Positions 1-64,000 of a stretch of DNA of 64,000 nt are shown here, in pieces. A program made the position numbers and the translations under genes. Every line of letters begins with the position of its first letter. Positions within the stretch are counted from its first letter, which is position 1. The notes under the pieces are model-generated. The model was not told the DNA's origin, ran no database searches, and worked only from the letters and a program-made list of their open reading frames with translations. Origin of the DNA: Escherichia phage vB_Eco_F27. The stretch lies in the sequence record OP870146.1, one strand, 5' to 3'.

Positions 1-2275
1 ATTCTTCACCTTCTTGAAGCATACGACGAATACATTCTTTAAGAGCTTTCTGTACTGCTTTAGGGGTCGAAGATTTCTGAGTTTCTAGACCCATGATTTT
101 GAGTTTAGGCTCGGCGTAACGAGTACCTTCCATATCCCACACGTTTAATGCATAACGTTTCTTACCAGTCCAGAATCCACCAATACCTTTAGAACCGAGC
201 GGAGGACCAGCGATAGCTTCTCGGTCCATGAACATTAAGTGTTGTTTATTGTTCATGTATTCACACATTTCACGGAAACCTCTATCAATAGCAGGTTCCA
301 TACGTTCACGTGCAAACTTATCTAAGAAGTCTACCCAATGGTTAGTATCGCGGAATTTAGATTCACCGACCTTATCGATAATTTTATCGGCGGATACGTA
401 AATAGAGTCTGTATCACCATAAAGAACGAAAGCTTCACCTTCTGTACCACAAACTTCATTCAGATATTCATTAACTTTACGTTCAATCCACTGTAAAGCC
501 ATTTGACCAAATGTTGTGATTGCAGTTGCATTACGCAAATCGTAATAACGGAACCAAACGTTTCCAAGTGCACCATAAAGCGAGTTGATAAGCAATTTAC
601 GGTTAATTTGTGCAGTCATACCTGCAACTTCAGTACGTTGAGCTCTAAACAACATTTCATTAAGAGATTTAGCAGACAACTTTTTAATCTTTTCTTTAAT
701 CTCATCACTGAAGTCGAAACGATAATCAACATCTAATGGTTCGTCAACAGAAAGATTAGGATTATGCAATGCCTCTTTAATTATTTCGCCATTACGTTGA
801 GCTGCAAGCATGTAACCTTTATGTTCTTTACGTTGATTAAAGACCTTAGTGATTTCAGTTGGAACTACACCATCACGGTCTTTATAATACATCATGCCGT
901 TAGGAGAGCAACTGTACACATCTGAAGGACGTTCAGCGATTGCGTTAATATAATCATGCAGTGGAGCTACTTTAAACGTTCCTGCTATTGTTTCAGGGCT
1001 AATATTCACTTGGCGAATAATACTTGGATACAGAGATGTAAGGTCGAAACTCATTACATATTTGTATCGATTTGGAATAGGTTCCTTAACAAAAGCGCCA
1101 GGATAAGGTTGAACCGGGTGAGAACGACCTTGTGGAATCACCTTGTTCTGCTCTTTAAGGCTATTAAAAATAATAGCATCCCATGTTTTAATTGGACTGA
1201 ACACAGATTGAATCTGAATTTTAGCATAATAACCCATGTCCAAACTCAAGTTGATGAACTGACGCTTAGCATCAATTTGCAATACACGATATACGTCGAT
1301 AATGTTATAAGAAATATATCGTTGGTGATTGCTTTCACGAAGTTTAGAAATAGGACCGTCGTATTTCAGTTTACCAACGTTCAATTCAAATTCTGAAATG
1401 TAATCCAGAGAATACGACGGTTGGTTCGTGAAAGAGAACTTTTTGTAAAGGTCAATGTAATCAAGAACAGAGATACCGAACAATGTAATGATTTCACGAG
1501 AACCATACATGTTTTCGATAACTTTAACACGAGTTTTACGATGTGGTGATAAACGTTTAGCGGTAGATTCGCCAAAAATATTCTTGATTCGGTTATACAC
1601 ATATGGAATATCAAATGACTCAACGTTCCATCCAGTCAAAATGACAGGAGTTTTCTGTTGCCAGAAATTGAGATATTCCATCAATAATTCTTTTTCATTA
1701 TCAAACGGCATATAAACAATTTTGTCGATAATTTCGGATGGAACTTCATCACCACCTTGTTCTTGAAGCTTAGCCGCAATTTCGATAGACCATTCTTCTA
1801 CATTACCATATGGAGAATTCAATAGATCAAATACGTAGAACCTGTCGTCAATTGAGTCATAATGGGTGATAGCATCAATCGGATGTTTTGCTTGTGACGG
1901 CTCAGGGAACCCGTCCGGAGATGTTACTTCGATGTCGAAGTTAGCCACACGAATTTTTGTATGGTCGTATTTGATTTCATAGTTATAAGTGTCAGACAAA
2001 TACGCCAATTTGAAATCGTCCATGCCAAGTGCTTCAAGTCCGATATCTTCCATGCGTTTAATCCATTGTGAGGCATCACGCATATTAGCGAACAACTTAC
2101 GAGTACACGGCTTACCATAGATATCGAAATATTTCGTAGCCTGACTTTCTGGACAATGAGCAAACAGTGATGGTTTATATTCTACTTCACGAGTACGTTC
2201 ACGGCCATTAGAATCGATGTAACGTTCAAAAATTGAATCACCGATCTGTTCAACCGTTAAGTAAAATTCTTTCAT
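1..2275 (-). CDS. 43: DNA polymerase gp43, N-terminal ~758 codons (partial, continues past window start)
   Basis: Minus-strand translation starts MKEFYLTVEQIGDSIFER at 2275 and reads ...KIMGLETQKSSTPKAVQKALKECIRRMLQEGEE at the window edge, matching T4 gp43 as I recall it. Not in ORF track because it is truncated. Confidence 0.9.
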   Translation of the reverse strand, partial: MKEFYLTVEQIGDSIFERYIDSNGRERTREVEYKPSLFAHCPESQATKYFDIYGKPCTRKLFANMRDASQWIKRMEDIGLEALGMDDFKLAYLSDTYNYEIKYDHTKIRVANFDIEVTSPDGFPEPSQAKHPIDAITHYDSIDDRFYVFDLLNSPYGNVEEWSIEIAAKLQEQGGDEVPSEIIDKIVYMPFDNEKELLMEYLNFWQQKTPVILTGWNVESFDIPYVYNRIKNIFGESTAKRLSPHRKTRVKVIENMYGSREIITLFGISVLDYIDLYKKFSFTNQPSYSLDYISEFELNVGKLKYDGPISKLRESNHQRYISYNIIDVYRVLQIDAKRQFINLSLDMGYYAKIQIQSVFSPIKTWDAIIFNSLKEQNKVIPQGRSHPVQPYPGAFVKEPIPNRYKYVMSFDLTSLYPSIIRQVNISPETIAGTFKVAPLHDYINAIAERPSDVYSCSPNGMMYYKDRDGVVPTEITKVFNQRKEHKGYMLAAQRNGEIIKEALHNPNLSVDEPLDVDYRFDFSDEIKEKIKKLSAKSLNEMLFRAQRTEVAGMTAQINRKLLINSLYGALGNVWFRYYDLRNATAITTFGQMALQWIERKVNEYLNEVCGTEGEAFVLYGDTDSIYVSADKIIDKVGESKFRDTNHWVDFLDKFARERMEPAIDRGFREMCEYMNNKQHLMFMDREAIAGPPLGSKGIGGFWTGKKRYALNVWDMEGTRYAEPKLKIMGLETQKSSTPKAVQKALKECIRRMLQEGEE

Positions 2276-2336
2276 TTAATTTCCTTTAGACGAGTTATTG
2301 TCTTTTGTTTGTTGATGAACTTATTATACTCCAAAT

Positions 2337-2350
2337 GGGACCGAAGTCCC
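2337..2350 (-). promoter_or_regulatory. GGGACTTCGGTCCC stem-loop (UUCG tetraloop) between regA stop and gene 43 start
   Basis: Perfect inverted repeat seen in sequence; followed on the minus strand by GGAGTATAAT (-10-like). Role as terminator or gene 43 operator element is inferred. Confidence 0.45.
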
Positions 2351-2356
2351 ATTGCT

Positions 2357-2734
2357 TTAATTACCAATTGTATATTTTGCTTTCAAAGTCCAGTCATCTT
2401 TCTGTTTAAAAGAGATAACTCGGAAGTTATTAGTCAGGCCAAACAGATCTTCACGAGCAGAGTCTTCAATAACAATCAATCCCCAGTCTTCAAGCAACTG
2501 AGCAATCGAATCACGTCGTTGGTAGTCTTCACCATCGATATCAACTTGACGTCCGTCCATACGCAGCATTTCTTTAAAGTGGACGATATAGTATTTACCT
2601 TGCTTTTGGAGGATATGACAAGACTGGTAAAGGACTTTATCCTTGTTATTAGCGATGCCCATACGGGTCAAAGTCTCTTTGACTTTCAGAAAATCTTCAG
2701 GGTTCTTCAATTTAATTTCAATCATTTTTACCAT
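2357..2734 (-). CDS. regA: RegA translational repressor
   Basis: 125 aa, [56 protein letters not shown]...; position between 43 and 62. Confidence 0.9.
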
Positions 2735-3291
2735 TCCAATGCTAATTTTTTAAATTGTTTTTGTTCTTTCACATTTTTTGTAACTTCTTTGAGAAACTCA
2801 TCAGTGACCATGGCCTTCAGTTCTTTAAGGACTATTGGCAACTTGTTATTTTTTTCAAGGAGCCGCTTATACACAGTAGCATCATTCATGTTGATTGTGT
2901 AATGTTTCATCAACAGTTTGATAACTAGTAACTCTGAAGTGTCTTCGACTAGTTTAGCCCATTTAGAGAATCGTCGGCCACGTGGAATTGCCGCCATCAT
3001 ATAGTTGAAGTGCGCTTCATCACTTAATTCAGAACCGACCAAGTTCATCATGTAAACTGCGGGCATACATTCTGGAAACTGGGACAATGAGTTTTCAACC
3101 ATAAATTTTGAGTAGTCAACCTGAGCAATTGACATCGATTTCTTTTCATTAATTGCGTTAATGATTTTAAAGAATTCGTTCTCAGGTTTTTCTTTAAACA
3201 TGTCAGCACATTTTTGAATCGCATCAGCGTCGTTAGACTTCCATGCGATTTGGTGCTCGTTAAGTTGGACGTCATCATCAAATAAGTTCAT
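2728..3291 (-). CDS. 62: clamp loader small subunit gp62
   Basis: 187 aa, [32 protein letters not shown]...; overlaps regA start as in T4. Confidence 0.88.
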
Positions 3292-3292
3292 A

Positions 3293-4255
3293 TTATTTCC
3301 AAGTCAATTCACAAGTCAATTGAAGAAGCATATACATAACATGTAATTCAATATTACTAGCTAGTCCATGAAACTTATTATTTTCACCTGCAATTTCATA
3401 AAGCGAAATAATACTTTTACCTGGTGCGACTTTGTCATAACACTCAGAAACTAATTTATCGATGAACCATGAATAATCAGCGGCATATTTTGGAGCTAAT
3501 GCACGAAGCTGTTTGATATCTTTATTTTTCATTGCTTCTATGACATCATCTACCGTGCCACGATCATTGGTTACAATCGACAAAATACCTGCATCAAGAA
3601 CACCTTTAGACGAGTACTGGTCTAATTGACCAATTGTACGACGAAAGTCCGGGAAGTTCTTTTTAACCAGAGCTGCAACAACTTTCATGTCAGCGATTTC
3701 GATATTTTCGTTCTTACAGATTTCAACCATACGATGAATCATTTTCTTCATCATCGAGATTTTATCTTCTTCGGTTGGACGACCGAATTCGATAACTCGA
3801 CAACGACTACGTAACGGTTCGATAATTCCATCGATGTTGTTGGCAGTAATAATAATAGAACAGTTACTAGAGAATTCTTCCATGAATGTACGAAGGTGTC
3901 GTTGTGATTCAGCAAGGCCACTACGGTCAAATTCATCGATAACGATAACTTTAGGCTTGCCTTCCATTGAGACTGAACGAGCAAATGCAGTTAACGGACC
4001 GCGTACAAAATCAATTTTACAATCAGAACCGTTGACGAACATCATTTCAGCGTTGATATCGTTACATAATGCTTTTGCCACGGTTGTTTTACCGGTACCA
4101 GGAGAAGGAGAGTGTAAAATAATATGAGGAAGTTTTCCTTTAGATACTAAAGACTTGAATGTTTCATGGTCATACGCAGGCAGAATACATTCGTCAATGG
4201 AAGAAGGACGATATTTCTGTTCTAGAATGTGTTCTTTGGAATTGATAGTAATCAT
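3293..4255 (-). CDS. 44: clamp loader ATPase subunit gp44
   Basis: 320 aa; Walker [20 protein letters not shown]-like [11 protein letters not shown] motif; strong match to T4 gp44. Confidence 0.92.
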
Positions 4256-4330
4256 GTAATTTTCCTCATTATCATTAAACTGGAGGATTTCTCCTCCATA
4301 ATCGTACTACATTAAACGTAAAGCTTTGAC

Positions 4331-5017
4331 TTAGAAGTCGTGAGTAGAATCGGCTTCCATCGCAATAACATAACTTACTTGAGAGCTTTCAAACTTGGCT
4401 GCAACTTTATCACCAGCTCCCCACAACATTACTTTATAGTTACCTGGCTGGATTTTCATATTAGCCATATTGATTACGAAGTTAAAGTTGTTAGAACCAT
4501 CATAATCGGTAAGAGTCAAAGAATACTTAGGACGAGTTAGTCCGGAATCTTCAACTTTATTATAGCCATTGATAACAATTTTACCATCTTTATTTGTAAT
4601 AGCAATTGTATCAATCTGAAGTCCACGTGAAACTCGAAGCAATTGTTGAAGGTCTTCAGCTTTAATTTCAGTAATCACAGAAGCCACTGGGAATTGAATT
4701 GGCTTATTAGGAAAAACAATGGTGCTCTTGTCGGCAGCAGGCCAATAAACTGTGGAACGTGTATCTGCAATTTTAATATTGCCATCAGTATGCATTGAAA
4801 TTTCGGCATCATCAGACACTAGACTCAAAATGCTTAAGAAGCTATTCAAATCATAAAGTGCTACGTCAAAATCAATTTCATCAGAGATATTTGCTTCCGC
4901 ATAAGTGGTGCCATTAACTGCGCGAGTCATAATAAATTTACCTTGACTCAGCAGAATGCCAGAGTTAATAGAGGCAAAGTTTTTCAGAATAGCGATAGTA
5001 TCTTTAGACAGTTTCAT
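4331..5017 (-). CDS. 45: sliding clamp gp45
   Basis: Start moved to the ATG at 5017 (MKLSKDTIAILKNFASINSG...) preceded by AAAGGAAAT; 228 aa as in T4. Confidence 0.92.
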   Translation of the reverse strand: MKLSKDTIAILKNFASINSGILLSQGKFIMTRAVNGTTYAEANISDEIDFDVALYDLNSFLSILSLVSDDAEISMHTDGNIKIADTRSTVYWPAADKSTIVFPNKPIQFPVASVITEIKAEDLQQLLRVSRGLQIDTIAITNKDGKIVINGYNKVEDSGLTRPKYSLTLTDYDGSNNFNFVINMANMKIQPGNYKVMLWGAGDKVAAKFESSQVSYVIAMEADSTHDF

Positions 5018-5059
5018 TTTATTTCCTTTCAAGACAATTCAAAGTTTATAACAAATTTA

Positions 5060-5476
5060 TTACGCAGCAACCATCTGCTTTTTAATAGCTTCAGGCAGTG
5101 ATTCAATATATTCTGGAATTTTAGAAGCAACAATTTCGCCAGCTGCAATTAGTTGTTCGTCGGCATCAACACAGTAAAAATCTTCAAGGCGTTCAGAACC
5201 GTCTTTATCAAGAACGATTTTAGCACCTGCTTCGATAGAATCTTTATAGTGCTTACGCATCAAATGAATCCACATATCAGACACATCGTTATCAATAAAA
5301 CCATAAATCATAAAACGAGTTTCTTGTGGCAAAGATTGGAGTTTTTTAGCACTTGCGTCATCACAATGCAGGACCCATGCTTTACGAACACGATTATGGT
5401 TATGTGGGTTAGCGTCAGTACGGATAGAAGTAACTTTCAGATCAGCAGCAGTGAAACCTTTAGCAGTAGTAAACAT
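5060..5476 (-). CDS. rpbA: RNA polymerase binding protein RpbA (positional and size match)
   Basis: 138 aa ORF between gene 45 and gene 46 region. Confidence 0.7.
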   Translation of the reverse strand: MFTTAKGFTAADLKVTSIRTDANPHNHNRVRKAWVLHCDDASAKKLQSLPQETRFMIYGFIDNDVSDMWIHLMRKHYKDSIEAGAKIVLDKDGSERLEDFYCVDADEQLIAAGEIVASKIPEYIESLPEAIKKQMVAA

Positions 5477-5488
5477 ATTATTTCTCTC

Positions 5489-5689
5489 TTATTCGTAGAA
5501 GTCGGTAACTGTCCATGCGGAATTGCGATTAGACATTATTTTATTATACTCATCTTTAAAAGCAGATTTGAGCATTTGTTCAGTAACAATATGTTCTTCA
5601 CCTGAAAACGTATTGGTCAAAACATATTTTTTAATTTCAGGGACAACGAGAAGATGTTGTCCAGTTGAATACTCCATGTTGTTCTCCAT
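5489..5689 (-). CDS. hypothetical protein (45.2 position)
   Basis: 66 aa ORF, co-oriented and tightly packed. Confidence 0.5.
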   Translation of the reverse strand: MENNMEYSTGQHLLVVPEIKKYVLTNTFSGEEHIVTEQMLKSAFKDEYNKIMSNRNSAWTVTDFYE

Positions 5690-5731
5690 TTAATTTGATG
5701 TGGTCATTATAACCACATCGTGTTAAAGCGT

Positions 5732-7420
5732 TTATGAAACAGTCATTACAGTAAATCGTCCAACTTTGCTCATTTGCAAATGTTGTCCATAACGTTGAGG
5801 GTCATGGTCCCTATGAGAAATAATGAACACGTTAGTATTTTGTAAACTTCCAAGAATGGTATCTATAGCCTTAACAGCTTCAGAATCAACTGCCCCATCA
5901 AAAACCTCATCAAGAATCAGAGTGTTGATTTTAACACCAGAGACCTTTTCAGCAATATCTCGCCATGTAAACAACAACGCGATATCAATGCGTGCTTTTT
6001 CACCTTGACTAAATGAAGCATAACTAAAATCTTCACGACCACGTGATTTTATAGATTCATTGAATTCTTCATCAATAGAAAACACGTAATCAGCTTCCAT
6101 AATTTTAAGATAATGGTTAATCTGCTTGTTGAACAGAGGCACATATTTTTTAATGATAGCACCTTTAATACCAGAATCTTTTAACATATCTGTGATAATA
6201 CCACGATGGTATTTTTCAAGAACGGTATCCGATTTTGTTTTAATGATTTTATCAAGTTCTTTTTGAAGCAAAGCTATCTCATCGGCATGGTCGATAAATT
6301 CTGCTGAGGCTTGCTCTATTGCAGCTTTAACTTTCTTAGCTTTATCAATAGTGGCAATCATTGCTTGTTTCTTGGTACGAATATCAGATGCAAGGTCCTG
6401 CTTAGTCTTAACATTAGCTCTATATTCATCAACTAGGACACTCAGATTATCTCTGTGACAGGTAAGTTGCTCGAATGAGTGATTACATTCATGAAGCTTA
6501 TCGGTAATCTTAGAGACAATAGGGTCACCCTGGTGCAATTGTGATGCACAAGTAGGACATGTGCCACCGTCATGATACATCTTAATAACTTTGTTATATG
6601 AGTCAATTTTAGATTTAATCAAGAATGCTTCTTGTCCTATCTTATTGAATGCCTCAGTAGGGTCTTCATCAAGAACGATATTAAGTAGTCGCTCATTAGC
6701 TTCTTCGATTTCTGCTTTTAATGAACGAGCTTCTTTGGCTAGGTCGTCATACATATTCTGTAGACGCGCTACATTATCACCAGATAATTTCTTTTGACGT
6801 TCGATATTCTCATTATAAATCTTAATTTGTTGGATAACACCATCTTTCTTGGCATCGAGAACTTGCCCCTGGGAATTAAGTTCGCGAACTTGAGACTTAT
6901 TGATTTTATCCATTTCAGCGAGTGTGCCGACTTCTAAAAGGTCTTCGACAAGTTTTCTACGAGCAGGGGTGCTAAGAGCCATGAAAGGGGTATACCCTGC
7001 CGTCCCAAGCACAACGATCTGTTTAAAAGACGCGTATGACATTCCGATGCTACGTTCAAATTCTTCTTGGAAGTCACGACTGCTGGCAGATTCATCGAGA
7101 CGAACACCGTCAACGGAGATTTCGAAAATATTGGGCTTTTGGCCGCGTCTAATGAAGTATTTTTTATCATCGAATTCCATCCAAAGCTCAACTAAGAGCT
7201 CTTTCTTGTTCGTGCTATTAATGATTTGTCCTTTCTTAACATCACGAAATGGTTTACCGAAAAGTCCGAAAGTAATGGCTTCTAACATCGTAGATTTACC
7301 ACCGCCATTTTTACCAGTGATTAATGTCTTTTGGACTTTATCTAATTGGATATCAATAGGATTCCCACCTACCGACATGATGTTTTGATAACGAACACGA
7401 TTTAATTTAAATGATTTCAT
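5732..7420 (-). CDS. 46: recombination endonuclease subunit gp46 (SbcC/Rad50-like ATPase)
   Basis: 562 aa; N-terminal Walker A GKNGGGKST, long coiled-coil middle, C-terminal Walker B LILDEVFDG. Confidence 0.92.
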   Translation of the reverse strand: MKSFKLNRVRYQNIMSVGGNPIDIQLDKVQKTLITGKNGGGKSTMLEAITFGLFGKPFRDVKKGQIINSTNKKELLVELWMEFDDKKYFIRRGQKPNIFEISVDGVRLDESASSRDFQEEFERSIGMSYASFKQIVVLGTAGYTPFMALSTPARRKLVEDLLEVGTLAEMDKINKSQVRELNSQGQVLDAKKDGVIQQIKIYNENIERQKKLSGDNVARLQNMYDDLAKEARSLKAEIEEANERLLNIVLDEDPTEAFNKIGQEAFLIKSKIDSYNKVIKMYHDGGTCPTCASQLHQGDPIVSKITDKLHECNHSFEQLTCHRDNLSVLVDEYRANVKTKQDLASDIRTKKQAMIATIDKAKKVKAAIEQASAEFIDHADEIALLQKELDKIIKTKSDTVLEKYHRGIITDMLKDSGIKGAIIKKYVPLFNKQINHYLKIMEADYVFSIDEEFNESIKSRGREDFSYASFSQGEKARIDIALLFTWRDIAEKVSGVKINTLILDEVFDGAVDSEAVKAIDTILGSLQNTNVFIISHRDHDPQRYGQHLQMSKVGRFTVMTVS

Positions 7421-7671
7421 ATGTATTCTCTTCGAATGAAGTCCTCTACATATTTTAACATGTCATCTCTATCAGCAAAATATTCATCTAGTTCTGCATA
7501 CATAACAACACCTGGTGCGTACTCACAGGTAACATACATTGTTCCAAAGAAACGAGGAGTTGATTCCTCGTAATTCTCAGTCCATTCAACGATACCAATA
7601 TAGCCGTCACCAATACTAAATTCATGACGATGGATTTCATAATCAGTCTTCGTCATTATACGCATCCTCAA
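7417..7671 (-). CDS. hypothetical protein (46.1 position)
   Basis: 84 aa ORF overlapping gene 46 start by 4 nt. Confidence 0.5.
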   Translation of the reverse strand: MRMRIMTKTDYEIHRHEFSIGDGYIGIVEWTENYEESTPRFFGTMYVTCEYAPGVVMYAELDEYFADRDDMLKYVEDFIRREYI

Positions 7672-7900
7672 TACACGCTTCAGCCATTTTAATAATAGAG
7701 CCGGGAGTATCGTTGTCCATTATATTAAAGCTAAATTCAATAGCCCAGTCGGTGCAGACATGAACTGCTTTAACTTCATTGCCTTCAACGCGTAATGGCT
7801 CAATCCAATACTTGATGGTGTTCTCGAATCCATCATCATCTTTAACGTCTATTTCAACTTCAAGCCCGAGCCCAGCATTGTTAAATTCATCTAAAGTCAT
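7643..7900 (-). CDS. hypothetical acidic protein (46.2 position)
   Basis: 85 aa ORF. Confidence 0.5.
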   Translation of the reverse strand: MTLDEFNNAGLGLEVEIDVKDDDGFENTIKYWIEPLRVEGNEVKAVHVCTDWAIEFSFNIMDNDTPGSIIKMAEACIEDAYNDED

Positions 7901-8916
7901 TGTGTTGCCTCAATATAAAGTTCGTTGGAATATTTGACCAGCGCTTCTCTGTCTTCGTCTGAGATATCTGGAATCGCGTCAATATATTCTTTAATGATAT
8001 CTTGAAGTGATTTAATCTCGATTTCCTGGTCGTCATCAGATTCAACACTGTTATCAACTTTAGAAACCATACGAAGAGAGTGAACTACTTTTTCAAGTTC
8101 AGATTCAAACTTAGTCAACTCTGAATCAATTTCTGATACTATAACACGTACGGCTAGATTAGTATAATCAGAATAATTAATTTTGCCTTTAAACGGATAA
8201 GTGATTCGTCGATGCCATGTTGTTTCATTAGGAATAAATTCCATACGTTCAACATCAGTGTCAAATACCCAGAATCCGCGTGGGTCGTTCTCATCGCCTG
8301 CAGTAAGGGTCCATGGTGTCCCAATATATTTGACGTTAGCAGCTTCAGAGATTGTGTGGAAGTGGCCGGACCAGACTTGTTTATAGGTCTTTAAGAAATC
8401 AGGTTCAAGCCCATGAGACTTCATTCCTTTATAGAAATAAAAGCCATTCAGTTCCCAGTGACCAACACAATACGCAGCAGAAGAAGTCTTGATGTGCTCT
8501 AATATTTCACCTGTATTTTCTTCACACATCCATGGAACGATATCAATCAGACATCCGTCAAAATCTACAGTAGTCGGATGCTCGTAAATAGTAAAGTTTT
8601 CAAATTGAGTTAACAATTCAGAAACAGTGTTAGGTGTTATTGTATTCTTAAACGCCATGTCATGGTTTCCTATCGTGACATGAACGTGAATGCCTGCTTT
8701 AGAAATCATATCAACGATTTCACGATTGAATTCCATTGTACGATGTGTTATTGCTTTACGGACGTCAAACCAATCACCGTACTGAATCCAAGTTTTAATC
8801 CCGTGTTTCTTAGAGTATTCAATTGCTTGATGAATACCATCACGTTGAATATCTTGAACCCATGGGTCGTCTTGTTTGACTCCGATATGGAAGTCGCCTA
8901 AGTGCAAAATTTTCAT
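7897..8916 (-). CDS. 47: recombination endonuclease subunit gp47 (Mre11/SbcD-like phosphoesterase)
   Basis: 339 aa; MKILHLGDFHIG, GDWFD, GNHD phosphoesterase motifs. Confidence 0.92.
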   Translation of the reverse strand: MKILHLGDFHIGVKQDDPWVQDIQRDGIHQAIEYSKKHGIKTWIQYGDWFDVRKAITHRTMEFNREIVDMISKAGIHVHVTIGNHDMAFKNTITPNTVSELLTQFENFTIYEHPTTVDFDGCLIDIVPWMCEENTGEILEHIKTSSAAYCVGHWELNGFYFYKGMKSHGLEPDFLKTYKQVWSGHFHTISEAANVKYIGTPWTLTAGDENDPRGFWVFDTDVERMEFIPNETTWHRRITYPFKGKINYSDYTNLAVRVIVSEIDSELTKFESELEKVVHSLRMVSKVDNSVESDDDQEIEIKSLQDIIKEYIDAIPDISDEDREALVKYSNELYIEATQ

Positions 8917-8961
8917 ATTATTTCCTCATTAGTTAATTCATTCTATCATCCGTTTATAAAG

Positions 8962-8987
8962 CAAAAAAAGGAACTCCGAAGAGTTCC
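8962..8987 (-). terminator. intrinsic terminator, GGAACTC-TTCG-GAGTTCC followed by U7
   Basis: Perfect 7-bp stem with UUCG loop and T-run on the minus strand, seen directly. Confidence 0.7.
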
Positions 8988-9199
8988 TATCCACATAGTA
9001 CACCATACAGAGGCTCATTTGAACTTTTAAATCGAATGGGCTTGTACGTAATAGTTCCTTCGGCTTTAGCTTTATCATAAGACTCTTTAAAACGTCTCAT
9101 TCTTTCTGCTTTGCCTTTACGGATTTTATCGAAATTTTCAGAAGTCGGGATGTTCGTCATGCATAAGCACCTCTCAGAAAATACCTAAACCGATTTCTC

Positions 9200-9421
9200 T
9201 CATTGTTTCCACCATTTCTTAACTTGAAATGAATCAACCCACACGAGTTGTTTTGGGTCTGCCTTTACAATAGGCGGACAAATTTCTGTAATAGAACCGT
9301 CATGATATTCCTTTTCAGAAATTTTAACACAAAGAGGACCTCCCAATTTAAGGGTGAACCCTGCGTTCAGCTTCAGACGTTTAAACTTTGTTTGAACTAG
9401 CGCCATTAATGATGTCCTCAA
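9200..9421 (-). CDS. hypothetical protein
   Basis: 73 aa ORF; start uncertain, overlaps the next ORF. Confidence 0.35.
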   Translation of the reverse strand: MRTSLMALVQTKFKRLKLNAGFTLKLGGPLCVKISEKEYHDGSITEICPPIVKADPKQLVWVDSFQVKKWWKQ

Positions 9422-9704
9422 TAGCCTGACGAGTAGTAACCCACTGGATTTTAATTAACTTGTCATTATATGGTTGTCGTAGAATATCCCGAGATTTCTT
9501 AATAGCATATTCGTAAGCTTCGAAGTTGTTTTGAATTGCTGCTTCTTGAGCATGTGCATAAAGACGGTTTAGTTCAAAACGATTCTTTTTAAGAATCTTT
9601 TCGGATTTTTTACGTGCTTCAGCTTCATTTTTCTTTTGGATTTCTTGTAGCATTTTAGCTACTGCATCTTCTGCTTCTTTATTTTCAATAATCTCGGTAG
9701 TCAT
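9381..9704 (-). CDS. hypothetical protein (Lys/Glu-rich)
   Basis: 107 aa ORF downstream of gene 55. Confidence 0.45.
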   Translation of the reverse strand: MTTEIIENKEAEDAVAKMLQEIQKKNEAEARKKSEKILKKNRFELNRLYAHAQEAAIQNNFEAYEYAIKKSRDILRQPYNDKLIKIQWVTTRQAIEDIINGASSNKV

Positions 9705-9705
9705 A

Positions 9706-9921
9706 TTATCTCATTAAATTAAAATAAAAACGTCCGTCCTCTTCAATACAGAACTCGTACTCAACTGGAGTTCCATTTATCGAAAATGACACGTCATGTG
9801 GGTTCAAAGGGTCGATGTCAAAATTAATTTTAAATTCTCGACCCAACAGTTTTACCAAATAAGGGATTGCTTCGTCAAAAGGTTCTTCTAAGTAGTTAGA
9901 GATGTCAATTGTCATCCTCAT
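9706..9921 (-). CDS. hypothetical protein
   Basis: ORF track 9706..9999 overlaps the gene 55 end; likely starts at an internal Met (MRMTIDIS...). Confidence 0.35.
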
Positions 9922-10480
9922 ATAAAAAATCCAAACTAGGCGAATCGCTAACAACTTCCTTCTTTTCAGCCCCAGGAGCTTTATAAGCGGATTCTTCATA
10001 ATGCGTCATTTTATCGTAGATGTCTTGAATAAACGTTTCATCTACCAACGCTACCATATCATCGTCATGACTGTCGTAGACATTATGAACGAAGTAACTA
10101 TATTTCTTTGCAACTTCCTTACGTTCTTTTTTGATACGTTGGACAAAAGCATTAAAACAAGCTCGAGTTATGTATGCATGTGGGTTATTGTACTTAGTTT
10201 CGTCGAAATTATGAAGTCCCTTAATAGAGGCTTCAATCCCATCTGCAATCATCTCCTGCTTCCAAGACTGGGTATATCCTGAAAAGTTGAAACGTTTGGA
10301 CAGGCCTTCGGCGATAAGCATAATTGCTAAACCGATGGTATCATTCTGACGAATAATTTTGTTTGGGTCTTTATTATTTAAGAGCTCCTTTTTCCATTCG
10401 ATTATAGCGGCGAGAAGCTCTTTATTATTCACATAGTTATTTTTAGGTTTTTGTTCAGTCATAAGTACCTCTTGGCTCAA
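9905..10480 (-). CDS. 55: late transcription sigma factor gp55
   Basis: 191 aa; ...[87 protein letters not shown]... near-identical to T4 gp55 as recalled. Confidence 0.92.
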
Positions 10481-10617
10481 TTCATAGGTCTATTATATCA
10501 TAATATTTAGAGACCTATCTTAAAGCACGAGATACTATCAAAGATACGTAACTTTTATAAAGTTGTCGACTTAAAATTCACCAAACTTTTCTTCGGTTAT
10601 AGTGATTCGAGATAGTT

Positions 10618-10845
10618 TCATTCTATTTCCTTTGCTGCAAATAAGGCAGCATCCAACGAATCAAATTGGTCAACGAAATCAATATTCAACGCATCGTCAA
10701 CCGTAGCATATAACCACCATTGTTTGAATTCGTATTCTAGAATAAATCCAGGACCTTCAATCTGAGGAAGACCTAGGCTATTTGTACCAACTTCGTAACC
10801 AGCTAGACGCAAGTCATTAATCAAAGTTTCTGTTAATACGCTCAT
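10618..10845 (-). CDS. hypothetical protein (55.x region)
   Basis: 75 aa ORF. Confidence 0.45.
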   Translation of the reverse strand: MSVLTETLINDLRLAGYEVGTNSLGLPQIEGPGFILEYEFKQWWLYATVDDALNIDFVDQFDSLDAALFAAKEIE

Positions 10846-11174
10846 TTTACCGCCTTAACAATTTTCAAGTCAGCGAATTTTTTCTTACGTTGATTTTTCA
10901 TACGACGGATAGTCTTTTCAGAGATTTCATGTTTCTGATAAGCTTTAGATTCAACACCAAATGCAGCAACGTCAAATTCAGAAAGAATATATTGTACTAG
11001 AATTTCGCGAATAGAATTACGTCCAATTTTCTGGTCGTGTTTTTGCATGATTTCATAAAGACGGAATTCCCACGCATCAAGAACTTGAGGAGTAACAATA
11101 TTGCCGGATTCCAGAAGAGCAACAACTTTATCGAAAGCGAAAGAATTAACTACGTTTTTGATTTTAGTAGACAT
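10842..11174 (-). CDS. hypothetical protein
   Basis: Start set to the ATG at 11174 (MSTKIKNVV...) preceded by GAGGAAAA. Confidence 0.45.
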   Translation of the reverse strand: MSTKIKNVVNSFAFDKVVALLESGNIVTPQVLDAWEFRLYEIMQKHDQKIGRNSIREILVQYILSEFDVAAFGVESKAYQKHEISEKTIRRMKNQRKKKFADLKIVKAVK

Positions 11175-11243
11175 ATTATTTTCCTCGGTTATTTTATTAT
11201 CCAATGAGAGCATTATACTCTGCTCTCAAGAGTTTGTAAATCG

Positions 11244-11444
11244 TTATCCGAACTTTTTAGCGCCTTTCCAGCCTTCGTACATAACTGCGCAAGTCAATAG
11301 CACAGCGTGTTGGCATTCTTTGTATTTGTAAATCCAGAACCAGCGTAAGAAGTCTTCATCCTCAACGCCGTTGAGTTTCATATTGGCAAAGAATTCAGCT
11401 CGTTCTTCGCGAAGTTTTTGAGATAACATAGATTCAGGATTCAT
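11244..11444 (-). CDS. hypothetical protein
   Basis: 66 aa ORF. Confidence 0.4.
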   Translation of the reverse strand: MNPESMLSQKLREERAEFFANMKLNGVEDEDFLRWFWIYKYKECQHAVLLTCAVMYEGWKGAKKFG

Positions 11445-11668
11445 TTTATATTCCAGGCCCCATTTTCATCGATGAACTTAATCCAGTCATTTACAGACCA
11501 TTTAGTTGTATCACCCTTTGGATTAACATTTAAAGTATATAATCCCTGCTTAAAAAGCATTCGTTTGATATTCATAATTTCCTCAACTGTAACGATAACA
11601 TTCGTTAGCTTTACGTTTGGCTTCAGTATGAGAAGTATTATAATCATACTCTTCTTTACTGTAAACAT
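11441..11668 (-). CDS. hypothetical protein (start uncertain)
   Basis: 75 aa ORF overlapping the stop-proximal end of 11583..11876; true start may be an internal Met. Confidence 0.3.
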   Translation of the reverse strand: MFTVKKSMIIILLILKPNVKLTNVIVTVEEIMNIKRMLFKQGLYTLNVNPKGDTTKWSVNDWIKFIDENGAWNIK

Positions 11669-11876
11669 CTTTTTTCAACTTACGAACTTCTTTGCGGAGT
11701 TGTCGATTCATTTCATTCTTGACTTCAGAATCAACGCCTTTCATACGTTTCCATTTATCTGAGCGGAAAATGTTTTCAACCATGTCTTTGTGGCTAACAC
11801 CGTCAGGAGCTTTACGCTTACCAAAATAGTCGTAATCACGAACTTTCAAATCTTTACGACGATATGTTTTACCCAT
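11583..11876 (-). CDS. hypothetical basic protein
   Basis: ATG at 11876 (MGKTYRRKDLKV...) preceded by GAGGT; track start is a TTG further upstream. Confidence 0.45.
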   Translation of the reverse strand: MGKTYRRKDLKVRDYDYFGKRKAPDGVSHKDMVENIFRSDKWKRMKGVDSEVKNEMNRQLRKEVRKLKKDVYSKEEYDYNTSHTEAKRKANECYRYS

Positions 11877-11883
11877 AAGTACC

Positions 11884-12132
11884 TCAAAGGTTGATTGATA
11901 CAATGCGTTTGATAAAATTCACTTCACTTACTGAAAGGTCTTTAAGACCGATTGATTCTAAACGCTGAGTAAGCGTCAACATCGGGATATAATCCCAATG
12001 AGTTTTATTTGCTTGATAAGTACGAACGCCATTAGCAATTTCAACATACAAATCGGAAATGGTAACGAATACCGGTCGCTCGTCATTAACTTTAAGGGTT
12101 AGAACAACTTTCTTTGAATCTAAACTAATCAT
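11884..12132 (-). CDS. hypothetical protein
   Basis: 82 aa ORF. Confidence 0.4.
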   Translation of the reverse strand: MISLDSKKVVLTLKVNDERPVFVTISDLYVEIANGVRTYQANKTHWDYIPMLTLTQRLESIGLKDLSVSEVNFIKRIVSINL

Positions 12133-12431
12133 GGCTTAATTTCCTTCGCAATTGAACAGAAGATACCACGGTCACAAAGCATTTCACCAATTTCTGGATA
12201 TTTGATTGAACGGTACCAAACATCCAGGCTTGAAACTCTGGTTATCTGTACGGCATTACCATTGACAGAATAGTACTGGTCAACCTTAATTTCTTTATCT
12301 TCAATTGTCATTTTATTTTCCTCTATAGTAGATGGTTTAATCTTAACACATCTATTGAGGATGTAAACTGTTTTATGAAAATATTTTTGATTTGAGAGGG
12401 GCACAAGGAGATAGTGAAGTGAAGATTCCAA
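12129..12431 (-). CDS. hypothetical protein
   Basis: 100 aa ORF. Confidence 0.4.
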   Translation of the reverse strand: MESSLHYLLVPLSNQKYFHKTVYILNRCVKIKPSTIEENKMTIEDKEIKVDQYYSVNGNAVQITRVSSLDVWYRSIKYPEIGEMLCDRGIFCSIAKEIKP

Positions 12432-12476
12432 TGGATTATATTAGAAATGAGATAAAGAAGACCAGGCGGCACCTGG

Positions 12477-12800
12477 TCAATCTTCTATGATATCAGAGTC
12501 ATATCCTAATGAAATCAAGGACTTTTTAAACTCTGCAATATTCTTTTGTTTCTTATCATTTAAAAATATGACAGGATAACGAATGTTAAGAGATGTGAAT
12601 CCTGCACGTTTAGCAAGAGATACGATTAAAGGACGGTCATATTCAATCTTACCATTATTAGTGAGGACTTTATAAAATGTATAAGGAGCATTGAGCTCCT
12701 TTAAAAGTTTTGTAACAGTATAACATCCTGGACAACGTCCTACTTCTTCAGGGATGCCATAGATTTCAATCTTGTTCTTTAAGTTCGAGTTTTGTTCCAC
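12477..12800 (-). CDS. nrdH: glutaredoxin-like protein (NrdH position), CPGC active site
   Basis: ...KIEIYGIPEEVGRCPGCYTV... redoxin CxxC motif; probable GTG start at 12800 after AAGGA; track start 12929 would overlap the upstream gene. Confidence 0.6.
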   Translation of the reverse strand: MEQNSNLKNKIEIYGIPEEVGRCPGCYTVTKLLKELNAPYTFYKVLTNNGKIEYDRPLIVSLAKRAGFTSLNIRYPVIFLNDKKQKNIAEFKKSLISLGYDSDIIED

Positions 12801-13083
12801 AAGAAATAATTCCTTGGTAAGCCCAATAAGGAGGATTAACAGGATCCTCGCCAGAGTTTTCTTCAGGAAAATAAACCTGGATAACGAAGCCGGATTCATC
12901 AAAGGTAAAATAAACCGTAGGCAGTTCACCTAACAAATCGGCACGAGCGTTGATTTCTTCGAGGTCTTGTTCACGTCCAGCCCAGAAGCTTGGGTTCAGA
13001 CTACATTCATAGAAATAATAGTCATTACCGAACATATCAAAACCATTCCAACTCTCTACTACATACCGCTCAAAACTAATCAT
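12766..13083 (-). CDS. hypothetical protein
   Basis: 105 aa ORF. Confidence 0.4.
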   Translation of the reverse strand: MISFERYVVESWNGFDMFGNDYYFYECSLNPSFWAGREQDLEEINARADLLGELPTVYFTFDESGFVIQVYFPEENSGEDPVNPPYWAYQGIISCGTKLELKEQD

Positions 13084-13085
13084 AA

Positions 13086-13301
13086 TTAAGCCTTTTTATC
13101 AAGAACAGAATTCAGTTTATTAGTAATTTTGTCCAAACGTTCATTGAATTCGCTGGAGGATAAACCCTTTTCTGGAGAAATTAAACTAATCACGAAAAAT
13201 ACGCCAGTAAAAGGAATAAGAAAAATAGCTCCAACTGCCATAAACAAAAAGAACGTTACAGTTGTAAGAAAATCAGCTAAACCTTTACGAAATTTGTACA
13301 T
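13086..13301 (-). CDS. hypothetical small membrane protein
   Basis: 71 aa, hydrophobic central segment. Confidence 0.4.
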   Translation of the reverse strand: MYKFRKGLADFLTTVTFFLFMAVGAIFLIPFTGVFFVISLISPEKGLSSSEFNERLDKITNKLNSVLDKKA

Positions 13302-13411
13302 ATTTACCCTTAATTAACTAAGCATTGATAATCATTAAACTATATTGCGAATAAAATTCTGGACCAAAACGAAAAATCATATCATTTATAGTATCCATAA
13401 TGTAATTCAAT

Positions 13412-13882
13412 TTAATCATGTTTCCACACCCCATCGGTATTTGACCAAAGTCGCTGATTATCTGATCCTCGCCACAGCTTTTTAGTCGGAAGATTTTTCT
13501 CATACTTCCCATCAATAATAACATCAACATATTTAAGCATTTCTAGTTGTTTAATATCTTCAAACTTATATCCTGTCCACAACCAAATGCTTTTATTGGG
13601 ATAAAGATTTTTTACTGTTTGAACAATGCAATGAATAACATCTCGGTTATCAGGATAGAGAGGGTCACCTCCGGTTATAGTTAATCCTTCTATATAATCA
13701 TTATTCAAACATTCAATTAATTGTTCTAGTGTTTCACCAGTGAATGGAACACCATTTCTAGCATTCCATGTTGATTTATTATAACACCCTTCGCATTTAT
13801 GCAAACAACCCGTAACGAAAAGAACGACCCTGCATCCAGGGCCATTCACAAAATCGCAAGGATAAAATCTATCATAATTCAT
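13412..13882 (-). CDS. nrdG: anaerobic ribonucleotide reductase activating protein (radical SAM)
   Basis: 156 aa; CxxxCxxC-like cluster GCLHKCEGCYN; immediately downstream of nrdD. Confidence 0.9.
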   Translation of the reverse strand: MNYDRFYPCDFVNGPGCRVVLFVTGCLHKCEGCYNKSTWNARNGVPFTGETLEQLIECLNNDYIEGLTITGGDPLYPDNRDVIHCIVQTVKNLYPNKSIWLWTGYKFEDIKQLEMLKYVDVIIDGKYEKNLPTKKLWRGSDNQRLWSNTDGVWKHD

Positions 13883-15160
13883 TGGTGTTTAACCCTATGC
13901 ATGATTTCTTTATTTTTACCGAGATTAAATCCGCGTTCGTTCGGATTTCCCAAATAACCACATGTTCTTCTTATTGTGTTCATCTTTTTAGGATCAGTTT
14001 CTCCACAAATAGAACAAACAAATCCGTTTTCAGTAGGAGTCATTTCATGGGTACTTCCACATGTAAAACATTTATCTACTGGCATATTAACACCAAAATA
14101 ATCTAAATGTTGTGCAGCATAATCCCATACGGCCTCAAGGCCTTTCAAGTTATTTTTCATATCAGGAAGTTCAACATAAGAAATGTGACCACCTGTCGCA
14201 ATGAAATGATATGGCGCTTCACGAGAAATCTTTTCAAACGGAGTAATATTTTCTTCTACTGAAACATGGAAACTGTTAGTGTACCAACCTTTATCGGTAA
14301 CATCTTTTACGCTTCCATATTTTTCTGTATCAAGTTTACAGAAGCGGTAACAAAGGTTTTCAGCAGGAGTAGAATACAAACTAAAAGCAAATCCAGTTCT
14401 TTCGGACCACTGTTTAAGATGAGCATTCATTTTAGTTAAAATTTCTTGCCCAATATCACGACCGACAAGAATATTCAATTCGTGAATACCAATGTATCCT
14501 AAAGACACTGAACTTCTACCGTTTTTAAATAACTCAATTATGTCGTCATCAGGTTTAAGACGAACCCCGAATGCACCTTCTTGGTAAAGAATAGGAGCAA
14601 CAGTCGCTTTAACACCCTTTAAAGAACTAATTCTACACATCAAGGCTTCAAAACACAGATCCATTCGTTCATTAAACAATTCGATAAATTTCTGTTCATT
14701 GAACTGTGTTCCAATATAAGAATCTAATGCGATACGAGGAAGATTCAGTGTTACAACACCAAGATTATTACGTCCATCAAGAATTTCATTACCGGTTGAA
14801 TCTTTCCACACACTCAAAAAACTGCGGCAACCCATTGGAGAAACAGGAATAGATGAGCCGGTGATAGCTTTATTGTTCTTAGCTGAAATAATATCAGGAT
14901 ACATTCTTTTGCTTGCACATTCTAACGCAAGTTGTTTAATATCATAGTTCGGATCATCTTTATAAAGATTAACACCTTCTTCAACAAACATAACAAGTTT
15001 AGGAAAAATAGGAGTTATTCCATCACGACCAAGGCCTTTAATGCGGTTTTTAAGAATTGCCTTCTGAATCATTCGTTCAGTCCAGTCAGTTCCCGTACCA
15101 AATGTAATTGTTACAAAAGGCGTTTGACCGTTTGAACTGAAAAGTGTATTTACTTCATCA
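13879..15160 (-). CDS. nrdD: anaerobic ribonucleoside-triphosphate reductase NrdD, exon 2 (5' boundary approximate)
   Basis: Class III RNR C-terminal region with Cys-rich C-terminus. 3' splice site placed by length inference about 25 nt below the I-TevII stop; not determined exactly. Confidence 0.75.
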
Positions 15161-16197
15161 TTATATTCAGCATGAGTCGCAAATTCATGCCCGTTTATAT
15201 GAAACAACAAAATTTGGATAGTCCATAGATATGCAACGTTCTTTTATAGTGCTAGGATGAAAATTTAGCGCTTTAGCTGCTTCTATATAAGACGTATACT
15301 TAATACCGTCAACAACCACATATTCAGGAACTTTATGAATAGTAGTCTTAATACTCAAAACAAGAGGATGAGTTTCGACTTCACTTTCAGTGCAATTTAA
15401 ATATTCCGCTGCTTTTTTAAAACTTCTAAAAGTTTTATTTTTAAGCTTTATCGATACTTGTTTTTTACTTTTTCGACTATTGATATTATTTTGCACATGT
15501 TCCTTAGATCTTCCGTTTTTAGCATAATATTCAGCTACAGAAGATTTTATATTGTTTTTATGAGATTCGGATAACACTTTACCCTTATGAGCATCTCTTA
15601 ATTTTTGAATATGTTCTTCAGTATCCGGATGCTTATAAAACTTTTTACCGCCTATGGATTTATTTAAACATTTTTTGCTATAAAAATATTTACGTATGAC
15701 CTCTTCTTCATGTTTTAATGCATCTTTATAACTATCAAATGTTTTTAAAATTATCCATTTAGTAGGTGTATCAGTTTTTAAGCGTTCATTTATATACTTA
15801 GATGACGTTGTGTAAGTTTTCCAGTTTGTGGGCTTGTTTTTAATTGTTCTAAATTTTTTATAACCGATATAAATGTCGCCATTAGAAAACTTAACTAAGT
15901 ATGTAAATGCGTCTTTATCTTTTATTTTAGTACAACGTCTTTTATCCATTTCATTGTTTCACCTCGTATTCATAAGATAATCTTATTTATACAAGATGAC
16001 TGCTGCATGTCGCCATGCAGATTAGACTATATCTTCATCTTTCGATGCCGGTCGTTTCGAATAGCATTAGCTTCTATTCTACACCGCTACATTCATCACG
16101 GTTAGTCGTTAGGCATTTAGTTCAAAAGAACATTTAGCACGGGATTGTCTACTAGAGAGGTTCCCCGTTTAGACCGGTTTTACATGAGCCTGAATTA
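15161..16197 (-). mobile_element. group I self-splicing intron in nrdD (boundaries approximate)
   Basis: Exon 1 frame hits a stop at 16195-16197, followed by AAACGGGGAACCTCTCTAGTAGACAATCCCGTGCTAAAT, a sequence I recall from T4 group I introns, then an embedded endonuclease ORF. Confidence 0.8.
15185..15949 (-). CDS. intron-encoded homing endonuclease I-TevII (GIY-YIG type)
   Basis: 254 aa; ...FTYLVKFSNGDIYIGYKKF... and basic C-terminal DNA-binding region; lies inside the nrdD intron as in T4. Confidence 0.85.
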   Translation of the reverse strand: MDKRRCTKIKDKDAFTYLVKFSNGDIYIGYKKFRTIKNKPTNWKTYTTSSKYINERLKTDTPTKWIILKTFDSYKDALKHEEEVIRKYFYSKKCLNKSIGGKKFYKHPDTEEHIQKLRDAHKGKVLSESHKNNIKSSVAEYYAKNGRSKEHVQNNINSRKSKKQVSIKLKNKTFRSFKKAAEYLNCTESEVETHPLVLSIKTTIHKVPEYVVVDGIKYTSYIEAAKALNFHPSTIKERCISMDYPNFVVSYKRA

Positions 16198-16740
16198 AAT
16201 TAACTCATACGCCTGGAACGCGTCATAGACATCTTTTTCTGTTTTAGATTGAGCATAATTCAACGCATCAGCGATTTGCCATTTTTCTGCATCTTCAACA
16301 TGTTTAGCGTATGTGCGTTTAACATAAGGAGAAAGTACTTTATCGACATTCGCAAATGTAGTTCCGCCATACTGGTGTGAAGCAACTTGTGCAGTAATTT
16401 GTGCCATAATTGCAGTAGCAACGCCAATAGATTTAGGCGTTTCAATTTGAGCATTGCCTAATTTAAATCCATTCTCAAGCATCCCCTTTAAATCGACCAA
16501 ACAGCAATTAGTAAACGGAAGAGCAGGAGAATAATCAATATCATGCATGTGAATGATTCCGCTTTCATGCGCATTCATAATAAAAGACGGGACCATATTT
16601 TTGGCAATGTGCTTAGACACAATACCAGCCATAAGGTCCCGTTGAGTTGGAAAAACACGAGAATCTTTATTAGCATTCTCGTTCAAAAGATCTTTATTAG
16701 TTTTATGAATTAATCCTTCAATTTCTTTTTCAATTTTCAT
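16198..16740 (-). CDS. nrdD: NrdD exon 1
   Basis: 181 codons MKIEKEIEGLIHKTNKDLLNENANKDSRVFPTQRDLMAGIVSKH... ending at the intron. Confidence 0.8.
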
Positions 16741-17210
16741 TTTAAACTCTTTCTAAGCTGCTTTTTGAATGAAGCTATTAATTGTGTTTTAGTATCAGAT
16801 TCATTATATTCAAATCCTCTTTGAAGCATCTCGGCCATCATTTCCTCTTTACCTAGTCTTGAGAACTCTTTAGTTTTGTCTGGAACAAAATTAGGATGGA
16901 TATTATTAGCAGAATAATCTTGTTTCAAATAAGCAAGAAGAGCTTCAAGCCATTCGAGGTAGTCGACATCACGACCTTTAAGACCAGAACGGTTGAACTT
17001 ATGCTTCATTTGTCCTTCTGCTGCGTTGCACAGAGAACAGAGTAATCCACGAACTCTACCGGCTTTTGGCCCGTTTAATTCATGGTCGTGGTCAAGATGG
17101 TTACCTTGAACATCAGGGTCTAATTCACGGTGGCAAATAGGACACTTACCGTTCTGTGCATCATAAAATTTTTGTTTTTCTTCTTTATATTTTGCGCCTG
17201 ATAATAACAT
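16737..17210 (-). CDS. 49: endonuclease VII (Holliday junction resolvase)
   Basis: 157 aa; CPICHRELD...HLDHDHELNGPKAGRVRGLLCSLCN zinc/HNH-like core. Confidence 0.9.
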   Translation of the reverse strand: MLLSGAKYKEEKQKFYDAQNGKCPICHRELDPDVQGNHLDHDHELNGPKAGRVRGLLCSLCNAAEGQMKHKFNRSGLKGRDVDYLEWLEALLAYLKQDYSANNIHPNFVPDKTKEFSRLGKEEMMAEMLQRGFEYNESDTKTQLIASFKKQLRKSLK

Positions 17211-17245
17211 GATAAACCCTTACCTTAAATAGATAAGGGTATTTA

Positions 17246-17671
17246 TTAACTTAAACGTCTTTCTAAATATTCAATGTATTCTGCGGCTGCTTGCATCAGG
17301 TTACCTTCATAGCCGTCGTTATTTTCTTGTCCGGCTAATTTAGCTAATGCATAAGAAATTCGTTCACCTTCGAATTCACCAAGTTTACTACCTAGCACAT
17401 CCGCAATATCAGCCGAATCAATTTCTTCGAGTTCATCTATTGAATGTGATTCCCAGAAGCACCAAAGAGAAGTATCACGGTCATAGATGCAAAGTTTCTC
17501 ACCAGTGTTCAACATCACTTCAATAATGCCATGGTCGCCATAACCATCTTCGGTAGTAGTACCAATTACCTTGATGATTGTATCTTTCTTTAATTCAGGA
17601 AACTTGACTTGTAGTTCTTCATCTTCTTTAACAATCTTGAACCATTTACCGCGAGTTTCAGAAATATTCAT
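17246..17671 (-). CDS. hypothetical acidic protein (T4 pin/49.x interval)
   Basis: 141 aa ORF; identity with pin not verifiable here. Confidence 0.45.
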   Translation of the reverse strand: MNISETRGKWFKIVKEDEELQVKFPELKKDTIIKVIGTTTEDGYGDHGIIEVMLNTGEKLCIYDRDTSLWCFWESHSIDELEEIDSADIADVLGSKLGEFEGERISYALAKLAGQENNDGYEGNLMQAAAEYIEYLERRLS

Positions 17672-17672
17672 A

Positions 17673-17870
17673 TCAATATTCTCTATAAAAGTTATGATGA
17701 GAACGTTTAGCTTTGCGAAGCTGACGTTTAGTAGGACGAACTGTAAATGGTTGTCCGGAGAAAAAATTTGGTTCAGTTTTAATCAACACATACCAATCGT
17801 GTTCGCCACTTTTTAATAAACGGTATAACAATTTAACTTGCATAATAATCTCTTCCCATTTCCAAATCAA
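17673..17870 (-). CDS. hypothetical protein
   Basis: 65 aa ORF. Confidence 0.35.
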   Translation of the reverse strand: MIWKWEEIIMQVKLLYRLLKSGEHDWYVLIKTEPNFFSGQPFTVRPTKRQLRKAKRSHHNFYREY

Positions 17871-17971
17871 TTATATCGTTTACTGTAGGTTCATTATAAC
17901 ACGTTTCTTCGTCGTTGTAAACTGTTTCGACGTCTGGCTCGACAGTTTCCCATCGAGCCGAATACCATGGT

Positions 17972-18328
17972 TTAGCCCCGGAGTTTATTGAGCTCTTCAT
18001 AATCAATCCAGGATTCTAGCCCTGACGGCAGGTCACATTCAATGTTCCACAGAAGCTCTTCAATGGCTTGCAGGCGATTATATTCTTCAACGGTAATGGT
18101 AACCATTGGTGCAACCGGTTCTGCCTTTTTAACCATCATATCGTTCATCAGGACGTAAAGGTCATCACGAACGTCAGTGTCGTTCCAACCCCATGATTTG
18201 GCTTCGTAAGCTAATGATGAAGTGAGCACATTTAAAACTTCAATAATAGTTGGAGCATCAGGACCAAGTTCATTGGCACAAACTTCGTATACATCTTGGA
18301 AATCTTTAAGATTTAATGAATATGTCAT
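17972..18328 (-). CDS. hypothetical protein
   Basis: 118 aa ORF. Confidence 0.45.
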   Translation of the reverse strand: MTYSLNLKDFQDVYEVCANELGPDAPTIIEVLNVLTSSLAYEAKSWGWNDTDVRDDLYVLMNDMMVKKAEPVAPMVTITVEEYNRLQAIEELLWNIECDLPSGLESWIDYEELNKLRG

Positions 18329-18588
18329 TTAAAATATTCTCGTAGTTGGTCAAAGCCACCGATCGAAGTTCCATCAGGAGCAAACACCTGAGGCATCGTC
18401 AATCCAACATGTGTTTCACGTCCAAGCTTAGCCAGAAGCTCAGCAATTTTTTCTTCATCGAATACACCTTTTTCTGGCATAACATTAATGAATTCGAACG
18501 GCTGTTTCTTAACAGTCAGCAATCGTTTCGCATTATCACAATAAATGCATTTATGAATAGTAGAGTCATACCCGTACACTTTAAACAT
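18325..18588 (-). CDS. nrdC: thioredoxin/glutaredoxin NrdC
   Basis: MFKVYGYDSTIHKCIYCDNAKRLLTVKKQPFEFINVMPEKGVF...; start set to the ATG at 18588. Confidence 0.9.
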   Translation of the reverse strand: MFKVYGYDSTIHKCIYCDNAKRLLTVKKQPFEFINVMPEKGVFDEEKIAELLAKLGRETHVGLTMPQVFAPDGTSIGGFDQLREYFK

Positions 18589-18994
18589 TATTTTTCCTTT
18601 CATCGATTAAATATGCAATGCCAAATACAATACATGTAATAAAACCTGTGATACAGATAGAGACCAACAACACTGTACCAAAGAACCAAATCAAGTTATC
18701 TTTAGTAGTTTGTTTGATATCCATCTCACGAATTTCTATAGCTATCGTATCACCTTTATTCAGAAGCGTATAAAATGATGGAGATACACGCCTGTCAAAA
18801 ACTCGTCCTTGCTCATCTTTATAGACTGCAATAAATTCTAATTTAGAATATTTTCCTGTAGATTGGCCTGAGATTAATTCCACTACCTCCACAGGAATTA
18901 CTTTAGTTTCCATGTAAGTATTCTGACTGTTCCAAATGAATGGAATAATGGCAAAAACTAAAGCTGCGATAAAACAACGAAGACTATATCTCAT
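18581..18994 (-). CDS. hypothetical membrane protein (nrdC.1 position)
   Basis: 137 aa with N- and C-terminal hydrophobic segments. Confidence 0.5.
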   Translation of the reverse strand: MRYSLRCFIAALVFAIIPFIWNSQNTYMETKVIPVEVVELISGQSTGKYSKLEFIAVYKDEQGRVFDRRVSPSFYTLLNKGDTIAIEIREMDIKQTTKDNLIWFFGTVLLVSICITGFITCIVFGIAYLIDERKNNV

Positions 18995-19299
18995 TATAAT
19001 GTTCTCTCAAATTTGTGGAAGCATTTACGGCATTTCAATTTCAAGTTATCAGTGGTCCAGTTAACCAGTTGGACTTGGATAGTTCCACATTCTGGGCATG
19101 GATGTTTTGCTGCCGATTTGGCAGCATTTTCACGTCGTTCAACCATTTTCATTATTTCGTTCCATGCCGGAGGAACGAACTCTTCTTCACCGTGGATTTT
19201 ATCTCGCTGAACAAATTCAATCTTTGAACTATCGCCAATAAACTTAACCAAGCGGTGATTAGTGTTCATATCAATATCCTCTAAAAGACGTAGTTTCAT
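18994..19299 (-). CDS. hypothetical protein with CxxC...CxxC zinc-ribbon-like motif
   Basis: 101 aa; CPECG...CRKC. Confidence 0.5.
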   Translation of the reverse strand: MKLRLLEDIDMNTNHRLVKFIGDSSKIEFVQRDKIHGEEEFVPPAWNEIMKMVERRENAAKSAAKHPCPECGTIQVQLVNWTTDNLKLKCRKCFHKFERTL

Positions 19300-20249
19300 T
19301 ATAATACCTCAATGGCATTTCGTAAACCATCCGCTTTTGCATTCAGAGCTTTTAATGATTTAGTTTGTTCTGCAATTTGGGCTTCGACTTCTTTCAGACG
19401 AGATTTGAGATATTCGCGTTCTTCAGCCATGATATCGACCTTTTCTGCTTTAGGTTCTTTAATAAGCTTAGGTTTATACGTATTAGGGTTCTTCAGCTTA
19501 ATTCGGGTACGAGAACTGAATAACATTGAACCGTTATCTTCGGTTTCGTCGAACATTTCAACAACATCCATAGTCTCTAACAATGTAATAAGTTTATAAG
19601 ACAACGAACGAATAGTTTTGTTGTGCTTATTAATTTCTTCGGCTTTCATGGTACCGAGATTACGTGAGTAATAATAAGGAACCTGGATATCAATTGATAA
19701 TGATGCGTTACCATTACCGGTTGGTTTGAATACTGCAGTAACCCAATCTTTAACATGAACTTTATTTGTACGACCATCACCGCCTGTGAATAATTTACGA
19801 GAATGTTTAAAAAGCATATTCACTTGTTTATTGAATTCACAAGCAAATTTATCAGCAAATTTAGTTTCAGGAATGGTAGTTAACCAATCAGCCAAATGAG
19901 TCTTTTTAACATCGTTAATAATAGTGAATTCAACCAAATCGGTTTTAGACGTCACAGATTTAATAAAACTCGGCTTCATAAAGTTTTTAATGTTATCGCG
20001 AGCTACAGTAGAAGATAATAAACGAGAACGTTTGAACCATTGAAGCAACGTCCCTAACGAATGAGAATACGCATTTTGAGTATCTTTACAGATATGATTT
20101 TCTTGGCCTATGTATGTACCAAAATCGCGAAGAATACCACTTACCACATCTCGGTGTGGAACATCAAATCCTAGTGCACCAGAAGCGCGCTGAGCATGAA
20201 CGTTAGCGATAAGACCTGCAAAATAATCAATGTAATGTGAACGTGTCAT
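19299..20249 (-). CDS. hypothetical protein with C-terminal coiled coil
   Basis: 316 aa ORF. Confidence 0.6.
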   Translation of the reverse strand: MTRSHYIDYFAGLIANVHAQRASGALGFDVPHRDVVSGILRDFGTYIGQENHICKDTQNAYSHSLGTLLQWFKRSRLLSSTVARDNIKNFMKPSFIKSVTSKTDLVEFTIINDVKKTHLADWLTTIPETKFADKFACEFNKQVNMLFKHSRKLFTGGDGRTNKVHVKDWVTAVFKPTGNGNASLSIDIQVPYYYSRNLGTMKAEEINKHNKTIRSLSYKLITLLETMDVVEMFDETEDNGSMLFSSRTRIKLKNPNTYKPKLIKEPKAEKVDIMAEEREYLKSRLKEVEAQIAEQTKSLKALNAKADGLRNAIEVL

Positions 20250-20306
20250 AATATTTTCCTCTCGTTAAGATAGAAAGATTATACTCCAACCATCCTTGGT
20301 TGTACA

Positions 20307-21302
20307 TCATTCCTTAAGAAGTTTTACTACTTGAATAAGATTAGCTCGTTCTGTTTTATTTTTACCGTTTAAGCCTGCTAATCGTGAGATTTCATCGTCA
20401 GTCTGTTGAATAGTTACATTAAGTTCGTTAATCAAAGCTTCAAAGTATTTGATTTGCTCAGCATGTTTTGATTCAAATTTCTGAACCGGAATAACGTCTT
20501 GATTCAGTTCATCAATAAGGTCTTTAAGAGCATCTTCTTGGTTGATATCATATTCAACTTCTTTTATTTCTTCAACGAGCTCGTCTTTATATCTAACGTC
20601 TTTTAGTCCTGGAGCTGGTCCTAAAATCTCTTCTTTAAGAGTACAAACATATCCAATACGATATCCAGTGCCGTCTCGCTTGATATCAACTTCGTCGATA
20701 AATCCACAATGTTTAAGACCAGAGCCGATTAGGTTAAAATATCCTTGACGTCGTCCTTCAAACGTTACGCGAACTACTAAGACAGTTTTACCTGCAACCT
20801 TTTGAAGCTCACATTTATAAAAGTCAGTTGAACCTGAATAACGTGGATGAGTTTTAAAGTTCATCTGACGATCTAGGCCCATTTGTAAACGTGCTGATAC
20901 GGCCAGAAAACGTGTTTGGTTCTCGTTAAGATGAGCAACAATCTGTTTCAAAGGCATTTTACCATGTTCACGACCGAACAAATCAGTACGTCCTAAATTA
21001 CGCAGGATATTGTTAGAGTTAATCATCGACAGAACGTTAAGTTTATTCAGCGCGCTGAAGATTCCATCAGCCATTGATTTTCCATAACCTTTACACGCTT
21101 TAATAAGTGCTCGCGGCAGATTAGTATAGATTTCAGACGGCATATGAAAATCAAATTTACTAACCAGTAATTGATGAACTTGGATAGAAATTTGTTCATA
21201 ATTAAGTGCTCTGCGATCATTATGGTCTTTAAACCACACTTTAATCTGTGAAGCACATAAACCATTAATTTCATGTTTTACCGCATCAGATGTAATGCTC
21301 AT
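20307..21302 (-). CDS. hypothetical protein with C-terminal coiled coil
   Basis: 331 aa ORF. Confidence 0.6.
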   Translation of the reverse strand: MSITSDAVKHEINGLCASQIKVWFKDHNDRRALNYEQISIQVHQLLVSKFDFHMPSEIYTNLPRALIKACKGYGKSMADGIFSALNKLNVLSMINSNNILRNLGRTDLFGREHGKMPLKQIVAHLNENQTRFLAVSARLQMGLDRQMNFKTHPRYSGSTDFYKCELQKVAGKTVLVVRVTFEGRRQGYFNLIGSGLKHCGFIDEVDIKRDGTGYRIGYVCTLKEEILGPAPGLKDVRYKDELVEEIKEVEYDINQEDALKDLIDELNQDVIPVQKFESKHAEQIKYFEALINELNVTIQQTDDEISRLAGLNGKNKTERANLIQVVKLLKE

Positions 21303-21364
21303 AACTATTTCCTCAGATTGAATTGGAACTCAAAACCATTATAACCCGTCCTTGGGTAAAGCGT

Positions 21365-21889
21365 TTATGCGTGAACCGTCTTTAAACGTTCTTCAAATTT
21401 CCGAAGAAGTGCTTGGCGTTCTGCTCGTTGTTCCATATAAGTTTTAATACGACCTGAAGTGAGGGCGTATTGTTCGTTTACCGATTCCTTCATAAAATCA
21501 GGAATCTCACGACAAGTTTTGATTTCGTCGAACTTGTCAATAACTGCTTGTTGTTCTGCAATCAGATTATTGTAGTATTCGATATCTGATTTAATGTTTT
21601 GGATATCAGACTCAGTAGGCATGTTACGTGCTTTACGTTTTGCCTGATATTCTGCGTTTGTAGCACGACTCCAGTGAAGAGTACGTTTTTTGTTAGTGTT
21701 TTTGTAGACTTCCACAATTCCAACTGAATCGATGATAACAATCCAATTCCAGCGAGATTTGAAAATCTGACCTCCGTCCACGGTAATCTCGTTACCATAA
21801 GCAACATCATTAAAGAACTTGCTTTGTGCTTCAGATTTAAATTTACCGTCGTTATAATTTACCAGGTTGAAAATATCTTTAGCGTTCAT
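21365..21889 (-). CDS. hypothetical protein
   Basis: 174 aa ORF preceded by GGAGGT and an early-promoter-like element. Confidence 0.55.
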   Translation of the reverse strand: MNAKDIFNLVNYNDGKFKSEAQSKFFNDVAYGNEITVDGGQIFKSRWNWIVIIDSVGIVEVYKNTNKKRTLHWSRATNAEYQAKRKARNMPTESDIQNIKSDIEYYNNLIAEQQAVIDKFDEIKTCREIPDFMKESVNEQYALTSGRIKTYMEQRAERQALLRKFEERLKTVHA

Positions 21890-21947
21890 GTTTTACCTCC
21901 AGTAGTTGATAGGTCTATAATAACATAACCGTAGACCTTGTAAACAA

Positions 21948-22235
21948 CTAAAAGAAACTTTTTTCGGTATTTTTTCCACTGAACCAAACAGACTTCGGTA
22001 TTTTCTGTAATTTTTCAGATTTAAGTTTCTCTTCCCGTTCTTTCTTATATACACCCTTGTCGTACTGGAGCATCTCTATGGCATTCTTTTGCAAACGATC
22101 TAAGGTAATTAAGGCTTTAGTTTTTCCTTTCAAGGAAGAGTCCTGGCGAACCTCCTCGCTATATTGCATTGTAGAACTAACCATATGATGAGCATAGAGT
22201 TCGACTGCGGCTTTAATTTTTTGCATAAAATCCAT
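21948..22235 (-). CDS. hypothetical protein
   Basis: 95 aa ORF with AAGAGGA RBS. Confidence 0.4.
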   Translation of the reverse strand: MDFMQKIKAAVELYAHHMVSSTMQYSEEVRQDSSLKGKTKALITLDRLQKNAIEMLQYDKGVYKKEREEKLKSEKLQKIPKSVWFSGKNTEKSFF

Positions 22236-22373
22236 AACATATCCTCTTTGATTTGTACATCATTATTTTTAAATATTTCTATGCCCTAAGTAGGTTCCTG
22301 GTGTCCTTCTTTGAGGTAAGCCATATGATTATTCATCTTTATGGCTTTTGTTACCTCAGAACTTCCTATAAGC

Positions 22374-23375
22374 TTATTTCAGTAAAGTTACTTCAGAGAT
22401 TTCCTCCCAACCATCTTTATCAGTTGAAATAAAATCTGCTACATAAAGAGCCGTACGTAATGATACATTGCGAAGACGAGATACGTTAGCCTTCATCCAG
22501 GACAATGCTTTATACGTTTCTGCATCCGTCAGACCACGTTTCTGCATCATGTCAGTAGATAATATTACATCTTCAACTCGAACCATAATCTCTTCATTAG
22601 AGTGTACTCCAAGGTCGAGATACACTGAACGAGATACTAAAGCTTGAAGGTGCGGAGCAAGTTTCGAACCGCGTTCTAACTCTTTATCGATATCAACGTT
22701 TGTAATGAAAACGATAGTACCTTCAAACTCAAATTCTTTATCAATACCCTTATCATCGAGATAAGATGACGCAGTGCTCCAACAAACTTTGCGTTTATCT
22801 CCGGTATCTAATGCTGCTTTAAGAAGGTTCAAGATGTCCATATCTGAGAATACATCAACGTCGTCGATTAAGAGAACGCTGTCTGCATCACGGTTGAGCC
22901 AAAGTTGTTCGTAAAGGCCAATACCAGAGATTTTACCATTAATGCTTTTGTATTTGATGAAACCATTATCATTAGCATTATTAAGTGCTTTATCCAGAGA
23001 ATACGTCTTACCAATACCGGCTGCACCTGAAATAATGAGTGAACGAATTTTGCCATCGATAATGCCATTCGTCATCATGTTCATTACTTTAAAGCGTTTG
23101 TTGATACGAGTTTTCATATCTTCAGTGCTTTCAACAACTGCAACTGGTGGTGTCTCAACTCCTTCCATTACGATGTCTGATTTGAAGACCCATACTCCAC
23201 GTTCAGAACCATCAATCATAACGAAAATTTTACCATCACCTAAGTGGGAACATTCAGGATTAAGCTTTGCCGGGAACCATGTCTTTGTGGCAACATAAGA
23301 ACCAGAGATTTCGTTATTACGATAGATACCTTTTTTGATTTGAACGTTGAACATTTTATTCTCCAATTTACTCAT
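22374..23375 (-). CDS. P-loop ATPase (nrdC.10-like position)
   Basis: 333 aa; Walker A GAAGIGKT and Walker B LLIDDVD. Confidence 0.7.
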   Translation of the reverse strand: MSKLENKMFNVQIKKGIYRNNEISGSYVATKTWFPAKLNPECSHLGDGKIFVMIDGSERGVWVFKSDIVMEGVETPPVAVVESTEDMKTRINKRFKVMNMMTNGIIDGKIRSLIISGAAGIGKTYSLDKALNNANDNGFIKYKSINGKISGIGLYEQLWLNRDADSVLLIDDVDVFSDMDILNLLKAALDTGDKRKVCWSTASSYLDDKGIDKEFEFEGTIVFITNVDIDKELERGSKLAPHLQALVSRSVYLDLGVHSNEEIMVRVEDVILSTDMMQKRGLTDAETYKALSWMKANVSRLRNVSLRTALYVADFISTDKDGWEEISEVTLLK

Positions 23376-23384
23376 TTCGTTTCG

Positions 23385-23421
23385 ATAGGTCTATAATAAC
23401 ATGTTTAAAGCAAAAGTAAAC
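23385..23421 (-). promoter_or_regulatory. early/middle promoter-like element (GTTTAC -35, MotA-box-like TTTGCTTTA, TATTAT -10)
   Basis: Minus strand reads GTTTACTTTTGCTTTAAACATGTTATTATAGACCTAT upstream of the 22374..23375 start. Confidence 0.5.
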
Positions 23422-23423
23422 AA

Positions 23424-23642
23424 TTATTTGCGACGAGATTTTTTGGTAAGAGGTTGAAAGAACACTGCTTTACCTGCTGGGGATAAGGTGACTCGTAATG
23501 CATTACCGATTCCTAAGGATGCTTTAACTAAACCTTTAGCTTTCAGTTCACCAAATGCTTGACGTTGGTCTGCATCACGAGTGTTAACCATAAGACCTTT
23601 ATCACCTGCTTCACGAATCATTTCTAACATTTTGGTTTTCAT
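23424..23642 (-). CDS. hypothetical small basic protein
   Basis: Start set to the ATG at 23642 (MKTKMLEMIREAG...) preceded by GAGGAGAA. Confidence 0.5.
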   Translation of the reverse strand: MKTKMLEMIREAGDKGLMVNTRDADQRQAFGELKAKGLVKASLGIGNALRVTLSPAGKAVFFQPLTKKSRRK

Positions 23643-23729
23643 TTTGTTCTCCTCTTGTTTTGATAGGTCTATAATAACATATCCTAAAAGCATGTACACT
23701 ACTTTTTAAAAATATTTTAACCCCCTAAA

Positions 23730-23745
23730 GGGACCCGAAGGTCCC
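23730..23745 (-). terminator. GGGACC-TTCG-GGTCCC stem-loop downstream of 23751..24032
   Basis: Perfect 6-bp stem with UUCG loop, seen directly. Confidence 0.5.
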
Positions 23746-23750
23746 CACAT

Positions 23751-24032
23751 TTACTTATCGCACTTAGCAACATAATTAGGCATATCACAGAATACGGAGC
23801 GAGTAACTACTCGGCCCTTTGACCATGCTTCAGTTGCTTGTCCGGCCGTGCTATTAATATAGCTTGATTTGATATTCTCAATACCCTGAGAATGTGATGC
23901 ATTTACCGAACCATTAGAAGGCCCAGAAGACTGGTTACCACCAGCTCCTGCACTACCGCTAGCTGCACCTGTGGTAGCGCCAACAGAGAATGCCATCATT
24001 ACTGCGAATAAACCAATTACTAATTTTTTCAT
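23751..24032 (-). CDS. putative secreted Gly/Ser-rich protein
   Basis: 93 aa; N-terminal signal-peptide-like MKKLVIGLFAVMMAFSVGA. Confidence 0.5.
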   Translation of the reverse strand: MKKLVIGLFAVMMAFSVGATTGAASGSAGAGGNQSSGPSNGSVNASHSQGIENIKSSYINSTAGQATEAWSKGRVVTRSVFCDMPNYVAKCDK

Positions 24033-24063
24033 ATTTACCTCAAGTTAAGGGTTATTTATCTAC

Positions 24064-25053
24064 TTATTTATAGTAAGAATTATGATTTTCGAGATAGACT
24101 TGTTCAAGGAAGTCATCCCAGAAACTCATATCTACTTTTTGTTGCATACCGTTCTTAGTGGCTTGTTCCGATGCTTGTTCAACTTGGTCAACGATATCTT
24201 CTAGGAATTCTTGTACAGTTTTAAACGTATGTTTACCAAGCTTAACATCGAGAATAAATGGAGCATCCTGAAGTGGGTAAACCAGGTCGCCGGTTTTGTA
24301 AATTTCCAATAGTTGAAGTCCACCACGACATGCATGACTCAATGCTTTCCAGTCAATACCTTCGTTGGCTTCTGCCTTACGAGCACGTTCACCATAGTTC
24401 TCTTCCAGTTTAACCAGGATGGCATTGAACTCTTTATTGGTTAACGTGTCTTGGAATTTACGGTCTAACAGATTATAGAATGTTTGCTTACCTGTTTTCT
24501 CGTTTTCGGTTTCAACCCACGAAGCAAATTCACCTACAGGCAGAACATTCTTCATATGTGATAAACGAATTACTGCACCATTATCAAAGTATTGTCCCCA
24601 TTCATTAGAACGTTTAAGGGCTTGACGAAGAACAGCCAGTCGAGAACCCTTGACACCGTATTTAGAAGCTTGCTTACGGACATACCCTAAATAAGATTTC
24701 ATGTTAGTAGTATAGAAACGAGACCTGTTGTCTTGAATATACTTCCACACGTCAGGCAAATCAGATTTAACTACTAGACTTGGTGGAGTGTGAAGCATAT
24801 CTAATGCGACGGTTTCACCATCCGCAGCTAGTTTAAAGAAATATTTGAGACTATACAACTCATGGTCCACGTCGTCTTTTGTGTTCTTAGAAGATGTGTT
24901 ATTCGTGTTCTTGCTCATGTGTTCTTTAACGTTACCGGTCAAGATATCACGAGCATGAGGGACATAAATTTCTTTAAAATCGACGTCAGATTCAGGAGTA
25001 GACGTTCCATAAAGGTGGCTACCAAAGTAGCCTTTCATAATTGTTTTCATCAT
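24064..25053 (-). CDS. Pol-beta-type nucleotidyltransferase-like protein (nrdC.11-like position)
   Basis: 329 aa; GSHLYGTSTPESDVDF fits the G[GS]x9-13DhD nucleotidyltransferase signature. Confidence 0.55.
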   Translation of the reverse strand: MMKTIMKGYFGSHLYGTSTPESDVDFKEIYVPHARDILTGNVKEHMSKNTNNTSSKNTKDDVDHELYSLKYFFKLAADGETVALDMLHTPPSLVVKSDLPDVWKYIQDNRSRFYTTNMKSYLGYVRKQASKYGVKGSRLAVLRQALKRSNEWGQYFDNGAVIRLSHMKNVLPVGEFASWVETENEKTGKQTFYNLLDRKFQDTLTNKEFNAILVKLEENYGERARKAEANEGIDWKALSHACRGGLQLLEIYKTGDLVYPLQDAPFILDVKLGKHTFKTVQEFLEDIVDQVEQASEQATKNGMQQKVDMSFWDDFLEQVYLENHNSYYK

Positions 25054-25523
25054 TTAGCCTTATATTCAAGAGTAGGACAGACTTTTTCTTTACGAGCTTT
25101 AAGGTATTCGCCTATTAATGATTTCTTACGTTCAATAGGCTCAAGTCCATTTTTAATTCGTTCTTGGTTTTGTGCAATGAGCTCAATTTCTTTATAATAT
25201 TTTCTGTCGTTATATTTGTCTAACAACCAAGACGGACCAATTACCAACCCGGTAGCAATAAAAGCCATGACTGCTACAATTAAAACGCCTACACCAATTG
25301 AGGCTGGAACTAATGTCCATAGACTGCTAAAAACAAAGAATTTAGTTAAAATTTCCTGGCCAATGATTGTGACTGCTGCTAAAATCGCAAATCCAATAAT
25401 TGAAACAGCTAATACCGGGATTAGCGTTTTCCAAAAATAAGCACACAACGTTTTCGGACGATTCCATGTACTATTGAACGCGGCATAAATTTTAAAGTGC
25501 CAAGAGTTTTCATTGATAATCAT
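25050..25523 (-). CDS. hypothetical membrane protein
   Basis: 157 aa, two or three hydrophobic helices. Confidence 0.5.
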   Translation of the reverse strand: MIINENSWHFKIYAAFNSTWNRPKTLCAYFWKTLIPVLAVSIIGFAILAAVTIIGQEILTKFFVFSSLWTLVPASIGVGVLIVAVMAFIATGLVIGPSWLLDKYNDRKYYKEIELIAQNQERIKNGLEPIERKKSLIGEYLKARKEKVCPTLEYKAK

Positions 25524-25532
25524 AATAATTCC

Positions 25533-26075
25533 TTATTTCAAAGTTGGGATAATAGAATCGAGATAAGCTTTAAGAGCAACTGCTTCATCTTTGTCTAATG
25601 TAATGATATGTTGACGAAGGTCATCAATTTGGCGAATAACTACGACATCACCGTCTTCATAAGAAGGATTAACGCCTAGGACTGTTGTATAGTCAGGGCG
25701 GTCCTGATTTGTAATAAAAGCATTACGGCATTTAGCCCATTGAAGTTTGGCCTTTTTGGCTGTTTCAGATTCCATTAATTCTTTCACCTTAGTGACGAAT
25801 GTTTTCCAATTATTGATAGAAAGGCATTCATCTTCTGTTTCGATATTAACCCCACTATAAAGACCGTGATAAAAACGAACTTGAAGGTCTTCATCAATGT
25901 TAATTACAGATGCATGGCCGGGCGGATTGAGTTTCAAAATCTTGTCCAGTTCCATAGGAAGAATAGTAACAGCATCATCTTCTTGTGTCAGAACGTAAGC
26001 ATAACCACGTTTTTCGATACATAAATCACCAAACAACTCAGTCGTTTCAATTACAGTTTTCATATTATTCACCAA
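25533..26075 (-). CDS. hypothetical protein
   Basis: 180 aa ORF. Confidence 0.5.
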   Translation of the reverse strand: MVNNMKTVIETTELFGDLCIEKRGYAYVLTQEDDAVTILPMELDKILKLNPPGHASVINIDEDLQVRFYHGLYSGVNIETEDECLSINNWKTFVTKVKELMESETAKKAKLQWAKCRNAFITNQDRPDYTTVLGVNPSYEDGDVVVIRQIDDLRQHIITLDKDEAVALKAYLDSIIPTLK

Positions 26076-26343
26076 TTAAAGTTTCAACAAAATTCACTAA
26101 AGCATTCTGGCAAGCATCAACCTGATTTCTATAAAAATTAAATAAGATCCATCAATTTATTAGCTTGTTCACGAGTCATTTTACCATGCTCGCTTCAATA
26201 AGATTCATTACACCATTTACCATGTTATAGGTAAACATCGGATAATTGTATTGTACTACAACATAAGCGATAAGCAAAAGTTTCATTTTGTTCTCCATTT
26301 GTTTTGGTAGGACTACTATAACATAGTCCTACCAAGTTGTAAA

Positions 26344-26577
26344 CTACCGATTGTGTTTTAAATGTTGATAAAGCTCTTCAACTTGTTTAGGGTCCAAAAC
26401 AATTAAGTCATTTTCTTGACGAAGATAAATCCATCCCTTATCCCCAGGACCATTTTTACAAAACATCACCACCATATCATCATCTTCAGCGCTTTCAGGT
26501 AAAAGTTCAAGTACACCGTCTTCAGATTTTCCAGTATAATCGTAAAGCATAATATCCTCACATAATCTCGTTAACAT
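26344..26577 (-). CDS. hypothetical protein
   Basis: 77 aa ORF. Confidence 0.4.
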   Translation of the reverse strand: MLTRLCEDIMLYDYTGKSEDGVLELLPESAEDDDMVVMFCKNGPGDKGWIYLRQENDLIVLDPKQVEELYQHLKHNR

Positions 26578-26737
26578 ACATTTGCAATTCGGTGTGGGCG
26601 TCAGCCATCTTTTTCATAGCTCTGTTAATGTCGATGTCTCCATCTTCGCAACCATGAGCATTTTCCCAATCAGATACCGCATTAGCGTACTCTTCAATCA
26701 AAAACATTAACTTAGAAATTTTTTCTTTACGTGACAT
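26558..26737 (-). CDS. hypothetical protein
   Basis: Start set to the ATG at 26737 (MSRKEKISKLMF...) after GAGGAGAA. Confidence 0.4.
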   Translation of the reverse strand: MSRKEKISKLMFLIEEYANAVSDWENAHGCEDGDIDINRAMKKMADAHTELQMYVNEIM

Positions 26738-26792
26738 AACGTTCTCCTCTAGTAAGTAAGGTTTACTATAACACAACCTGAGGAGAAGTAAA

Positions 26793-26822
26793 CTGATAGA
26801 TGCCAAAAAGCCCCAACCTTTC
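26793..26822 (-). terminator. intrinsic terminator AGCCCCTTCC-GAAA-GGTTGGGGCT plus U-run, downstream of rI
   Basis: Hairpin and T-run seen directly; same hairpin sequence recurs at 42082-42111. Confidence 0.65.
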
Positions 26823-26838
26823 GGAAGGGGCTAGTAAA

Positions 26839-27141
26839 TTAGATAGATGTAGGCTCTAATTTTATTTTCATGAACTCGGCAAATTGTCTGGCAGTTTTTA
26901 TGCCTTGTTCATGACATTCAAATGCATCATCACAGGGGCTATTTTTGTAATGCTTTGCCATATACTTATAGAATTTTTCAGAATTCTCGACATTTTGAAT
27001 TTCAAACAAAGTATATACGTTTTTAATCCCTGATTCCATAAAGTTATCAAAATATGGGTCGATATATGCAGTACCAACGATAGGAGTTGTTGCTGCAAAA
27101 AACCCCAGCATCGCCATGACAGCTATCGCTCTTAAGGCCAT
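26839..27141 (-). CDS. rI: lysis inhibition regulator rI
   Basis: 100 aa; MALRAIAVMAMLGFF...DPYFDNFMESGIKNVYTLFE...; resembles T4 rI as recalled. Confidence 0.8.
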   Translation of the reverse strand: MALRAIAVMAMLGFFAATTPIVGTAYIDPYFDNFMESGIKNVYTLFEIQNVENSEKFYKYMAKHYKNSPCDDAFECHEQGIKTARQFAEFMKIKLEPTSI

Positions 27142-27153
27142 ATAGGCCTCCTG

Positions 27154-27366
27154 TTAATTTTGGCCAGTATTTATTTTTCGCCTTTGGACGGCCTTAACAT
27201 CTGTGAGGTATTTTTCCAGCTTGCGCTTGCGTGTATAATCAGCTTTAGAACCAGTTTGACGGATATCCTCGTTTAAATGAGAAATAGAATGTCCTAATTC
27301 TCTTCGGATTTCATCCAATTTGGTTACAGTAAGATTACGAAGTTGTCTTTCGTTTAATTGCTGCAT
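27154..27366 (-). CDS. hypothetical protein (rI.1 position)
   Basis: 70 aa ORF. Confidence 0.45.
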
Positions 27367-27393
27367 ATATACCTCTTGGTTAGATATTAGTAT

Positions 27394-27975
27394 TTATAAC
27401 AACCCTGTCAAATCGTTCCAATGCTTCCGGCATAATGACACATATCTATCGGTATCACCAATTTCAATTTGACTGCCATCTGTAATTGGAAGTCCGTCTT
27501 CCGTGACTCTAGCTACCATTGTGGCCTTTTTACCGCAATGACAGACACCTTTAAGTTCAACAAGCTTATCGGCAATAGCCATTAATGCTTGAGAACCTTC
27601 AAATAGATTACCTTTAAAATCTGTTCGTAGTCCATATGCCATTACCGGCACATTGTATACGTCAACAATACGACTAAGTTGATACACCTTTTCAGTAGTT
27701 AAGAACTGAGCTTCGTCAACAAATACGCAGTGAATATCCTTTTGTGCTGCAGCCCATTTATAGAATTCAAAGATATCCATGTCTTTTGTAATTATATTGG
27801 CGTCCTGGCGAATACCAATACGAGAGACTATTTCACCTTTTGAATCGCGAGTATCAATAGCCGGTTTAAGAACTAATACACCCATGCCACGTTCTTTATA
27901 GTTATGTGCGGCAGTAAGTAATGAAGCAGACTTACCAGCGTTCATAGCGGCATAGGTAAAAATTAAACTAGCCAT
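27394..27975 (-). CDS. tk: thymidine kinase
   Basis: 193 aa; P-loop YAAMNAGKS, VFVDEAQF, C-terminal Cys cluster. Confidence 0.92.
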   Translation of the reverse strand: MASLIFTYAAMNAGKSASLLTAAHNYKERGMGVLVLKPAIDTRDSKGEIVSRIGIRQDANIITKDMDIFEFYKWAAAQKDIHCVFVDEAQFLTTEKVYQLSRIVDVYNVPVMAYGLRTDFKGNLFEGSQALMAIADKLVELKGVCHCGKKATMVARVTEDGLPITDGSQIEIGDTDRYVSLCRKHWNDLTGLL

Positions 27976-27984
27976 AAGAGTCCC

Positions 27985-28167
27985 TTATAGTGAATTCACG
28001 TAGTCAATGAGTTCTTGTTCTTTCCTGTCAAATGATTCCAACAATGCTTGATATTCTTCGTCCGTCAAAGGAGCATATTCATCATACGCATTGGTGGCTG
28101 CTTGCTCATCCAATAGGTCATGGATAAGTTCAAACAGTTTAGTTTTCTCTTCTTTAGTCAATTTCAT
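27985..28167 (-). CDS. hypothetical acidic protein (tk.1 position)
   Basis: 60 aa ORF. Confidence 0.4.
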   Translation of the reverse strand: MKLTKEEKTKLFELIHDLLDEQAATNAYDEYAPLTDEEYQALLESFDRKEQELIDYVNSL

Positions 28168-28391
28168 TTAGGTTCACCTTCTTTAACGAAATCTGGGTAA
28201 GGGTAAAATCCTGAGTAAAACCCTTCACCTTTATGATTGCTACAACCTTTGTTCGAACAGTAACACCAATAATCAAAATCACAAGCCATTTCGTCATTGC
28301 ATAAAGCAAAAACTACAGGCCATTCGCATTTTTCGCATTTAGCACCTGTAAGAATTTTTGTTTGACTCATAGCCATGTCACCTTTAAGCAA
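28164..28391 (-). CDS. hypothetical Cys-rich protein (tk.2 position)
   Basis: 75 aa with nine Cys. Confidence 0.4.
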   Translation of the reverse strand: MLKGDMAMSQTKILTGAKCEKCEWPVVFALCNDEMACDFDYWCYCSNKGCSNHKGEGFYSGFYPYPDFVKEGEPK

Positions 28392-28594
28392 TATTCTTCT
28401 ACATGTTGTTTACGGCCTTTCTTATCAATAAAGGTATATTCAACGAATGTTCCGATGTAGTCTTTATCTACATCATGTGGACTATTAATTGGACATTTAG
28501 TACGACAAATGCGTTCCCATTGACGAATAATTACTGCCTTATTCTTTGGATCATATGGATGTGGATAATGTATATTCATAATAACGGTTCCCAA
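28367..28594 (-). CDS. hypothetical protein (tk.3 position)
   Basis: 75 aa ORF. Confidence 0.4.
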   Translation of the reverse strand: MGTVIMNIHYPHPYDPKNKAVIIRQWERICRTKCPINSPHDVDKDYIGTFVEYTFIDKKGRKQHVEEYCLKVTWL

Positions 28595-29073
28595 TCAACA
28601 ATCACAATTTCTAGTTTAGTGGAATACGTATCTAAAATCTCTTCGATGACATCCCAGTTTCCACCACCAATACCTGCACCAATTCTTGGCATATAAATTA
28701 CAGGCTTTGTTATCTTATTCTTTCCGAATTCATTTAATTCTATTATACAATTCATTAAAGCAGAGTACTCAAAATTAGGTCCCGGCTCAAACTGTGTATA
28801 AAGATTAAAGCAATAAGCTTTATGGGTCTTAAAATATTTTTCATAAACCGAATAAGTCCAGAGTTTAGACTTGTCTCCGAATTCGGTTTGAAGTTTATCG
28901 GCTTCCAGAATTTTTGGATAAGCCTTTGCTAATTGCCCTGCCACACCAGCGCCCATTGTATGAAAACAATTACACCCATGAGCAATATTATTACCTTTAG
29001 AAAACAGGGCGACAATATCGCCCTTGATATAGTTTTTAATCACTTGCTGCAAGTCCTCTATTATAAGAGTCAA
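28576..29073 (-). CDS. macro-domain-like protein (tk.4 position)
   Basis: 165 aa; HGCNCFHTMGAGVAGQL and PRIGAGIGGG resemble macro-domain nucleotide-binding motifs. Confidence 0.5.
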   Translation of the reverse strand: MTLIIEDLQQVIKNYIKGDIVALFSKGNNIAHGCNCFHTMGAGVAGQLAKAYPKILEADKLQTEFGDKSKLWTYSVYEKYFKTHKAYCFNLYTQFEPGPNFEYSALMNCIIELNEFGKNKITKPVIYMPRIGAGIGGGNWDVIEEILDTYSTKLEIVIVDWEPLL

Positions 29074-29383
29074 CTAAACGGTCCACCATAGAATTGCATG
29101 CTGCCTTATCTTTAGGTTCCGCCACCGAGCATTCTAATATTTGCCATTTTTTATAGTATCTTTTAATTAAGGTAGACGCCTTGAACCTACTAGACGCCCC
29201 ATCTTTTTCTCCGTCTTTATAAGCGTATAACAATTTTTGTGAAAAATCTACTTTACACTCTTGACTTTTACCACAATAATCAGACGCCGTTCTGTTTGTA
29301 TACTCCGTTACATCAGTATATGTAGTATTAGCAAGAGCGTTAAATGAAACCAAGCCAACTATTAAAGCCAACATTTTGGTCAT
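29036..29383 (-). CDS. small secreted protein (T4 vs position)
   Basis: 115 aa with N-terminal signal peptide MTKMLALIVGLVSFNALA. Confidence 0.45.
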   Translation of the reverse strand: MTKMLALIVGLVSFNALANTTYTDVTEYTNRTASDYCGKSQECKVDFSQKLLYAYKDGEKDGASSRFKASTLIKRYYKKWQILECSVAEPKDKAACNSMVDRLVDSYNRGLAASD

Positions 29384-29922
29384 TCTTTTATTTCCAGTAG
29401 TTTATTTGATTTAAGGTAATTAGCCTTTTCTAGGACTTCAGAAGCATATTTACTTCCAGCACTTGTCTTCCATCCCGCATTATATGAGGATATAGCTTTT
29501 CTTATATCCCCGTTATGTATATTTAACCAATAAGAAAATTCGATATAAGCCCATCTGGTTGAATTAGACCGCTTAGATAGCATTTTCTTAATTTGGGCAT
29601 CAGTCATATTATAACCAAGCTGGTTAATTCTTGCCCTCATTGTTGGTAGATAATTTTGGAACATTCCATACGCATGGTGACCTTTCTTATCTTTAAGATT
29701 AATACCGGCAGATGATTCCTGCCATAGTATTGCGGCCATTATGTATCCAAGTCCTTTCTTATGCATATTTTCATGCGTTTTAAATTTTCCATCCTTAGAA
29801 AACTGTTCCCCAAACTGATAAGCATAATTCAAGTTATCGAGTTGGACATTACTAAAAGTATGCTCGGAGCTATGTGCTGATAACGAAAGAGCAAATAGAC
29901 CAGCGAGTAGTGCTTTTCTCAT
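29380..29922 (-). CDS. secreted lytic transglycosylase-like protein (vs.1 position)
   Basis: 180 aa; signal peptide, then QESS...GMFQ...SYNAG, matching the SLT E-S / GLMQ / AYNxG signature. Confidence 0.6.
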   Translation of the reverse strand: MRKALLAGLFALSLSAHSSEHTFSNVQLDNLNYAYQFGEQFSKDGKFKTHENMHKKGLGYIMAAILWQESSAGINLKDKKGHHAYGMFQNYLPTMRARINQLGYNMTDAQIKKMLSKRSNSTRWAYIEFSYWLNIHNGDIRKAISSYNAGWKTSAGSKYASEVLEKANYLKSNKLLEIKE

Positions 29923-29930
29923 GTTTACCT

Positions 29931-30389
29931 CTAGATTTTAATCACTGCTTTAGAAGCTTTTCCTGGTAGTCGTTTACTGTTAATAATAGCCATTCTGCAT
30001 TGAAGAGTCTTCATTTTGAATGCTGGATTTTCGCGACAAACTGTAAGTCCTAACCAAAGATTTCCGTCAGTTATTTCTAAACGGCCTGGACGATACTCGA
30101 CACCTTCGACAAAATCTTCATCAACATCTGGACGGGCCGGCATTGATAAAAATTCTGCAACTTCTTTAACATGATTTTTTACTTTATGAAATAATTCAAA
30201 AACGTAATTCTCATCTATTTCTCTCTGGATGGCACGATCTAAGAGATGTTGAGAATACTTGATATGAAAGCCTGGTAGTCCAAGAGACTTTGCAGCATCT
30301 TTTATACTGGCATTTATTTTGCGGAACTCCGTTTCAAAGATTCGACGGAGTTTATTACGGCGGATAAAAACGTCTGAATTGATAGTCAT
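29931..30389 (-). CDS. regB: RegB site-specific endoribonuclease
   Basis: 152 aa; MTINSDVFIRRNKLRR...FHIKYSQHLLDRAIQREIDENYVFELFHK... matches T4 RegB as recalled. Confidence 0.9.
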   Translation of the reverse strand: MTINSDVFIRRNKLRRIFETEFRKINASIKDAAKSLGLPGFHIKYSQHLLDRAIQREIDENYVFELFHKVKNHVKEVAEFLSMPARPDVDEDFVEGVEYRPGRLEITDGNLWLGLTVCRENPAFKMKTLQCRMAIINSKRLPGKASKAVIKI

Positions 30390-30410
30390 TTTGATTTCTC
30401 CTCTAGTTGA

Positions 30411-30446
30411 CAGGTCTATAGTAACACAACTAGAGGAGAAGTAAAC
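30411..30446 (-). promoter_or_regulatory. early promoter-like element upstream of regB
   Basis: Minus strand GTTTACTTCTCCTCTAGTTGTGTTACTATAGACCTG followed by GAGGAGAA and the ATG. Confidence 0.55.
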
Positions 30447-30449
30447 TGC

Positions 30450-30701
30450 TTATTCTTGGAATGGTGTGAGTTTTCCAGCTATCGAACAAATTTCTACCAT
30501 TGCAGGATAAAACTCTTTCACTTGTTCAAGGCGCTGGACAGCGTACCGCATTTCGCCTTCTTCAAGACAAGCCACCTGGTCATCGAGCAAATATTTGTGG
30601 TAACCAGTACAGGCTTCACTAATGATACGTTGGAATTCTTGCAAACTTTCAATTTTCACTAGTATTTTTCCTCGGGTCGAAATACTGCACGACATGCCCA
30701 C
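30450..30701 (-). CDS. hypothetical protein (vs.3 position)
   Basis: 83 aa ORF. Confidence 0.45.
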   Translation of the reverse strand: MGMSCSISTRGKILVKIESLQEFQRIISEACTGYHKYLLDDQVACLEEGEMRYAVQRLEQVKEFYPAMVEICSIAGKLTPFQE

Positions 30702-30925
30702 ATGCTGGCTTCTTTTAGATGTTGCTTAGCATACTTAAGAGCCTGTACTGCATCCATATCTTCTTTGGTTTGTTGCTCTGTTTCATTTTCTTTCAAGATA
30801 TATGCTTCTTCAATCAGAGCATCAAACAACAATCCAAGACGGACTTCTGCATCTTTAATAGCGTTCACTTTACCGATTTTATCGTCGGTATGTGGCTTGT
30901 AGCCTTTAATATCTTCAATCGACAT
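30659..30925 (-). CDS. candidate anti-CBASS Acb2 (vs.4 position)
   Basis: 88 aa from the ATG at 30925 (MSIEDIKGYKPHTDDKIGKVNAIKDAEVRLGLLF...) after GAGGAAA. Assignment is positional and by size; I could not verify the sequence. Confidence 0.45.
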   Translation of the reverse strand: MSIEDIKGYKPHTDDKIGKVNAIKDAEVRLGLLFDALIEEAYILKENETEQQTKEDMDAVQALKYAKQHLKEASMWACRAVFRPEEKY

Positions 30926-31139
30926 AAGGAATTTCCTCATCGGTGGCAAGGTCATATTCGACCAATTGGATAGGCTCATTAATACCATATCCACGTACAG
31001 TGATATCAGTTGCCGGATAGTTTCCAGTAATATCACCCATTCTAAATGCTTCAGTGAATGATTGCTCGCCTGAGCAACTAAACCAGGCGGCAAAACATTT
31101 TAAAACATCTTCAGACCCTTCTATAATCAATTTAGCCAT
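30915..31139 (-). CDS. hypothetical protein (vs.5 position)
   Basis: 74 aa ORF. Confidence 0.45.
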   Translation of the reverse strand: MAKLIIEGSEDVLKCFAAWFSCSGEQSFTEAFRMGDITGNYPATDITVRGYGINEPIQLVEYDLATDEEIPYVD

Positions 31140-31501
31140 TATAGACTCTCAGTAAAGGTACGAGCGATAACGTCGCGCTGCTGTTCCGGAGTCAGAGAGT
31201 TAAAGCGAACTGCATAACCGGATACACGGATGGTCAGCTGCGGATATTTTTCCGGATGCTTAACTGCATCTTCCAGAGTTTCGCGACGCAGAACGTTAAC
31301 GTTCAGGTGTTGACCACCTTCAATTTTAACTTTAGGTTGATGTTCAATTTCAATTTCACGGGCATGCAAACCGTAGAAAATTTCCGGGTCTACAATAGAG
31401 TCTTCTTTAAAAGTCTTAGAGACGATAATCCGGGCTTGAGTACCGTCTTCAAAATAAATAGTGCCTTTATGTGTACCTTCAAGAATTTGATATGCTTTCA
31501 T
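31139..31501 (-). CDS. autonomous glycyl radical cofactor (GrcA/YfiD-like; vs.6 position)
   Basis: 120 aa ending ...[29 protein letters not shown], the glycyl radical signature. Confidence 0.75.
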
Positions 31502-31507
31502 ATAACC

Positions 31508-31816
31508 TCAATTAGAAAATAAATTTATCCAAGATTTTTCTTTAATCAAAAATGGGTCGGAATTAAACGCCATTAAACTTTGAGTGATTAATCCCTTAAA
31601 TGGCCCATCAATAAATTCCATTTTGAAATGTGGAATACTAGTCATCAACCGTGCATTAGGAGCAGTACAAAGAACATGCTGCCCTGCGAACGGACCTTTA
31701 GTTAAACGATATCGTTTAGGTTTAAAATGGTAAATCTCGTAATTTTCTACAAGAGCCCTTTTATTGCATACTGGGCTGTTATAACAATACTCAAAAACTT
31801 CAATAGTGGTCATCAT
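31508..31816 (-). CDS. hypothetical protein (vs.7 position)
   Basis: 102 aa ORF. Confidence 0.45.
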   Translation of the reverse strand: MMTTIEVFEYCYNSPVCNKRALVENYEIYHFKPKRYRLTKGPFAGQHVLCTAPNARLMTSIPHFKMEFIDGPFKGLITQSLMAFNSDPFLIKEKSWINLFSN

Positions 31817-32352
31817 TGCATTCCAATCACAAAAAATTGAGGACGAGCATTACCGCCGATGCAATATTTGCTTTTGCAGCAGTGCTGTACTGTTTTAATG
31901 TGGACATTGTAAATCTTATCCATATCAGGAGCTTTAATAGGCTCGTCAATTATATACAGAATACGAGAAAGCGTTAATCCACGGAATTTAGAACCTTCAT
32001 TGCCAATAAAACTACGAACAGAATCAGTAAATAAACGGAATCGAATATCATCGCTAGAATAACGAGAAAATTCTTTTTTAATGTTGCCAGCAGAAATTTT
32101 AGCATAAGCTGAAGTATTAGAAAGAACAATAACTGTTCCACCATCATATAGCCAATTAACAGCAAAATTAGTTACTGCGGACGATTTACCTGATTGTCTG
32201 CCGCCGTCTAAACGAAGTGTACAGTACTGCTTGAGTACGTCTTCAAATGGTGGGGCATAACCGTTCTTACAAATTTCTTCTACTCTAGCATCAGAATGGT
32301 GTGTAAAAGCATTCATCAGGGATAGATAAGGTCCAGTTAAAAATGTTCTCAT
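31813..32352 (-). CDS. hypothetical protein (vs.8 position)
   Basis: 179 aa ORF. Confidence 0.5.
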   Translation of the reverse strand: MRTFLTGPYLSLMNAFTHHSDARVEEICKNGYAPPFEDVLKQYCTLRLDGGRQSGKSSAVTNFAVNWLYDGGTVIVLSNTSAYAKISAGNIKKEFSRYSSDDIRFRLFTDSVRSFIGNEGSKFRGLTLSRILYIIDEPIKAPDMDKIYNVHIKTVQHCCKSKYCIGGNARPQFFVIGMQ

Positions 32353-32462
32353 TTAGTTTCTCTTTTAGGTTGGGCCATTCCGTGGCGCATGAATTGTCCA
32401 TTTCTGTATTTACCCCTCCAAGTAATTATGAATATACTATCACAATTCTAGGAGATGTAAAC

Positions 32463-32861
32463 TTATTTGTAGGTTTTCATCCAATTCTTGAACAAAGCCG
32501 CGACGTCTTTCTCTTTAACGTTCAGTTTAATGTCCAACATTTTACCGCCCGCTGCTCTCGTTTGACGAATCTTAGCAGTACCGGTTTCACCATTCCACTC
32601 AACATAATATTGCCCAGTGTTCATAGCGATACCGTTGCCAAAGTCTTCGTTATTAGAAGTAGTGAATGCCAACTTCATGGTCTTAGAGACACGGGCCGGC
32701 ATGCCTGTCTGAAGGGCATTACGAACGCGAATAACCTGAGGAGTGGCCTGGGTCAGGTTCTCATTCAGTTCTTCGGTGAACTCTTCAGATTCAAACATCG
32801 CCAAAAGTTCTTTAGATGCAGGAATTACATTCTCTGCGATAAATTCTTTATATGTTTTCAT
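32463..32861 (-). CDS. internal protein-like, with capsid targeting sequence
   Basis: 132 aa starting MKTYKEFIAE, the T4 internal-protein capsid targeting sequence; preceded by a GTTTAC...TGGTATAAT promoter. Confidence 0.6.
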   Translation of the reverse strand: MKTYKEFIAENVIPASKELLAMFESEEFTEELNENLTQATPQVIRVRNALQTGMPARVSKTMKLAFTTSNNEDFGNGIAMNTGQYYVEWNGETGTAKIRQTRAAGGKMLDIKLNVKEKDVAALFKNWMKTYK

Positions 32862-32925
32862 TTTTTGTTTCCTTGTTTGTTTTGATAGAGTAATTATACC
32901 ATATTAATACTTAAGCGTAAACCGT

Positions 32926-33186
32926 TTAAGCTTTACCGCCAGAAATAATTCCGAAGTTGTTAAAATCGTATCCAATATCGTCAACATCTACTTTAGGACT
33001 TACTACAACATAAGCAATTTCACTACGTTTTGCATAGGTGTTTATTTCTTTACCATCACCACCTAAGAAAGAATACCCATTACGTTTTAATGAGCCAAAG
33101 TCTTCCGCATCACCAATGAAAGCTTTAACTTTAAATTTAGGACCTTTGGCATCTGCTTCAACGATAAATTCTTGATACATTTTCAT
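32926..33186 (-). CDS. internal protein-like, with capsid targeting sequence
   Basis: 86 aa starting MKMYQEFIVE. Confidence 0.55.
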   Translation of the reverse strand: MKMYQEFIVEADAKGPKFKVKAFIGDAEDFGSLKRNGYSFLGGDGKEINTYAKRSEIAYVVVSPKVDVDDIGYDFNNFGIISGGKA

Positions 33187-33192
33187 TTTTCC

Positions 33193-33306
33193 TTAGTAAA
33201 TTGATTTACCATAGTATTTGTACCAAGTCGGACGTTGAGCAATTTTTTCATCTAAGCGTGCTTGATTTATCGCAATGGACGCTTCGGACGGGTCATAATT
33301 TCCTCC
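33193..33306 (-). pseudogene. denV: denV (endonuclease V) remnant: start codon plus out-of-frame C-terminal fragment
   Basis: Promoter, RBS GGAGGAAA and ATG ACC CGT (MTR) at 33306 are followed by a stop after 9 codons. The adjacent frame encodes ...[31 protein letters not shown], matching the T4 DenV C-terminus as recalled. Confidence 0.65.
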
Positions 33307-33355
33307 AAGTAGTTGATGAATGTATAGTATCAAAACCCTTGGAGGAAGTAAACAA

Positions 33356-33637
33356 CTATTTTTCTGAAGCGCCTGAAATATATTTTTCAAGACGTTGTTT
33401 CATTAAAGAGCCGTTCTTAGCGATTTCTTCCGGTTTATCGCACATACGCAACAAGGCTTCGAGCTTAACGATATCGCTGGTACGTTCAAATTTGCGAGTA
33501 TCTATCTTACTAGCAAGTTCAGAAATACGTGCTAATAGACTTTCGGCTTCAACCAAAGCTGCACCTAGCTTAGTTGCAAATGTGTCAGTAGCTTCGTTAA
33601 GAATAGATTCTGATAAAAATTCACTATATGTTTTCAT
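33356..33637 (-). CDS. internal protein-like, with capsid targeting sequence (ipIII/ipII position)
   Basis: 93 aa from [10 protein letters not shown]; lies directly downstream of e. Confidence 0.6.
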
Positions 33638-34122
33638 ATATACGCTTTCCAAGTTCCTGTTTTAAATGTTGAGATTACGCGTTTCGCGCGATTAGGTGTC
33701 TGACGATACCATTTAGATTGGGCTAGATTTACTGCCGCTTCGTCCCAACGTTTCTGTTGAAGCATACGAAGAGAATTAGTAAAACCGGCAACGCCTGCTA
33801 CGCCCATTTGGAAGACCATATTGACCAATGCACATCGACGAACAGCATCTAAAGAATCATATACCGGTTTAAGTTTAGCATTACCCAAGATTCCGCGAAC
33901 GGCTTTATCAACGTCTTCATTAAATAGCTTTTCAGCCTCATCAAGGGTAATTGTACCGTTGCATTTACGACCGATCATTCTGTCAAGTTCAGCTTTAGCT
34001 ACGGCTAAAGAAGGGTTCTTTGTTACTAAATGGCCTATGCCAATCGTCCAAAAGCCTTCAGTGTCTTTGTATAAAGTCAGTCTAAGACCTTCGTCATTAC
34101 GAAGCATTTCAAATATATTCAT
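33634..34122 (-). CDS. e: lysozyme (endolysin)
   Basis: [32 protein letters not shown]... 162 aa, near-identical to T4 lysozyme; start set to the ATG at 34122. Confidence 0.93.
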
Positions 34123-34156
34123 AATACCTCCCACGTTTATAGGAGGTATTTATTAC

Positions 34157-34615
34157 TTATAGGAGGGTAGTGAGCACCTTATATAATGATTTGCCCATTA
34201 CATATTCCCATTGAGAAGGTTTAATTAAAGCGAATGCATCAAATTCAGGAATCTGACGTCCGTCTGGGAATGTATGATAGGAATTACAAACACTGTTTCT
34301 GAATTGCTCGTGCTCTACAGGGATGGTATATAGGAACAGATGAATATTCTTATTGTCTGAGTAATGATGTTCACCTAGGTCTTTCAGGAAGGCAGGGTCA
34401 TATTGTGTAAACCCAGTTTCTTCTTCGCATTCACGAATAGCGGCTTCAATAGGAGATTCGCCAGGTTCGACACGGCCTTTAGGAATATCCCACCGATGAG
34501 CTAATGCACCTTTAGGACGAGAACCAGTTACACGGCCCATGAATAATTCTTTATCTTTTGTCATGAAGATAATACCAGCGGACAACTCTTTCACTTTATT
34601 TTTCTTACTCATCAT
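34157..34615 (-). CDS. nudE: Nudix hydrolase
   Basis: 152 aa; Nudix box GRVEPGESPIEAAIRECEEETG. Confidence 0.8.
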   Translation of the reverse strand: MMSKKNKVKELSAGIIFMTKDKELFMGRVTGSRPKGALAHRWDIPKGRVEPGESPIEAAIRECEEETGFTQYDPAFLKDLGEHHYSDNKNIHLFLYTIPVEHEQFRNSVCNSYHTFPDGRQIPEFDAFALIKPSQWEYVMGKSLYKVLTTLL

Positions 34616-34856
34616 CTCGGTCCCATGATTTGGCCATTAATTCGGACATAAATTCTTCAATGCGCGTTTCTTTAGATGGACTTTCACTATTAGAGACCGC
34701 AAGTTTGTAATCTGCAATAGGACAGAACATATCAAGGTCCATATTAAGGTCGTCTTTGATTTTTTCTTCTGACACATCTTTATCGTATGTGTACAGATAA
34801 CTATCACATGATTCTGATTTAATGTAAATTGCTATACTCATCTCAAATTCCTGCAT
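34605..34856 (-). CDS. hypothetical acidic protein
   Basis: 83 aa ORF. Confidence 0.45.
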   Translation of the reverse strand: MQEFEMSIAIYIKSESCDSYLYTYDKDVSEEKIKDDLNMDLDMFCPIADYKLAVSNSESPSKETRIEEFMSELMAKSWDRDDE

Positions 34857-35335
34857 TCGGTAATAAAACGTTCAACTTCATTATTCTTGGCCTTTATCTT
34901 GTCTTTACGTTCCTGTAAACTACTTTTAACAAGATTAATAATGATGCCTACAGTACCTCCACCAATAATACCACCAATAATACTTACAATAGTAGATGCT
35001 AATAAGATAGCGATAATATCTAGTACAGCAAAGGCACTTACTTTAGTACTAAAAAACCATACCGACGGTACAAATATAATCCATCCTGTTATCCATTGGC
35101 ACTTATTGAAAAACTTTTCAAGCTCAGCTTGAGTTGTTCGTATTACTTCATCGATAGGTTGATATCCATTAATGTATCTGTTCACAATAATACCTGCTGG
35201 CTGGTCGATTTTAAATTCTTGGCAAATATGTTTCACTAAGTAGGATGGACATCCTGTCCAATCTACCGAATAATACGAAATACCTTCGTTGCCATCGTCT
35301 ATATTAGACCAATATGTTTTGTTAATCATTACCAA
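34838..35335 (-). CDS. hypothetical membrane protein
   Basis: 165 aa with two hydrophobic helices. Confidence 0.5.
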   Translation of the reverse strand: MVMINKTYWSNIDDGNEGISYYSVDWTGCPSYLVKHICQEFKIDQPAGIIVNRYINGYQPIDEVIRTTQAELEKFFNKCQWITGWIIFVPSVWFFSTKVSAFAVLDIIAILLASTIVSIIGGIIGGGTVGIIINLVKSSLQERKDKIKAKNNEVERFITECRNLR

Positions 35336-36015
35336 CCTTCCATAGGGAATTCCAGATAAACTTGGGCATTGACACGAATTTCATTGGTAATCTTTTTAAC
35401 TCGGTCTGTATTACGAGATACACGTCCGAACCAACGCCATCCATTACTAATTGCACGAGAACCAGTGTGCCATGTTTGCCAATCAAACTGAAGAAGAGTA
35501 CGATCTGGAGCTTCCCATTTCTCTAGTTCACCTTTTTCAATTTTTTCGAGGACTTCTTTGTGCCACTGGCGATAGATAAGTTCGCCATCAGGAATCTGAC
35601 TGAACTCTGCAGTTCCTGTTGCAAAATGAGTAGGACACACATCAGCGTTAACAAGACCAAGAATATGTTCAGACAAATAGCGAGGATTGTCATAATCAGG
35701 TTGTCCTGCAGTAATAAAATGTTGTCCTGTTGGAATATCTGGGCGTGGTACGTCATCATGGTGATATCCAGGAATAGCAGGGTACCAACCAGGCATCAAC
35801 ATGTGGACTCGTGAATCAAATACTACATCCGAGTCTTTCCAATCGTCAGGGAGATTTTGAATAAAGCTACGAGTAATTGGGCCGCCATTATCAAAAGCAA
35901 AATTCAAATCGCAGTTAAAGAACATAGGCTCGTTTTTAATCTGGTCGTTTTTAATCGCATGAGCAAAACCACCTACTGCACGAGCTTGACTATTAAACAC
36001 TTTAGAACTATTCAT
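35329..36015 (-). CDS. hypothetical protein
   Basis: 228 aa ORF. Confidence 0.55.
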   Translation of the reverse strand: MNSSKVFNSQARAVGGFAHAIKNDQIKNEPMFFNCDLNFAFDNGGPITRSFIQNLPDDWKDSDVVFDSRVHMLMPGWYPAIPGYHHDDVPRPDIPTGQHFITAGQPDYDNPRYLSEHILGLVNADVCPTHFATGTAEFSQIPDGELIYRQWHKEVLEKIEKGELEKWEAPDRTLLQFDWQTWHTGSRAISNGWRWFGRVSRNTDRVKKITNEIRVNAQVYLEFPMEGW

Positions 36016-36016
36016 A

Positions 36017-36322
36017 TTATTTTCCTCGACATTCTTTAATGAAATTTTCTAGATTGGTAGATTCAATAGCTTTTTTACGAGCTTCAACATGTTCTTCTTC
36101 AGACAATTTACATTTATAATTGACCCAGACATTATGGTCGAAACTAGTCGTGGCATATAATAACAAAGCTCCGACGAATAATAAAAACGGTGATAAGAAT
36201 ATACAACCAGGCACACCATCCATACTGTAAGCCTTTTGTAATACTGCAACAGAAAGAGTTGCGTAAAAAAGTGATGCAAATATTGTTAAAAGACCAATTC
36301 GGTTGGTTTCGCCTAATTTCAT
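36017..36322 (-). CDS. hypothetical membrane protein
   Basis: 101 aa ORF. Confidence 0.5.
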   Translation of the reverse strand: MKLGETNRIGLLTIFASLFYATLSVAVLQKAYSMDGVPGCIFLSPFLLFVGALLLYATTSFDHNVWVNYKCKLSEEEHVEARKKAIESTNLENFIKECRGK

Positions 36323-36392
36323 AATATTCTCCTCATGTTTTAATAGGACTACTATAACATAGTCCTATAATTGTGTAAACAGTTTTGCGAAA

Positions 36393-37349
36393 TTATTTGA
36401 AAGGTTTTACCATATGGAAATTTTGTTTGAAACGTTTGACGTAATCGTCATGTCCTAAGCTTTGGTACATACTTACTACTTTGCTGTAGTTTTCCCAGGC
36501 GTATTCACGGAACCAACCGGAGGTGATGCTTGTGCAGACTTTTTCTAATGCCATCATGAAACTGGCTTCAGGGTTAATTTTAAAGTCATTAGGAATCTGA
36601 GAACGTTCTAATGCTAGTACACATGATTCTTCATATACACCGGCCAATTTGACCATTTCTGGTAACGATTCGAACTTCTCGCGTGAGGTCATGACTTCAG
36701 AACCGTCTTTCATATAAAATGTATAAGCCGGACGGTCTGTTAGTGCAATGGCTTCATGAATAGTATCATGGTCATATGTATAGATGTCATCTTTAAAGAA
36801 CGCACTTTTAGAAGTGTCAAGAACCGGGTGAGCATAGTTCAAGGTTTCTTTCTGGCGTTTCAGCATAATTTCAGTAAGTTCATCGTTCAGTGTAACACCT
36901 TTACCACGAAGATACTGAATATGGTTCATAGTCTTTAAAAAGAATGGATTATTTTTCTTGAAACGATGAGACATCTTAATTGCAAGACATATCTCAGGAG
37001 TTGCCCAGTAAAACCCGTTCAAACGGTCTTTAGTCAAATTTTTCTTGGCGTATTTTAAAAGGTCATAAGAAGACGTGAAATCTTCAGGAGTGAGTTCACC
37101 GACTAATTCACGGACATTAGTGATTGCCGGAACAATATATGCTTCAAAATGAGTTTCGCGTCCATTATGGAAGCATTTGAAAACTTGGACATCAGGGTTA
37201 TCTTGGTGAACATATACACCCATCATTTGATTTTTGAATGCATTCCAAGAACCTTGGTCCGCAATAAAGTCCCAATCGCTATTTTTGATAGCGCTAGAAT
37301 CAATAAGACCATGATAGTGAAGTGCACGAGAACCAATAACTAACATCAT
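36393..37349 (-). CDS. Pol-beta-type nucleotidyltransferase-like protein
   Basis: 318 aa; IGSRALHYHGLIDSSAIKNSDWDF fits the GSx9-13DxD pattern. Confidence 0.5.
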   Translation of the reverse strand: MMLVIGSRALHYHGLIDSSAIKNSDWDFIADQGSWNAFKNQMMGVYVHQDNPDVQVFKCFHNGRETHFEAYIVPAITNVRELVGELTPEDFTSSYDLLKYAKKNLTKDRLNGFYWATPEICLAIKMSHRFKKNNPFFLKTMNHIQYLRGKGVTLNDELTEIMLKRQKETLNYAHPVLDTSKSAFFKDDIYTYDHDTIHEAIALTDRPAYTFYMKDGSEVMTSREKFESLPEMVKLAGVYEESCVLALERSQIPNDFKINPEASFMMALEKVCTSITSGWFREYAWENYSKVVSMYQSLGHDDYVKRFKQNFHMVKPFK

Positions 37350-37377
37350 AATATTTTCCTCGGATTAATTCATTAAC

Positions 37378-37629
37378 TTAAATTTCACGACATGCGATAT
37401 TATATTCGTCCCAGAGGTCATCGTGTGAAGCCTCTACCAATGGAACGATTGTACCGTTTATGTCTTCATTATAAGGGCAAATTGTACAGTGCGCATCTTC
37501 GAATCGGATGCCTTTGTGTTCAGATTTTTTATAACGCATATCGAATATCTTTGCAAACTTTTCACGAGTAATGGTTTTAGCAACCACTTTGGTTCCGATA
37601 CTTTCGTAATAAATCATTGTGGACTCCAT
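37378..37629 (-). CDS. hypothetical Cys-containing protein
   Basis: 83 aa ORF. Confidence 0.45.
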   Translation of the reverse strand: MESTMIYYESIGTKVVAKTITREKFAKIFDMRYKKSEHKGIRFEDAHCTICPYNEDINGTIVPLVEASHDDLWDEYNIACREI

Positions 37630-37679
37630 TTAATTTGATAGGACTACTATAACATAGCCCTATCTTGTTGTAAACTGTT

Positions 37680-37877
37680 TTAGCAAGAATAACTAGATGA
37701 TACCCAGCCTTGAACAGTGATACTATTATGGGATAATGAGATCGCGTCCTGGAGATTCAGACCTGCGTTATCTTCAATCCATAATGTAACTTCTTCGCGT
37801 TCTTCTGTTGCAATTTGGAACAGGTTTTCCAGAGCAGCTACTGCCGTACGTACAGCACAATCTAATTCACGAGACAT
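37680..37877 (-). CDS. small protein, WVSSSxxC-terminus family (paralog 1)
   Basis: 65 aa ending ...QGWVSSSYSC. Confidence 0.45.
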   Translation of the reverse strand: MSRELDCAVRTAVAALENLFQIATEEREEVTLWIEDNAGLNLQDAISLSHNSITVQGWVSSSYSC

Positions 37878-37886
37878 ATTGTTTCC

Positions 37887-38159
37887 TTAGCAAGTGTGAG
37901 AAGATGCGACCCAACCACCAGTTTCGAGGCTCAGGTTGTAGTCGTATTGGTAAACGTCAGCCCATTCAGCATAGCCGTTTTTTGTACAACGTTCAAGATC
38001 GGCTTTAAGATGTCCGGGTGAATGATAGGTTCCACCCATACCATAAGCTGGATACAAGTCGAATGTTGTGTTTTGTTTATCAGCAATTTCTTTGGCAGCC
38101 TCAATAGCTGCATAGATTTTTGCTACAGCTTCAGCCAGTTCGGTTTGTTCTTTAGACAT
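37887..38159 (-). CDS. small protein, WVSSSxxC-terminus family (paralog 2)
   Basis: 90 aa ending ...GGWVASSHTC. Confidence 0.45.
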   Translation of the reverse strand: MSKEQTELAEAVAKIYAAIEAAKEIADKQNTTFDLYPAYGMGGTYHSPGHLKADLERCTKNGYAEWADVYQYDYNLSLETGGWVASSHTC

Positions 38160-38168
38160 AATGATTCC

Positions 38169-38474
38169 TTAGCACAACGCAGAAGACGAAACCCAAGCAC
38201 CTTCAGTAATAACGTAACCATTACCTTCACGCTTAACATCGCCACCATTATTTTCAATTTCATCTTTCATCCACTGGGATACGATTTCACCCTTAGGATA
38301 ATAAGTACGACCACTACCATAATCACCTACAGAAAATGATACGGCATATTGGTCTGCGATCTTTGTTGCTTCTTCTTCGATACGTTCAGCTTGATTCAGA
38401 AGTTTATAAATTGCATCTGAAGCGGATTTGGCATCATTAAACTCTGGTACTTTAATTTCAATAATCTTACTCAT
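38169..38474 (-). CDS. small protein, WVSSSxxC-terminus family (paralog 3)
   Basis: 101 aa ending ...GAWVSSSALC. Confidence 0.45.
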   Translation of the reverse strand: MSKIIEIKVPEFNDAKSASDAIYKLLNQAERIEEEATKIADQYAVSFSVGDYGSGRTYYPKGEIVSQWMKDEIENNGGDVKREGNGYVITEGAWVSSSALC

Positions 38475-38830
38475 TTTCTACATTCCTTAATAAAGTTTTC
38501 GATTGTTTCATTTTCACGTCTAGCTAGGAGTTCATTATAACTAATCGTTTGAGAAGCGTAAACCTTTTTATTTTTCTTGTTGTGGTTTATAAAATCGTAG
38601 TAAAAATAGACTACAGTACAAAATGATGCGATGGATGCAAAGGCTTGGGTATACCGTAAGTCCTGCCATTGGTCTGTGAATCCACCAGTGTTCCCTATAA
38701 ATCCTAACACAACGCCGTCAATAAGAAATCCAACTAATCCAAAGGCAAATCCCATGCCAATACTCATAATAAAAATTAGAATGTTCTCACCAAGAGAAGG
38801 CCATACGGTTAAGAGTTGAGGCTTTTGCAT
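38471..38830 (-). CDS. hypothetical membrane protein
   Basis: 119 aa ORF. Confidence 0.45.
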   Translation of the reverse strand: MQKPQLLTVWPSLGENILIFIMSIGMGFAFGLVGFLIDGVVLGFIGNTGGFTDQWQDLRYTQAFASIASFCTVVYFYYDFINHNKKNKKVYASQTISYNELLARRENETIENFIKECRK

Positions 38831-39234
38831 CTTATTTCCTTAACGAATTCCATAGCTTCTTCATATTCATACTTTTTAACAGCTTCATCATACTGAGCTT
38901 GGGCTTTTGCGCACTGAACTTTCCATTCGCGTACTCGAGCTCTATAATGACGGCCTTGGTGCCAATATCCTGCCCAATTAATAGGCATTAATAAAAATGG
39001 CACAATAAACGGCCCGGCTATAATAAGTAAAAACACTGCATCAGACGATATAACTTCACTAGAATCTAAAACAGCTCCTATAATCATAAAGATTAAAAAT
39101 GCTAAAGCTAAAATAGGGCCAAATAGTACTTCATTTGGGATTAATTTACGTTTGTATTCGTATGCCCAGGGCTTAATTGGCATGTACAGGGTTGGCTTTG
39201 ACATATTCTCTACATTCCATAATAAATTGCTCAA
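38809..39234 (-). CDS. hypothetical membrane protein (start uncertain)
   Basis: 141 aa ORF. Confidence 0.4.
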   Translation of the reverse strand: MSNLLWNVENMSKPTLYMPIKPWAYEYKRKLIPNEVLFGPILALAFLIFMIIGAVLDSSEVISSDAVFLLIIAGPFIVPFLLMPINWAGYWHQGRHYRARVREWKVQCAKAQAQYDEAVKKYEYEEAMEFVKEIRCKSLNS

Positions 39235-39775
39235 GGATTAAATTGTTAGTGAAATTAGGACTAACAACCATAGTTTCATAAAGCGCATCAATAGCACTTA
39301 AAGCATCAACTCTTTTAAGCAAAGGCTTGCCTTCATACATAGTTTCAGAATCGATGATTAACGTAAAGTAATATTTTTTATTATCGACTAGAACTTCCGT
39401 ATCGATATAAAACATATTAGACCTCAGAAGCTTATCTCTAAAACCATAATAATCTTCAGAGCGTTCGCTGATATATTCCCATTCAGTGTTTAAACAACAA
39501 ACAGACCATGTAGGAGCAACGAAATCGGTGAATCTAATATCATGGTCTGCAACTAGTTTAGCAATAGCTCCGATATCATGAATCATAATACCTGGGGCTA
39601 ATAAAGATTTTCTGCTATGGCTAGCCGTTTTCTCAGTAGTCTCATAAGAAGACGACCAGTACCATTTACGTCCAGTTGCAACATATCGTAATGAATCAAC
39701 TAAAGATGTAGGTGGATTTACCTTATCTCGGAACTCTTCGAACATTGAGTCAATATCATTATTTTGGTTTCGCAT
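39173..39775 (-). CDS. hypothetical protein
   Basis: ATG at 39775 (MRNQNNDIDS...) preceded by AAGGAG. Confidence 0.5.
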   Translation of the reverse strand: MRNQNNDIDSMFEEFRDKVNPPTSLVDSLRYVATGRKWYWSSSYETTEKTASHSRKSLLAPGIMIHDIGAIAKLVADHDIRFTDFVAPTWSVCCLNTEWEYISERSEDYYGFRDKLLRSNMFYIDTEVLVDNKKYYFTLIIDSETMYEGKPLLKRVDALSAIDALYETMVVSPNFTNNLILEQFIMECREYVKANPVHAN

Positions 39776-39824
39776 GTTAACTCCTTTATTATCCAAAAGG
39801 AGGACCGGAGTCCTCCGTATTATT

Positions 39825-40418
39825 TTATTTCAAAGAGTTAATATATTCTTGTACATCAGCAGAAGTGGTTTCGACGCCGGCTGGAGTGCCATTGAACGTT
39901 TCAACACGAGTCAGAGTGTCTTCGATATCAACCTTAGTCAGTGCAGCGATTTCAATTACATCATCGGCCGTAGAGATACCAAGGGCATTGGCTGCTCGAG
40001 TTTCACGAATGTATTCGAGTTTGATTGCCAGGTTCTGACGAGCATCGTCAAGTTCAACCACCTTACGAGCAATTTCAATTCGCATAGCGGCATACCCGTC
40101 AGCTTTTGTATTAAGTTGTTCGGCAGTTCGACGATACAGAAGACCAAGCTTAGCATGCATGGTAACATCTTGTCCTTCAGCCAGGAGCTTACGAATTTCA
40201 CGTTCCTTAGAAGCGGCTTGCTTGTTCTTTTCATTAACAAGTTCGCGAATACGTTTTTCTTCATTAATAGATTTAACAGAAGCCGTTTTTAGTTCTTTGA
40301 TTTGGGTAATCAACTTATCTGCAGCTGCGTTATACTGTTCTTCGACAGTCAGATTTTTAGCCATAGCAGTACCAAGTTTAGTGCGGATGAATTCAACAAG
40401 TTTCTTCAGTGTGTTCAT
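39825..40418 (-). CDS. hypothetical coiled-coil protein
   Basis: 197 aa from the ATG at 40418 ([10 protein letters not shown]...). Confidence 0.5.
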
Positions 40419-40488
40419 ATTATTACCTTTCAATTGGTGGTTTATTATCCAACGAGAGCATTATACTCTGCTCTCAAGAGATTGTAAA

Positions 40489-40716
40489 TTATTTTTTAAT
40501 CAAATTGACATAAAACTCGGCGTCTTCCGGGTGCATGCCTTCGCAGTATTCTTCAACCATGAACTTCTTAACAGCTTCATAAGGACCGCTCAGATTAAGC
40601 TCAGTTGTCCAGAACTTGGAATCTTGGACCGAATCGATACGAACTTCAGGGTGACGGTTGCGAATAACTTCTTCAGTGTATTCATAATCAACGACATCAA
40701 TACTAACTGTAGCCAT
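40489..40716 (-). CDS. hypothetical acidic protein
   Basis: 75 aa ORF. Confidence 0.45.
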   Translation of the reverse strand: MATVSIDVVDYEYTEEVIRNRHPEVRIDSVQDSKFWTTELNLSGPYEAVKKFMVEEYCEGMHPEDAEFYVNLIKK

Positions 40717-40763
40717 TTTGTTTCTCCTCTTGATTTGATGTGATTACTATAACATAAACGTAC

Positions 40764-40928
40764 TTAGATGTAAATTATTTCAACGTCACCTTTAGCGGCT
40801 TTATAACCTTCAGCCCAAGATACAACAGAGTTTTTATCCGAGGATTCAAATTCAGGCATTGGACTTTCACCAATATTCACACAGTATGTTTCTTCATTTT
40901 CATCGAACCAAATAATTAAAGTAGTCAT
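40764..40928 (-). CDS. hypothetical small protein (below ORF-track size cut-off)
   Basis: 54 aa MTTLIIWFDENEETYCVNIGESPMPEF... read by hand; GAGGAG RBS and promoter-like element upstream. Confidence 0.35.
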   Translation of the reverse strand: MTTLIIWFDENEETYCVNIGESPMPEFESSDKNSVVSWAEGYKAAKGDVEIIYI

Positions 40929-40996
40929 TTTGTTTACTCCTCTGTAGTTGATAAGTCTATAGTATCACCATCCTTGGTGCTTGTACATCATTATTT

Positions 40997-41302
40997 TTAA
41001 TTTTTCCAACTTAACAACTTGTAGTGTCCTTCATTCATACGTGGTTTATCCCAAGAAATACTAATATATGATTCGCTGTCAATAGAAGTCGCCGGGTTTT
41101 TCTCTACCGTAAGACCTTCACTTTCCAGCCATTCAATAGTATTTGCGCATAAATCAGAAGAACACCTAATCGGAAACCGGCAAGATTTTTCACCTTTAGC
41201 TGCAGTGTTATACATCTTTTCTAAAATACGCTTTTGCACGTTTTTAAAAATAGTTTCAGCAGATTCTTCAGATTTTTTATTCAGTTCAGTGTAAAGACTC
41301 AT
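40997..41302 (-). CDS. hypothetical protein
   Basis: 101 aa ORF. Confidence 0.45.
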   Translation of the reverse strand: MSLYTELNKKSEESAETIFKNVQKRILEKMYNTAAKGEKSCRFPIRCSSDLCANTIEWLESEGLTVEKNPATSIDSESYISISWDKPRMNEGHYKLLSWKN

Positions 41303-41390
41303 AATATTCTCCTCATGTTTTGATAGGTCTATAGTAACACATCTAGGGAAGAAGTAAACAACTTTTTCAGTAAGTTATAAACCCCCTAAT

Positions 41391-41406
41391 GGGGACCGAA
41401 GTCCCC
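41391..41406 (-). terminator. GGGGAC-TTCG-GTCCCC stem-loop downstream of 41412..42038
   Basis: Perfect 6-bp stem with UUCG loop, seen directly. Confidence 0.5.
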
Positions 41407-41411
41407 ATTCT

Positions 41412-42038
41412 TTACTTACGAGTTTTTGCATATTGAGCAGCGTCAGCAGCCAAACGACCTGCCTGACGAAGTTTTTCTTTAATCGCATCGTGAAGTGGTT
41501 GAGTGTACTTCAAACCTTCGATAGTCAAATAAAGACGATAAAGGTCCGGGGTATCAAGGTTGTTGATATGTTGGCCATTACGAAGAATATTGAATTCACG
41601 AACGAGTGAAGATGTATCGGATTCAATATCACGAACAAGCGAAGATAGTTGTTTATATTTTTTTTCCAGACTAGAAGTATCAAACTTAAGAGCAGGAGCT
41701 TTAGGAGTTGCTTTTACTTCAGGCTTAGGCTCAGGTTTTGCTATTGCTTTAGGGGTCGCAGGTTTAGGAATGGAAGGAGTAGGTTTTACTTTAGGCGAAC
41801 CCGATTTAGCAGAAACACCACCACTAACAATATCTTTGAATGCTTTAGAAGCTCTGTAATATTCTTTTTGGCTGGAAGTGTCGATACCGTACATGGCTTG
41901 AACGTTTTTGAAAAACTCTGTACTAGTTTTTGTACCAGAAATAGCATCGTAAGCAGCTTGCCATTTCTCTTTTGTCATACGTACACCGGCTTCGGTGATT
42001 ACTTCCGTTTCGGCTAAAAATTCATTAAAAGTATACAT
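41412..42038 (-). CDS. internal protein-like, capsid targeting sequence variant and Pro/Lys-rich linker
   Basis: 208 aa starting MYTFNEFLAE; TATAAATA late-promoter consensus on the minus strand at 42074-42081. Confidence 0.5.
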   Translation of the reverse strand: MYTFNEFLAETEVITEAGVRMTKEKWQAAYDAISGTKTSTEFFKNVQAMYGIDTSSQKEYYRASKAFKDIVSGGVSAKSGSPKVKPTPSIPKPATPKAIAKPEPKPEVKATPKAPALKFDTSSLEKKYKQLSSLVRDIESDTSSLVREFNILRNGQHINNLDTPDLYRLYLTIEGLKYTQPLHDAIKEKLRQAGRLAADAAQYAKTRK

Positions 42039-42073
42039 CGATGGTCCTTAGAAAGTAGGTTTATTGTTTACTA

Positions 42074-42081
42074 TATTTATA
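42074..42081 (-). promoter_or_regulatory. late promoter consensus TATAAATA
   Basis: Exact match on the minus strand about 36 nt upstream of the ATG at 42038. Confidence 0.5.
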
Positions 42082-42111
42082 CAAAAAAGCCCCAACCTTT
42101 CGGAAGGGGCT
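42082..42111 (-). terminator. intrinsic terminator AGCCCCTTCC-GAAA-GGTTGGGGCT plus U-run
   Basis: Same hairpin sequence as at 26793-26822. Confidence 0.65.
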
Positions 42112-42119
42112 ATATACCT

Positions 42120-42414
42120 TGTCGGGGTTTCCACCTACTAAGGCAAGTGTTTGTACGAAACGCCGGGATTCGAACCCGGTTATTGAGTAGTTGACGCTAC
42201 TCAATATTTTTAAAAGGCCATATCTCGACCATATCCGAACGTTCCGTCAAAAACGCTACTCGGCTTACGGCAAAGATATTTCCTCGAATCGATAATTCGG
42301 TGCGCCGTTTCTGCTGTGATGTAAGGGGATATTAACAAATCGTAAAGATTTATTAAGACCAGTCCTTACTCAGGGAACATCAGTCCGACGACTTACCGGT
42401 AGCGACCCGGCTTC
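42120..42414 (-). ncRNA. candidate structured stable RNA region (tRNA-like T-arm, no full cloverleaf found)
   Basis: No plausible ORF; contains ACCGGGTTCGAATCCCGG (T-arm-like) and a 9-bp hairpin ATTGAGTAG/CTACTCAAT. By position could correspond to T4 stable RNA species. Confidence 0.3.
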
Positions 42415-42759
42415 TTATTTTGGCATATCATCAATTTGCTCTCGACGCCGACGCCATAGATTAATCGCTTCATAAACACATTCTGCGTTTGGTATATGAC
42501 GGCAATAATATAATGATTCGCGTTTCTGGAATCGATGTTGCAATGGGATTTCGTTTAAAAGGTCTTTACGGTCAAAGTATTCAAAACTAGTTAACCCGGA
42601 ACGGTTTTTAATGAACTTCCAATGACCAAATTCATTTTGAACATAGATGTAATCTGCATGTTGGTATAACAAATTAATCAATCGGTCTGAAATAACTGTA
42701 TCATGTTCGTTAAAATAAAACGTTAAATCATGAACTACTAAGTAAACATTACCTTTCAT
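42415..42759 (-). CDS. hypothetical protein inside the tRNA region
   Basis: 114 aa from the ATG at 42759 (MKGNVYLVVHDL...) after GAGGAAAA. Confidence 0.5.
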   Translation of the reverse strand: MKGNVYLVVHDLTFYFNEHDTVISDRLINLLYQHADYIYVQNEFGHWKFIKNRSGLTSFEYFDRKDLLNEIPLQHRFQKRESLYYCRHIPNAECVYEAINLWRRRREQIDDMPK

Positions 42760-42777
42760 ATTTTCCTCACTTAAAAT

Positions 42778-42854
<77 letters not shown>

Positions 42855-42954
42855 ATGATGCGGCTTTGGGTGTTTCAGTGTTACTCGTTTGTAGGTTCTA
42901 CTTTTAACCCTTATTCGAACAACTTACCTACCTAAGAGCGTACTCACCGCGAAT

Positions 42955-43029
42955 TGGTGGCCCTGGCTGGTTTCGATCCAGCTACCTATCAGTTATGAGC
43001 TGACAGCTCTCCCATTGAGCTACAGGGCC
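42955..43029 (-). tRNA. tRNA with CAU anticodon (Ile2-type or Met)
   Basis: Hand-folded: acceptor GGCCCTG/CAGGGCC, D-arm GCTC-AATGGGA-GAGC, anticodon stem GTCAG/CTGAT with loop CTCATAA, T-arm GCTGG-ATCGAAA-CCAGC, encoded CCA. Confidence 0.75.
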
Positions 43030-43125
43030 TAAATAAATTTCTATTATGAAAGGCCCTTGAGGGAGCACCTTTGGTAATAGAGGGTAGATTAATAATAACA
43101 CATAATTCTTAAAGCAAATTACGTT

Positions 43126-43416
43126 TTACCGTACCATATTAATGTAGTTATATTCAATGCAACGTAATTTCAAAGGGTTCTTGAAAATATCATATTCAAG
43201 AGGGCCTTTTTCTGTTTCAATAAAGAAATCAAAGTTAACTGTGTTAAATTTAACGTCTTCACAGAGTAATTTAACTTGTGAAGATGAACGGTCGATATAA
43301 ACCTTTTCAACCTCAAAGATAGTCAGAATACCGTAGTCATTAACCAGTGCTTTAGCTGCACGTTGGTCGCTTTCATATCCGTTCTCAATGGACGATACTT
43401 TAGCATAAAGAATCAT
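43126..43416 (-). CDS. hypothetical protein
   Basis: 96 aa ORF. Confidence 0.45.
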   Translation of the reverse strand: MILYAKVSSIENGYESDQRAAKALVNDYGILTIFEVEKVYIDRSSSQVKLLCEDVKFNTVNFDFFIETEKGPLEYDIFKNPLKLRCIEYNYINMVR

Positions 43417-43775
43417 GAATGTTCCACCATTTCAAAGGTATGAGCATCAACAATATGATACCAGTCAAAATTTTCTTCCGCGTTTTTATAAATTTCGCGA
43501 AGAGCTTCAACAGTTTTTCCTGTAGCAACAAGATCGTCAATACCACCAAGAGGATAACAGTAATAACCAGCAAACAGAAGGAAATTAATAGTTTCTGTAG
43601 GTTCTGGATGCAGAACACCGTTATCGTCTACCACTTCAAAGAAAGTGTAAGAAGGAGTACAAGTTTTAATCCAAGCCCATGCTTGAGCTGCTGAATCAAA
43701 TGGTCTGCGTATCAAACGACAATCAGGGTCTTTAGAAGGATTTGCTTCAAAATCCGCATATACGTGATATTTCAT
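43413..43775 (-). CDS. hypothetical protein
   Basis: ATG at 43775 (MKYHVYADFEANP...) preceded by AAGGTGAG. Confidence 0.5.
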   Translation of the reverse strand: MKYHVYADFEANPSKDPDCRLIRRPFDSAAQAWAWIKTCTPSYTFFEVVDDNGVLHPEPTETINFLLFAGYYCYPLGGIDDLVATGKTVEALREIYKNAEENFDWYHIVDAHTFEMVEHS

Positions 43776-43776
43776 T

Positions 43777-43962
43777 TTACTCACCTTTTGCAATTTTATC
43801 CATAACGATAGCGATTAAGCCGATTAGAAATGCTACTACCAATGAGATAGAGTTTTCAGTTGTTGTCAGTAGTCCACAAATGAATCCTACAAACATCGAA
43901 AAACTAAAAGCCATTGAAGCAATTACTACAGCAACATTACGAATCAGTTCAGCGCGTTTCAT
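43777..43962 (-). CDS. hypothetical small membrane protein
   Basis: ATG at 43962 (MKRAELIRNVAVVIASMAF...) after GGAGAAA. Confidence 0.45.
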   Translation of the reverse strand: MKRAELIRNVAVVIASMAFSFSMFVGFICGLLTTTENSISLVVAFLIGLIAIVMDKIAKGE

Positions 43963-44031
43963 TTTATTTCTCCATTTACTCATTTGTTTTGATAGGACTA
44001 CTATAACATATCCCTATAGGCTTGTATACCT

Positions 44032-44295
44032 TTATTTCAAATATATTGCGTATTTTTTATAGCCACCAGGCTCGTGTCGAAGACCTTTATCATTCGCAAA
44101 ACGTTGAATGTTATTGAACTGATTTTCATCAAGTTCGGATGTGTCAAATATGAAAAAGTTTCGTTTGTTGCCAAGCGTGATATGCGGAGTTAAGTCAATG
44201 TTATACAAATTAAGAATATCAGCAATAACCTGATTGACCGCTTTGTTAATTTTCACACCAGACGATTCTGAGATGAATTCGTTGAAAGTTTTCAT
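44032..44295 (-). CDS. internal protein-like, with capsid targeting sequence (ipI locus)
   Basis: 87 aa from MKTFNEFISE. Confidence 0.55.
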   Translation of the reverse strand: MKTFNEFISESSGVKINKAVNQVIADILNLYNIDLTPHITLGNKRNFFIFDTSELDENQFNNIQRFANDKGLRHEPGGYKKYAIYLK

Positions 44296-44356
44296 TTTAG
44301 GTTCCATTTGGTTGTTTTGATAGGACTACTATAACATAATCCTATCGTGTTGTAAA

Positions 44357-44668
44357 TTATTTTATGCCTTTAGAAGAAATGGTGTTTTGGCGTTTGGTCC
44401 CTGTTTGTGAAAAATCGTGGTTATCGATTTGGTCGACTCGCATAACACCAAATGCAGATTTAATTTTAGCCTTTGAACCTTTTTTGATACTAATTATCAT
44501 ATAAGTATCATTTTTCTTATATTCGAAATTTGTTACTTCAACGCCTTGATTAGAAATTGACTTAATAATAGCATTAGCGTATTCATCATCTAACGGACCG
44601 GTGGTGTTAATAATAAAATTTTTATCGGCTTTAGTAGCTTCAGCGATAAACTCTTGATAAGTTTTCAT
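44357..44668 (-). CDS. internal protein-like, with canonical capsid targeting sequence (ipI locus)
   Basis: 103 aa from MKTYQEFIAE, identical to the T4 internal-protein capsid targeting sequence; the rest of the protein does not match T4 IPI as I recall it. Confidence 0.6.
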   Translation of the reverse strand: MKTYQEFIAEATKADKNFIINTTGPLDDEYANAIIKSISNQGVEVTNFEYKKNDTYMIISIKKGSKAKIKSAFGVMRVDQIDNHDFSQTGTKRQNTISSKGIK

Positions 44669-44747
44669 TTGTTTTTTCCGTTTGGTTTGAGATTTGATAG
44701 GATGATAGTAACACACCATCATCCTTATGTAAACTGTTTTGTGAAAA

Positions 44748-45433
<686 letters not shown>

Positions 45434-45437
45434 TTTA

Positions 45438-46172
45438 TTACCTTAAGATTGTTTCAATTTTAGAATAAAGCTCTTCTAAAGAGCCGTCGTTTGTAATAAC
45501 TAAATCGCCTTCTTCAATAGGCAACCCAGCTTCTGTAATATGTTTATCAGTGGATTCCGTACCAGAGCGAACCACATGAATAACTGTAGCACCCATCGCT
45601 CTAGCGGTTTCCATTTCATGGACTTGGCGTGTATCGGTTACAACATAGTAATCGAAATCACTTCCAATATAATCCATATAGTTTAATGCAAAAAGCTTAA
45701 CCCAATACATACGGTCAAATAAATTAACGACAACATCCGTACCGAGGGCTTGCATAAGACGGCGGATTGACCATGTGTCGTTGATATTATTTATAGCTTC
45801 ACGCAGGGCTTCATATGGTTTAATATCTAGATATGAATACCCACCTTCTAATGATGATAATACTTTAACATTATTAATTGGTAAATATTGACTTTGTAAA
45901 TAAATTAGCGCTTCTTCCAATAATTCAATAACATCCAACTTATTGATATTTAATGGTGTTTCACGGTCATATCCGACACCTTCAAAGTATTCGTATTTCA
46001 ACTCTGTGAATACATCAGGATCTTCAGCATGTTTACGTCCCCAGGCTATTGCTAGAGCGTCTTTAATCGGATATGCCAATTGGTATTTTACGGATTTAAA
46101 GTTTGAATTGATGTAATCAGCAGTAGTGTCTTTACCACTACGTTTGATGCCGCTTAAAAAGATTAGCTCCAT
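45438..46172 (-). CDS. 1: deoxynucleoside monophosphate kinase gp1
   Basis: 244 aa; IFLSGIKRSGKDTTADYI P-loop, ...DRMYWVKLFALNY..., ...HITEAGLPIEEGDLVITNDGSLEEL. Confidence 0.9.
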   Translation of the reverse strand: MELIFLSGIKRSGKDTTADYINSNFKSVKYQLAYPIKDALAIAWGRKHAEDPDVFTELKYEYFEGVGYDRETPLNINKLDVIELLEEALIYLQSQYLPINNVKVLSSLEGGYSYLDIKPYEALREAINNINDTWSIRRLMQALGTDVVVNLFDRMYWVKLFALNYMDYIGSDFDYYVVTDTRQVHEMETARAMGATVIHVVRSGTESTDKHITEAGLPIEEGDLVITNDGSLEELYSKIETILR

Positions 46173-46225
46173 AGGTTTTCCTCATATAATTTATGAGTGA
46201 TTATAACATACGGAGCTAGAAGCGA

Positions 46226-46810
46226 TTAACGCAAAGAAGGGTGTCTAGAAATGGATTTAGATTCGGCTGCCTGACGTGGTTGTTGAGATACAATGACTTC
46301 ACCATCTTTTTCTATCGTCATATACGCATAGTGAATAGTTGCTACGCACGTAACAGCAGGGTCAGAGTCTTCAGTGTAACTAAATTCAATTTCACTCAAA
46401 TCAGAAATCCATGGTTTATAGAAATTTGCCGTCAAAACGACTTCAGTCTTATTGTTGTTTAAAATGTGCAAAGTAACAAACTCAGGACCATCGGAGTGGG
46501 CTGTATTATGTCCGGTTATATAGTTATTAGTGCTGAGCATCCATTTATACATGTTCATCCAGGACGTCATGTCTTCATCAACTATAAATCGTACAACAAA
46601 AGGGTCATATTCAAATGTGGTGCCTGCACGCATTGCACGCCCTAACCCCATTGTGCCTGTCACAGTTTCAACAACAGGAATTCTCACACCTGGCAATGGT
46701 GCCGTTTGGGCATTGAGCACAAAACCTGAAGTTCGTGTACTATCCGGGATATCCACAACAAAGTTTGTTATATTTGTTTGGTTAAAAATCTGTCTCGTTG
46801 GACGAGTCAT
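46226..46810 (-). CDS. 3: tail completion/sheath stabiliser protein gp3 (positional)
   Basis: ATG at 46810 after GAGGTG; sits between genes 1 and 2. Confidence 0.65.
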   Translation of the reverse strand: MTRPTRQIFNQTNITNFVVDIPDSTRTSGFVLNAQTAPLPGVRIPVVETVTGTMGLGRAMRAGTTFEYDPFVVRFIVDEDMTSWMNMYKWMLSTNNYITGHNTAHSDGPEFVTLHILNNNKTEVVLTANFYKPWISDLSEIEFSYTEDSDPAVTCVATIHYAYMTIEKDGEVIVSQQPRQAAESKSISRHPSLR

Positions 46811-46912
46811 AAGCACCTCAAAAACGCTTTAATAAAAATGCAGTATAATGGTTTTAGGTCTCTTCCATTAATCTGGTTCAACAGAATATCAGAAGAACGG
46901 AAGAGAATAGAA

Positions 46913-47734
46913 TTAAGATTTCCAAACAGTATTCGCAGAGAAACGTTTTCCTTTTGACATAAACTGCTGAGTAGGTAACATGATTATGTTAGCCCAGTCT
47001 TTAGGAGCTATTTCTGTTATTGTTCCTCTAATGTGGCCTGGCAGGTATGCTTTAATCATTTTGTCAGCACCTTGAAATCCTTTCACCTTGCTCCAGTCTA
47101 TCTTCAACTTTGTGTTATTAGTAATAGTAGTTGTGCTAGCGTATTGCTTCAGCAATTCTTCAAGAAACTGTTGACGTGCTTTAGGTGGGATATAGTGCAA
47201 GTTTAACCCGTACATCAAATTATGTTTACCTAATCCCAAATAAATAATTAAAGGATATCGGTCCCAGTATGGCAGAGTATCTTTATGTTTAGCATCATAC
47301 ATGTAAGTATAAATTTTGCCTGGCGTAGGCTTGACTACTTTATGACCCTTTACACTTTTCTTAATTGTTTCAGCAAACCACTTAGATGATTTGTTGTTTA
47401 CTGCTGCGCCTTCATTTCTAATCTTTTCTCGTATTGAACTGCGAAACGAGTTTATCATCAGAAGTTGACGTTCTTGCTTATTGAGTTTATTTTTAGGTTT
47501 AGATTCAAGCGTTTCAATTTTCTGTGCAGTCTTAATAGATGATGCATATCTAGACATTGCGGATGTAAACGACGAGTATTTTATTCCTTTTGATTCTGCA
47601 AATGCTTTTGCAGTGATTCCTTTCTCTTTAGCTTTCTTGTATTCTAATCCTATCTCAATCCATTTTCTTTCATTCATAGACTGAGCAATCTTAGGGGCTT
47701 GTACGCCTTCAGATATAATTTGGAATATGCTCAT
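46913..47734 (-). CDS. 2: DNA end protector protein gp2
   Basis: 273 aa; position and length match T4 gp2. Confidence 0.75.
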
Positions 47735-47736
47735 AA

Positions 47737-48186
47737 TTACCCCTTGTATCCGAGTTTTCTAAGACCATCTTCGGTTAGAACTCGAAATTTTATATTTCTC
47801 TTTTCAGCAACAGCTGAGGCAGCTTTCCATTTGTCACAGTTCACAGACCACGTGTAGATTTCATTCATATAACGTTTCTTTGCTGCAGTCGTAAGATTTG
47901 CAGGCTTAATAGGTGGTTGAGTTTCTTTCTTTGGTTTTATTTCTACAAAGAACTCTTGACCTGATGCATCTTTCATCCATATGTCCATATAGTATCGACG
48001 TTTCTTACCTTCAGCATTACAAAAATATGGAATTACTGCTGTTTCACTACCCCATGCAATAATTTCTGGATTTTTATCTAACCATTCGAAAAAGAATTTT
48101 TCCCAGTTTGAACGATACGTTATTTTGGTATGGTCTCCACGGTATTTTTTTAAATTTTTTGGGACCCATTTACCAGAGTAGGCCAT
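47737..48186 (-). CDS. 4: head completion protein gp4
   Basis: 150 aa from the ATG at 48186 ([21 protein letters not shown]...) preceded by AAGGAGGA. Confidence 0.8.
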
Positions 48187-48197
48187 GTTGTCCTCCT

Positions 48198-48205
48198 TAT
48201 AAATA
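48198..48205 (+). promoter_or_regulatory. late promoter TATAAATA for gene 53
   Basis: Exact consensus about 43 nt upstream of the gene 53 start. Confidence 0.6.
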
Positions 48206-48212
48206 GTATTAT

Positions 48213-48220
48213 TATTTATA
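48213..48220 (-). promoter_or_regulatory. late promoter TATAAATA (minus strand) for gene 4
   Basis: Plus-strand TATTTATA is the reverse complement of the consensus; about 27 nt upstream of the gene 4 ATG. Confidence 0.55.
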
Positions 48221-48247
48221 CCAATTTCATATTGGAAGGAGACTATC

Positions 48248-48823
48248 TTGTTATTTACATTCTTCGACCCAATAGGATATAGTGCTAAAACAGTTAATAA
48301 GAATGCACCTACTATTCCTATGACAGACATATTTCGTAATTATAAAGAGTACTTTAAGCGTGTGGCTGCCAATTATAGATTACGTTCTTATTATATTAAA
48401 GGCTCTCCACGTCCTGAAGAACTAGCGAATATCATTTATGGCAACCCGCAATTATACTGGGTTCTTTTGATGTGTAATGATAACTATGATCCGTATTATG
48501 GTTGGATTACATCTCAGGAAGCAGCGTATCAAGCTTCTATTCAGAAATATGCTAATGCCGGCGGCGACCAAATTCTTTATCATATTAACGAGAACCGTGA
48601 GAAATTTTACAATTTAGTTTCATATCCTGACGAGCCTTTAGTGTGGTACGATAAAGGTGATGAAGCTCGTAAGTATCCGCAATATAAAGGACCTTTAGCT
48701 GCAGTAGATATTTATGAAGCGGCTGTATTAGATAACGAAAAACTTCGTAAAATAAAAATTGTTGCAAAAGAAGATATAAACTCGTTTATTACTGATTTGA
48801 TTCGTGAGATGGAGATTGCATAA
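48248..48823 (+). CDS. 53: baseplate wedge protein gp53
   Basis: 191 aa (M)LFTFFDPIGYSAKTVNKNAPTIPMTDIFRNYKEYFKR...; first codon is TTG after AAGGAG. Confidence 0.85.
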   Translation: MLFTFFDPIGYSAKTVNKNAPTIPMTDIFRNYKEYFKRVAANYRLRSYYIKGSPRPEELANIIYGNPQLYWVLLMCNDNYDPYYGWITSQEAAYQASIQKYANAGGDQILYHINENREKFYNLVSYPDEPLVWYDKGDEARKYPQYKGPLAAVDIYEAAVLDNEKLRKIKIVAKEDINSFITDLIREMEIA

Positions 48824-50556
48824 TGGAAATGATTAGCAGTAGCCTTAATTGGTTCGTGGGTGTTGTCGAGGACAGAATGGACCCATTAAAACAAGGGCGA
48901 GTTCGAGTTCGAGTCGTTGGTCTTCATCCAGCACAGAGAGCACAAGGTGATGTACAAGGTATTCCTACAGAAAAACTTCCATGGATGACTGTTATTCAAC
49001 CTATTACGTCTGCATCAATGTCAGGTATTGGTGGTTCTGTTACAGGTCCTGTTGAAGGAACTCGAGTATATGGTCATTTCTTAGACAAATGGAAAACAAA
49101 CGGGATTGTACTTGGTACATACGGCGGAATCGTACGTGAAAAGCCTAATAGACTTGAAGGTTTTTCAGACCCGACAGGCCAATATCCGCGACGTTTAGGT
49201 AATGATACGAACGTATTAAACCAAGGTGGTGAAGCTGGTTATTATTCGAACTCTAACGTAATTCAAGATAACAACTTGGATTATGGTATAAACCCAGACG
49301 ATACAGATTTAGCAAATATTCCAGAAGATGATGACCCTAATTTTACAATAACAGAAATGTTACGTCGTGACGAAGGTCTTCGTGATAAAGTGTATTGGGA
49401 CCATCTCGGATATCCTACCGTAGGTATTGGACACCTTATCGTAATGGAAAAGACCAGAGATATGTCTCGAATTAATAAATTGTTATCCGATCAAGTAGGG
49501 CGTGAAGTAACAGGAAATCCGGGAACTATTACATTAGAAGAAGCAACAGCGTTATTTGAGAAAGACCTTGCTAAGATGCAGAAAGACATTCGTTCTAATT
49601 CTAAAGTAGGTCCTGTTTATGCTAAAATGAACAGGTCTCGTCAAATGGCATTAGAAAACATGTGTTTCCAAATGGGCGTTGGTGGTGTAGCAAAATTCAA
49701 TACTATGCTTAAAGCAATGGCCACAGGCGATTGGAAAACTGCATACAAATCTGGACGCGATTCATTATGGTTCCAACAGACTAAAGGACGCGCTTCACGT
49801 GTAACAACAATTATTTTAACCGGTAACATGGAATCATACGGTGTTCCTGTTAAAACTCCGCCTTCACCAGGAGTTGGTGCCGATTTAGTTACTAGAAATA
49901 CCGATCCAGAAGACCCGGCCGGTCCTCCTGTTCCATTAGATTCACGTATCCTTTTTAAAGAACCAGAATCAAGTTATCGTGGTGAGTATCCATACGTTCA
50001 TGCTATGGAAACAGAAAGTGGTCATATCCAAGAATTTGACGATACTCCAGGTAATGAACGTTATCGCTTAGTTCATCCAACAGGGTCATATGAGGAAGTT
50101 TCTCCATCCGGCCGTCGTACTCGTAAAACTGTAGAAGACCTTTTTGACATCACTAATGGCGATGGGAACTTTTTGATTTCTGGCGATAAGCTTGTTAACG
50201 TTGGTGCTAATGAAATATATTATAACATGGCAGACCGCCTCCATCAAATAGACGGCAATGACACAATCTTTATTCGTGGTAACCAATCTAAAACTGTTGA
50301 AGGCGATGGAACTCTTTACGTTAAGGGTAATATCAAAATAGTTGTTGACGGAAATGCAGATATTCTTGTTAAAGGTGATGCTAAAACTCAGGTCGAAGGG
50401 AATCATGATTACACCGTCAACGGAAACGTTAAATGGACTGTTAATGGTAATGTTGATATGACTGTTGCCGGGGATTGGGCAGAAACAATGTCTACAATGA
50501 GCTCAGTAGCTTCAGGACAATACACCGTTGACGGATCTCGTATTGATATTGGGTAA
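48823..50556 (+). CDS. 5: baseplate hub and tail lysozyme gp5
   Basis: 577 aa; OB-fold N-terminus, lysozyme domain (...DEGLRDKVYWDHLGYPTVGIGHL...), C-terminal beta-helix VxGxxxxx repeats. Confidence 0.95.
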   Translation: MEMISSSLNWFVGVVEDRMDPLKQGRVRVRVVGLHPAQRAQGDVQGIPTEKLPWMTVIQPITSASMSGIGGSVTGPVEGTRVYGHFLDKWKTNGIVLGTYGGIVREKPNRLEGFSDPTGQYPRRLGNDTNVLNQGGEAGYYSNSNVIQDNNLDYGINPDDTDLANIPEDDDPNFTITEMLRRDEGLRDKVYWDHLGYPTVGIGHLIVMEKTRDMSRINKLLSDQVGREVTGNPGTITLEEATALFEKDLAKMQKDIRSNSKVGPVYAKMNRSRQMALENMCFQMGVGGVAKFNTMLKAMATGDWKTAYKSGRDSLWFQQTKGRASRVTTIILTGNMESYGVPVKTPPSPGVGADLVTRNTDPEDPAGPPVPLDSRILFKEPESSYRGEYPYVHAMETESGHIQEFDDTPGNERYRLVHPTGSYEEVSPSGRRTRKTVEDLFDITNGDGNFLISGDKLVNVGANEIYYNMADRLHQIDGNDTIFIRGNQSKTVEGDGTLYVKGNIKIVVDGNADILVKGDAKTQVEGNHDYTVNGNVKWTVNGNVDMTVAGDWAETMSTMSSVASGQYTVDGSRIDIG

Positions 50557-50559
50557 TAT

Positions 50560-51075
50560 ATGGCACAAATACTTCCTTTAAATACCGACTTAGGAGAAGA
50601 CATGGAAGGGGCGTCTATTGACGTCCTTTTTACTCCACAGTTAGAAACAACCGAAACTTTAGTGTCAATAAATATAACAGATTATGAACCGACACAAGGC
50701 ATTACGGTAGATGGTAATCGTTTATATGGAACATATGAAAGTGTGTTTAGCTTTTCTTCGGACGCATTGAAATACCGATTAAATGATGATTTTGAAACTG
50801 CATCTTCATGGGATGATTTACCAAAAGATGAGTCTACACAGTTATATTTGTGGAGAGCTCCTCAGAATCTTCGTAAAGTGTTTAGTTATACGGTTGAAAT
50901 GATTTATAACTACCAAGAAGAAAGTTCATCAGGCGGTTCTAGAAGTGACTCTGGTACAGAACCTCCACCGGCTCCAGTACAAAAAACTCTTACTAAGGTT
51001 TATACAAAAACTATAGTAGGAAATTGGAGCAAATGGGCTCATCAATTACGAAACTATGTTTATGTGAGGCCGTGA
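50560..51075 (+). CDS. gp5.1-like protein
   Basis: 171 aa ORF between genes 5 and 5.4. Confidence 0.65.
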
Positions 51076-51077
51076 AA

Positions 51078-51371
51078 ATGTCTGGCTTAAGTTACGACAA
51101 GTGCGTTACAACAGGTCATAAAGCATGGCCTCCTACTGTAATAAATGCTTCCCAATCTAAAGTGTTCACCGGCGGTATTCCTGTTCTTGTGGCAGGAGAC
51201 CAAATAACACCTCATACAGAAATTAAAAAACCATACGAGACTCATGGAGGTGTTACTGAACCTCGTACATCTAAAGTATACGTCACCGGTAAAAAGGCCG
51301 TTCAAATGGCTGACCCAATTTCATGCGGGGATACTGTTTCTCAGGCCTCGTCAAAAGTCTTTATAAAATAG
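51078..51371 (+). CDS. 5.4: baseplate spike tip protein gp5.4 (PAAR-like)
   Basis: 97 aa [41 protein letters not shown]... Confidence 0.85.
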
Positions 51372-51379
51372 GAATTAAA

Positions 51380-53353
51380 ATGGCAAACACTCCTGTAAAT
51401 TATCAATTAACACGAACAGCGAATGCTATTCCCGAGATTTTTATCGGGGGCACATTTGCCGAAATCAAACAGAACATTATCGAATGGCTCAATGGACAGA
51501 ATGAATTTCTTGATTATGATTTTGAAGGTTCACGCTTAAACGTATTGTGCGACCTTTTAGCATATAACACTCTTTACATCCAACAGTTCAGTAATAGTGC
51601 AGTGTATGAAAGTTTTATGCGTACTGCAAACTTGCGTAGTTCTGTTGTACAAGCGGCTCAAGATAACGGATATCTGCCTTCATCTAAATCAGCAGCACAA
51701 ACAGAAATTATGCTCACATGTACAGATGCATTAAATAGAAACTATATCACCATTCCACGTGGCACTCGTTTCTTAGCATACGCTAAAGATACTTCTGTTA
51801 ACCCGTATAACTTTGTTTCTACTGAAGATGTCATTGTAGTTAAAGACAAAAATAACCAATATTTTCCACGTCTTCGATTAGCTCAAGGACGTATTGTTCG
51901 CACTGAATTAACATTTGATAGATTAAAACCTATCATTATTCGTGATAAGAATATTGACCGTAATTTGGTTAAGTTGTATGTTGACGGAGCAGAATGGATT
52001 AACTGGACTCGTAAGTCGATGGTTCACGCTGGTTCTACGTCAACAATCTATTATATGCGTGAAACAGTTGATGGGAACACCGAATTTTATTTTGGTGAAG
52101 GCGAAATCTCTATTAACACATCAGAAGGTGCGTTAACATCTAACTATATTGGTGGCCTTAAACCTGTTCAGGGTTCTAAAATCGTAATTGAGTATATTTC
52201 TACTAATGGCGCAGATGCTAACGGTGCTGTAGGATTTTCTTATGCTGATACATTAGCTAATATCACGGTAATCGATATTAACGAGAACCCTAGCAATAAC
52301 CCAGACTTTGTCGGGGCCATCGGCGGCGGTGACCCTGAAGATATTGAACGTATCCGCGAATTAGGCACAATTAAACGCGAAACTCAACAACGTTGTGTAA
52401 CCGCTTCCGACTATGACACATTCGTCTCTGAGCGGTTTGGTTCTATTATTCAAGCGGTTCAAACATTCACAGATTCATCTAAACCAGGGTACGCATATAT
52501 TGCTGCTAAGCCTAAATCTGGATTGTATTTGACTTCTGTCCAACGCGATGATATCAAAAACTATTTGAATGATTATAACTTAGGGACTATTACACCTGTT
52601 GTTATTTCGCCTGATTATTTGTTTATCAAAATGAATATCAAAGTTACATACGCGTTGAATAAACTCCAAGAATCAGAACAATATCTTGAAGGGCAGATTA
52701 TTAATAAAATAGACCGTTATTATATTGAAGATGTAGAAATTTTTAACTCATCGTTTGCAAAATCTAAAATGCTAACTTATGTCGATGATGCAGATATTTC
52801 TATTATTGGTTCTTCAGCTACTATTCAAATGGTTCGCGAAGTACAAAACTTCTATAAAACGCCTGAGGCCGGTATTAAATACAATAATCAGATTAAAGAT
52901 AGATCGATGGAATCTAATATATTCTCGTTTGATTCGCACAGACCTAATCCAGAAAATGTAAATGAAACTATTAAATACGGTGTTCGCATAGTATCTTCTG
53001 ACCGTAATGATCGTGGCATAGGTCAAGTTATTATTGGTCCATTTGCAGACGGTGATGTTGTTGAAAACGAAAATATACAACCTTATACAGGTAATGATTT
53101 TAATAAACTTACTGTTACTGACGGACGAAACAAATACTATTCAATTGGTGAAGTGAATTATCCTGCCGATTCGATTTATTGGAACATTGCTAAAATTGAC
53201 CTCACTTCAGACCGTTTTGAAGTTCAAACAATTGAACTTTATTCCGACCCTGCAGATGATATTATTTTTACAAAGGATGGTTCTTTAATCGTATTCGAAA
53301 ATGACTTACGTCCTCAGTACTTAACTATAGATTTGGAGCCTATTTCACAATGA
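51380..53353 (+). CDS. 6: baseplate wedge protein gp6
   Basis: Start at ATG 51380 (MANTPVNYQLTRTANAIPEIFIGGTFAEIKQNIIEWLNGQ...). Confidence 0.92.
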   Translation: MANTPVNYQLTRTANAIPEIFIGGTFAEIKQNIIEWLNGQNEFLDYDFEGSRLNVLCDLLAYNTLYIQQFSNSAVYESFMRTANLRSSVVQAAQDNGYLPSSKSAAQTEIMLTCTDALNRNYITIPRGTRFLAYAKDTSVNPYNFVSTEDVIVVKDKNNQYFPRLRLAQGRIVRTELTFDRLKPIIIRDKNIDRNLVKLYVDGAEWINWTRKSMVHAGSTSTIYYMRETVDGNTEFYFGEGEISINTSEGALTSNYIGGLKPVQGSKIVIEYISTNGADANGAVGFSYADTLANITVIDINENPSNNPDFVGAIGGGDPEDIERIRELGTIKRETQQRCVTASDYDTFVSERFGSIIQAVQTFTDSSKPGYAYIAAKPKSGLYLTSVQRDDIKNYLNDYNLGTITPVVISPDYLFIKMNIKVTYALNKLQESEQYLEGQIINKIDRYYIEDVEIFNSSFAKSKMLTYVDDADISIIGSSATIQMVREVQNFYKTPEAGIKYNNQIKDRSMESNIFSFDSHRPNPENVNETIKYGVRIVSSDRNDRGIGQVIIGPFADGDVVENENIQPYTGNDFNKLTVTDGRNKYYSIGEVNYPADSIYWNIAKIDLTSDRFEVQTIELYSDPADDIIFTKDGSLIVFENDLRPQYLTIDLEPISQ

Positions 53354-56300
53354 CAGTAAAAGCGCCAGCAGTCACAAGTCTCAGAATATCCAAGTTGTCC
53401 GCTAACCAAGTTCAAATACGCTGGGATGACGTTGGTGCTAATTTCTACTATTTTGTAGAAATCGCTGAGACTAAAACGGCAGACGGGGAAATAATTCCCA
53501 CTGCCAGCTACAGATGGATAAATTTAGGATATACTCCTAATAGCAACTGGTTCGAAAGTAGCTTAGACCCATTAACTTCTTATATTATTCGTGTATCAAC
53601 TGCCGCCGAAGGCTTCGAGAGATCTGATTGGGTATATACCGAAATATTTGAATCATTTCAGACTAACGCGTATACATTTCAACATATGATTGAAATGCAA
53701 TTGGCTAACACTTTTATTAGAGAAAAATTTACAAATAACAACATGGCTTATGTCGATTTTAATACCGACACTATAATGGCAGCTCTAATGAATGAATCGT
53801 TCCAATTTAGCCCTGCTTATGCGGATATTTCATCTATTAAAAATTTCATTATTGGCGAAAATGAGTATCATGAAATTCAAGGTTCGATTCAACAGGTGTG
53901 TCATGATATAAACCGTGTTTATTTGATGGAATCCGAAGGAATTCTTTATTTGTTTGAACGGTATCAGCCTGTGGTTAAAGTCTCTAATGATAAGGGACAA
54001 ACCTGGAAATCGGTTAAATTGTTTAATGACCGTGTAGGGTACCCTGTATCAAGAACAGTGTATTACCAGACAGATTATACCACGTATGTTCTTGGGTACG
54101 ATAAATTATTTTACGGTCGTAAATCAACTGACGTTCGTTGGTCTGCTGATGATGTGAGATTTAGTTCTCAAGATATAACATTTGCTAAAATTGGTGACCA
54201 GTTAAATTTAGGATTTGATGTAGAAATATTTGGTAACTATGCATCATTACCTGCTAACGTATCACGTATTGCAGAAGCTATCGTTTGCAATGACGATTAT
54301 GTATACGTTGCTGCTCGAGATAAAGTTCGTTTTATTAAAACTAGTAATGCCCCTATTGATTCAGACCCGTTATCTCCGACATATTCCGAACGTTTGTTTG
54401 AACAAGAAACATTTAACATCACAGGTAACCCTAAGGCAGTTTGCTATAAAATGGATTCTGTCGGTGGTAAGATATTTGCACTGATTATCGGTGAAGTTGT
54501 TAATCTTAACGATGACCCGAGGACTACTCCTATTGTTGATTCTTCTGATAAGGGTATTTACGTTCTAGACCATGACGCTGGCACATTTAAACGTGTGTTT
54601 GGTAATACTGAAGAAGAACGTCGCCGTATTGAACCAGGGTACACCAGTATGTCTACTGATGGTGTTGAGTTATCTATTTCATCTAGTAATTTTAAATTTC
54701 TAGAATCAGATATTGTTGATGACCCAAAAACACAAGTCAAGTACGGTTTAATCGGTGCTGTTAAATATGAGTATCCTCGTGAATGGCTGGCTGATAAACA
54801 TTACCATATGATGGCATTTATTTCAACTGAAGACTCTCAATGGGAATCGTTCACTCCCCAACCGATGGAATACTATGCCGAGCCGTTCTTTAGTTATTCT
54901 AGAAAGTCTGGTACTCGTTGTTGGATTAATAACTCAGACAAGGCCGTTGTAATTTATTCTGATTTACTTTACACTAAGGTTATTGAGAATCATCCACTTA
55001 GTTCTTCAGACCGTGAAGTTCATGAATATTGGAAGGACGGTGACTGTACAATAGTGATGCCTAACGTAGATTTCACCGGATTTAAAAAATATGCATCCGG
55101 CATGATTTTCTATAAATCATCAGGTGAGATTATTTCTTATTATGATTTTAGTTATCGTGTTAGAGATAATGTTTCTATAATTTGGAAGCCTACTAATATA
55201 TTCTTAACAGCATCATTACAAAACCAAGAAAAAGATACCACATGGACTCCTGTGGAAGAGAATGGTATTGCGGACCCAGATTTACGACCATTGCTCACTA
55301 CAATGATGCCGGAGTCTTATCTTTTAGATAATACAAACTTCGAAGCATTCTGCGAGGCTTATATTCAGTATCTTTCTGACGGTTATGGGACCCATTATAA
55401 CAACCTTTTGAATCTTATTAAAAATCAATATCCGCGCGAAGAACATGCGTGGGAATACTTATGGTCTGAGATTTATAAACGAAACATTTACTTAAACGCC
55501 GAAAAACGCGATTTAGTGTCTCGTTTCTTTGAATCAAGAAGTTATGACTTCTATTCAACTAAAGGAACTGAAGCATCGTATAAATTCTTGTTTAAAGTGC
55601 TTTATAACGAAGATGTTGAAATTGAAATTGAATCTAGTTCCGGGACCGAATATGATATCATCATTGAATCTGATTCGCTGACAGAAGATTTGGTCGGACA
55701 AACCATATACACCGCGACAGGACGTTGTAATGTGACGTATATCGAGAGAAGTTACTCTAAAGGTAAATTACAATGGACTGTAACAATTCACAACCTCTTA
55801 GGTCGTTTAATCCAAGGACAGGAAGTTAAAGCTGAAAGACTCCCTGGTTTTGAAGGTGAAATTGTTCGTGGTATTAAAGGTAAAGAGCTTTCTCAGAACA
55901 ACATCGATTACATAAATCGTGGTAGAGCATACTACGTAATGAAGATTAAATCTAAACTTCCATCATCTCGTTGGAAATCAGACGTATTACGTTTTGTTCA
56001 TCCGGTTGGATTTGGATTTATCGCAATTACACTTCTCACAATGTTTATTAACACCGGTTTAACACTTAAACATGTTGAAACCATTATTAATAAATACAAA
56101 AACTATAAGTGGGATTCTGGATTACCGACTAAATATGCAGACCGAGTGGCTAAATTAGACCCACAAGGAAATGTTGAGTTTGACCCTATTACAGGTAAAG
56201 CGATATATGAAATAGGCCCTATGGCTGGTCAAGATTATCCATTACCTGAAGATTATAACGCTGAAAACAATAACTCCATATTTCAAGGTCAACTTCCATC

Positions 56301-56448
56301 GGAACGACGTAAACTGATGAGCCCATTATTTGATGCGTCCGGAACAACATTCTCTAGATTTAGAGATTTGGTTGAACAACGGTTAATCGATAATGTAGGA
56401 AATCCAAGAGACCCCGTGAATCCACCACAGGTTAAATTAGATGAATGA
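53350..56448 (+). CDS. 7: baseplate wedge initiator gp7
   Basis: 1032 aa, same length as T4 gp7. Confidence 0.92.
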   Translation: MTVKAPAVTSLRISKLSANQVQIRWDDVGANFYYFVEIAETKTADGEIIPTASYRWINLGYTPNSNWFESSLDPLTSYIIRVSTAAEGFERSDWVYTEIFESFQTNAYTFQHMIEMQLANTFIREKFTNNNMAYVDFNTDTIMAALMNESFQFSPAYADISSIKNFIIGENEYHEIQGSIQQVCHDINRVYLMESEGILYLFERYQPVVKVSNDKGQTWKSVKLFNDRVGYPVSRTVYYQTDYTTYVLGYDKLFYGRKSTDVRWSADDVRFSSQDITFAKIGDQLNLGFDVEIFGNYASLPANVSRIAEAIVCNDDYVYVAARDKVRFIKTSNAPIDSDPLSPTYSERLFEQETFNITGNPKAVCYKMDSVGGKIFALIIGEVVNLNDDPRTTPIVDSSDKGIYVLDHDAGTFKRVFGNTEEERRRIEPGYTSMSTDGVELSISSSNFKFLESDIVDDPKTQVKYGLIGAVKYEYPREWLADKHYHMMAFISTEDSQWESFTPQPMEYYAEPFFSYSRKSGTRCWINNSDKAVVIYSDLLYTKVIENHPLSSSDREVHEYWKDGDCTIVMPNVDFTGFKKYASGMIFYKSSGEIISYYDFSYRVRDNVSIIWKPTNIFLTASLQNQEKDTTWTPVEENGIADPDLRPLLTTMMPESYLLDNTNFEAFCEAYIQYLSDGYGTHYNNLLNLIKNQYPREEHAWEYLWSEIYKRNIYLNAEKRDLVSRFFESRSYDFYSTKGTEASYKFLFKVLYNEDVEIEIESSSGTEYDIIIESDSLTEDLVGQTIYTATGRCNVTYIERSYSKGKLQWTVTIHNLLGRLIQGQEVKAERLPGFEGEIVRGIKGKELSQNNIDYINRGRAYYVMKIKSKLPSSRWKSDVLRFVHPVGFGFIAITLLTMFINTGLTLKHVETIINKYKNYKWDSGLPTKYADRVAKLDPQGNVEFDPITGKAIYEIGPMAGQDYPLPEDYNAENNNSIFQGQLPSERRKLMSPLFDASGTTFSRFRDLVEQRLIDNVGNPRDPVNPPQVKLDE

Positions 56449-57445
56449 TTCAAGTGTTATCTATCGTGCAATAGTTACATCAAAATTTAGAACAGAAAAA
56501 ATGCTGAATTTTTATAATTCAGTTGGGGATGGAGATGATAAGAACTCCATTTATATTACGTTTGGACGTTCAGAGCCTTGGGCGTCAAATGAAAATGAGG
56601 TGGGCTTCGCCCCACCTTATCCTACAGATTCTGTTCTTGGTGTTACTGATATGTGGACCCATATGATGGGTACCGTTAAAGTTTTACCTTCAATGTTAGA
56701 TTCTGTTATTCCTAGACGTGATTGGGGAGATGTGCGATATCCAGACCCTTACACGTTTAGAATTAATGATATAGTCGCATGTAATACTGCTCCGTACAAC
56801 GCGACAGAAGTTGGAGCCGGTTGGTTAATTTACCGTTGTTTAGATGTCCCTGACGTAGGGCTCTGTTCAATAGAATCTTTAGATAATAAAGATGAATGTC
56901 TTAAATTGGGTGGTAAATGGACTCCGTCTGTTCGTTCTATGTCTCCTCCTGAAGGCAGAGGCGATGCTAATGGGGTTATCGAAACCGGTGATGGATATAT
57001 TTGGGAATATCTTTACGAGATTCCTGCCGATGTGTCAATTAACCGTTGCACTAATGAATATCTTGTAGTTCCGTGGCCGGAAGAAATTAAAGAAGACCCC
57101 ACCCGTTGGGGATATGAAAATAACTTAACTTGGCAACAAGACGACTACGGCTTGATTTACCGTGTTAAAGCTAATACGATGCGGTTTAAAGCATATTTTG
57201 ATTCTGTTTATTTCCCTGAGGCAGCTTTGCCTGGTAACAAGGGTTTTAGACAGATATCAATTATCGCAAACCCGTTAGAAGCTAAGAAAAATCCAAATGA
57301 CCCTAATGTTAAAGCAGAAAAGGATTATTATGACCCTAGAGACCTGCAACGTCATTCTGGTGAAATGATTTATATGGAAAACCGACCACCTGTTATTATG
57401 GCAATGGACCAAACAGAAGAAATTAACATTTTGTTTATGTTTTAA
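56441..57445 (+). CDS. 8: baseplate wedge protein gp8
   Basis: 334 aa, same length and order as T4 gp8. Confidence 0.92.
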   Translation: MNDSSVIYRAIVTSKFRTEKMLNFYNSVGDGDDKNSIYITFGRSEPWASNENEVGFAPPYPTDSVLGVTDMWTHMMGTVKVLPSMLDSVIPRRDWGDVRYPDPYTFRINDIVACNTAPYNATEVGAGWLIYRCLDVPDVGLCSIESLDNKDECLKLGGKWTPSVRSMSPPEGRGDANGVIETGDGYIWEYLYEIPADVSINRCTNEYLVVPWPEEIKEDPTRWGYENNLTWQQDDYGLIYRVKANTMRFKAYFDSVYFPEAALPGNKGFRQISIIANPLEAKKNPNDPNVKAEKDYYDPRDLQRHSGEMIYMENRPPVIMAMDQTEEINILFMF

Positions 57446-57448
57446 TTA

Positions 57449-57474
57449 GGGAGCCTTCGGGCTCCCATTTTTGT
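57449..57474 (+). terminator. intrinsic terminator GGGAGCC-TTCG-GGCTCCC plus U-run after gene 8
   Basis: Perfect 7-bp stem with UUCG loop and ATTTTTGT, seen directly. Confidence 0.7.
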
Positions 57475-57477
57475 ATC

Positions 57478-57485
57478 TATAAATA
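57478..57485 (+). promoter_or_regulatory. late promoter TATAAATA for gene 9
   Basis: Exact consensus 33 nt upstream of the gene 9 ATG. Confidence 0.65.
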
Positions 57486-57517
57486 GAATATAATATCGGA
57501 CAACAAAAGGCAGAATT

Positions 57518-58390
57518 ATGGCATTTTTTAAGCAAACTCCTAAACAATTAATCGATACCGGCGAAATTGGTAATGCCTCAACAGGTGATATCTTATTCGA
57601 CGGTGGTAATAAAATAAATGACGATATCAACGCTATTTACAATGCATTTGGCGATCAACGTAAAATGGCCGTGGCAGATGGAACCGGACCTACAGGTCAA
57701 ACTATTCATGCCACAGGTTATTATCAAAAAGGAAAGGCGGTCGATTATCAAACTCCTATTAAACCAGGCACTATGCATGATATTGATGCTTCTGATGGTG
57801 GTGTGATTGTTATTATTGACCGTCCTGAATTAGGTGACTCTGTAGAATTCATAAACTCTAATGGGTCTATTTCTGTTAACAATCCTTTAAGTATCCAAGT
57901 AACCGATGGTTCGATTAAAGGTGTTCTTAATAATCTTGTTATTTCCACCCCTTATACCCATGTTGTTCTTCGTTGTGTTGAAATTAATGGGCCAACTTCA
58001 GTATGGAATTATTCTACTGATAGCATGTTTGGGCAGAAAGAATCTCCTGTTGATGGGACTTGGAGTCTTACAGGAAACTCAGTTTCTATTCCTCTGTTTT
58101 ATCGCACAGATTATAACATGGCTAAATTGCTTGTTACATGCCAATCCGCCGACGGTAGAAAAATAAAAACATGTGAAATAAATATTCTAATAGATACAAT
58201 TAACTCAGAAGTTCTTTCTACCGAATTTGCAGTAATGCGAGTTGGTAATGTAGATGAAACCGACGAGATTGCTAATATTAGCTTTAGTATTATTAACAAC
58301 TTTGCTACTATGACGATTACATCCGATATTATTGGATTACGTTCAGCAGTTAAAATTATCTCAACTCAGAAAATTGGGGTCGCTCAATAA
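57518..58390 (+). CDS. 9: baseplate wedge / long tail fibre socket protein gp9
   Basis: 290 aa MAFFKQTPKQLIDTGEIGNASTGDILFDGGNKINDDINAIYNAFGDQ... Confidence 0.9.
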   Translation: MAFFKQTPKQLIDTGEIGNASTGDILFDGGNKINDDINAIYNAFGDQRKMAVADGTGPTGQTIHATGYYQKGKAVDYQTPIKPGTMHDIDASDGGVIVIIDRPELGDSVEFINSNGSISVNNPLSIQVTDGSIKGVLNNLVISTPYTHVVLRCVEINGPTSVWNYSTDSMFGQKESPVDGTWSLTGNSVSIPLFYRTDYNMAKLLVTCQSADGRKIKTCEINILIDTINSEVLSTEFAVMRVGNVDETDEIANISFSIINNFATMTITSDIIGLRSAVKIISTQKIGVAQ

Positions 58391-60195
58391 TGAAACAAAA
58401 TATTAAAATTGGTAACGTCGTTGATGACGGACAAGGCGATTACCTTCGTCGAGGTGGTGAAAAAATAAATGAGAACTTTGACGAAATCTATTATGAATTA
58501 GGTGATGGTGAAGTTCCTTATGCCGCTGGTGCATGGAAGACTTATGATGCGGCTGATGGTCTTAATCTTAAGGCTGCTTGGGGTAAATCTTATGCAATTA
58601 ATACTACTTCTGGGCGAGTTTCGGTAAATCTTCCTAAAGGGACAATTGCAGACTATAATAAAGTTATTCGTGCTCGTGACGTATTTGCAACTTGGAACAT
58701 TAACCCTGTTACTTTAATTCCGGCAAACGGAGACACGATTAAAGGTTCTTCATCTCCGGTAGAAATTAACGTTCAGTTCTCTGATTTAGAATTAGTTTAT
58801 TGTGCTCCTGGACGTTGGGAATACATCAAGAACAAACAAATTGACAAAATAGTTAGCTCTGACATTAGTAACGTTGCTCGTAGAGAATATCTGGTTGAAA
58901 CCCAAGGTCAGACCGATTTCATGGATGTTTTTAACGGGACCTCTTATAACGTTAACAACATTCGCGTAAAACATCGTGGCAACGAATTGTACTATGGTGA
59001 TGTATTCAGTGATAACAGTGATTTTGGTTCTCCAGGCGCTAATCCTGGTGAACTGGTTGCACTTGATGGATTTAATATTAGATTACGCCAACCATGTAAT
59101 GTTGGAGACACTGTACAAATTGAGACATTCCTAGATGGTGTTTCTCAGTGGCGTAGTTCATATACTCGTCGCCAAGTTCGCATTTTAGATAGTAAATTGA
59201 CTGCTAAAAAGTCTATTGACGGAAGTATTTACGTCACCGATTTGAGTACTTTCCGGTCTATTCCATTTACAGCATTTGGTATTAATCCTACGGAACCACC
59301 TAACCCAAATTCATTAGAAGTTCGCTTCAATGGTATTCTCCAAGAATTAGCTGGTACTGTTGGAACTCCTATTTTCCGTTGTGAAGGTGTGGATGCTGAT
59401 TCTGAAGAGTCATGCGCTAATCTCGGTGGGACATGGACCCAATCATATACAGATTATGCGATTGAATATACTGATAATATCCCTAGCGCAATTCTGTTTG
59501 ACCGTCAATTTGAAGACCAAGACATTATTACCATCACATGGTTTAATAACGATTTAGGAACTCTTCTTGAAATGGAAGAAATCCTTGATGTCGCTGATGA
59601 GAAATATGTTTCTCAAGGGTCTAACATTGAAATTACTGGTGACGTTGCATTAACCGATTTCGATAAAATTGGATGGCCTAATGTAGAACCTGTTCCTAAG
59701 TATGAACGTGAATTCTCGACTATCTCAGCAATATTTGACACAATTTATCCTGTCGGGACTATTTACGAAAATGCGGTTAACCCTAATAATCCGGCCACTT
59801 ATTTAGGTTTTGGTTCGTGGAAAATTTGGGGACAAGGCAAAGTATTAGCAGGTTGGAATGACGACGCGGCGGATCCTAATTTTGCATTAAATAATAATGA
59901 CCTTGACGTCAATGGTAACCCTACTCATACCGCAGGTGGTACTGTTGGTGTAACAACTATCACATTAGAAAATGCTGATTTACCAGCTACACAAACCGAT
60001 GAAAAGGTTCTTATTTCTGATGATAATGGTACGGTAATTATAGGCGGTTGCCAATATGACCCGGATGCAGAAGGTCCTATTTACACTAAATATCGTGAAG
60101 ACCATGCAAAGACTAATGGATCTCATGTTCCAGCGCGTTCTATAACTAATATTCAGCCATCTATAACTGTATACCGTTGGGTAAGGATTGCATAA
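58390..60195 (+). CDS. 10: baseplate wedge and tail pin protein gp10
   Basis: 601 aa. Confidence 0.9.
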
Positions 60196-60854
60196 TGACT
60201 GTACTTAATACAAAGGCTGGAGTTATTTCCCGTCATGCTGATTTTTTGAATTACAGAAAAAATCCAGCTCAAATTGATGTTTTAAACAACCAAGCTGTAG
60301 GTTCCGTGACTATTTCTCAGTTAGCTCGCGGTTTTTATGATGCTAACGTAGAATCTGCAATAAATGATGTCCATAATATGGCACGAGCTGATATTGGTAC
60401 TGTTGTCACAAACACTTCAGGCATATCGCCTGAAGGTACAGCACAAGTTGATTATTGGACTTTTTCTGGTGATGTTCTCGACGATACTTTGGCCCCTGGA
60501 ACGCCGGTCGTTATTAACGTATTTGGACTTGCTGTTAAAGCAACAATCGGTATGACTGATAACGAATTAACGGCACAAGTTCGTATAGCTTTACAAGAAG
60601 CCATTGCTAATCAAATCGCTATTTCTTCTTATAAAGACCATCCGTCTGAAGGTAATAAACTTCAGGTGACATATTTAGATAACCAACGTCATGTGTTGCC
60701 AACATATGCTTCGTTTGGTGTAACAATTTCGCAAGAAATTTTGTCTGAAGCAAAATCCGGATACGGAACATGGAATTTATTGGGTGCCCAAACGGTTACT
60801 CTTGATAACCATGATACTCCTACCGTTTTCTACCACTTTGTGAGAGCCTCATGA
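60195..60854 (+). CDS. 11: baseplate wedge and tail pin protein gp11
   Basis: Start at ATG 60195 overlapping the gp10 stop (TAATG); [17 protein letters not shown]... Confidence 0.9.
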
Positions 60855-62434
60855 GTAATAACAATACATACCAACACGTTTCAAACGAATCCATTTACGT
60901 TGAATTCGACCCTACGGGGTCGAATTTTCCAGATACAGTCACTAATGTCCAAGCCGCATTAGCTGCTATTTCTCCTTCAGGTGTTAATGGCGTACCAGAA
61001 GCAACAACTACCACACCTGGAATTATTCAAATAGCTACTCCACAAGAAGTTATTGATGGATTAGATAATAGTAAAGCTGTTACTCCGGCAACACTGAATG
61101 CTCGTCTACAATATCCTAATGCAACCGAAACTCAATATGGCTTAACTCGTTATGCTACTGAAGATGAAGCAGTAACAGGAACTATTGACGATGCATCAAT
61201 TACTCCGCTTAAATTGAATCAAAAAATAGACGATGTATTTCAGACAAAAGTGTCAACAGAAGCAACAAATGGTGTAATTAAAATTTCAACTTCTGCTGCG
61301 GCATTAGCTGGTTCTGATGATACAACGGCAATGACCCCGTTAAAAACACAACAATTAGCAATTAAACTTATTTCACAAATTGCTCCAAATAATAGTGACG
61401 CCACCGAATCTATTACCGGTGTTGTTCGTTTAGCTACAGTTGCACAAGCACAACAAGGCACCCTGCGTGAAGGCTATGCAATTTCACCTTATACCTTTAT
61501 GAATTCAGTAGCATCAGAAACTAATAAAGGTGTCGTTAAACTAGGGACCCAGACTGAAGTAAATAGTAACAACTCTTCAGTTGTAGTGACCGGCGCAACA
61601 TTAAACGGGCGTGGGGCTACAACTTCTTTACGTGGAGTTGTTCGTTTAACTACACAAGCGGGTAACCAATCAGGTGGTGATGGTTCTTCTGCCCTTGCTT
61701 GGAATGCTGATGTTATCCACCAACGAGGCGGACAAACTATTAATGGCACGCTTCGCGTTAATAATACGTTGACGGTTGGTTCTGGCGGTGCTAATATAAC
61801 GGGTAATGTCAATATGACTGGTGGTTATATTCAAGGCAATCGTATTGTGACTCAAAACGAATTAGACCGAATTCTTCCAGTTGGCGCTATTACAATGTGG
61901 GCTGCAGATAGTTTACCAAGTTCTGATTGGCGCTTCTGCCACGGTGGGACCGTTTCTGCTTCAGAATGTCCGGTATATGCTTCCAGAATTGGGACACGAT
62001 ATGGTGGTAGTTCTTCTAACCCAGGCTTGCCTGATATGCGTGGATTATTTGTTCGCGGCTCAGGTCGTGGTAACCATTTAACTAACCCTAATGTTAATGG
62101 TAATGACCAATTCGGTAAGCCTCGACTGGCAGTAGGTTGTACTGGTGGATATGTCGGTGAAGTGCAAAAACAACAGATGTCGTATCATAAGCATGCTGGT
62201 GGTTTTGGCGAACATGACGATTCCGGTGCATTTGGTAATACTCGTCGTTCAAACTTTGTTGGTACTCGTAAAGGACTTGACTGGGATAACCGTTCATATT
62301 TTACTAACGAAGGATATGAAATTGATCCAGCGTCTCAGCGTAACTCTAAATATACCATGAATCGTCCAGAATTAATTGGAAATGAAACTCGTCCATGGAA
62401 TATTTCTTTAAACTATATCATTAAGGTAAAATAA
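60851..62434 (+). CDS. 12: short tail fibre protein gp12
   Basis: 527 aa [30 protein letters not shown]... Confidence 0.92.
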
Positions 62435-63882
62435 TGGCTGATATAACTCTGGTAGATTTACCATATGTTGACGGCCCGCCAGACGCGGGTCAGAGTCGTA
62501 TTGAATGGATTAAAAACGATGAAGAAATAACAGGTGCTGACACAAAATACGGTTCTGAAGGTGTAATGAACCGTCCTATTGTTGAAGTTCAACGTAACGT
62601 AGAAGCGTTAGATGTTAATATTAAAACTATAGCATCTTCTTTGAATACGGCCAATGAAGATATCAAAGTTATTCAAGGTATTTTAGATGTTTCTGGGGAT
62701 GTTGATGCTCTTGCACAGATAGGCCAGAACACCCAAGATATCGATGTCATTAAAGTCACAGTTCAAACCCATGCCAGTGAATTGAATGATTTGAATGAAC
62801 ATATTGATGCGAATACTGATGATATTGGTGTTTATAATCAGGAAACAGATTCAGTTTATAGAACGGTTCGTAACGACCTGCTTTGGATTAAAAATGAATT
62901 AGGACAATATACTGGTCAAGATATTAATGGGGTTCCTACTCCAGGAAATGATAGCACTGGTATGAAACGCCGTATTATGTCTAATAGCTCCGTAATTGTT
63001 GACCATGGTGTTCGATTAACTGATTTAGAAACTAAATTTGCTGATTCTGATGTTGGCTCTTTAACTACTGAAGTCGAACACTTGCGTGAAGAAATGGGAC
63101 CTCGCACTTCTTTCACTACTCCAGTGTTTAGTCGTCTTTCTAGTATTGATTTAACTTTGTCGCGTCAAAATGCTGACTTGGATGGCATTAAACAGTCTAT
63201 TGGGTATCCTAATATGACTTCTATTATTACTACCACTAATGCAAATAGTTCAGCAATAAATGACATTAATCTTGAGCTCAATCAATCCGGTGGTATTAAA
63301 CCTCGTTTGACTACAGTAGAAACTGCCATTGGCGCCGATGATTTGCCTACTACAATCCAAGGACGTATTAAACTAAATACTGATGCTATCGGAGCATTGA
63401 ACACTGTTGTCGGCTCTGATTCTTCTTCAGGATTGCGTTTTAATGTGTCATGGTTAAATAACGTAGTTGGTGTTGACGCTTCAGGTGGGAAACCGGAACC
63501 AGACGGCTCTTTGCTTTATCGTACTCGAGAGCTTGAAGGAACTATCAGTGGGATGAGTAATGACATCCAGAACATTCAAACTGATGTTGGGACTAATTCC
63601 ACAGGAATTAAGGGTTCTGTAAACACATTAAATACTCTTATAAACGGCACCCACCCAAATGGTTCGACTGTTGAAGAACGCGGTATATTGCCTACAGTTA
63701 AAAGTCATGATACGACAATTAATGGTTTAACTTCTAGAATTGCTACTCTTGAAACTGATTTGGCCGCTGCAGAAGCTGAAATCCAAACTCTTAAGGACGC
63801 TGGATATATTGAAGATGCTCCTTCAGACGGTAAATTCTATGTTCGCAAAGATGGTGCATGGGTTGAACTTCCTACAGCTTAA
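62434..63882 (+). CDS. wac: fibritin (whisker) Wac
   Basis: 482 aa coiled-coil protein with C-terminal foldon-like GYIEDAPSDGKFYVRKDGAWVELPTA. Confidence 0.92.
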   Translation: MADITLVDLPYVDGPPDAGQSRIEWIKNDEEITGADTKYGSEGVMNRPIVEVQRNVEALDVNIKTIASSLNTANEDIKVIQGILDVSGDVDALAQIGQNTQDIDVIKVTVQTHASELNDLNEHIDANTDDIGVYNQETDSVYRTVRNDLLWIKNELGQYTGQDINGVPTPGNDSTGMKRRIMSNSSVIVDHGVRLTDLETKFADSDVGSLTTEVEHLREEMGPRTSFTTPVFSRLSSIDLTLSRQNADLDGIKQSIGYPNMTSIITTTNANSSAINDINLELNQSGGIKPRLTTVETAIGADDLPTTIQGRIKLNTDAIGALNTVVGSDSSSGLRFNVSWLNNVVGVDASGGKPEPDGSLLYRTRELEGTISGMSNDIQNIQTDVGTNSTGIKGSVNTLNTLINGTHPNGSTVEERGILPTVKSHDTTINGLTSRIATLETDLAAAEAEIQTLKDAGYIEDAPSDGKFYVRKDGAWVELPTA

Positions 63883-63888
63883 TGAAAA

Positions 63889-63902
63889 GGGCCTTCGGGC
63901 CC
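63889..63902 (+). promoter_or_regulatory. GGGCC-TTCG-GGCCC stem-loop between wac and gene 13
   Basis: Perfect inverted repeat with UUCG loop; no U-run follows. Confidence 0.5.
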
Positions 63903-63905
63903 TAA

Positions 63906-64000
<95 letters not shown>

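What the first reader, a model, noticed from the sequence alone, without database searches (positions are those of the whole stretch)
28576..29073. Macro-domain-like protein in the tk-vs early gene block
The 165-aa protein has Gly-rich motifs (HGCNCFHTMGAGVAGQ, PRIGAGIGGG) typical of macro domains, which bind or hydrolyse ADP-ribose. T4-like phages ADP-ribosylate host proteins, and some host defences use ADP-ribose or NAD-derived signals. A phage macro domain could reverse or intercept such modifications.
Basis: inference. Interest (0 to 1): 0.5.

Follow-up and report, generated by a model that had tools for sequence, protein, structure and literature searches.

The report
Phage T4 Tk.4/AdfM macrodomain orthologue

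Summary

The true start is most likely the GTG at 29043 (155 aa), not the TTG at 29073 (165 aa).

The window comes from a Mosigvirus (T4-like) phage, 99% identical to phage mogra, where this CDS is already annotated "macro domain protein". The protein is 84% identical over its full length to reference T4 Tk.4 and sits in the same tk-tk.1-3-tk.4-vs-vs.1-regB order. T4 Tk.4 has long been annotated "contains A1pp phosphatase motif". A November 2025 preprint showed that deleting it sensitises T4 to DarTG2 and named it AdfM.

The best explanation is an early-expressed ADP-ribosyl-thymidine DNA glycohydrolase that reverses DarT2 damage.

One refinement comes from this work. The family has an invariant Gln (261/261) where DarG and TARG1 have the catalytic Lys, as in SCO6735 and BT1257. 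It also lacks DarG's C-terminal domain. So it works like DarG but is not a DarG family member, and it is a different branch from the Lys-type PhiKZ "AdfM".

Novelty: already known. In passing, I found a conserved GC-rich hairpin inside the first 40 nt of the CDS.

The parts
28576..29043 (-). adfM / tk.4 orthologue CDS: GTG start, TGA stop, 155 aa, single macrodomain
   Evidence: ORF. CDS limits as annotated in phage mogra and T4. Homologues start at this residue. 84% identical to T4 NP_049723 over 155/155 aa. Pfam Macro. AF2 pLDDT 95.9.
29044..29073 (-).
   Evidence: The TTG is GTA in the L002 allele. No homologue carries this extension. The annotated CDS is 468 nt.
29054..29058 (-). GAGGA Shine-Dalgarno sequence, 10 nt upstream of the GTG start
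   Evidence: Sequence read directly. GAGGA is also present in the T4-like allele.
28939..28980 (-). Loop 1 / ADP-ribose-binding motif HGCNCFHTMGAGVA (residues 22-35). It includes the near-invariant H22 and N25 and the GxG turn. N25 aligns with the DarG active-site Asn.
   Evidence: Translation. Family conservation: N25 259/261, G33 260/261, A35 260/261, H22 253/261. Alignment to the DarG TVN motif. DarG N22 / PhiKZ N23 are active-site residues (PMC13309987).
28792..28806 (-). NLYTQ strand end (residues 80-84). Q84 occupies the position of the catalytic Lys of TARG1 (K84) and DarG (K80).
   Evidence: Translation. Profile alignment NlYTQ / YLITK. MAFFT alignment with DarG FPTK. Q84 261/261, Y82 261/261, N80 260/261. 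SCO6735 has an essential Gln85 at this position (PMC9411070).
28654..28689 (-). Loop 2 / diphosphate-binding Gly-rich motif PRIGAGIGGGNW (residues 119-130). G126 lies where TARG1 has Asp125.
   Evidence: Translation. Profile alignment to TARG1 PRIGCGLDRLQW. Conservation: P119 258, G122 259, G124 259, W130 253 of 261.
29006..29024 (-). 8-bp GC-rich hairpin (AGGGCGAT-ATT-GTCGCCCT, about -13 kcal/mol) at codons 7-13 of the CDS, 12 nt after the vs stop, followed by GUUUUCU. Candidate intrinsic terminator or attenuator; role unproven.
   Evidence: Terminator-like scan hit. Annotated as 'terminator' in the 99%-identical phage NBG1. Conservation and compensatory changes. MFE p<=0.003 against synonymous shuffles.
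29036..29383 (-). vs (valyl-tRNA synthetase modifier), upstream gene. Its TAA stop (29036..29038) overlaps the adfM start region by 8 nt.
   Evidence: ORF, annotation in mogra, sequence.
28367..28579 (-). tk.3-like gene (DUF7202). Its ATG overlaps the adfM TGA stop (ATGA), which suggests translational coupling.
   Evidence: ORF, mogra CDS limits, Pfam DUF7202 E 2e-38, sequence.
27394..27975 (-). tk (thymidine kinase), the downstream anchor of the block
   Evidence: Pfam TK E 7e-57.
29931..30389 (-). regB endoribonuclease, the upstream anchor of the block
   Evidence: Pfam REGB_T4 E 2e-69.

Best explanation
The gene is the Mosigvirus orthologue of phage T4 tk.4, recently named adfM (anti-DarT factor, macrodomain). 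It encodes a stand-alone 155-aa macrodomain of the TARG1/DarG/Poa1p ('ALC1-like') class. It is made as part of the translationally coupled regB-vs.1-vs-tk.4-tk.3...tk gene string. The host DarTG2 system responds to infection by releasing DarT2, which ADP-ribosylates thymidines in single-stranded DNA and blocks phage replication. This protein most likely binds the ADP-ribose through its two Gly-rich loops and hydrolyses the thymidine-ribose N-glycosidic bond, restoring replicable DNA. Catalysis probably follows the lysine-independent route proposed for Streptomyces SCO6735: an invariant Gln (Q84) positions the distal ribose and a water is activated. This differs from the Lys-based chemistry of DarG and TARG1. 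Shown here: the fold, the class, orthology and the active-site make-up. Shown in the literature for T4: the anti-DarTG2 phenotype. Inferred: the same phenotype in this phage, enzymatic removal of ADP-ribose from DNA, and the Gln-type mechanism.
Against: No biochemistry exists for T4 Tk.4 or for this protein; the preprint infers hydrolysis from homology. The catalytic Lys of DarG/TARG1 and the Asp of TARG1 are both absent. The SCO6735-type loop lysines are not evident in the FEPGPNFEY loop. The Gln mechanism rests on molecular dynamics and mutagenesis of one distant relative at about 21% identity. The DarTG2 phenotype was measured in T4 under special conditions (M9 glucose, 30 C), not in a Mosigvirus. 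The closest solved relatives by sequence are BT1257 (function unknown) and Poa1p (a phosphatase), not DarG.
Confidence: 0.68

Rival explanations
1. It processes small ADP-ribose derivatives rather than repairing DNA. Candidates are ADP-ribose-1''-phosphate (Poa1p-like 'A1pp phosphatase', the historical annotation), O-acetyl-ADP-ribose, or an ADP-ribose-derived immune signal. It would clear by-products of RNA repair or intercept NAD-derived defence signals.
Against: The only genetic phenotype known for the orthologue is specific to DarTG2, a DNA-modifying system. The 'phosphatase' label is a homology-transfer name and no activity has been measured for the phage protein. T4-type RNA repair (Pnk plus Rnl1) leaves no 2'-phosphate and so makes no Appr1p (established knowledge, not tested here).
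Confidence: 0.12
2. It is a non-catalytic antitoxin mimic. The macrodomain binds and blocks DarT2 directly, or shields the ADP-ribosylated sites, without hydrolysing them.
For: Catalytically dead SCO6735 Q85A, DarG K80A and TARG1 K84A all still inhibit DarT in vitro (PMC9411070). Other phage anti-DarT factors (AdfA, and AdfB of ICP1) act by binding DarT. The canonical catalytic Lys is missing.
Against: Pocket residues (N25, Q84, Y82, the GxG loops) are invariant across 261 diverse members, which is typical of an enzyme that acts on a universal ligand. A binder of a rapidly evolving toxin surface would be expected to vary. The DarT-binding C-terminal domain of DarG is absent: 155 aa, and only profile positions 4-146 of the 338-position NCBIfam DarG model are matched (likewise 4-145 of 329 in PADLOC).
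Confidence: 0.08
3. It has a broader or different macromolecular substrate. It could remove ADP-ribose from RNA or protein, for example host mRNA/tRNA-directed ARTs such as CmdT-like toxins, or reset the phage's own Alt/ModA/ModB marks. DarTG2 would then be only one of several targets.
For: SCO6735 and TARG1 act on both protein and DNA substrates. T-even phages face an mRNA ADP-ribosylating defence, CmdTAC (PMC11618068). Two diverged alleles (about 84% and 58% identical to this protein) circulate among T4-like phages, which is compatible with diversifying targets.
Against: No data exist for any such substrate. Alt/Mod enzymes modify arginine, which macrodomains are not known to reverse (established knowledge). 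The transposon screens on other defence systems in the preprint did not report tk.4 (Discussion passage).
Confidence: 0.08

Closest known systems
Phage T4 Tk.4 = AdfM (NP_049723; bioRxiv 10.1101/2025.11.20.689424)
   Same: 84% identical over all 155 residues. Same length and same position between vs and tk.3. Same motifs, including N25, Q84 and both Gly-rich loops.
   Different: 25 substitutions, for example G127 here against K in T4. GTG instead of ATG start. The host phage is a Mosigvirus, not a Tequatrovirus. The phenotype was not tested in this phage.
Streptomyces coelicolor SCO6735 (PDB 5E3B)
   Same: ALC1-like macrodomain with Gln at the position of the DarG/TARG1 catalytic Lys. It is stand-alone and not encoded with DarT, yet it removes DarT-made ADP-ribose from thymidine and rescues cells from DarT. 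Structural match: Foldseek E 4e-6, TM about 0.7.
   Different: Only about 21% identity. SCO6735 has a longer mobile loop with Lys89/Lys94 that aids DNA binding, and the phage loop (FEPGPNFEY) has no lysines. It is a bacterial DNA-damage-regulon protein, not a phage counter-defence.
Bacteroides thetaiotaomicron BT1257 (PDB 2FG1/2AFC)
   Different: Function unknown. It lacks the HGCNC motif exactly (it reads HICND) and is a chromosomal bacterial gene.
DarG / DarG2 antitoxin macrodomain (PDB 5M31, 5M3E, 5M3I, 7OMU)
   Different: DarG has a catalytic Lys in FPTK where this family has an invariant Gln. DarG is about 340 aa with a C-terminal DarT-binding domain and is encoded next to darT. Model scores are far below membership: NCBIfam 26 bits against a cut-off of 250, PADLOC 28 bits.
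Chimallivirus AdfM (PhiKZ gp104; Cell Rep 2026, PMC13309987)
   Same: A phage-encoded stand-alone macrodomain of about 160 aa that protects against DarTG2. Same name and same proposed reaction, shown biochemically for PhiKZ.
   Different: A different branch. PhiKZ gp104 is DarG-type (N23/K78; E 1e-24 to Mtb DarG; PADLOC DarG 133 bits). It shares only a 23-residue local match with this protein. It is imported into the phage nucleus and expressed late.
Yeast Poa1p (PDB 6LFQ-6LFU) and human TARG1/OARD1 (PDB 4J5Q-S)
   Different: Poa1p is an ADP-ribose-1''-phosphate phosphatase of tRNA-splicing metabolism. TARG1 uses a Lys84/Asp125 dyad, and both residues are replaced here by Gln84 and Gly126.

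Membership tests
Macro domain superfamily (Pfam PF01661) | Sequence match to the family model above the curated threshold | tested here: met
   24.8 bits against a gathering score of 22; residues 32-146 of the 165-aa ORF cover positions 2-117 of the 118-position model.
Macro domain superfamily (Pfam PF01661) | Three-layer alpha/beta/alpha fold with a mixed central sheet | tested here: met
Macro domain superfamily (Pfam PF01661) | Gly-rich ADP-ribose/diphosphate-binding loops (GxG after strand 2; G-x-G-G loop before the last helix) | tested here: met
   MGAGVA and IGAGIGGG are present and near-invariant in the family.
Macro domain superfamily (Pfam PF01661) | Binds ADP-ribose | not testable with these tools
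   Needs ITC, thermal shift or a co-crystal.
ALC1-like / TARG1-DarG-Poa1p class of macrodomains | Closest structural neighbours are members of this class, separated from MacroD-, viral- and PARG-type macrodomains | tested here: met
T4 Tk.4 / AdfM orthologous group | Full-length high identity to T4 Tk.4 | tested here: met
   130/155 identical, no gaps, E 2e-103.
T4 Tk.4 / AdfM orthologous group | Conserved position between vs and tk.3 in the regB-tk block | tested here: met
   The same holds in EcS1, PYps35T and a Jiaodavirus.
T4 Tk.4 / AdfM orthologous group | Required for growth on DarTG2-expressing hosts | not testable with these tools
   Shown for T4 only.
DarG (type II antitoxin, DNA ADP-ribosylglycohydrolase) | Catalytic lysine (TaqDarG K80) in the FPTK motif | tested here: not met
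   Gln84 occupies this position (NLYTQ) and is invariant in 261/261 members.
DarG (type II antitoxin, DNA ADP-ribosylglycohydrolase) | C-terminal DarT-binding domain; total length about 330-350 aa | tested here: not met
   155 aa. Only positions 4-146 of the 338-position NCBIfam model are matched, at 26.1 bits against a cut-off of 250. PADLOC DarG gives 28.4 bits.
DarG (type II antitoxin, DNA ADP-ribosylglycohydrolase) | Encoded next to a darT toxin gene | tested here: not met
   The neighbours are vs and a DUF7202 gene, and no ART-like gene lies in the block.
SCO6735-type (Gln-type) ALC1-like macrodomain | Gln at the position of DarG K80 / TARG1 K84, with no Asp at TARG1 D125 | tested here: met
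   Q84 and G126. The equivalence of SCO6735 Gln85 with K80/K84 is taken from PMC9411070.
SCO6735-type (Gln-type) ALC1-like macrodomain | Extended, Lys-bearing mobile loop after the Gln that clamps DNA | tested here: inconclusive
   The loop after Q84 is FEPGPNFEY with no Lys. I had no residue-level structural alignment with 5E3B, only Foldseek TM about 0.7.
SCO6735-type (Gln-type) ALC1-like macrodomain | Hydrolyses thymidine-linked ADP-ribose on ssDNA | not testable with these tools
   Needs a gel-shift de-ADP-ribosylation assay.
Poa1p-type ADP-ribose-1''-phosphate phosphatase | Residues probed in the Poa1p structures (His23, Ser30, Phe152) | tested here: inconclusive
   His23 aligns with the near-invariant H22. 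Ser30 aligns with the variable T29. Phe152 was not aligned. The Poa1p paper is not in the library.

The most novel reading that the evidence does not exclude
The Tk.4-type AdfM may not be a captured DarG2 antitoxin. It may instead be an independent recruitment of a stand-alone Gln-type (BT1257/SCO6735-like) macrodomain. If so, it would use lysine-independent chemistry and could have a wider substrate range (RNA, protein or small ADP-ribose derivatives) than DarT2-modified DNA. In addition, its expression, and that of the downstream tk.3-tk genes, may be gated by a conserved GC-rich hairpin/terminator embedded in codons 7-13 of its own reading frame.
Probability: 0.3. Interest if true: 0.4.

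Novelty: already known. Interest (0 to 1): 0.2.

Why it matters
DarTG systems are common anti-phage toxin-antitoxin modules. T-even phages now appear to carry a layered set of counter-measures: AdfA, the NADAR enzyme AdfN against guanine-ADPr, and this macrodomain against thymidine-ADPr. Recognising the gene in a new genome helps predict host range on DarTG2-bearing strains, which is relevant to phage therapy cocktails built from Mosigvirus and Tequatrovirus phages. This analysis adds a useful distinction for annotation and for biochemistry. Two unrelated branches of macrodomain now share the name AdfM: Lys-type in chimalliviruses and Gln-type in T4-like phages. The T4-like branch should be tested for a lysine-independent mechanism. 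None of this changes the verdict that the finding itself is an already described gene.

Tried and rejected
(1) TTG start at 29073, giving a 165-aa protein. Rejected in favour of the GTG at 29043.

(2) Membership in the DarG family, as an 'orphan DarG2'. Rejected: there is no catalytic Lys, no C-terminal domain and no darT neighbour, and the scores are far below the cut-offs.

(3) Same family as PhiKZ AdfM. Rejected: only a 23-aa local match, and PhiKZ gp104 is DarG-type.

(4) I first took GenBank record 'T4_ev240' as T4 and obtained 58% identity. The T4 reference gives 84%, so T4_ev240 carries a different tk.4 allele. The alignment therefore compares with that allele.

(5) A dedicated sigma-70 promoter for the gene. 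The scan found fewer promoter-like sites than the shuffles (12 against 15.3) and none convincingly placed upstream. T4 middle and late promoter types were not scanned.

(6) Bacterial homologues as clues to a cellular origin. The two 'bacterial' MAG hits I looked up sit on short, phage-like contigs with a T4-type RNA ligase and helicase, or an SLT gene, so they say nothing about a DarT-linked ancestor.

(7) A text search for 'AdfM' was swamped by the journal abbreviation adfm. The Poa1p structure paper is not in the library.

(8) Model coordinates are not exposed to scripts. I therefore could not measure distances between Q84, N25 and a docked ADP-ribose, and the residue equivalences rest on profile and MAFFT alignments plus the published structure-based alignment.

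Full report
**Observation.**

The minus strand carries an open reading frame at 28576..29073, 165 codons from a TTG.

The first ten codons are very unlikely to be translated:
- They lie inside the 3' end of the upstream gene vs.
- The TTG is not conserved; it reads GTA in another tk.4 allele.
- 54 of 72 homologues begin exactly at the residue encoded by the GTG at 29043.
- GenBank annotators of the 99%-identical phage mogra and of T4 call a 468-nt CDS.
- A GAGGA Shine-Dalgarno sequence lies 10 nt upstream of that GTG.

I therefore take the gene to be 28576..29043, 155 aa. Its GTG start region overlaps the vs stop by 8 nt. Its TGA stop overlaps the ATG of the next gene (ATGA). This is the usual T4-type translational coupling.

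**What the window is.**

The 3.1 kb around the gene is 99.3% identical to Escherichia phage mogra, a Mosigvirus of the Tevenvirinae. It is 95-99% identical to about 150 other phage records.

The neighbours are:
- thymidine kinase (Pfam TK, E 7e-57);
- three small tk.1-3-type genes;
- vs;
- an SLT-like vs.1;
- RegB (Pfam REGB_T4, E 2e-69).

So the location 'tk-vs early gene block' is correct.

**Is it a macrodomain?**

Yes, on every test.
- Pfam Macro scores 24.8 bits against a gathering score of 22.
- phmmer finds solved macrodomains directly: BT1257 at 5e-10, plus Poa1p, SCO6735, TARG1 and DarG.
- A 72-sequence family profile improves these to 1e-18 through 8e-12.
- An AlphaFold2 model built on that alignment has mean pLDDT 95.9 and pTM 0.91.
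- Foldseek against the PDB returns TARG1, Poa1p, BT1257, DarG and SCO6735.

The protein therefore belongs to the TARG1/DarG/Poa1p ('ALC1-like') class.

**Already annotated, and already given a function.**

Records of near-identical phages call this CDS 'macro domain protein', 'macro domain-containing protein', 'phosphatase' or 'T4-like phage protein with Macro domain, Poa1p_like family'. The T4 reference genome annotates tk.4 as 'phosphatase; contains A1pp phosphatase motif'. The window protein is 84% identical to T4 Tk.4 over all 155 residues with no gaps.

A caution for the record. I first compared with GenBank 'T4_ev240', which carries a different allele that is only 58% identical. Both alleles circulate in T4-like phages.

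A preprint of November 2025 (bioRxiv 10.1101/2025.11.20.689424) reports the following:
- In a T4 transposon library grown on a DarTG2-expressing host, tk.4 was the single significant hit.
- A clean tk.4 deletion sensitises T4 to DarTG2.
- The predicted structure matches the M. tuberculosis DarG macrodomain.
- The authors name the gene adfM and propose enzymatic removal of ADP-ribose from DNA, without biochemistry.

This fills a gap left by an earlier paper, which showed that T4 lacking both adfA and adfN is still DarTG2-resistant and predicted a further factor (PMC11825919).

**Mechanism.**

DarT2 ADP-ribosylates thymidine in single-stranded DNA and blocks replication. DarG2's macrodomain reverses this. 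All ALC1-like macrodomains that have been tested (DarG, human TARG1, Streptomyces SCO6735) remove DarT-made ADP-ribose from thymidine (PMC9411070).

I therefore commit to the reading that this protein is an ADP-ribosyl-thymidine DNA glycohydrolase, made from the regB-tk transcription unit, that repairs phage DNA during infection of DarTG2 hosts. My confidence is about 0.68. The fold, the class and the orthology are shown. The phenotype is shown only for the T4 orthologue. The enzymology is inferred.

**A refinement: the active site is not DarG-like.**

In the profile-to-PDB alignment the family motif N-L-Y-T-Q aligns with TARG1 Y-L-I-T-K. This puts Gln84 on the catalytic Lys84 and Gly126 on Asp125. 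MAFFT puts the same Gln on the Lys of DarG's FPTK motif. BT1257 also has Gln there.

Conservation was counted across 261 family members. These included 150 representatives of 50%-identity clusters, from a search that found 1,299 clusters at E<=1e-30:

| Residue | Members conserved |
|---|---|
| Gln84 | 261/261 |
| Tyr82 | 261/261 |
| Asp49 | 261/261 |
| Asn80 | 260/261 |
| Asn25 | 259/261 |
| His22 | 253/261 |

SCO6735 is the one characterised enzyme with this arrangement. Its Gln85 is structurally equivalent to DarG K80 and TARG1 K84. Q85A and Q85E are inactive, and a water-mediated, lysine-independent mechanism was proposed for it. It still protects cells from DarT.

The other phage protein called AdfM, PhiKZ gp104, is a true DarG-type macrodomain:
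- Its active-site residues are N23 and K78.
- It matches M. tuberculosis DarG at E 1e-24.
- It scores 133 bits on PADLOC DarG and 138 bits on NCBIfam DarG.

The window protein scores 28 and 26 bits on those two models, against a cut-off of 250 for NCBIfam. It shares only a 23-residue local match with gp104. It also lacks DarG's C-terminal DarT-binding domain and has no darT neighbour.

So it works like DarG but is not a DarG family member. The two 'AdfM' proteins are separate recruitments from different branches of one macrodomain class.

**Rivals.**

- *The historical 'A1pp phosphatase' reading, or processing of other small ADP-ribose derivatives.* It is kept alive by the closeness to Poa1p, by the shared H(S/G)CNC motif whose His is the residue mutated in the Poa1p H23A structure, and by one distant homologue that sits beside a T4-type RNA ligase. 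It has no experimental support for the phage protein and does not explain the DarTG2 phenotype (0.12).
- *A non-catalytic DarT2 blocker.* This is conceivable because dead mutants of SCO6735, DarG and TARG1 still inhibit DarT in vitro. The invariance of the ligand-pocket residues argues for catalysis (0.08).
- *Broader nucleic-acid or protein de-ADP-ribosylation.* This is possible but untested (0.08).

**Novelty and score.**

Novelty: already known. Interest: 0.2.

The most novel reading still open is that the T4-like AdfM is an independently recruited Gln-type enzyme with lysine-independent chemistry, perhaps with wider substrates, and that its expression is gated by an internal hairpin (see below). 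I give this a probability of about 0.3 and modest interest.

**Side observation.**

A terminator-like hairpin lies inside codons 7-13 of the CDS, 12 nt after the vs stop. It is at 29024..29006 on the minus strand: AGGGCGAT-ATT-GTCGCCCT followed by GUUUUCU, about -13 kcal/mol. The annotators of phage NBG1 marked it as a terminator and, probably for that reason, truncated the macro CDS to 126 aa.

The amino-acid motif K-G-D-I-V-A-L forces part of the palindrome: 13-20% of synonymous recodings keep 8 pairs if wobble pairs are allowed. The observed stability, however, is reached by <=0.3% of recodings.

All 12 distinct G-D-(I/L)-V-A sequences, spanning about 54-99% protein identity, use GGC/GTC/GCC. 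Those codons have usage of only 0.25, 0.14 and 0.15 in these genes.

Compensatory changes occur:
- AAG...CTG changes to AAA...TTG in the EcS1 lineage.
- GAT/GTC changes to GAT/ATC in L042.
- In the Vequintavirus rV5, GGA pairs with a Ser TCT codon and GAT with an Ile ATC codon.

Lineages with Lys, Glu or Gln at position 12 lack the hairpin. This looks like selection on a nucleic-acid structure in part of the family. Its role (attenuator, mRNA end or other) is untested.

Noticed in passing
window 29006..29024 (- strand), inside codons 7-13 of the macro CDS: This is an 8-bp GC-rich hairpin plus a U-rich tail, 12 nt after the vs stop. It is conserved in T4, Mosigvirus, EcS1-type, L042 and rV5 homologues, with compensatory changes. 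All 12 G-D-(I/L)-V-A sequences use the rare codons GGC/GTC/GCC. The MFE is reached by <=0.3% of synonymous recodings. The hairpin is absent where residue 12 is Lys, Glu or Gln. It is a candidate attenuator/terminator controlling tk.4-tk expression; its function is unknown.
   Followed up: partly
L087 (phage vB_EcoM_NBG1) 1477..1935, equivalent to window 28576..29034: This 99%-identical genome annotates the hairpin as a 'terminator'. It starts the macro CDS downstream of it, giving a 126-aa protein that lacks the first strand and part of loop 1. This is probably an annotation artefact.
   Followed up: no
L002 (T4_ev240) 2501..2980 versus L088 (T4 reference) 4423..4890: Two diverged tk.4 alleles circulate among T4-like phages. 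The window protein is 84% identical to reference T4 Tk.4 but only 58% identical to the allele in the record named T4_ev240. tblastn shows bands of 151 records at 95-99%, 225 at 80-90% and many below 60%. This suggests allele exchange or diversification at this counter-defence locus.
   Followed up: partly
family alignment, residue D49 (window 28897..28899, - strand): Asp49, in the helix after loop 1 (motif E-A-D-K), is invariant in 261/261 family members, as strictly as Gln84. None of the papers I read on DarG, TARG1 or SCO6735 discusses it. It may be a family-specific catalytic or structural residue.
   Followed up: no
L090 (MAG contig labelled Cetobacterium) 69..3159: A distant Tk.4-type macrodomain sits in a phage-like string: DUF4326, a T4-type RNA ligase 1, an unknown gene, the macrodomain, then a Dda/PIF1-like helicase. 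This hints that some family members are linked to RNA repair rather than to the tk-vs block.
   Followed up: no
window about 35078..35533 (- strand), mapped from mogra 108808..109263: A Nudix hydrolase, the T4 NudE/e.1 counterpart, lies 6 kb away. Nudix enzymes of this type hydrolyse free ADP-ribose, so it could dispose of the product released by the macrodomain. This is pure speculation and was not examined.
   Followed up: no
window 29036..29383 (- strand), vs: The upstream, translationally coupled gene vs was the most strongly depleted T4 gene in minimal medium in the same transposon study. The DarTG2 phenotype of tk.4 was also measured in minimal medium at 30 C. Polar effects between the two overlapping genes may be worth excluding.
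   Followed up: no
window 28403..28696 and 28933..29091 (+ strand): Two antisense ORFs of 97 and 52 codons overlap the macro gene. No annotation in related phages and no family match support them, and I treated them as chance ORFs.
   Followed up: no

Follow-up and report, generated by a model that had tools for sequence, protein, structure and literature searches.

The DNA analysed here, a window of 64,000 nucleotides (64 kb) from Escherichia phage vB_Eco_F27 (sequence record OP870146.1), belongs to a Mosigvirus, i.e. an RB69/JS09-like, T4-like coliphage. It contains three small minus-strand ORFs, referred to below as IPa, IPb and IPc, which are arranged around a truncated denV gene and bracketed by the lysozyme gene e and by vs.8. 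The gene order on the minus strand is nudE-e-IPa-(denV remnant)-IPb-IPc-vs.8, with the following features:

33634..34122, minus strand: lysozyme gene e, the upstream flank (Pfam Phage_lysozyme, E=8e-14)
33356..33637, minus strand: IPa, 93 aa (phrog_3499 'internal head protein', E=1e-46)
33296..33353, minus strand: T4-type early promoter GTTTAC-18-TACTAT in a strong stem-loop, followed by the denV RBS (motif scan)
33193..33296, minus strand: denV remnant (alignment to relatives; BLASTP to the denV C-terminus, E about 1e-21)
32926..33186, minus strand: IPb, 86 aa, leader MKMYQEFIVE (phrog_2667 'internal head protein', E=4e-21)
32893..32922, minus strand: early-type promoter GTTTAC-18-TATAAT with TG before it, heading the variable IP cassette slot (motif scan)
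32463..32861, minus strand: IPc, 132 aa, leader MKTYKEFIAE (phrog_15461 'unknown function', E=6e-88)
32405..32462, minus strand: early promoter GTTTAC-17-TAGTAT within a PeSL-like stem-loop, closing the cassette slot and preceding vs.8 (motif scan)
31813..32352, minus strand: vs.8 homolog, the downstream flank (phrog_1488; 89% identity to residues 41-219 of T4 Vs.8)

The listed ORF of gene e starts with a GTG at 34134, the probable true start being the ATG at 34122, and its stop codon overlaps the start of IPa in the sequence ATGA. For IPb the first ATG is taken as the ancestral start, because its more distant homologs begin with MKTY. The locus is the e-denV-vs.8 internal-protein (IP) hotspot of RB69-type phages, one of the two positions (the other being 57B-tRNA) by which such hotspots are recognized, and it is occupied by three unrelated IP genes. 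The usual layout in Mosigvirus is e-IPa-denV-IPb-[variable IPs]-vs.8. In T4 the order is e-ipIII-ipII-denV-vs.8, so the first-pass annotation was right to describe an arrangement different from that of T4; the three ORFs it had reported as beginning with a T4-type capsid targeting sequence (CTS) are present, in the ORF listing as well as in the raw sequence, at exactly the limits listed above. It had also spoken of a denV remnant, and this is borne out by comparison with the intact denV genes of AlbertHofmann and HMD-9: a stretch of 310 nt has been lost between two AATTATG microhomologies, the deletion shifts the frame and leaves a 9-codon ORF at the original ATG, and all that can still be recognised of endonuclease V is its final ~35-42 codons, which are not in frame with the old start (the remnant matches phrog_1183 at profile positions 100-138 only). 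The identical deletion junction occurs in at least 12 other phage genomes, and the 310-nt deletion is a circulating allele.

All three genes have close relatives. IPa is a member of the RB69 ORF127c family (100% identity to XRL27973 of HMD-9) and is present in 496 phage records according to tblastn; IPb shows 96-98% identity to proteins of AlbertHofmann, SHSML-52-1 and HMD-9 and is present in 215 phage records; IPc is a member of the JS98 orf114 family (93-94% identity to JS98 orf114 and to XRL27970 of HMD-9) and is present in 49. RB69 ORF127c, the RefSeq 'internal head protein' entries of Mosigvirus and JS98 orf114 are direct orthologs from the same hotspot, with 93-100% amino acid identity. 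'Internal head protein' is already the RefSeq product name for IPa and IPb; the product under the IPc match is 'hypothetical protein' in 40/40 of the matches listed, and IPc carries no internal-protein flag in public annotation. HMD-9 is the only searched record that contains the entire 32300-33700 sequence, with denV intact and an additional IPIII-like gene, and the identical genes and layout recur across many Mosigvirus genomes. All three genes are under purifying selection, with pN/pS of 0-0.09 for IPa, 0.16-0.26 for IPb and 0.10-0.12 for IPc (0-0.26 overall). They are real genes of a well-known, highly variable class, already found in dozens to hundreds of sequenced phages, and neither they nor their layout are anything unusual among Mosigvirus.

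A six-frame search of the window with the regular expression M[KR].[YF].[ED]F[ILVM].E returned 5 matches, compared with an average of 0.0 in 200 shuffles, and all 5 are the starts of ORFs of 86-132 aa on the coding strand. Mutagenesis of T4 IPIII identified Y4 and F7 as needed for targeting and I/L8 and E10 for processing (PMC9026906). The leaders of IPa, IPb and IPc each carry all four of these residues, exhibit the L/I-x-E motif of the prohead protease (gp21) at their end, and represent the same 10-residue type of CTS as that of T4 IPII and IPIII (MKTYQEFIAE). Past the leader the resemblance ceases, as had been proposed from the sequence of the locus. In BLASTP and hhalign comparisons alike, the three proteins resemble one another over no more than their first 10-24 residues, BLASTP alignments with T4 IPII and IPIII end at residues 10-18, and profile-profile comparison with hhalign (the IPb profile against IPII, the IPc profile against IPIII) aligned 16-19 columns only. 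IPa, IPb and IPc are thus not ordinary orthologs of T4 IPII or IPIII, similarity across the mature part being absent; true IPII-like and IPIII-like genes occur in AlbertHofmann, SHSML-52-1, HMD-9 and JS98, and none is found in the 64-kb window. The Pfam search revealed no domain in IPa, IPb or IPc. Diversity among T-even internal proteins with nothing but the CTS in common is on record from Repoila et al. 1994 onwards, as that work is cited in PMC3012670.

The propeptides of internal proteins are 10-19 residues long (PMC9026906), and further conserved L/I-x-E sites follow the leader in two of the three families. In IPa, the leader site L8-S-E10 is followed by a further conserved site, L13-N-E15; in the family alignment E15 does not vary and residue 13 is either L or I, also in the 48%-identical paralog bas37_0261, and E10 is not conserved, being lost in two members. 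From this pattern, the maturation cut of IPa is probably made after E15 and leaves 78 aa. IPb exhibits one L/I-x-E site only (I8-V-E10), and a cut after E10 would yield the predicted mature form of 76 aa with a pI of about 6.4. In IPc, the leader site I8-A-E10 is followed by an acidic linker (residues 11-34) ending in a second conserved site, L-N-E34, with L32 and E34 invariant among 16 sequences, while the relative P0035/Cronus gp114 is entirely devoid of the linker; cleavage after E10 and then after E34 would remove the linker and give a predicted final product of 98 aa with a pI of about 10. The second sites predicted in IPa and IPc find a parallel in T4 IPI*, whose propeptide also exceeds 10 residues. 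Both gp21, the prohead protease, and gp22, the scaffolding core, are products of core genes in all T4 relatives (PMC9026906); the window ends, judging by ORF sizes, at approximately genes 8-12/wac, and genes 21 and 22 lie beyond it.

Each IP cassette has the early type of promoter and a AAGGAAACA-type RBS, as in T4 ipII and ipIII. The stem-loop element at 33296..33353 (predicted fold -19.7 kcal/mol, z=-4.0) also precedes the intact denV in relatives and, after the deletion, reads directly into IPb. An identical block of ~70-95 nt, composed of promoter, RBS and CTS start, fronts different IP genes in AlbertHofmann, SHSML-52-1 and HMD-9, and about 99 nt of the element at 32405..32462 (-20.3 kcal/mol, z=-4.6), which resembles those upstream of T4 ipIII and ipII, are common to AlbertHofmann and SHSML-52-1, where they are located 3' of unrelated IP genes. 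IP cassettes are exchanged between genomes otherwise ~96-97% identical, and IPc has come by such a swap to occupy the slot held by IPII-like genes in other Mosigviruses; in the phage studied here it follows denV, but the homologs in JS98, Serratia phage 4S and Erwinia phage Cronus are located between e and denV. The identical flanks around unrelated genes, together with the flanking stem-loop promoters, fit the published PeSL-mediated shuffling, which has been reported to include IP differences among closely related T4-like phages (PMC4122927).

Such DNA-level identity would also be expected if the leaders were relics, i.e. if the 5' sequence were kept as a recombination site in front of genes for ordinary cytoplasmic proteins, made early and not packaged. 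The promoter, the RBS and the first ~30 coding nucleotides are indeed nearly DNA-identical before unrelated genes, the promoters of all cassettes are of the early type, and a perfect TATAAATA late promoter is absent from the coding strand from 31.7 to 34.8 kb, because of which late expression for packaging is an assumption. However, Y4, F7, I/L8 and E10 (or a nearby L/I-x-E) are retained despite differences in the DNA and in the other leader residues, e.g. in MKSFDQYIME, and T4 ipII and ipIII share the early-promoter architecture, yet their products are packaged (PMC9026906). The relic explanation is accordingly regarded as highly improbable, and we infer that IPa, IPb and IPc are packaged and injected, by analogy with the T4 proteins. 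The literature yielded no virion proteomics for the IPa, IPb or IPc families; a Klebsiella Jiaodavirus proteome paper had no traced link to them.

Packaging could serve a purely structural purpose, i.e. core or head assembly, or the neutralisation or organisation of DNA in the head, with no host target involved. T4 internal proteins are abundant (about 300 copies each), basic and associated with DNA, and without IPIII heads assemble at half the rate and the burst size drops (PMC9026906); IPc would likewise be basic after the predicted second cleavage. On the other hand, mature IPa and IPb would be near-neutral, with a pI of about 6.3-8.1 as opposed to about 9.6 for T4 IPII and IPIII, and a structural role would favour conservation, yet the cassettes are swapped between nearly identical genomes. 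Moreover, the T4 internal proteins are dispensable on laboratory hosts, and all three have anti-restriction targets (PMC9026906, PMC12373910). Hence, a structural role appears improbable for the proteins described here.

IPc was analysed further by an exhaustive HMMER search of 1.84 billion representatives with the family profile, which identified only 4 strong relatives (P0002, P0033, P0034 and P0035), all of them small CTS proteins, and additionally a 35-aa fragment (P0036). The profile also gave weak, repeat-like matches (E from 8e-7 to 8.5e-4) of a G-x-G-I-A-x-N-T-G-x-Y-V-x-W-N-G motif to repeats in large proteins; these were taken as a motif-level resemblance instead of homology. A relationship to the target-recognition domain of C5-cytosine methyltransferases (the small domain of M.HhaI), to which the single IPc sequence had shown a whole-sequence E of 0.008 (best domain E=0.59, 13.7 bits), was rejected, as the E-value weakened to 0.5 with the family profile. 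AlphaFold2 produced unusable models for both IPc (16 sequences in the family alignment, mean pLDDT 42) and IPb (7 sequences, mean pLDDT 50), the alignments being too shallow because the two families are confined to T4-like phages.

One of the IPc relatives, P0034 (194 aa), comes from a T4-like metagenomic contig, where its gene sits between e and denV, and combines a single CTS with an N-terminal half similar to IPb (E=6e-10) and a C-terminal half similar to IPc (E=4e-30), the two being linked by an acidic stretch that has L-T-E where IPc has L-N-E. Could IPb and IPc then act as a pair, or stem from a polyprotein in which one CTS delivers both proteins and the prohead protease separates them? 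The two genes are adjacent in the phage studied and in HMD-9. However, the fusion is found on one contig from one sample and may be accidental, joining adjacent cassettes in a deletion-prone hotspot; there is no IPb-type gene near the IPc homolog in the examined regions of JS98, Serratia phage 4S and Erwinia phage Cronus; and the majority of IPb carriers have no IPc, given the 215 phage records with IPb and the 49 with IPc. We consider this explanation unlikely, slightly more so than a structural role.

With regard to function, we estimate a probability of about 70% that IPa, IPb and IPc are inhibitors of modification-dependent (type IV) nucleases, packaged by means of the CTS, cleaved by the prohead protease and co-injected with the DNA. 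The proposed pathway follows T4 biology: the leader would dock the proteins onto the prohead scaffolding core, a gp21-type protease would cleave after L/I-x-E, and the mature proteins of 76-98 aa would be retained inside the head until, ahead of all phage gene expression, they pass into the cell together with the DNA. There, by analogy, each of them may bind and block one variant of a type IV nuclease, e.g. GmrSD or McrBC, that would otherwise cut the arabinosyl-hydroxymethylcytosine DNA of the phage, and the possession of several non-homologous internal proteins may broaden the range of infectable host strains. The DNA of Mosigvirus contains this modification (PMC8594841), and that of RB69 is attacked by GmrSD enzymes (PMC6024577). 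T4 Ip1, Ip2 and Ip3 each block a distinct GmrSD nuclease (PMC12373910), IPIII being required on ECOR17, and the CTS protein Bas37_0260 blocks McrBC (bioRxiv 10.1101/2025.11.20.689424), which shows that type IV enzymes besides GmrSD can be targets of internal proteins; thus, wherever a small T-even CTS internal protein has been assigned a function (four cases), it is the inhibition of a type IV nuclease. The closest known systems are T4 IPII (Ip2) and IPIII (Ip3), encoded between e and denV, which share with IPa, IPb and IPc the hotspot, the promoter and RBS architecture, the small size and, as argued above, the route through the prohead core, gp21 cleavage and injection, but differ in gene order and number, and their GmrSD targets are not transferable. 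T4 IPI* (Ip1), a small CTS-led injected inhibitor of GmrSD from E. coli CT596, provides the functional paradigm, although its gene belongs to the other IP locus (57B-tRNA). The Dar proteins of phage P1 are also packaged in the head, co-injected and shield the DNA from restriction (PMC12810830); they are larger, come from an unrelated lineage with another packaging mechanism and act against type I restriction, and serve as an analogy only.

No homology beyond the leader was found to any internal protein with a demonstrated nuclease target, IPII, IPIII and Bas37_0260 having been compared directly and IPI only by searching PDB chains with mature IPa, IPb and IPc, which gave no IPI match. Bas37_0260 (77 aa, from phage KarlGJung) begins with the leader MKTYQEFIAE, but direct comparison detected no homology to any of the 5 CTS proteins in the window; kinship of IPa, IPb or IPc to this McrBC inhibitor was therefore rejected, its neighbour bas37_0261, the above-mentioned IPa paralog with no assigned function, being the only link.

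It is conceivable that the three proteins are injected effectors with a target other than type IV nucleases, i.e. other early-acting defences, competing phages or an Alt-like host take-over. Their bodies show no homology to any characterised internal protein, Alt exemplifies a head-packaged T4 protein with other targets (PMC9026906), and when Silas et al. assayed ip4-10 against 15 GmrSD groups, no reproducible new pair was obtained (PMC12373910), so that the equation of internal proteins with GmrSD inhibitors is not yet general. Against this stand the uniform assignment of the four small T-even proteins to type IV inhibition and the consideration that a protein accompanying the DNA is best placed against enzymes that cut incoming modified DNA. 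We regard a target of another kind as rather unlikely, though the least so of the alternatives considered, and type IV inhibition as the preferred reading: an anti-restriction role is probably what IPa, IPb and IPc have in common, and their earlier description as candidate injected effectors of unknown specificity agrees with what the literature on such genes now favours.

A more specific and quite tentative version of type IV inhibition may also be put forward. IPa and IPb, from the arabinosyl-hydroxymethylcytosine lineage of Mosigvirus, and IPc, from a JS98-type lineage, might be inhibitors of type IV subtypes for which no inhibitor is known, IPc being processed in two steps with the linker masking the basic mature domain, and P0034 might be a two-effector polyprotein, separable by the protease and delivered by one CTS. 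The UTI89-type GmrSD that restricts RB69 is an example of such a nuclease subtype, as are the five active GmrSD groups left without an ip partner in the experiments of Silas et al.

The current picture of the internal proteins is not changed by this locus; IPa, IPb and IPc add well-delimited test cases to it. Targets are known for only four small T-even internal proteins, and the three families, widespread and with no target assigned, therefore lend themselves as candidates for matching to orphan type IV systems. Internal proteins come into play as soon as infection begins and help to determine which wild E. coli strains a T-even phage can infect, so that they matter for the prediction of host range and for the choice of therapeutic phages.

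Every gene between 31.8 and 34.7 kb of the window lies on the minus strand, and the coordinates in the first-pass annotation for three internal-protein (IP) ORFs, here IPa, IPb and IPc, agree exactly with both the ORF listing and the raw sequence. In transcription order the locus comprises:

34157-34615, minus strand: nudE, first of the locus
33634-34122, minus strand: lysozyme gene e, 5' of IPa
33356-33637, minus strand: IPa, 93 aa, with a capsid targeting sequence (CTS) leader
33193-33296, minus strand: denV remnant, between IPa and IPb
32926-33186, minus strand: IPb, 86 aa, leader MKMYQEFIVE
32463-32861, minus strand: IPc, 132 aa, leader MKTYKEFIAE
31813-32352, minus strand: vs.8 homolog, last of the locus, 3' of IPc

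The 22-44 kb part of the window is 96-97% identical to JS09, mar005P1, JK42 and further RB69-type phages, and two relatives fetched at the IP locus, SHSML-52-1 and AlbertHofmann (Bas47), are classified in the genus Mosigvirus. The order e-IPa-denV-IPb-(variable IP genes)-vs.8 is common to these two and HMD-9. T4 is arranged e-ipIII-ipII-denV-vs.8, and the layout of the window is, as claimed, unlike it. No perfect late promoter was found on the coding strand at 31.7-34.8 kb of the window. In T4 and HMD-9, lysozyme e is preceded by two perfect late promoters (TATAAATA); at this place the window (34120-34170, minus strand) and AlbertHofmann carry imperfect versions alone (TATAAGTA, AATAAATA, TATAAAC).

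The T4-type CTS starts proposed for the three ORFs were borne out, with Y4, F7, I/L8 and E10 present in all three leaders. Mutagenesis of T4 IPIII assigned residues 4 and 7 to capsid targeting and residues 8 and 10 to processing, and L/I-x-E is the site after which the prohead protease gp21 cleaves (PMC9026906). The six-frame scan of the 64-kb window identified five matches to the leader pattern, each opening a coding-strand ORF of 86-132 aa (no matches in 200 shuffles). Two of the five lie elsewhere:

44357-44668, minus strand: CTS ORF, 103 aa, MKTYQEFIAE; phrog_2667 'internal head protein', E=2e-38
44032-44295, minus strand: CTS ORF, 87 aa, MKTFNEFISE; phrog_7673, E=7e-49

Both are situated at the second IP hotspot, 3' of 57A/57B-like ORFs and 5' of tRNA genes (42.8-43.0 kb). 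With them, the window therefore encodes five predicted internal proteins. IPb opens with ATGAAAATG (33178-33186, minus strand), and several public records place its start at the second ATG instead (84 aa, MYQEF...), where the Shine-Dalgarno spacing is more favourable. Starting from the first ATG gives back a complete CTS, and because more distant homologs begin MKTY..., this ATG is the ancestral one.

The bodies had been described as unrelated to each other and to T4 IPII/IPIII, and both statements stand. BLASTP among the three, and against T4 IPII/IPIII and the IPs of three relatives, aligned only the first 10-18 residues, except for one weak IPa-IPc alignment reaching residue ~40 (32% identity). 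Profile-profile comparison of the family alignments, including IPb against T4 IPII and IPc against T4 IPIII, aligned solely 10-24 N-terminal columns. Judged from these alignments, neither T4 IPII nor T4 IPIII is an ortholog of IPa, IPb or IPc. They are real genes with coding sequences under selection (pairwise Nei-Gojobori pN/pS against orthologs: IPc 0.10-0.12, IPb 0.16-0.26, IPa 0-0.09). No Pfam domains were found in them, and the search of solved-structure sequences gave no significant match. The marginal similarity of IPc to the M.HhaI target-recognition domain (single-sequence E=0.008, best domain E=0.59) dropped to E=0.5 once the family profile was used, and was rejected. IPc has a conserved core at residues ~55-107 (G-x-G-I-A-M-N-T-G-Q-Y-Y-V-E-W-N-G-E-T-G-T-A). 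With HMMER this core matched, weakly and in several stretches (E 8e-7 to 8.5e-4), the tandem repeats of three large non-phage proteins (677-1336 aa), one of which repeats G-I-A-V-D-x-S-G-N-V-Y-V-T-G...W-N-G-D-G; the resemblance probably reflects a common beta-hairpin motif and not homology.

The tblastn searches with the mature parts identified IPa in 496 phage records (~238 at ≥90% identity, including RB69 ORF127c, and 258 at <60%), IPb in 215, and IPc in 49, chiefly JS98-type coliphages and Marfa-type Klebsiella phages; IPc relatives in Serratia and Erwinia phages show ~50% identity. Two of the <60% matches to IPa were examined (CrRp10, KarlGJung/Bas37), and both lie at the other IP locus, beside 57A/57B. 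They represent an 85-aa paralog with 48% identity, bas37_0261 (L011 2364-2621) and CrRp10 gp096 (L009 1971-2228), at the ipI locus of two Tequatrovirus phages; in Bas37 it directly adjoins bas37_0260, the gene of a published McrBC inhibitor. All 258 matches are probably this paralog. Among 5.8 billion clustered proteins, and in the exhaustive HMMER search of 1.84 billion representatives, the three families comprised solely small CTS-bearing proteins, and every named or located member came from T4-like phage or from Klebsiella/Shigella records. IPa and IPb are already 'internal head protein' in RefSeq and in PHROGs (phrog_3499 and phrog_2667, respectively); IPc is of 'unknown function' (phrog_15461), and its product name is 'hypothetical protein' in 40 of 40 among the matches listed.

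The family alignments also point to the processing sites. IPb exhibits the canonical L/I-x-E site alone. The functional cut in IPa is probably after E15, because all members retain E15 and have L or I at position 13, while E10 is replaced in two (V in P0031, a database relative, and K in bas37_0261, whose leader MKTFKEFATK...ITE retains I13-T-E15); the predicted product has 78 aa and pI ~8.1. Residues 11-34 of IPc are acidic (7 D/E, 1 K/R), variable, and terminate in L32-N-E34, whose L32 and E34 do not vary within the family. The IPc relative P0033 has ELNEN directly after the CTS, and P0035 (Cronus gp114) has no linker at all. A second cut after E34 would give a predicted 98-aa protein of pI ~10, and the longer propeptide would parallel the 10-19 residue propeptides of T4 IPs (PMC9026906).

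The denV gene codes for endonuclease V, a pyrimidine-dimer glycosylase. The claim that only a remnant is left here proved correct: 310 nt are missing relative to intact denV, between two AATTATG microhomologies. This length is not divisible by three, the old start codon now opens a 9-codon ORF, and the recognisable remainder is the last 35-42 codons alone, out of frame with that start. A 91-nt junction probe gave 100% single-piece matches in ten records, i.e. eight different phages (including G4498, G8, BF15, Phaginator, JM17 and FL18), and 98.9% matches in four further records. The identical junction is carried by at least 12 further sequenced phages of Mosigvirus type, and the deletion is therefore an inherited circulating allele and not an assembly artefact. 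As a consequence, the denV early promoter and stem-loop read straight into IPb; phages with the deletion are presumably devoid of phage-encoded UV excision repair.

Comparison with three relatives of the segment bounded by the IPb stop codon and the start of vs.8 revealed unrelated genes between common flanks: the window has IPc, AlbertHofmann a 104-aa IP and an IPII-like gene, SHSML-52-1 an IPII-like gene, and HMD-9 IPc with an IPIII-like gene. The 5' flank (~58-95 nt) comprises an early promoter (GTTTAC-18-TATAAT), the RBS AAGGAAACA and the beginning of the CTS coding sequence; the 3' flank (~99 nt common with AlbertHofmann and SHSML-52-1, ~59 nt with HMD-9) holds a GTTTAC-type promoter inside a stem-loop. 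The promoter elements 5' of vs.8 and denV fold into strong hairpins (-20.3 kcal/mol, z=-4.6, and -19.7 kcal/mol, z=-4.0), and folding gave no strong hairpin for the element 5' of IPc. Modular shuffling by promoter-early stem-loops (PeSL) is a published architecture, and the same authors record IP differences between close T4-like phages (PMC4122927); as read from its flanks, the cassette architecture of the window matches it. T4 ipIII, ipII and denV each have a promoter of the same kind.

The positions of homologs indicate that IP families also change hotspot. In JS98 the gene orf112, whose product shares 48.5% identity with the 103-aa protein that the window encodes at the 57B-tRNA locus, is sited between denV and vs.8; bas37_0261 is in the ipI locus, whereas IPa is at e-denV-vs.8; and JS98, Serratia 4S and Erwinia Cronus carry their IPc homolog between e and denV. 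A T4-like metagenomic contig holds, between e and denV, one 194-aa ORF (P0034; L008 4001-4585, Logan SRR14654591_561) in which a lone CTS (MKSFDQYIME) precedes a half resembling IPb (E=6e-10) and another resembling IPc (49% identity, E=4e-30). Its acidic joint (...KKGK-MTESVELTE-S...) places L-T-E at the position of L-N-E in IPc, and P0034 could be a protease-separable polyprotein, or else could have arisen by chance fusion in a hotspot prone to deletions. Since the fusion is known from one contig, and no IPb-type gene was found near the IPc homolog in the regions examined of JS98, Serratia 4S and Erwinia Cronus, a functional IPb-IPc partnership is quite unlikely.

IPa, IPb and IPc thus present every defining feature of T4-type internal proteins that sequence can test. 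The evidence computed here consists of intact CTS leaders, coding-sequence selection, cassette organisation and hotspot location, and we put the probability that they are packaged internal proteins at roughly 0.85; the literature yielded no virion proteomics covering these families. As established for T4 (PMC3012670, PMC9026906), the CTS would bind the scaffolding core and be removed by gp21, and the mature proteins would stay in the head and enter the cell with the DNA; there, by analogy, they may inhibit modification-dependent nucleases. An anti-defence role is somewhat favoured, and type IV nucleases are tentative targets. T4 Ip1, Ip2 and Ip3 each inhibit a single GmrSD variant of their own and do not cross-protect, and genes of both IP loci have been proposed to be all directed at variants of the GmrSD family; for ip4-10, tests on 15 GmrSD groups produced no reproducible pairing (PMC12373910). 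T4 growth on ECOR17 depends on IPIII, and Bas37_0260 blocks McrBC (bioRxiv 10.1101/2025.11.20.689424). Mosigvirus DNA contains arabinosyl-hmC (PMC8594841), and CT596- and UTI89-type GmrSD cut RB69 DNA (PMC6024577). BLASTP and direct comparison found no homology of IPa, IPb or IPc to IPs of known target, and by computed pI mature IPa and IPb are not basic. These results, like that for ip4-10 and the lack of a perfect late promoter nearby, call for caution about the proposed mechanism.

That many unrelated IPs share the CTS alone, in an arms race with restriction enzymes, was already described by Repoila et al. (1994; as cited in PMC3012670) and has been restated in subsequent reviews (PMC9026906, PMC12373910), and two of the three genes (IPa, IPb) were already annotated as internal head proteins. 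The new elements are modest: the cassette borders, the common denV deletion allele and the IPb::IPc fusion; the evidence for E15, not E10, as the conserved predicted cut in the IPa family; and, for IPc, the finding that the JS98 orf114 family consists of CTS proteins whose predicted second cleavage site is conserved.

Follow-up and report, generated by a model that had tools for sequence, protein, structure and literature searches.

A denV pseudogene, very probably formed by a 310-bp deletion between short direct repeats, in a Mosigvirus-type phage and its relatives in two genera

Introduction

The denV gene of phage T4 lies downstream of the lysozyme gene (e), among genes for internal proteins, and encodes endonuclease V, a pyrimidine-dimer DNA glycosylase/AP lyase. 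Its catalytic requirements we take to be the amine of the N-terminal Thr2, acting as nucleophile, together with Glu23 (structures 2END and 1VAS). The gene is not essential: v mutants of T4 remain viable, and their sensitivity to UV is raised about two-fold, to a level close to that of wild T2 and T6. The natural UV sensitivity of T2, a 'u' phenotype or lack of v function, is reportedly a classical observation. Deletions in the rII region of T4 are said to fall between short direct repeats, partly imperfect, of which one copy is kept.

Here we describe a locus that occupies the same neighborhood as T4 denV and retains both the Met-Thr-Arg start and the last 31 residues of the T4 protein, but differs from it in being naturally inactivated by a 310-bp internal deletion, with residues 4-106 absent. 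The deletion likewise ends at short, imperfect direct repeats; in contrast to the rII deletions, which are laboratory-selected mutants, this allele is natural and circulates in two phage genera. The locus lies in a stretch of 64,000 nucleotides (64 kb) of Escherichia phage vB_Eco_F27 (record OP870146.1), which is termed the window. An earlier note on this DNA had proposed that denV is reduced there to a non-functional remnant, and we examine that proposal by homology searches, by alignment with close relatives and by surveys of public sequence records. What emerges is a real but ordinary pseudogenization of a dispensable accessory repair gene, which nevertheless offers a clean natural case of gene loss at a repeat, one in which a marker base allows cassette exchange across two genera to be traced.

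Results and Discussion

Identity of the remnant

The window derives from a Mosigvirus-type T-even phage. Over the 24 kb surrounding the site the window shares 96-97 % identity with mar005P1, JK42 and JS09, and across this span it has no exact counterpart among deposited records. Close relatives carry at the same position a 414-nt gene annotated as DenV or endonuclease V. The intact protein of one of them, AlbertHofmann, aligns over residues 1-137 with T4 endonuclease V (PDB 2END; E = 1.8e-82) and contains the Pyr_excise domain (Pfam PF03013) at residues 1-87 (52.5 bits). When the 64-kb window was searched by tblastn with intact DenV sequences of relatives, residues 102-137 were matched at 33303-33196 (E about 4e-18), and a 65-aa ORF matched positions 100-138 of the 139-position endonuclease V profile of PHROGs; a Pfam search of the remnant returned no Pyr_excise match. 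Homology to DenV is confined to residues 102-137, in a frame other than that of the ATG, and of the catalytic domain only Met-Thr-Arg precedes the frameshift. Descent from denV is indicated by the same neighboring genes and by flanks of the deletion that, on either side, match the nucleotide sequence of intact loci at 97-99 % identity. We therefore regard the region, with high confidence, as a denV pseudogene produced by a 310-bp deletion at a repeat. The termini of T4 DenV on which the earlier note relied agree with the sequence in PDB 2END, whose N-terminus reads MTRINLTL.

Organization of the remnant

The whole feature lies on the minus strand and was read in the sequence from 33360 to 33180, where an upstream TAG stop (33358-33356) is followed in turn by a promoter-like element, a Shine-Dalgarno sequence, an ATG and a short stub. 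The promoter-like element of denV (33324-33353) has the form GTTTAC (33353-33348)-N18-TACTAT (33329-33324) and is unchanged with respect to relatives; the same 30 nt are annotated as a 'promoter' feature in the record of phage Lutter, whose denV is intact, and the element was absent from the list returned by a generic sigma-70 scan. The Shine-Dalgarno sequence GGAGG (33302-33306), also the same in intact relatives, ends 5 nt before the ATG (33296-33294). Over the 60 nt 5' of this ATG the nucleotide alignment reveals complete identity to relatives with intact denV, which bears out the proposal that promoter, ribosome-binding site and ATG ACC CGT start had all survived. The T4 denV Shine-Dalgarno sequence GGAG has been described as RegB-resistant (PMC1702504, the RegB paper), a property with no bearing on the deletion.

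The ATG opens a nine-codon stub (33296-33267: ATG ACC CGT CCG AAG CGT CCA TTG CGA TAA), translated as MTRPKRPLR, in which the part derived from DenV is Met-Thr-Arg only. The last 31 DenV codons and their stop (33193-33288; SEASIAINQ...GKSIY*) are out of frame with this ATG: in translation, 33297-33193 reads as the DenV C-terminus, one base out of register with the stub. Both the termination after nine codons and the survival of about 31 terminal codons in a shifted frame had been read correctly from the letters, the latter now by translation, tblastn and PHROGs together. Within the surviving codons, the base at 33266 changes serine to asparagine relative to all intact alleles. The 65-aa ORF, which begins with TTG, is the only entry in the DenV C-terminal frame of the program-made ORF list. 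The remnant is probably still transcribed, and the 9-mer still translated.

A 310-bp deletion between direct repeats

A nucleotide alignment of the window with five deposited short-locus phages and two phages with intact denV contained a single gap, its flanks collinear and nearly identical. In a larger alignment of 18 sequences the gap spanned exactly 310 columns in the window and in 12 other carriers. The 'roughly 300 bp' that had been estimated for an internal deletion removing the catalytic core is in this way given a precise value, and the alignment with intact denV of close relatives places the junction at a 13-nt repeat. The start codon of the intact gene lies within AATTATGACCCGT, and 310 nt farther downstream AATTATGTCCCGT encodes Asn-Tyr-Val-Pro-Ser (codons 103-107). 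A repeat finder applied to the intact AlbertHofmann denV identified this pair as its longest direct repeat (13 nt, 92 % or 12/13 identical, start-to-start spacing 310). Both end-points of the deletion fall on the repeat copies, and one copy is left in the window, at 33300-33288. DenV residues 4-106 are lost, with the whole Pyr_excise domain. The catalytic Glu23 and the DNA-binding arginines of the T4 enzyme presumably fall within the deleted residues. Since 310 = 3 × 103 + 1 is not a multiple of three, the reading frame is shifted.

The comparison shows an ancestor that possessed an intact 137-codon denV with the imperfect repeat pair 310 nt apart, and the loss of the 310 bp between the copies together with one copy. 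From the anatomy of the junction we infer that replication slippage or short-homology recombination between the copies removed them. The unchanged ATG is followed by codons for Thr-Arg and six out-of-frame codons before a stop, and the last 31 codons now lack both a start codon and a ribosome-binding site. Carriers whose loci measure 339 and 340 bp (FL12, Phaginator) were considered as possible cases of frame restoration and rejected as such, the differences in length being due to a T between the genes and to a frameshift within the C-terminal remnant.

T2 is likewise a wild T-even phage lacking functional denV, evidence that the gene can be dispensed with in nature. In 30 kb of its record (AP018813, 50000-80000) no trace of denV was found between e and the genes downstream. 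T2 was accordingly rejected as a carrier of the same deletion, its locus being without any denV sequence: the gene is wholly absent there and internally deleted in the window. Natural loss of denV has in this sense a classical precedent in T2, if through a different event. Many product names in the T2 record look mis-transferred (small early genes bear names such as 'tail sheath monomer' and 'major capsid protein').

Carriers in public records

A 70-nt probe spanning the junction gave an unbroken match in 15 records, which stem from 13 phages. Nine of these are classified as Tequatrovirus (G4498, G8, BF15, 235Ecol030PP, Phaginator, Shinka, FL12, FL23 and FL44) and three as Mosigvirus (JM17, FL18 and JM10); the record of the remaining one, B1.1, contains no taxonomy, and its lysozyme gene is Tequatrovirus-like. 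Their origins include Germany, Poland, Denmark, the USA and elsewhere. About 200 further records matched the probe as two halves or as one half only, the pattern of an intact denV. A search of IMG/VR for the junction yielded one match, probably phage G8 itself, and the junction was not found in JGI metagenome contigs. Literature searches on natural loss of denV, which were swamped by the dengue abbreviation 'DENV', did not find this deletion described.

In the deposited carriers the remnant is unannotated or is called 'endonuclease' or 'hypothetical protein'. The pseudogene is already present in public genomes and is annotated as such in none of the 13 carriers; these errors in public records are flagged here. 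A 46-aa 'endonuclease' CDS is annotated in B1.1 (1328-1468 of locus L003) and in JM17 and FL18 (1299-1439 of L010 and L011). This CDS is an annotation artefact, a TTG ORF that begins in the promoter -10 element and continues in the frame of the DenV C-terminus.

Origin of the allele and its exchange between genera

The base at 33266, immediately after the stop codon of the stub, divides the carriers. It is A in the window, JM17, FL18, B1.1, G4498, G8, BF15, 235Ecol030PP and Phaginator, and G in JM10, FL12 and Shinka as well as in each of six sampled intact alleles. When 150 full-length intact alleles were searched with a probe of intact sequence carrying 33266-A, none matched it perfectly, the best identity being 98.7 % (one mismatch in 77). 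The absence of this base from 150 intact alleles marks it as derived (G-to-A) and specific to deletion carriers, and the window allele is accordingly placed, on this marker, in a deletion lineage of single origin.

The lineage is present in both genera. Over 482 nt of the lysozyme gene the window differs from Mosigvirus at 7-13 positions, versus 80-101 from Tequatrovirus; the adjoining cassette, in which denV stands between two internal-protein (IP) genes, is 97-99 % identical between the genera and differs by only a few bases. Given a lineage that spans both genera and a near-identical cassette, the deletion allele or its cassette has been exchanged by recombination. On this reading the deletion is older than the present phage and has been passed around by homologous recombination within the highly conserved IP-denV-IP cassette. 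A sharp mosaic boundary is visible at about 33652, where e borders on the IP gene (loci L001-L019); such a boundary implies recent exchange of the cassette between Mosigvirus and Tequatrovirus.

Repeat-mediated deletions are expected to recur, and the window deletion could in principle have arisen independently at the same hot-spot, the shared junction reflecting recurrence rather than descent. The Shinka junction keeps the downstream repeat variant ATGTCCCGT, together with the ancestral G at 33266 and a G2133-like background, features that hint at, and are most simply explained by, a second, independent deletion whose crossover point differed, or by a point change. JM10 and FL12 also have the ancestral G, and at 33212 the window has the Mosigvirus-type A, unlike every other carrier. 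Against an independent origin of the window allele stand the derived 33266-A that it shares with eight carriers and with 0/150 intact alleles, the T at 33355 that it shares with 33266-A carriers (B1.1 and G4498, for example, though not Phaginator), and variants at 33407, 33406 and 33404 that are common, among carriers, to the window and B1.1 only. On balance we consider recurrence unlikely for the window and favor common descent.

Within the lineage of common descent the window nevertheless has a haplotype of its own (A at 33212, C at 33239), identical to no deposited carrier; both bases are those of intact Mosigvirus alleles, and JM17 and FL18 differ from the window at one base in the 166-bp segment comprising remnant and promoter. 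Its sequence suggests a unique mosaic, generated by further recombination within the remnant or, less likely, by an independent deletion. The extra T at 33355, between the upstream stop and GTTTAC, is polymorphic among carriers and intact alleles alike: the window, B1.1, G4498, Shinka, G2133 and Lutter have it, and AlbertHofmann, JK42, FL12 and Phaginator do not. It has no obvious effect and is a useful haplotype marker.

Predicted phenotype

Using three DenV sequences as tblastn queries, we found only the remnant in the 64-kb window. The same was true of the complete genome of JM17 (168.6 kb), a carrier that matches most of the window at 96-98.5 % identity. The stipulation that no second denV be present elsewhere thus holds for the window and for this close carrier; judged from these two sources, the phage most likely lacks pyrimidine-dimer excision of its own. 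No DenV activity would be produced, UV photoproducts would then be left to photoreactivation and recombinational repair only, and by analogy we infer a UV sensitivity like that of T4 v-minus or T2. The prediction extends to at least 13 sequenced relatives, which should be roughly as UV-sensitive as T2 or T4 v-minus. Several of these are candidates for phage therapy or biocontrol, and the prediction bears on UV-based handling, environmental persistence and inactivation protocols.

Loss of denV might have been favored rather than neutral: DenV would be a liability in gut and sewage, and the deletion allele would for that reason be spreading there by horizontal transfer between Mosigvirus and Tequatrovirus. 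We hold this to be distinctly improbable. If true, it would suggest that DenV is perhaps sensed or exploited by a host defence, or is costly where UV is lacking; the two repeats would then form a recurrent 'off switch', with independent deletions of the Shinka type as evidence of repeated selection.

Decay or residual function

Carrier-specific changes in the 31 surviving codons (93 nt) comprise S to N, A to D, one synonymous substitution and one frameshift, the last a 1-nt change in the C-terminal remnant of JM10 and FL12. They are consistent with lost constraint, their numbers being too small for statistics.

Very little probability attaches, in our judgment, to a remnant that still functions, whether as a leader peptide (MTRPKRPLR) and promoter that couple expression of the downstream IP genes or as a source of a peptide from the DenV C-terminus, expressed through the 65-aa TTG ORF or by frameshifting. 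Such a role would accord with the perfect conservation of the promoter-like element, Shine-Dalgarno sequence and stub ORF in all carriers, with the early denV promoter, which presumably still transcribes the downstream internal-protein gene, and with the 46-aa CDS called here by RAST annotators. The TTG starts, however, fall within the -10 element of the promoter or within the upstream gene and lack a Shine-Dalgarno sequence, and any product would be without residues 4-106 and the Pfam domain. The C-terminal frame is interrupted in JM10 and FL12 and has non-conservative changes in other carriers; a search of the remnant for unusual RNA structure gave no signal (z = -0.66). The conservation of the 5' part, moreover, is no greater than that of adjoining DNA, and the alleles are very young. 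Decay of a pseudogene remains the reading that we prefer.

The flanking internal-protein cassette

The remnant is bounded by two genes on the same strand. Upstream is a gene for a 93-aa internal head protein (33356-33637; phrog_3499, E = 1.2e-46); downstream is one for an 86-aa internal head protein beginning MKMYQEFIVE (32926-33186; phrog_2667, E = 4e-21), whose Shine-Dalgarno sequence TAAGGA overlaps the old denV stop. PHROGs and the translations agree in assigning both to internal head protein families with the N-terminal motif MK(T/M)Y.EF..E, and the placement of the remnant between genes with capsid-targeting sequences, as first read, is well founded. A 132-aa gene farther downstream (32463-32861, minus strand; MKTYKEFIAE...) has an MKTY.EF..E N-terminus like those of the flanking genes, but its PHROG match (phrog_15461) is of unknown function only; it belongs to the variable part of the cassette, and most relatives lack it or have something else in its place.

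Genes beyond the 86-aa IP gene differ from phage to phage, and the suggestion of gene-cassette turnover stands for the locus as a whole; it does not extend to the lesion in denV, which is an intragenic deletion at a repeat between collinear flanks. Loss of denV as a by-product of exchange of the internal-protein cassette with a differently organized locus, an idea encouraged by the variability downstream of the 86-aa IP gene and by the syntenic T2 locus without denV, is scarcely credible in view of flanks that are collinear and 97-99 % identical to intact loci, break-points placed exactly on two repeat copies within denV, and the lack of foreign sequence at the junction. There is as little to recommend a sequencing or assembly artefact in a phage with intact denV: short repeats can in principle collapse in assembly and only one sequence of this phage is available, but a 13-nt repeat is far too short for read collapse, and the identical junction in 13 phages independently isolated and sequenced, in several laboratories and countries, disposes of the sequencing error that the earlier note had named as an example of what might overturn it.

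The 86-aa IP gene is truncated or split in some relatives, by a 2-nt insertion in JM10 (1451-1630 of locus L015) and by a 1-nt deletion in G2133 (2162-2338 of L019), and two short CDS take its place in Lutter (891-1146 of L024); other genes of the cassette therefore decay too. Farther downstream, a 179-aa ORF (31813-32352, minus strand) contains a Walker-A-like sequence, GGRQSGKS, and matches phrog_1488, a family of unknown function; there is also a weak match to a terminase-ATPase profile. Homologues in relatives carry conflicting labels, among them 'endoribonuclease/RegB', 'DNA packaging protein' and hypothetical.

Follow-up and report, generated by a model that had tools for sequence, protein, structure and literature searches.

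The 7.4-kb interval next to nudE in Escherichia phage vB_Eco_F27 (positions 34605-42038 of the window, the 64,000-nucleotide stretch of record OP870146.1 that was analysed) is probably the Mosigvirus form of the T-even 'e.x' hyperplastic region, an old mosaic of four functional units that was shortened in T4. Sixteen of its genes would be early, divided by promoters into at least six cassettes, and one would be late.

Extent and gene content of the interval

The window is Mosigvirus (RB69-like) DNA. At least 80% of the block was covered in 131 phage records, and the best 40 of these were 95-98% identical to it and all of Mosigvirus type. The ORF listing gave exactly 17 non-nested minus-strand ORFs after nudE (34157-34615), as claimed in a preliminary description of this DNA (O1 to O17, Table 1). 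Since all 17 matched PHROG families (E 1e-19 to 1e-150), they are real conserved genes and not chance ORFs; none of these families has an assigned function. Several of the longest-ORF predictions start with TTG, and annotated relatives have shorter ATG starts for O1, O2, O6, O11, O12 and O13. The four membrane proteins, the paralog triplet and the nucleotidyltransferase-like protein of the preliminary description were all recovered: TM-like hydrophobic segments are present in O2, O4, O10 and O11; in the triplet (37680-38474) O8 matches O9 with an E-value of 2e-5 and the tail is common; and the 318-aa O5 has an invariant GS..DxD..E signature as well as the fold. Of the smaller genes, O1 (pI 4.1, likely start the ATG at 34841) has homologs in QL01 and Merlin, O6 occupies the equivalent position in 12 of 80 related loci, and O15 is missing from Mosigvirus ESCO47.

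The block had been placed between nudE and the tRNA genes, which is correct for the nudE side only. Its true upstream boundary, as in T4, is formed by homologs of stable RNAs D and C, which were not detected in an Rfam scan; one further ORF, RB69ORF150c-like (42415-42807), lies between these homologs and tRNA-Arg. Early promoters or PeSL-like elements are located upstream of O16, O15, O14, e.6, O6 and O4. They match the early promoter consensus TTTACW-N17-TAYWAT and resemble the PeSL motif, a promoter with a stem-loop (PMC4122927); promoter cassettes of the PeSL type drive modular shuffling (PMC2839356).

Table 1 Genes, promoters, terminator and stable RNA homologs of the interval
Feature	Position	Strand	Length (aa)	Description
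O1	34605..34856	-	83	Small acidic protein, RB69ORF130c family; phrog_2900 (E 8e-37)
O2	34838..35335	-	165	e.2-like membrane protein, tail F-I-T-E-C-R; phrog_2203 (E 7e-56)
O3	35329..36015	-	228	Predicted PhyH-like Fe(II)/2-oxoglutarate dioxygenase
O4	36017..36322	-	101	2-TM membrane protein, tail F-I-K-E-C-R-G-K; phrog_9798
T4-type early promoter with overlapping stem-loop (PeSL-like)	36342..36380	-		Upstream of O4; TTTACA N17 TATAGT with TG
O5	36393..37349	-	318	Nucleotidyltransferase (DUF7277, residues 2-101) with helical domain (DUF7275, residues 120-305)
O6	37378..37629	-	83	Small protein between triplet and O5; phrog_3723 (E 8e-37)
T4-type early promoter with stem-loop (PeSL-like)	37637..37675	-		Upstream of O6-O5
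O7	37680..37877	-	65	Tail-Cys protein, end ..QGWVSSSYSC; phrog_4882
O8	37887..38159	-	90	Tail-Cys protein, end ..GGWVASSHTC; phrog_899
O9	38169..38474	-	101	Tail-Cys protein, end ..GAWVSSSALC; phrog_899
O10 (e.3)	38471..38830	-	119	Membrane protein, tail F-I-K-E-C-R-K; 35% identity to T4 e.3
O11 (e.4)	38809..39234	-	141	2-TM membrane protein; 53% identity to T4 e.4
O12 (e.5)	39173..39796	-	207	Soluble, F-I-M-E-C-R-E-Y near C-terminus; 47% identity to T4 e.5
Intrinsic-terminator-like hairpin	39799..39816	-		After e.6
O13 (e.6)	39825..40433	-	202	Likely PspA/IM30/Vipp1-family protein; 197 aa from ATG at 40418
Early promoter	40460..40488	-		Directly upstream of e.6; TTTACA N17 TATAAT, 11/12 matches
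O14	40489..40716	-	75	Frd.3-family protein; Pfam PF05798 (E 5e-38)
O15	40764..40928	-	54	RB69ORF145c; phrog_5461
O16	40997..41302	-	101	RB69ORF146c; phrog_18312
O17	41412..42038	-	208	Candidate internal head protein; basic, pI 9.5, Pro/Lys-rich middle
T4 stable RNA D and C homologs	42125..42414	-		93% identity over 291 nt to T4 rnaD+rnaC

Comparison with T4 and age of the block

The e.2-e.8 interval of T4 occupies the same slot, from lysozyme/nudE to stable RNAs C/D and the tRNAs, on the same strand, and in T4-type hyperplastic regions, too, cassettes are separated by early promoters with stem-loops and gene content varies among relatives (PMC2839356, PMC4122927, PMC1524935). From the start of nudE (67490) to the start of e.8 (70623) the T4 interval measures 3.1 kb, in agreement with the earlier estimate that it is only about half as long. 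It holds 7 genes in 42% of the 7.43 kb of the block, which is 2.4 times the T4 length. Common to both are e.2 (N-terminal 45 aa only), e.3, e.4, e.5 and e.6. The block has in addition O1, O3-O9 and O14-O17, whereas homologs of e.7 and e.8 are missing from it, and 12 of its 17 genes lack a homolog in the examined T4 interval. The synteny check thus showed T4 to be without the same ORF set; the refuting outcome named beforehand, that set in T4, was not obtained.

The preliminary description had regarded the interval as a likely site of lineage-specific gain, and the extra 4 kb might be a Mosigvirus-specific anti-defence or host-takeover island, acquired after the split from T4. The difference in length and the 12 genes without a T4 counterpart fit such a gain, as do the PeSL-type promoter cassettes that flank several genes (PMC2839356), the small cassettes that vary among Mosigviruses, and the finding of O4, O14, O15 and O16 almost only in Mosigvirus loci. 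Nevertheless, we consider it improbable. O3, O5 and the O8/O9 family hold the same slot, between nudE and e.6, in Dhakavirus QL01, Marfavirus Marfa and Moonvirus Merlin, which contradicts a gain specific to Mosigvirus. Synteny of O5 and the tail-Cys genes extends to Winklervirus phage CHI14, and Aeromonas phages carry part of the set (O9-like, O5 and e.6 adjoin, plus O3 in jumbo Aeromonas phages). O5 (733 phage records) and O3 (472 records) span many genera but are missing from the T4 group, as is the tail-Cys family; O5 gave zero matches at 80-95% identity, the band that holds about 500 T4-type records for e.6. Moreover, no block gene matched known anti-defence families or PADLOC defence families. 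For the core genes O3 and O5-O9, a recent island is already largely refuted.

The simplest reading is an old arrangement, its extra core common to several non-T4 genera, that was reduced in the Tequatrovirus lineage, T4 having lost the middle. Differences among Mosigviruses concern small cassettes only: a gene of 66 aa that lies between O4 and O5, the O15 gene, and the tRNA complement.

e.6 and the neighbouring small proteins

The e.6 protein is present in 1101 phage records, and O13 is 88% identical to T4 e.6. An exhaustive search gave 37 representatives, 27 of them 195-209 aa long. When a profile of 28 members was compared with the PDB, the top 8 matches were all Vipp1/PspA (9eom, 6e-5, to 6zvr, 2.5e-3), co-linear in both from residue 1 to approximately 140. 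Two members (P0311, 39.0 bits; P0310, 35.1 bits) exceeded the gathering score of PF04012 (33.9), which was the Pfam family matched by most members (5 of 28). This profile evidence identifies e.6 as a likely membrane-repair protein of the PspA/IM30/Vipp1 family (bacterial ESCRT-III). It is shorter than PspA and Vipp1 (197 aa), has an unrelated C-terminal stretch of 50 residues and is encoded by a lytic phage.

The HMMER scores of e.6 are inflated by coiled-coil composition (14 of 26 bits are bias). On its own, the window copy stays below Pfam significance for PF04012, and other coiled-coil families occur among the weak Pfam matches. A shallow profile reached an E-value of only 0.13, and an hhalign comparison with one E. 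coli PspA sequence, an approximate query, a probability of 1.7. The match could therefore be a coiled-coil artefact of an unrelated helical protein, a reading to which we give little credence in view of the uniform PDB matches, their co-linearity from residue 1 and the members above the curated PF04012 threshold.

Near e.6 lie four small membrane proteins (e.2, ORF133c, e.3, e.4) and the soluble e.5. O2 has 42% identity to T4 e.2 over its N-terminal 45 aa and a TM segment at 92-137; O4 is paralogous to the C-terminal half of e.2-family proteins (phrog_2203, E 2e-5). Small membrane-protein genes are likewise found in the PspB/PspC and LiaI-LiaH systems, but the neighbours of e.6 are not homologous to PspB, PspC or LiaI, and they are missing beside e.6 in RB43 and Aeromonas phages. 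Four of the five neighbour proteins (O2, O4, O10, O12) carry an [F]-[IV]-x-E-C-R tail; O11 (likely start 39204) has the variant F-V-K-E-I-R-C-K, without Cys at the usual position. T4 has the F-I-x-x-C-R tail on e.3 and e.5, with a variant of it in e.4, and neighbouring proteins in QL01, Marfa and Merlin also carry it, among them positional analogs of O12. The tail was counted 105 times on the gene strand versus 18 times on the other, and in the window 4 of the 6 ORFs with the pattern belong to the block.

The artefact reading takes these tails to be by-products of translational coupling and not protein motifs: each F-I-K-E-C-R tail in the window is located 0-20 nt from the start of the next gene, and AAGGA-like ribosome-binding sequences lie inside it. 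However, the tail codons vary synonymously (CGA/AGA/AGG, TGT/TGC, TTT/TTC), and non-homologous proteins of other genera have the tail too. As a protein motif, it might serve in docking; this idea is weak, because RB43 and Aeromonas phages have e.6 and no F-I-x-x-C-R neighbours. The e.6 gene has its own early promoter and terminator. Its product would belong to a phage-supplied membrane-stabilising system that keeps the inner membrane sealed and energised once expression of the host genes, those of the psp response among them, has been shut down.

O5 and the tail-Cys proteins

The O5 protein is a nucleotidyltransferase restricted to phages, and its fold is MenT/ANT-like; its C-terminal helical domain gave no structural match. 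Among 185,579 species genomes of bacteria and archaea there were only 5 matches, each of them on a MAG contig (four of 73-167 kb, one of 2.3 kb). Of 80 diverse phage loci, 71 have 1-5 genes for small acidic proteins with a W-x-S-S-S-x-x-C terminus upstream of O5, the family to which the triplet O7-O9 belongs; 9 loci have no copy. There were 202 tail-Cys ORFs on the O5 strand and 5 on the opposite strand. All 204 same-strand copies were upstream of O5 (median gap 883 nt), and control loci without O5 had none. No other gene family co-occurred with O5 across loci. In proteobacterial phages, O5 is almost always preceded by 1-5 tail-Cys proteins. All six Ser codons are used in the tails, showing that selection acts on the protein. 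Actinophage homologs of O5 keep the catalytic motif and have no tail-Cys neighbours, so a requirement for the small proteins cannot be universal.

We propose that O5 and the tail-Cys protein would form an enzyme-client pair with nucleotide transfer to an invariant tail serine; the small protein might be activated by this transfer or be a pseudo-substrate regulator. The arrangement resembles RiPP precursor arrays (lanthipeptides), with tandem small genes beside a putative modifying enzyme and C-terminal Ser and Cys 3-4 residues apart. In contrast to RiPP systems, no LanB, LanM, LanC or YcaO-type enzyme is present, and the tail-Cys proteins are conserved in the tail instead of the leader, are 60-110 aa long and look folded.

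Alternatively, O5 could be an RNA-directed, MenT-type tRNA acceptor-end nucleotidyltransferase, used for host translation shut-off or for repair of tRNA 3' ends damaged by defences, with the tail-Cys proteins as antitoxin-like pseudo-substrate inhibitors and not targets. MenT-type enzymes are indeed among its closest structural relatives, and this reading is possible, if rather doubtful. ANT(2'') and LnuA, which nucleotidylate small-molecule hydroxyls, have scores almost as good as that of MenT. Only 6 of 56 non-T-even loci have tRNA genes within 6 kb, which is close to the frequency expected by chance. O5 is also missing from bacterial chromosomes, where TA systems live, and it would be unusual for one enzyme to have three to five divergent antitoxin paralogs. 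Unlike the MenT/AbiEii toxins (DUF1814) and ANT(2'')/Lnu, O5 falls in other Pfam families (DUF7277 and DUF7275), is phage-restricted and has an extra helical domain of 190 residues; unlike MenA or AbiEi, the genes upstream of it are multi-copy and defined by the W-x-S-S-S-x-x-C terminus.

O3 and O17

The AF2 model of O3 (pLDDT 88.7) has the double-stranded beta-helix fold of PhyH-like dioxygenases (HygX, GriE, EctD, proline hydroxylase H11, PHYHD1). Nearly all of the 50 Foldseek matches listed against the PDB were 2OG dioxygenases (probability 0.87-0.99), with E-values of only about 1e-3 and TM-scores of 0.3-0.4. The HxD...H triad (H85-x-D87...H183) and R194, 11 residues after the distal His as in these enzymes, are invariant down to 30% identity. 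Fold and triad make O3 a likely stand-alone Fe(II)/2-oxoglutarate dioxygenase. It differs from known PhyH-like enzymes in having no match to Pfam PhyH or another 2OG family, in being small and phage-borne, and in being 70-96% identical across distant phages: the Dhakavirus QL01 copy is 96% identical, versus 74% for nudE, and a 73%-identical copy stands alone in an unrelated 61.7-kb phage contig. Because of this extreme conservation and horizontal mobility, we infer that O3 would hydroxylate a conserved host molecule.

The N-terminus of O17, MYTFNEFLAE, resembles the T4 capsid-targeting sequence and is close to MKTYQEFIAE of the internal head proteins IPI/IPII/IPIII. O17 shares with these a basic character and a late promoter of sequence TATAAATA (42074-42081), in front of which lies a terminator (42083-42111); it differs in having no sequence similarity past the N-terminus and a Pro/Lys-rich centre within its 208 aa. 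Its N-terminal motif and late promoter together suggest a late-expressed protein that is probably packaged and injected.

A literature search found no earlier report of the assignments of e.6, O5, O3 and O17. Given the predicted activities (PspA-like protein, nucleotidyltransferase, dioxygenase and injected protein), a role of the block in host takeover or anti-defence is plausible.

Extent and gene content of the block

Between nudE (34157-34615) and position 42038, the ORF listing gave 17 consecutive, non-nested ORFs on the minus strand, which we numbered O1 to O17 starting from the nudE side. All 17 matched PHROG families of unknown function (E 1e-19 to 1e-150) and, because each has such a match, they are considered real genes. 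Together with the TM-like segments found in O2, O4, O10 and O11, this confirmed the preliminary description of a 17-ORF minus-strand block that includes four membrane proteins. Megablast assigned the block to the Mosigviruses (RB69-like phages), with coverage of at least 80% in 131 records; the best matches listed were 95-98% identical. In the annotation of phage JS09, the homologues of O1 to O9 are named RB69ORF130c, e.2, 132c, 133c, 134c, 135c, 136c, 137c and 139c, and those of O10 to O17 e.3, e.4, e.5, e.6, Frd.3, 145c, 146c and a JS98 gp135-like gene. Curated families were found only on O5 (DUF7277 and DUF7275, its only Pfam matches) and on the Frd.3-family protein O14 (Phage_FRD3), and none of the 17 proteins matched a defence or anti-defence model (Pfam, NCBIfam, PHROGs and PADLOC). 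A literature search on e.5/e.6, DUF7275, phage PspA, MenT-like phage enzymes and T-even accessory-gene screens returned nothing on the genes of the block.

The tRNA genes had been taken as the upstream edge. However, homologues of the T4 stable RNAs D and C (species 2 and 1) come first, and these are the true upstream boundary. ARAGORN and Rfam reported nothing in this interval, Rfam having no model for stable RNAs D and C. A T-arm-like sequence is located inside it. Between tRNA-Arg and rnaD, immediate neighbours in T4, there is an additional RB69ORF150c-like ORF that is missing in Mosigvirus ESCO47; as the longest form of this ORF overlaps tRNA-Arg, its start is probably the ATG near 42759.

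O17 does not belong to the early block. The N-terminus of this basic protein, MYTFNEFLAE, is of the capsid-targeting type with an (L/I)-x-E ending, and the gene has a late promoter and is preceded by a terminator. In its N-terminal targeting sequence and late promoter it resembles the T4 internal head proteins, and O17 is probably packaged and injected. Directly after O17, before the early promoter of O16, the transcribed strand has a strong hairpin (GGGGAC-UUCG-GUCCCC) that is likely to terminate or stabilise the late transcript of O17. Five further ORFs in the window, on both sides of the block, start with a T4-type capsid-targeting sequence.

Positions of the features discussed, in the window unless another phage is named
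Feature	Position	Strand	Remarks
ORF	32463-32861	-	candidate internal head protein
ORF	32926-33186	-	candidate internal head protein
ORF	33356-33652	-	candidate internal head protein
O2	34838-35335	-	TM-like segments
O4	36017-36322	-	TM-like segments
O6	37378-37629	-	
O10	38471-38830	-	TM-like segments
O11	38809-39234	-	TM-like segments
e.6 terminator	39799-39816		
e.6 early promoter	40460-40488		own, strong
Hairpin after O17	41388-41409		
O17 late promoter	42074-42081		TATAAATA
Terminator preceding O17	42083-42111		
Stable RNA D and C homologues	42125-42414	-	93% identity over 291 nt
T-arm-like sequence	42162-42176		GGTTCGAATCCCGGC
RB69ORF150c-like ORF	42415-42807	-	phrog_3355
tRNA-Arg(tct)	42778-42854		nearest tRNA genes
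tRNA-Met(cat)	42955-43029		nearest tRNA genes
ORF	44032-44307	-	candidate internal head protein
ORF	44357-44722	-	candidate internal head protein
Double-motif tail-Cys gene	QL01 (L006) 11265-11489		
Double-motif tail-Cys gene	Marfa (L007) 11146-11370		
Double-motif tail-Cys gene	Merlin (L008) 11614-11835		
Double-motif tail-Cys gene	Aeromonas phage (L010) 6611-6826		
227-aa protein gene	149-kb human-gut phage contig (L011) 4931-5614		directly downstream of O5 homologue
O3 homologue and RtcB-type ligase gene	Gordonia phage ClubL (L105) 287-2172		

Comparison with T4 and other genera

The T4 counterpart, from nudE to e.8, contains genes e.2 to e.8 and measures 3.1 kb, in agreement with the preliminary description, which put it at about half the length of the block; synteny comparison did not show the same ORF set at comparable length in T4. 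In pairwise comparison, identity to the T4 genes was 88% for e.6, 53% for e.4, 47% for e.5 and 35% for e.3. The match of O2 to T4 e.2 was limited to the first 45 residues, and e.7 and e.8 had no counterpart in the block. The region has the layout of a T4-type hyperplastic region, with e/nudE on one side, rnaC/D and tRNAs on the other, and contents that vary among Mosigviruses and T4. Early promoters (TTTACW N17 TAYWAT, consensus from PMC4122927) were present at six junctions, before O16, O15, O14, e.6, O6 and O4. Each of the promoters upstream of O4 and of O6 overlaps an inverted repeat of 8 bp, like PeSL elements, in which a T4-type early promoter is combined with a stem-loop at cassette junctions. 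This layout agrees with the model of cassette shuffling in PMC2839356 and PMC4122927. Variation at the Mosigvirus level was small: JS09 and JK42 have a 66-aa gene between O4 and O5 that is missing here, ESCO47 is without O15, and the tRNA sets differ.

The e.6 neighbourhoods of other genera were fetched and searched by tblastn with all window proteins. In Dhakavirus QL01, Marfavirus Marfa and Moonvirus Merlin, the interval from nudE to e.6 contains O3 (a 228-aa predicted dioxygenase), O5 (a 318-aa nucleotidyltransferase) and the O8/O9 family. Aeromonas phages have an O9-like gene, O5 and e.6 as neighbours, accompanied by O3 in the jumbo ones. Among 80 viral contigs with an O5 homologue, e.6 was nearby in 31, nudE in 28 and O3 in 23. 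O5 was found in 733 phage records, none of them in the 80-95% identity band, yet the T4 group fills the 80-90% band of e.6 (503 records), which indicates that the T4 lineage is without O5. With these genes absent from the T4 lineage and present at the same site in the outgroups, loss of the middle genes in Tequatrovirus is a simpler history than gain. Lineage-specific gene gain, proposed as likely in the preliminary description, is therefore not supported: core genes share the site in Dhakavirus, Marfavirus and Moonvirus, and partly in the Aeromonas phages. The block is real, longer than that of T4 and of a known kind, and it is mostly ancestral, not newly gained. This corrects the view of the block as a Mosigvirus novelty. 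Wrong database names are also flagged: the deposited names 'sulfurtransferase' (the e.4 membrane protein), 'host specificity protein' (e.6) and 'prohead assembly scaffold protein' (an O5 homologue) were without support here.

O5 and the tail-Cys proteins

O5 has the fold of a Pol-beta nucleotidyltransferase, with the GS..[DE]x[DE] motif and a third carboxylate; G6, S7, D25, D27 and E69 were invariant in 36 homologues. It matched ANT(2'') (8.8), MenT3/TglT (8.7), MenT4 (7.9), TM1012, JHP933 and LnuA (7.4). For the C-terminal helical domain, which has many invariant His, Cys and Asp residues in the same 36 homologues, no match was found. O5 could be assigned neither to DUF1814 (Pfam) nor to a bacterial toxin-antitoxin operon with MenA/AbiEi (no PADLOC match). 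The family is essentially phage-only, as a search of 185,579 species genomes gave five matches, all on MAG contigs (four of 73-167 kb and one of 2.3 kb).

The paralog triplet O7 to O9, already recognised in the preliminary description, is real and belongs to a large, O5-linked family. The C-termini are QGWVSSSYSC (O7), GGWVASSHTC (O8) and GAWVSSSALC (O9), and homologues in QL01, Marfa, Merlin, Aeromonas phages and a 149-kb gut phage have the same terminus. Only W, S and the terminal C of these acidic tail-Cys proteins (pI 4.2-4.8) are invariant in the alignment, one further S being nearly so, and a profile search matched only hypothetical phage proteins. The two tail serines use all six Ser codons; this synonymous variation rules out an RNA-level element. 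In a survey of 80 viral loci with an O5 homologue (98% down to 37% identity, contigs of 8-371 kb), 202 tail-Cys ORFs were on the O5 strand versus 5 on the opposite strand. Each of the 204 same-strand copies was located upstream of the enzyme gene, 200 of them at no more than 2.5 kb; the median gap was 883 nt. The copies, one to five per locus, occurred in 71 of the 80 loci and in all five MAG loci; control loci without O5 had none. When all ORFs were clustered, no other family travelled with O5. Actinophage homologues of O5 keep the catalytic motif and have no tail-Cys neighbours, showing that the pairing is a feature of phages of Proteobacteria.

The consistent upstream placement, in genomes of up to 371 kb, is a clean comparative signal that points to enzyme-client chemistry. 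The best reading is that O5 and the tail-Cys proteins form an enzyme-client pair in which the tail serine is O-nucleotidylated. In the main rival explanation, O5 is a MenT-like tRNA enzyme and the tail-Cys proteins are pseudo-substrate regulators holding it. A tie of O5 to tRNA genes was rejected, since only 6 of 56 loci have them close by, roughly as many as expected by chance, and this proximity does not separate the MenT-like from the enzyme-client explanation. Extended to its full form, the enzyme-client reading becomes a rather improbable proposal, that of a new phage-restricted C-terminus modification system. Here an invariant serine in the W-x-S-S-S-x-x-C tail would be O-nucleotidylated, and the Cys/His-rich DUF7275 would grip the cysteine at the end of that tail. 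This would produce either an effector that stays nucleotidylated or, if elimination follows, a ring of the dehydroalanine/lanthionine-like kind at the C-terminus, so that one to five modified effectors per phage would be directed against host targets in hundreds of phages of Proteobacteria. Such a system would differ from a lanthipeptide RiPP, as no LanB, LanM, LanKC or LanC family was found on any of the 17 proteins (Pfam, NCBIfam).

A tail-Cys subfamily has the motif twice, as an internal D-W-L-[SN]-S-S-C-Y-G-E and a terminal W-x-x-S-S-C; it has no member in the window. In the contig of the 149-kb human-gut phage, the 227-aa protein encoded next to the O5 homologue is not an O3 homologue and has cytosine-5 DNA methyltransferase-like motifs (..YDGSG.., ..GFPSC..), with a SIR2-domain gene 1.4 kb beyond it.

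O3, a predicted dioxygenase

O3 has 1292 homologues, the top 120 being 68-93% identical. With its predicted model (pLDDT 88.7), the 50 listed Foldseek PDB matches were nearly all PhyH-type Fe(II)/2OG dioxygenases (prob 0.87-0.99, at E values of about 1e-3 and TM-scores of 0.3-0.4), the relatives including HygX, ColD, GriE, proline hydroxylase H11, EctD and PHYHD1. By Foldseek, the predicted model matches the double-stranded beta-helix fold. H85-x-D87, H183 and R194 are invariant down to 30%-identical homologues of Gordonia, Mycobacterium and Yersinia phages, R194 being the basic residue 11 positions after the distal His, which completes an HxD...H motif with its 2OG residue. No PhyH or 2OG-FeII_Oxy profile matched O3 (Pfam, NCBIfam), and an O3 profile gave no hits among PDB sequences.

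The O3 copy of QL01 is 96% identical, against 74% for nudE, and a lone copy (73% identity) was present in an unrelated 61.7-kb phage contig. Few accessory genes of these phages are as conserved as O3, which also moves from one phage to another, unrelated one; this combination of conservation and mobility suggests that it acts on an important, conserved host target. O3 and O5 are not an obligate pair, as only 23 of the 80 loci have both, every one of them T4-like, and O3 occurs alone in the unrelated phage. A role of O3 or O5 in the RB69 DNA-modification pathway was also rejected, because the published arabinosyl-5-hydroxycytosine gene set (gp3, 28, 45-55 and 159) is located elsewhere (PMC13326640). 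In Gordonia phage ClubL, a 30%-identical O3 homologue adjoins an RtcB-type tRNA splicing ligase gene, and in related Smoothievirus genomes (L103) an O5 homologue is found near a tRNA cluster.

e.6 and the F-I-x-E-C-R tail

Single-sequence scans of the window e.6 (O13) gave no family match, PF04012 included, and a shallow profile of 12 sequences found Vipp1 at E 0.13 only. Exhaustive HMMER searching of 1.84 billion representatives yielded a family of 37 members, 27 of which are 195-209 aa long. When a 28-member profile was compared with PDB sequences, the best eight were Vipp1/IM30/PspA (E 6e-5 to 2.5e-3), with co-linear alignments of query 1-140 to chain 1-140/150. PF04012 (PspA_IM30) was also the Pfam family matched by most e.6 members (5 of 28 at E <= 1). 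Two members that relate to the window e.6 at E ~1e-7, P0311 and P0310, scored 39.0 and 35.1 bits against its gathering score of 33.9. The hhalign comparison with one E. coli PspA sequence was uninformative. From these profile comparisons we conclude that e.6, T4 e.6 included, is a predicted member of the PspA/IM30 family, with coiled-coil bias as a caveat. No report of a phage PspA homologue or of an e.6 function was found in the literature searched.

O2, O4, O10 and O12 end in [F]-[IV]-x-E-C-R and O11 carries F-V-K-E-I-R-C-K; T4 e.3, e.4 and e.5 have the same tails. The tail is shared by non-homologous neighbours in QL01, Marfa and Merlin, membrane and soluble proteins alike, and e.5 (O12, 207 aa) has only positional analogues with this tail in common. 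Its coding sequence coincides in part with the following gene's ribosome-binding site or start. A pure ribosome-binding-site artefact (F-I-K-E-C-R) is ruled out, since the codons vary synonymously. This variation, the strand enrichment (105 on the coding strand versus 18 on the other) and the clustering in the block (four of the six window ORFs matching the pattern) argue that the tail is a protein-level motif. It might conceivably dock these proteins to e.6, on the model of PspB/C-PspA and LiaI-LiaH, an idea weakened by RB43 and Aeromonas phages, where e.6 is present and F-I-x-x-C-R neighbours are absent. O6, which also contains H-C-x-x-C, ends in Y-N-I-A-C-R-E-I, possibly a degenerate copy of the F-I-x-x-C-R tail; by single linkage it clustered with some tail-Cys proteins.

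Implications

T-even phages are a reference system for lytic infection. To our knowledge, no function has been assigned to e.2-e.6 and their RB69-type neighbours since genome sequencing. Three testable predictions give the block its value: that T-even phages have a protein of the PspA family, that a nucleotidyltransferase restricted to phages is coupled to the tail-Cys proteins, and that the block encodes a mobile dioxygenase of PhyH-like type. None of the three was found reported in the literature searched. If e.6 is a working PspA homologue, T4 itself encodes a bacterial ESCRT-III-type protein. This would provide a handle on the energised membrane during holin build-up, lysis inhibition and membrane-targeting abortive defences, and existing T4 genetics could address the role of e.6.
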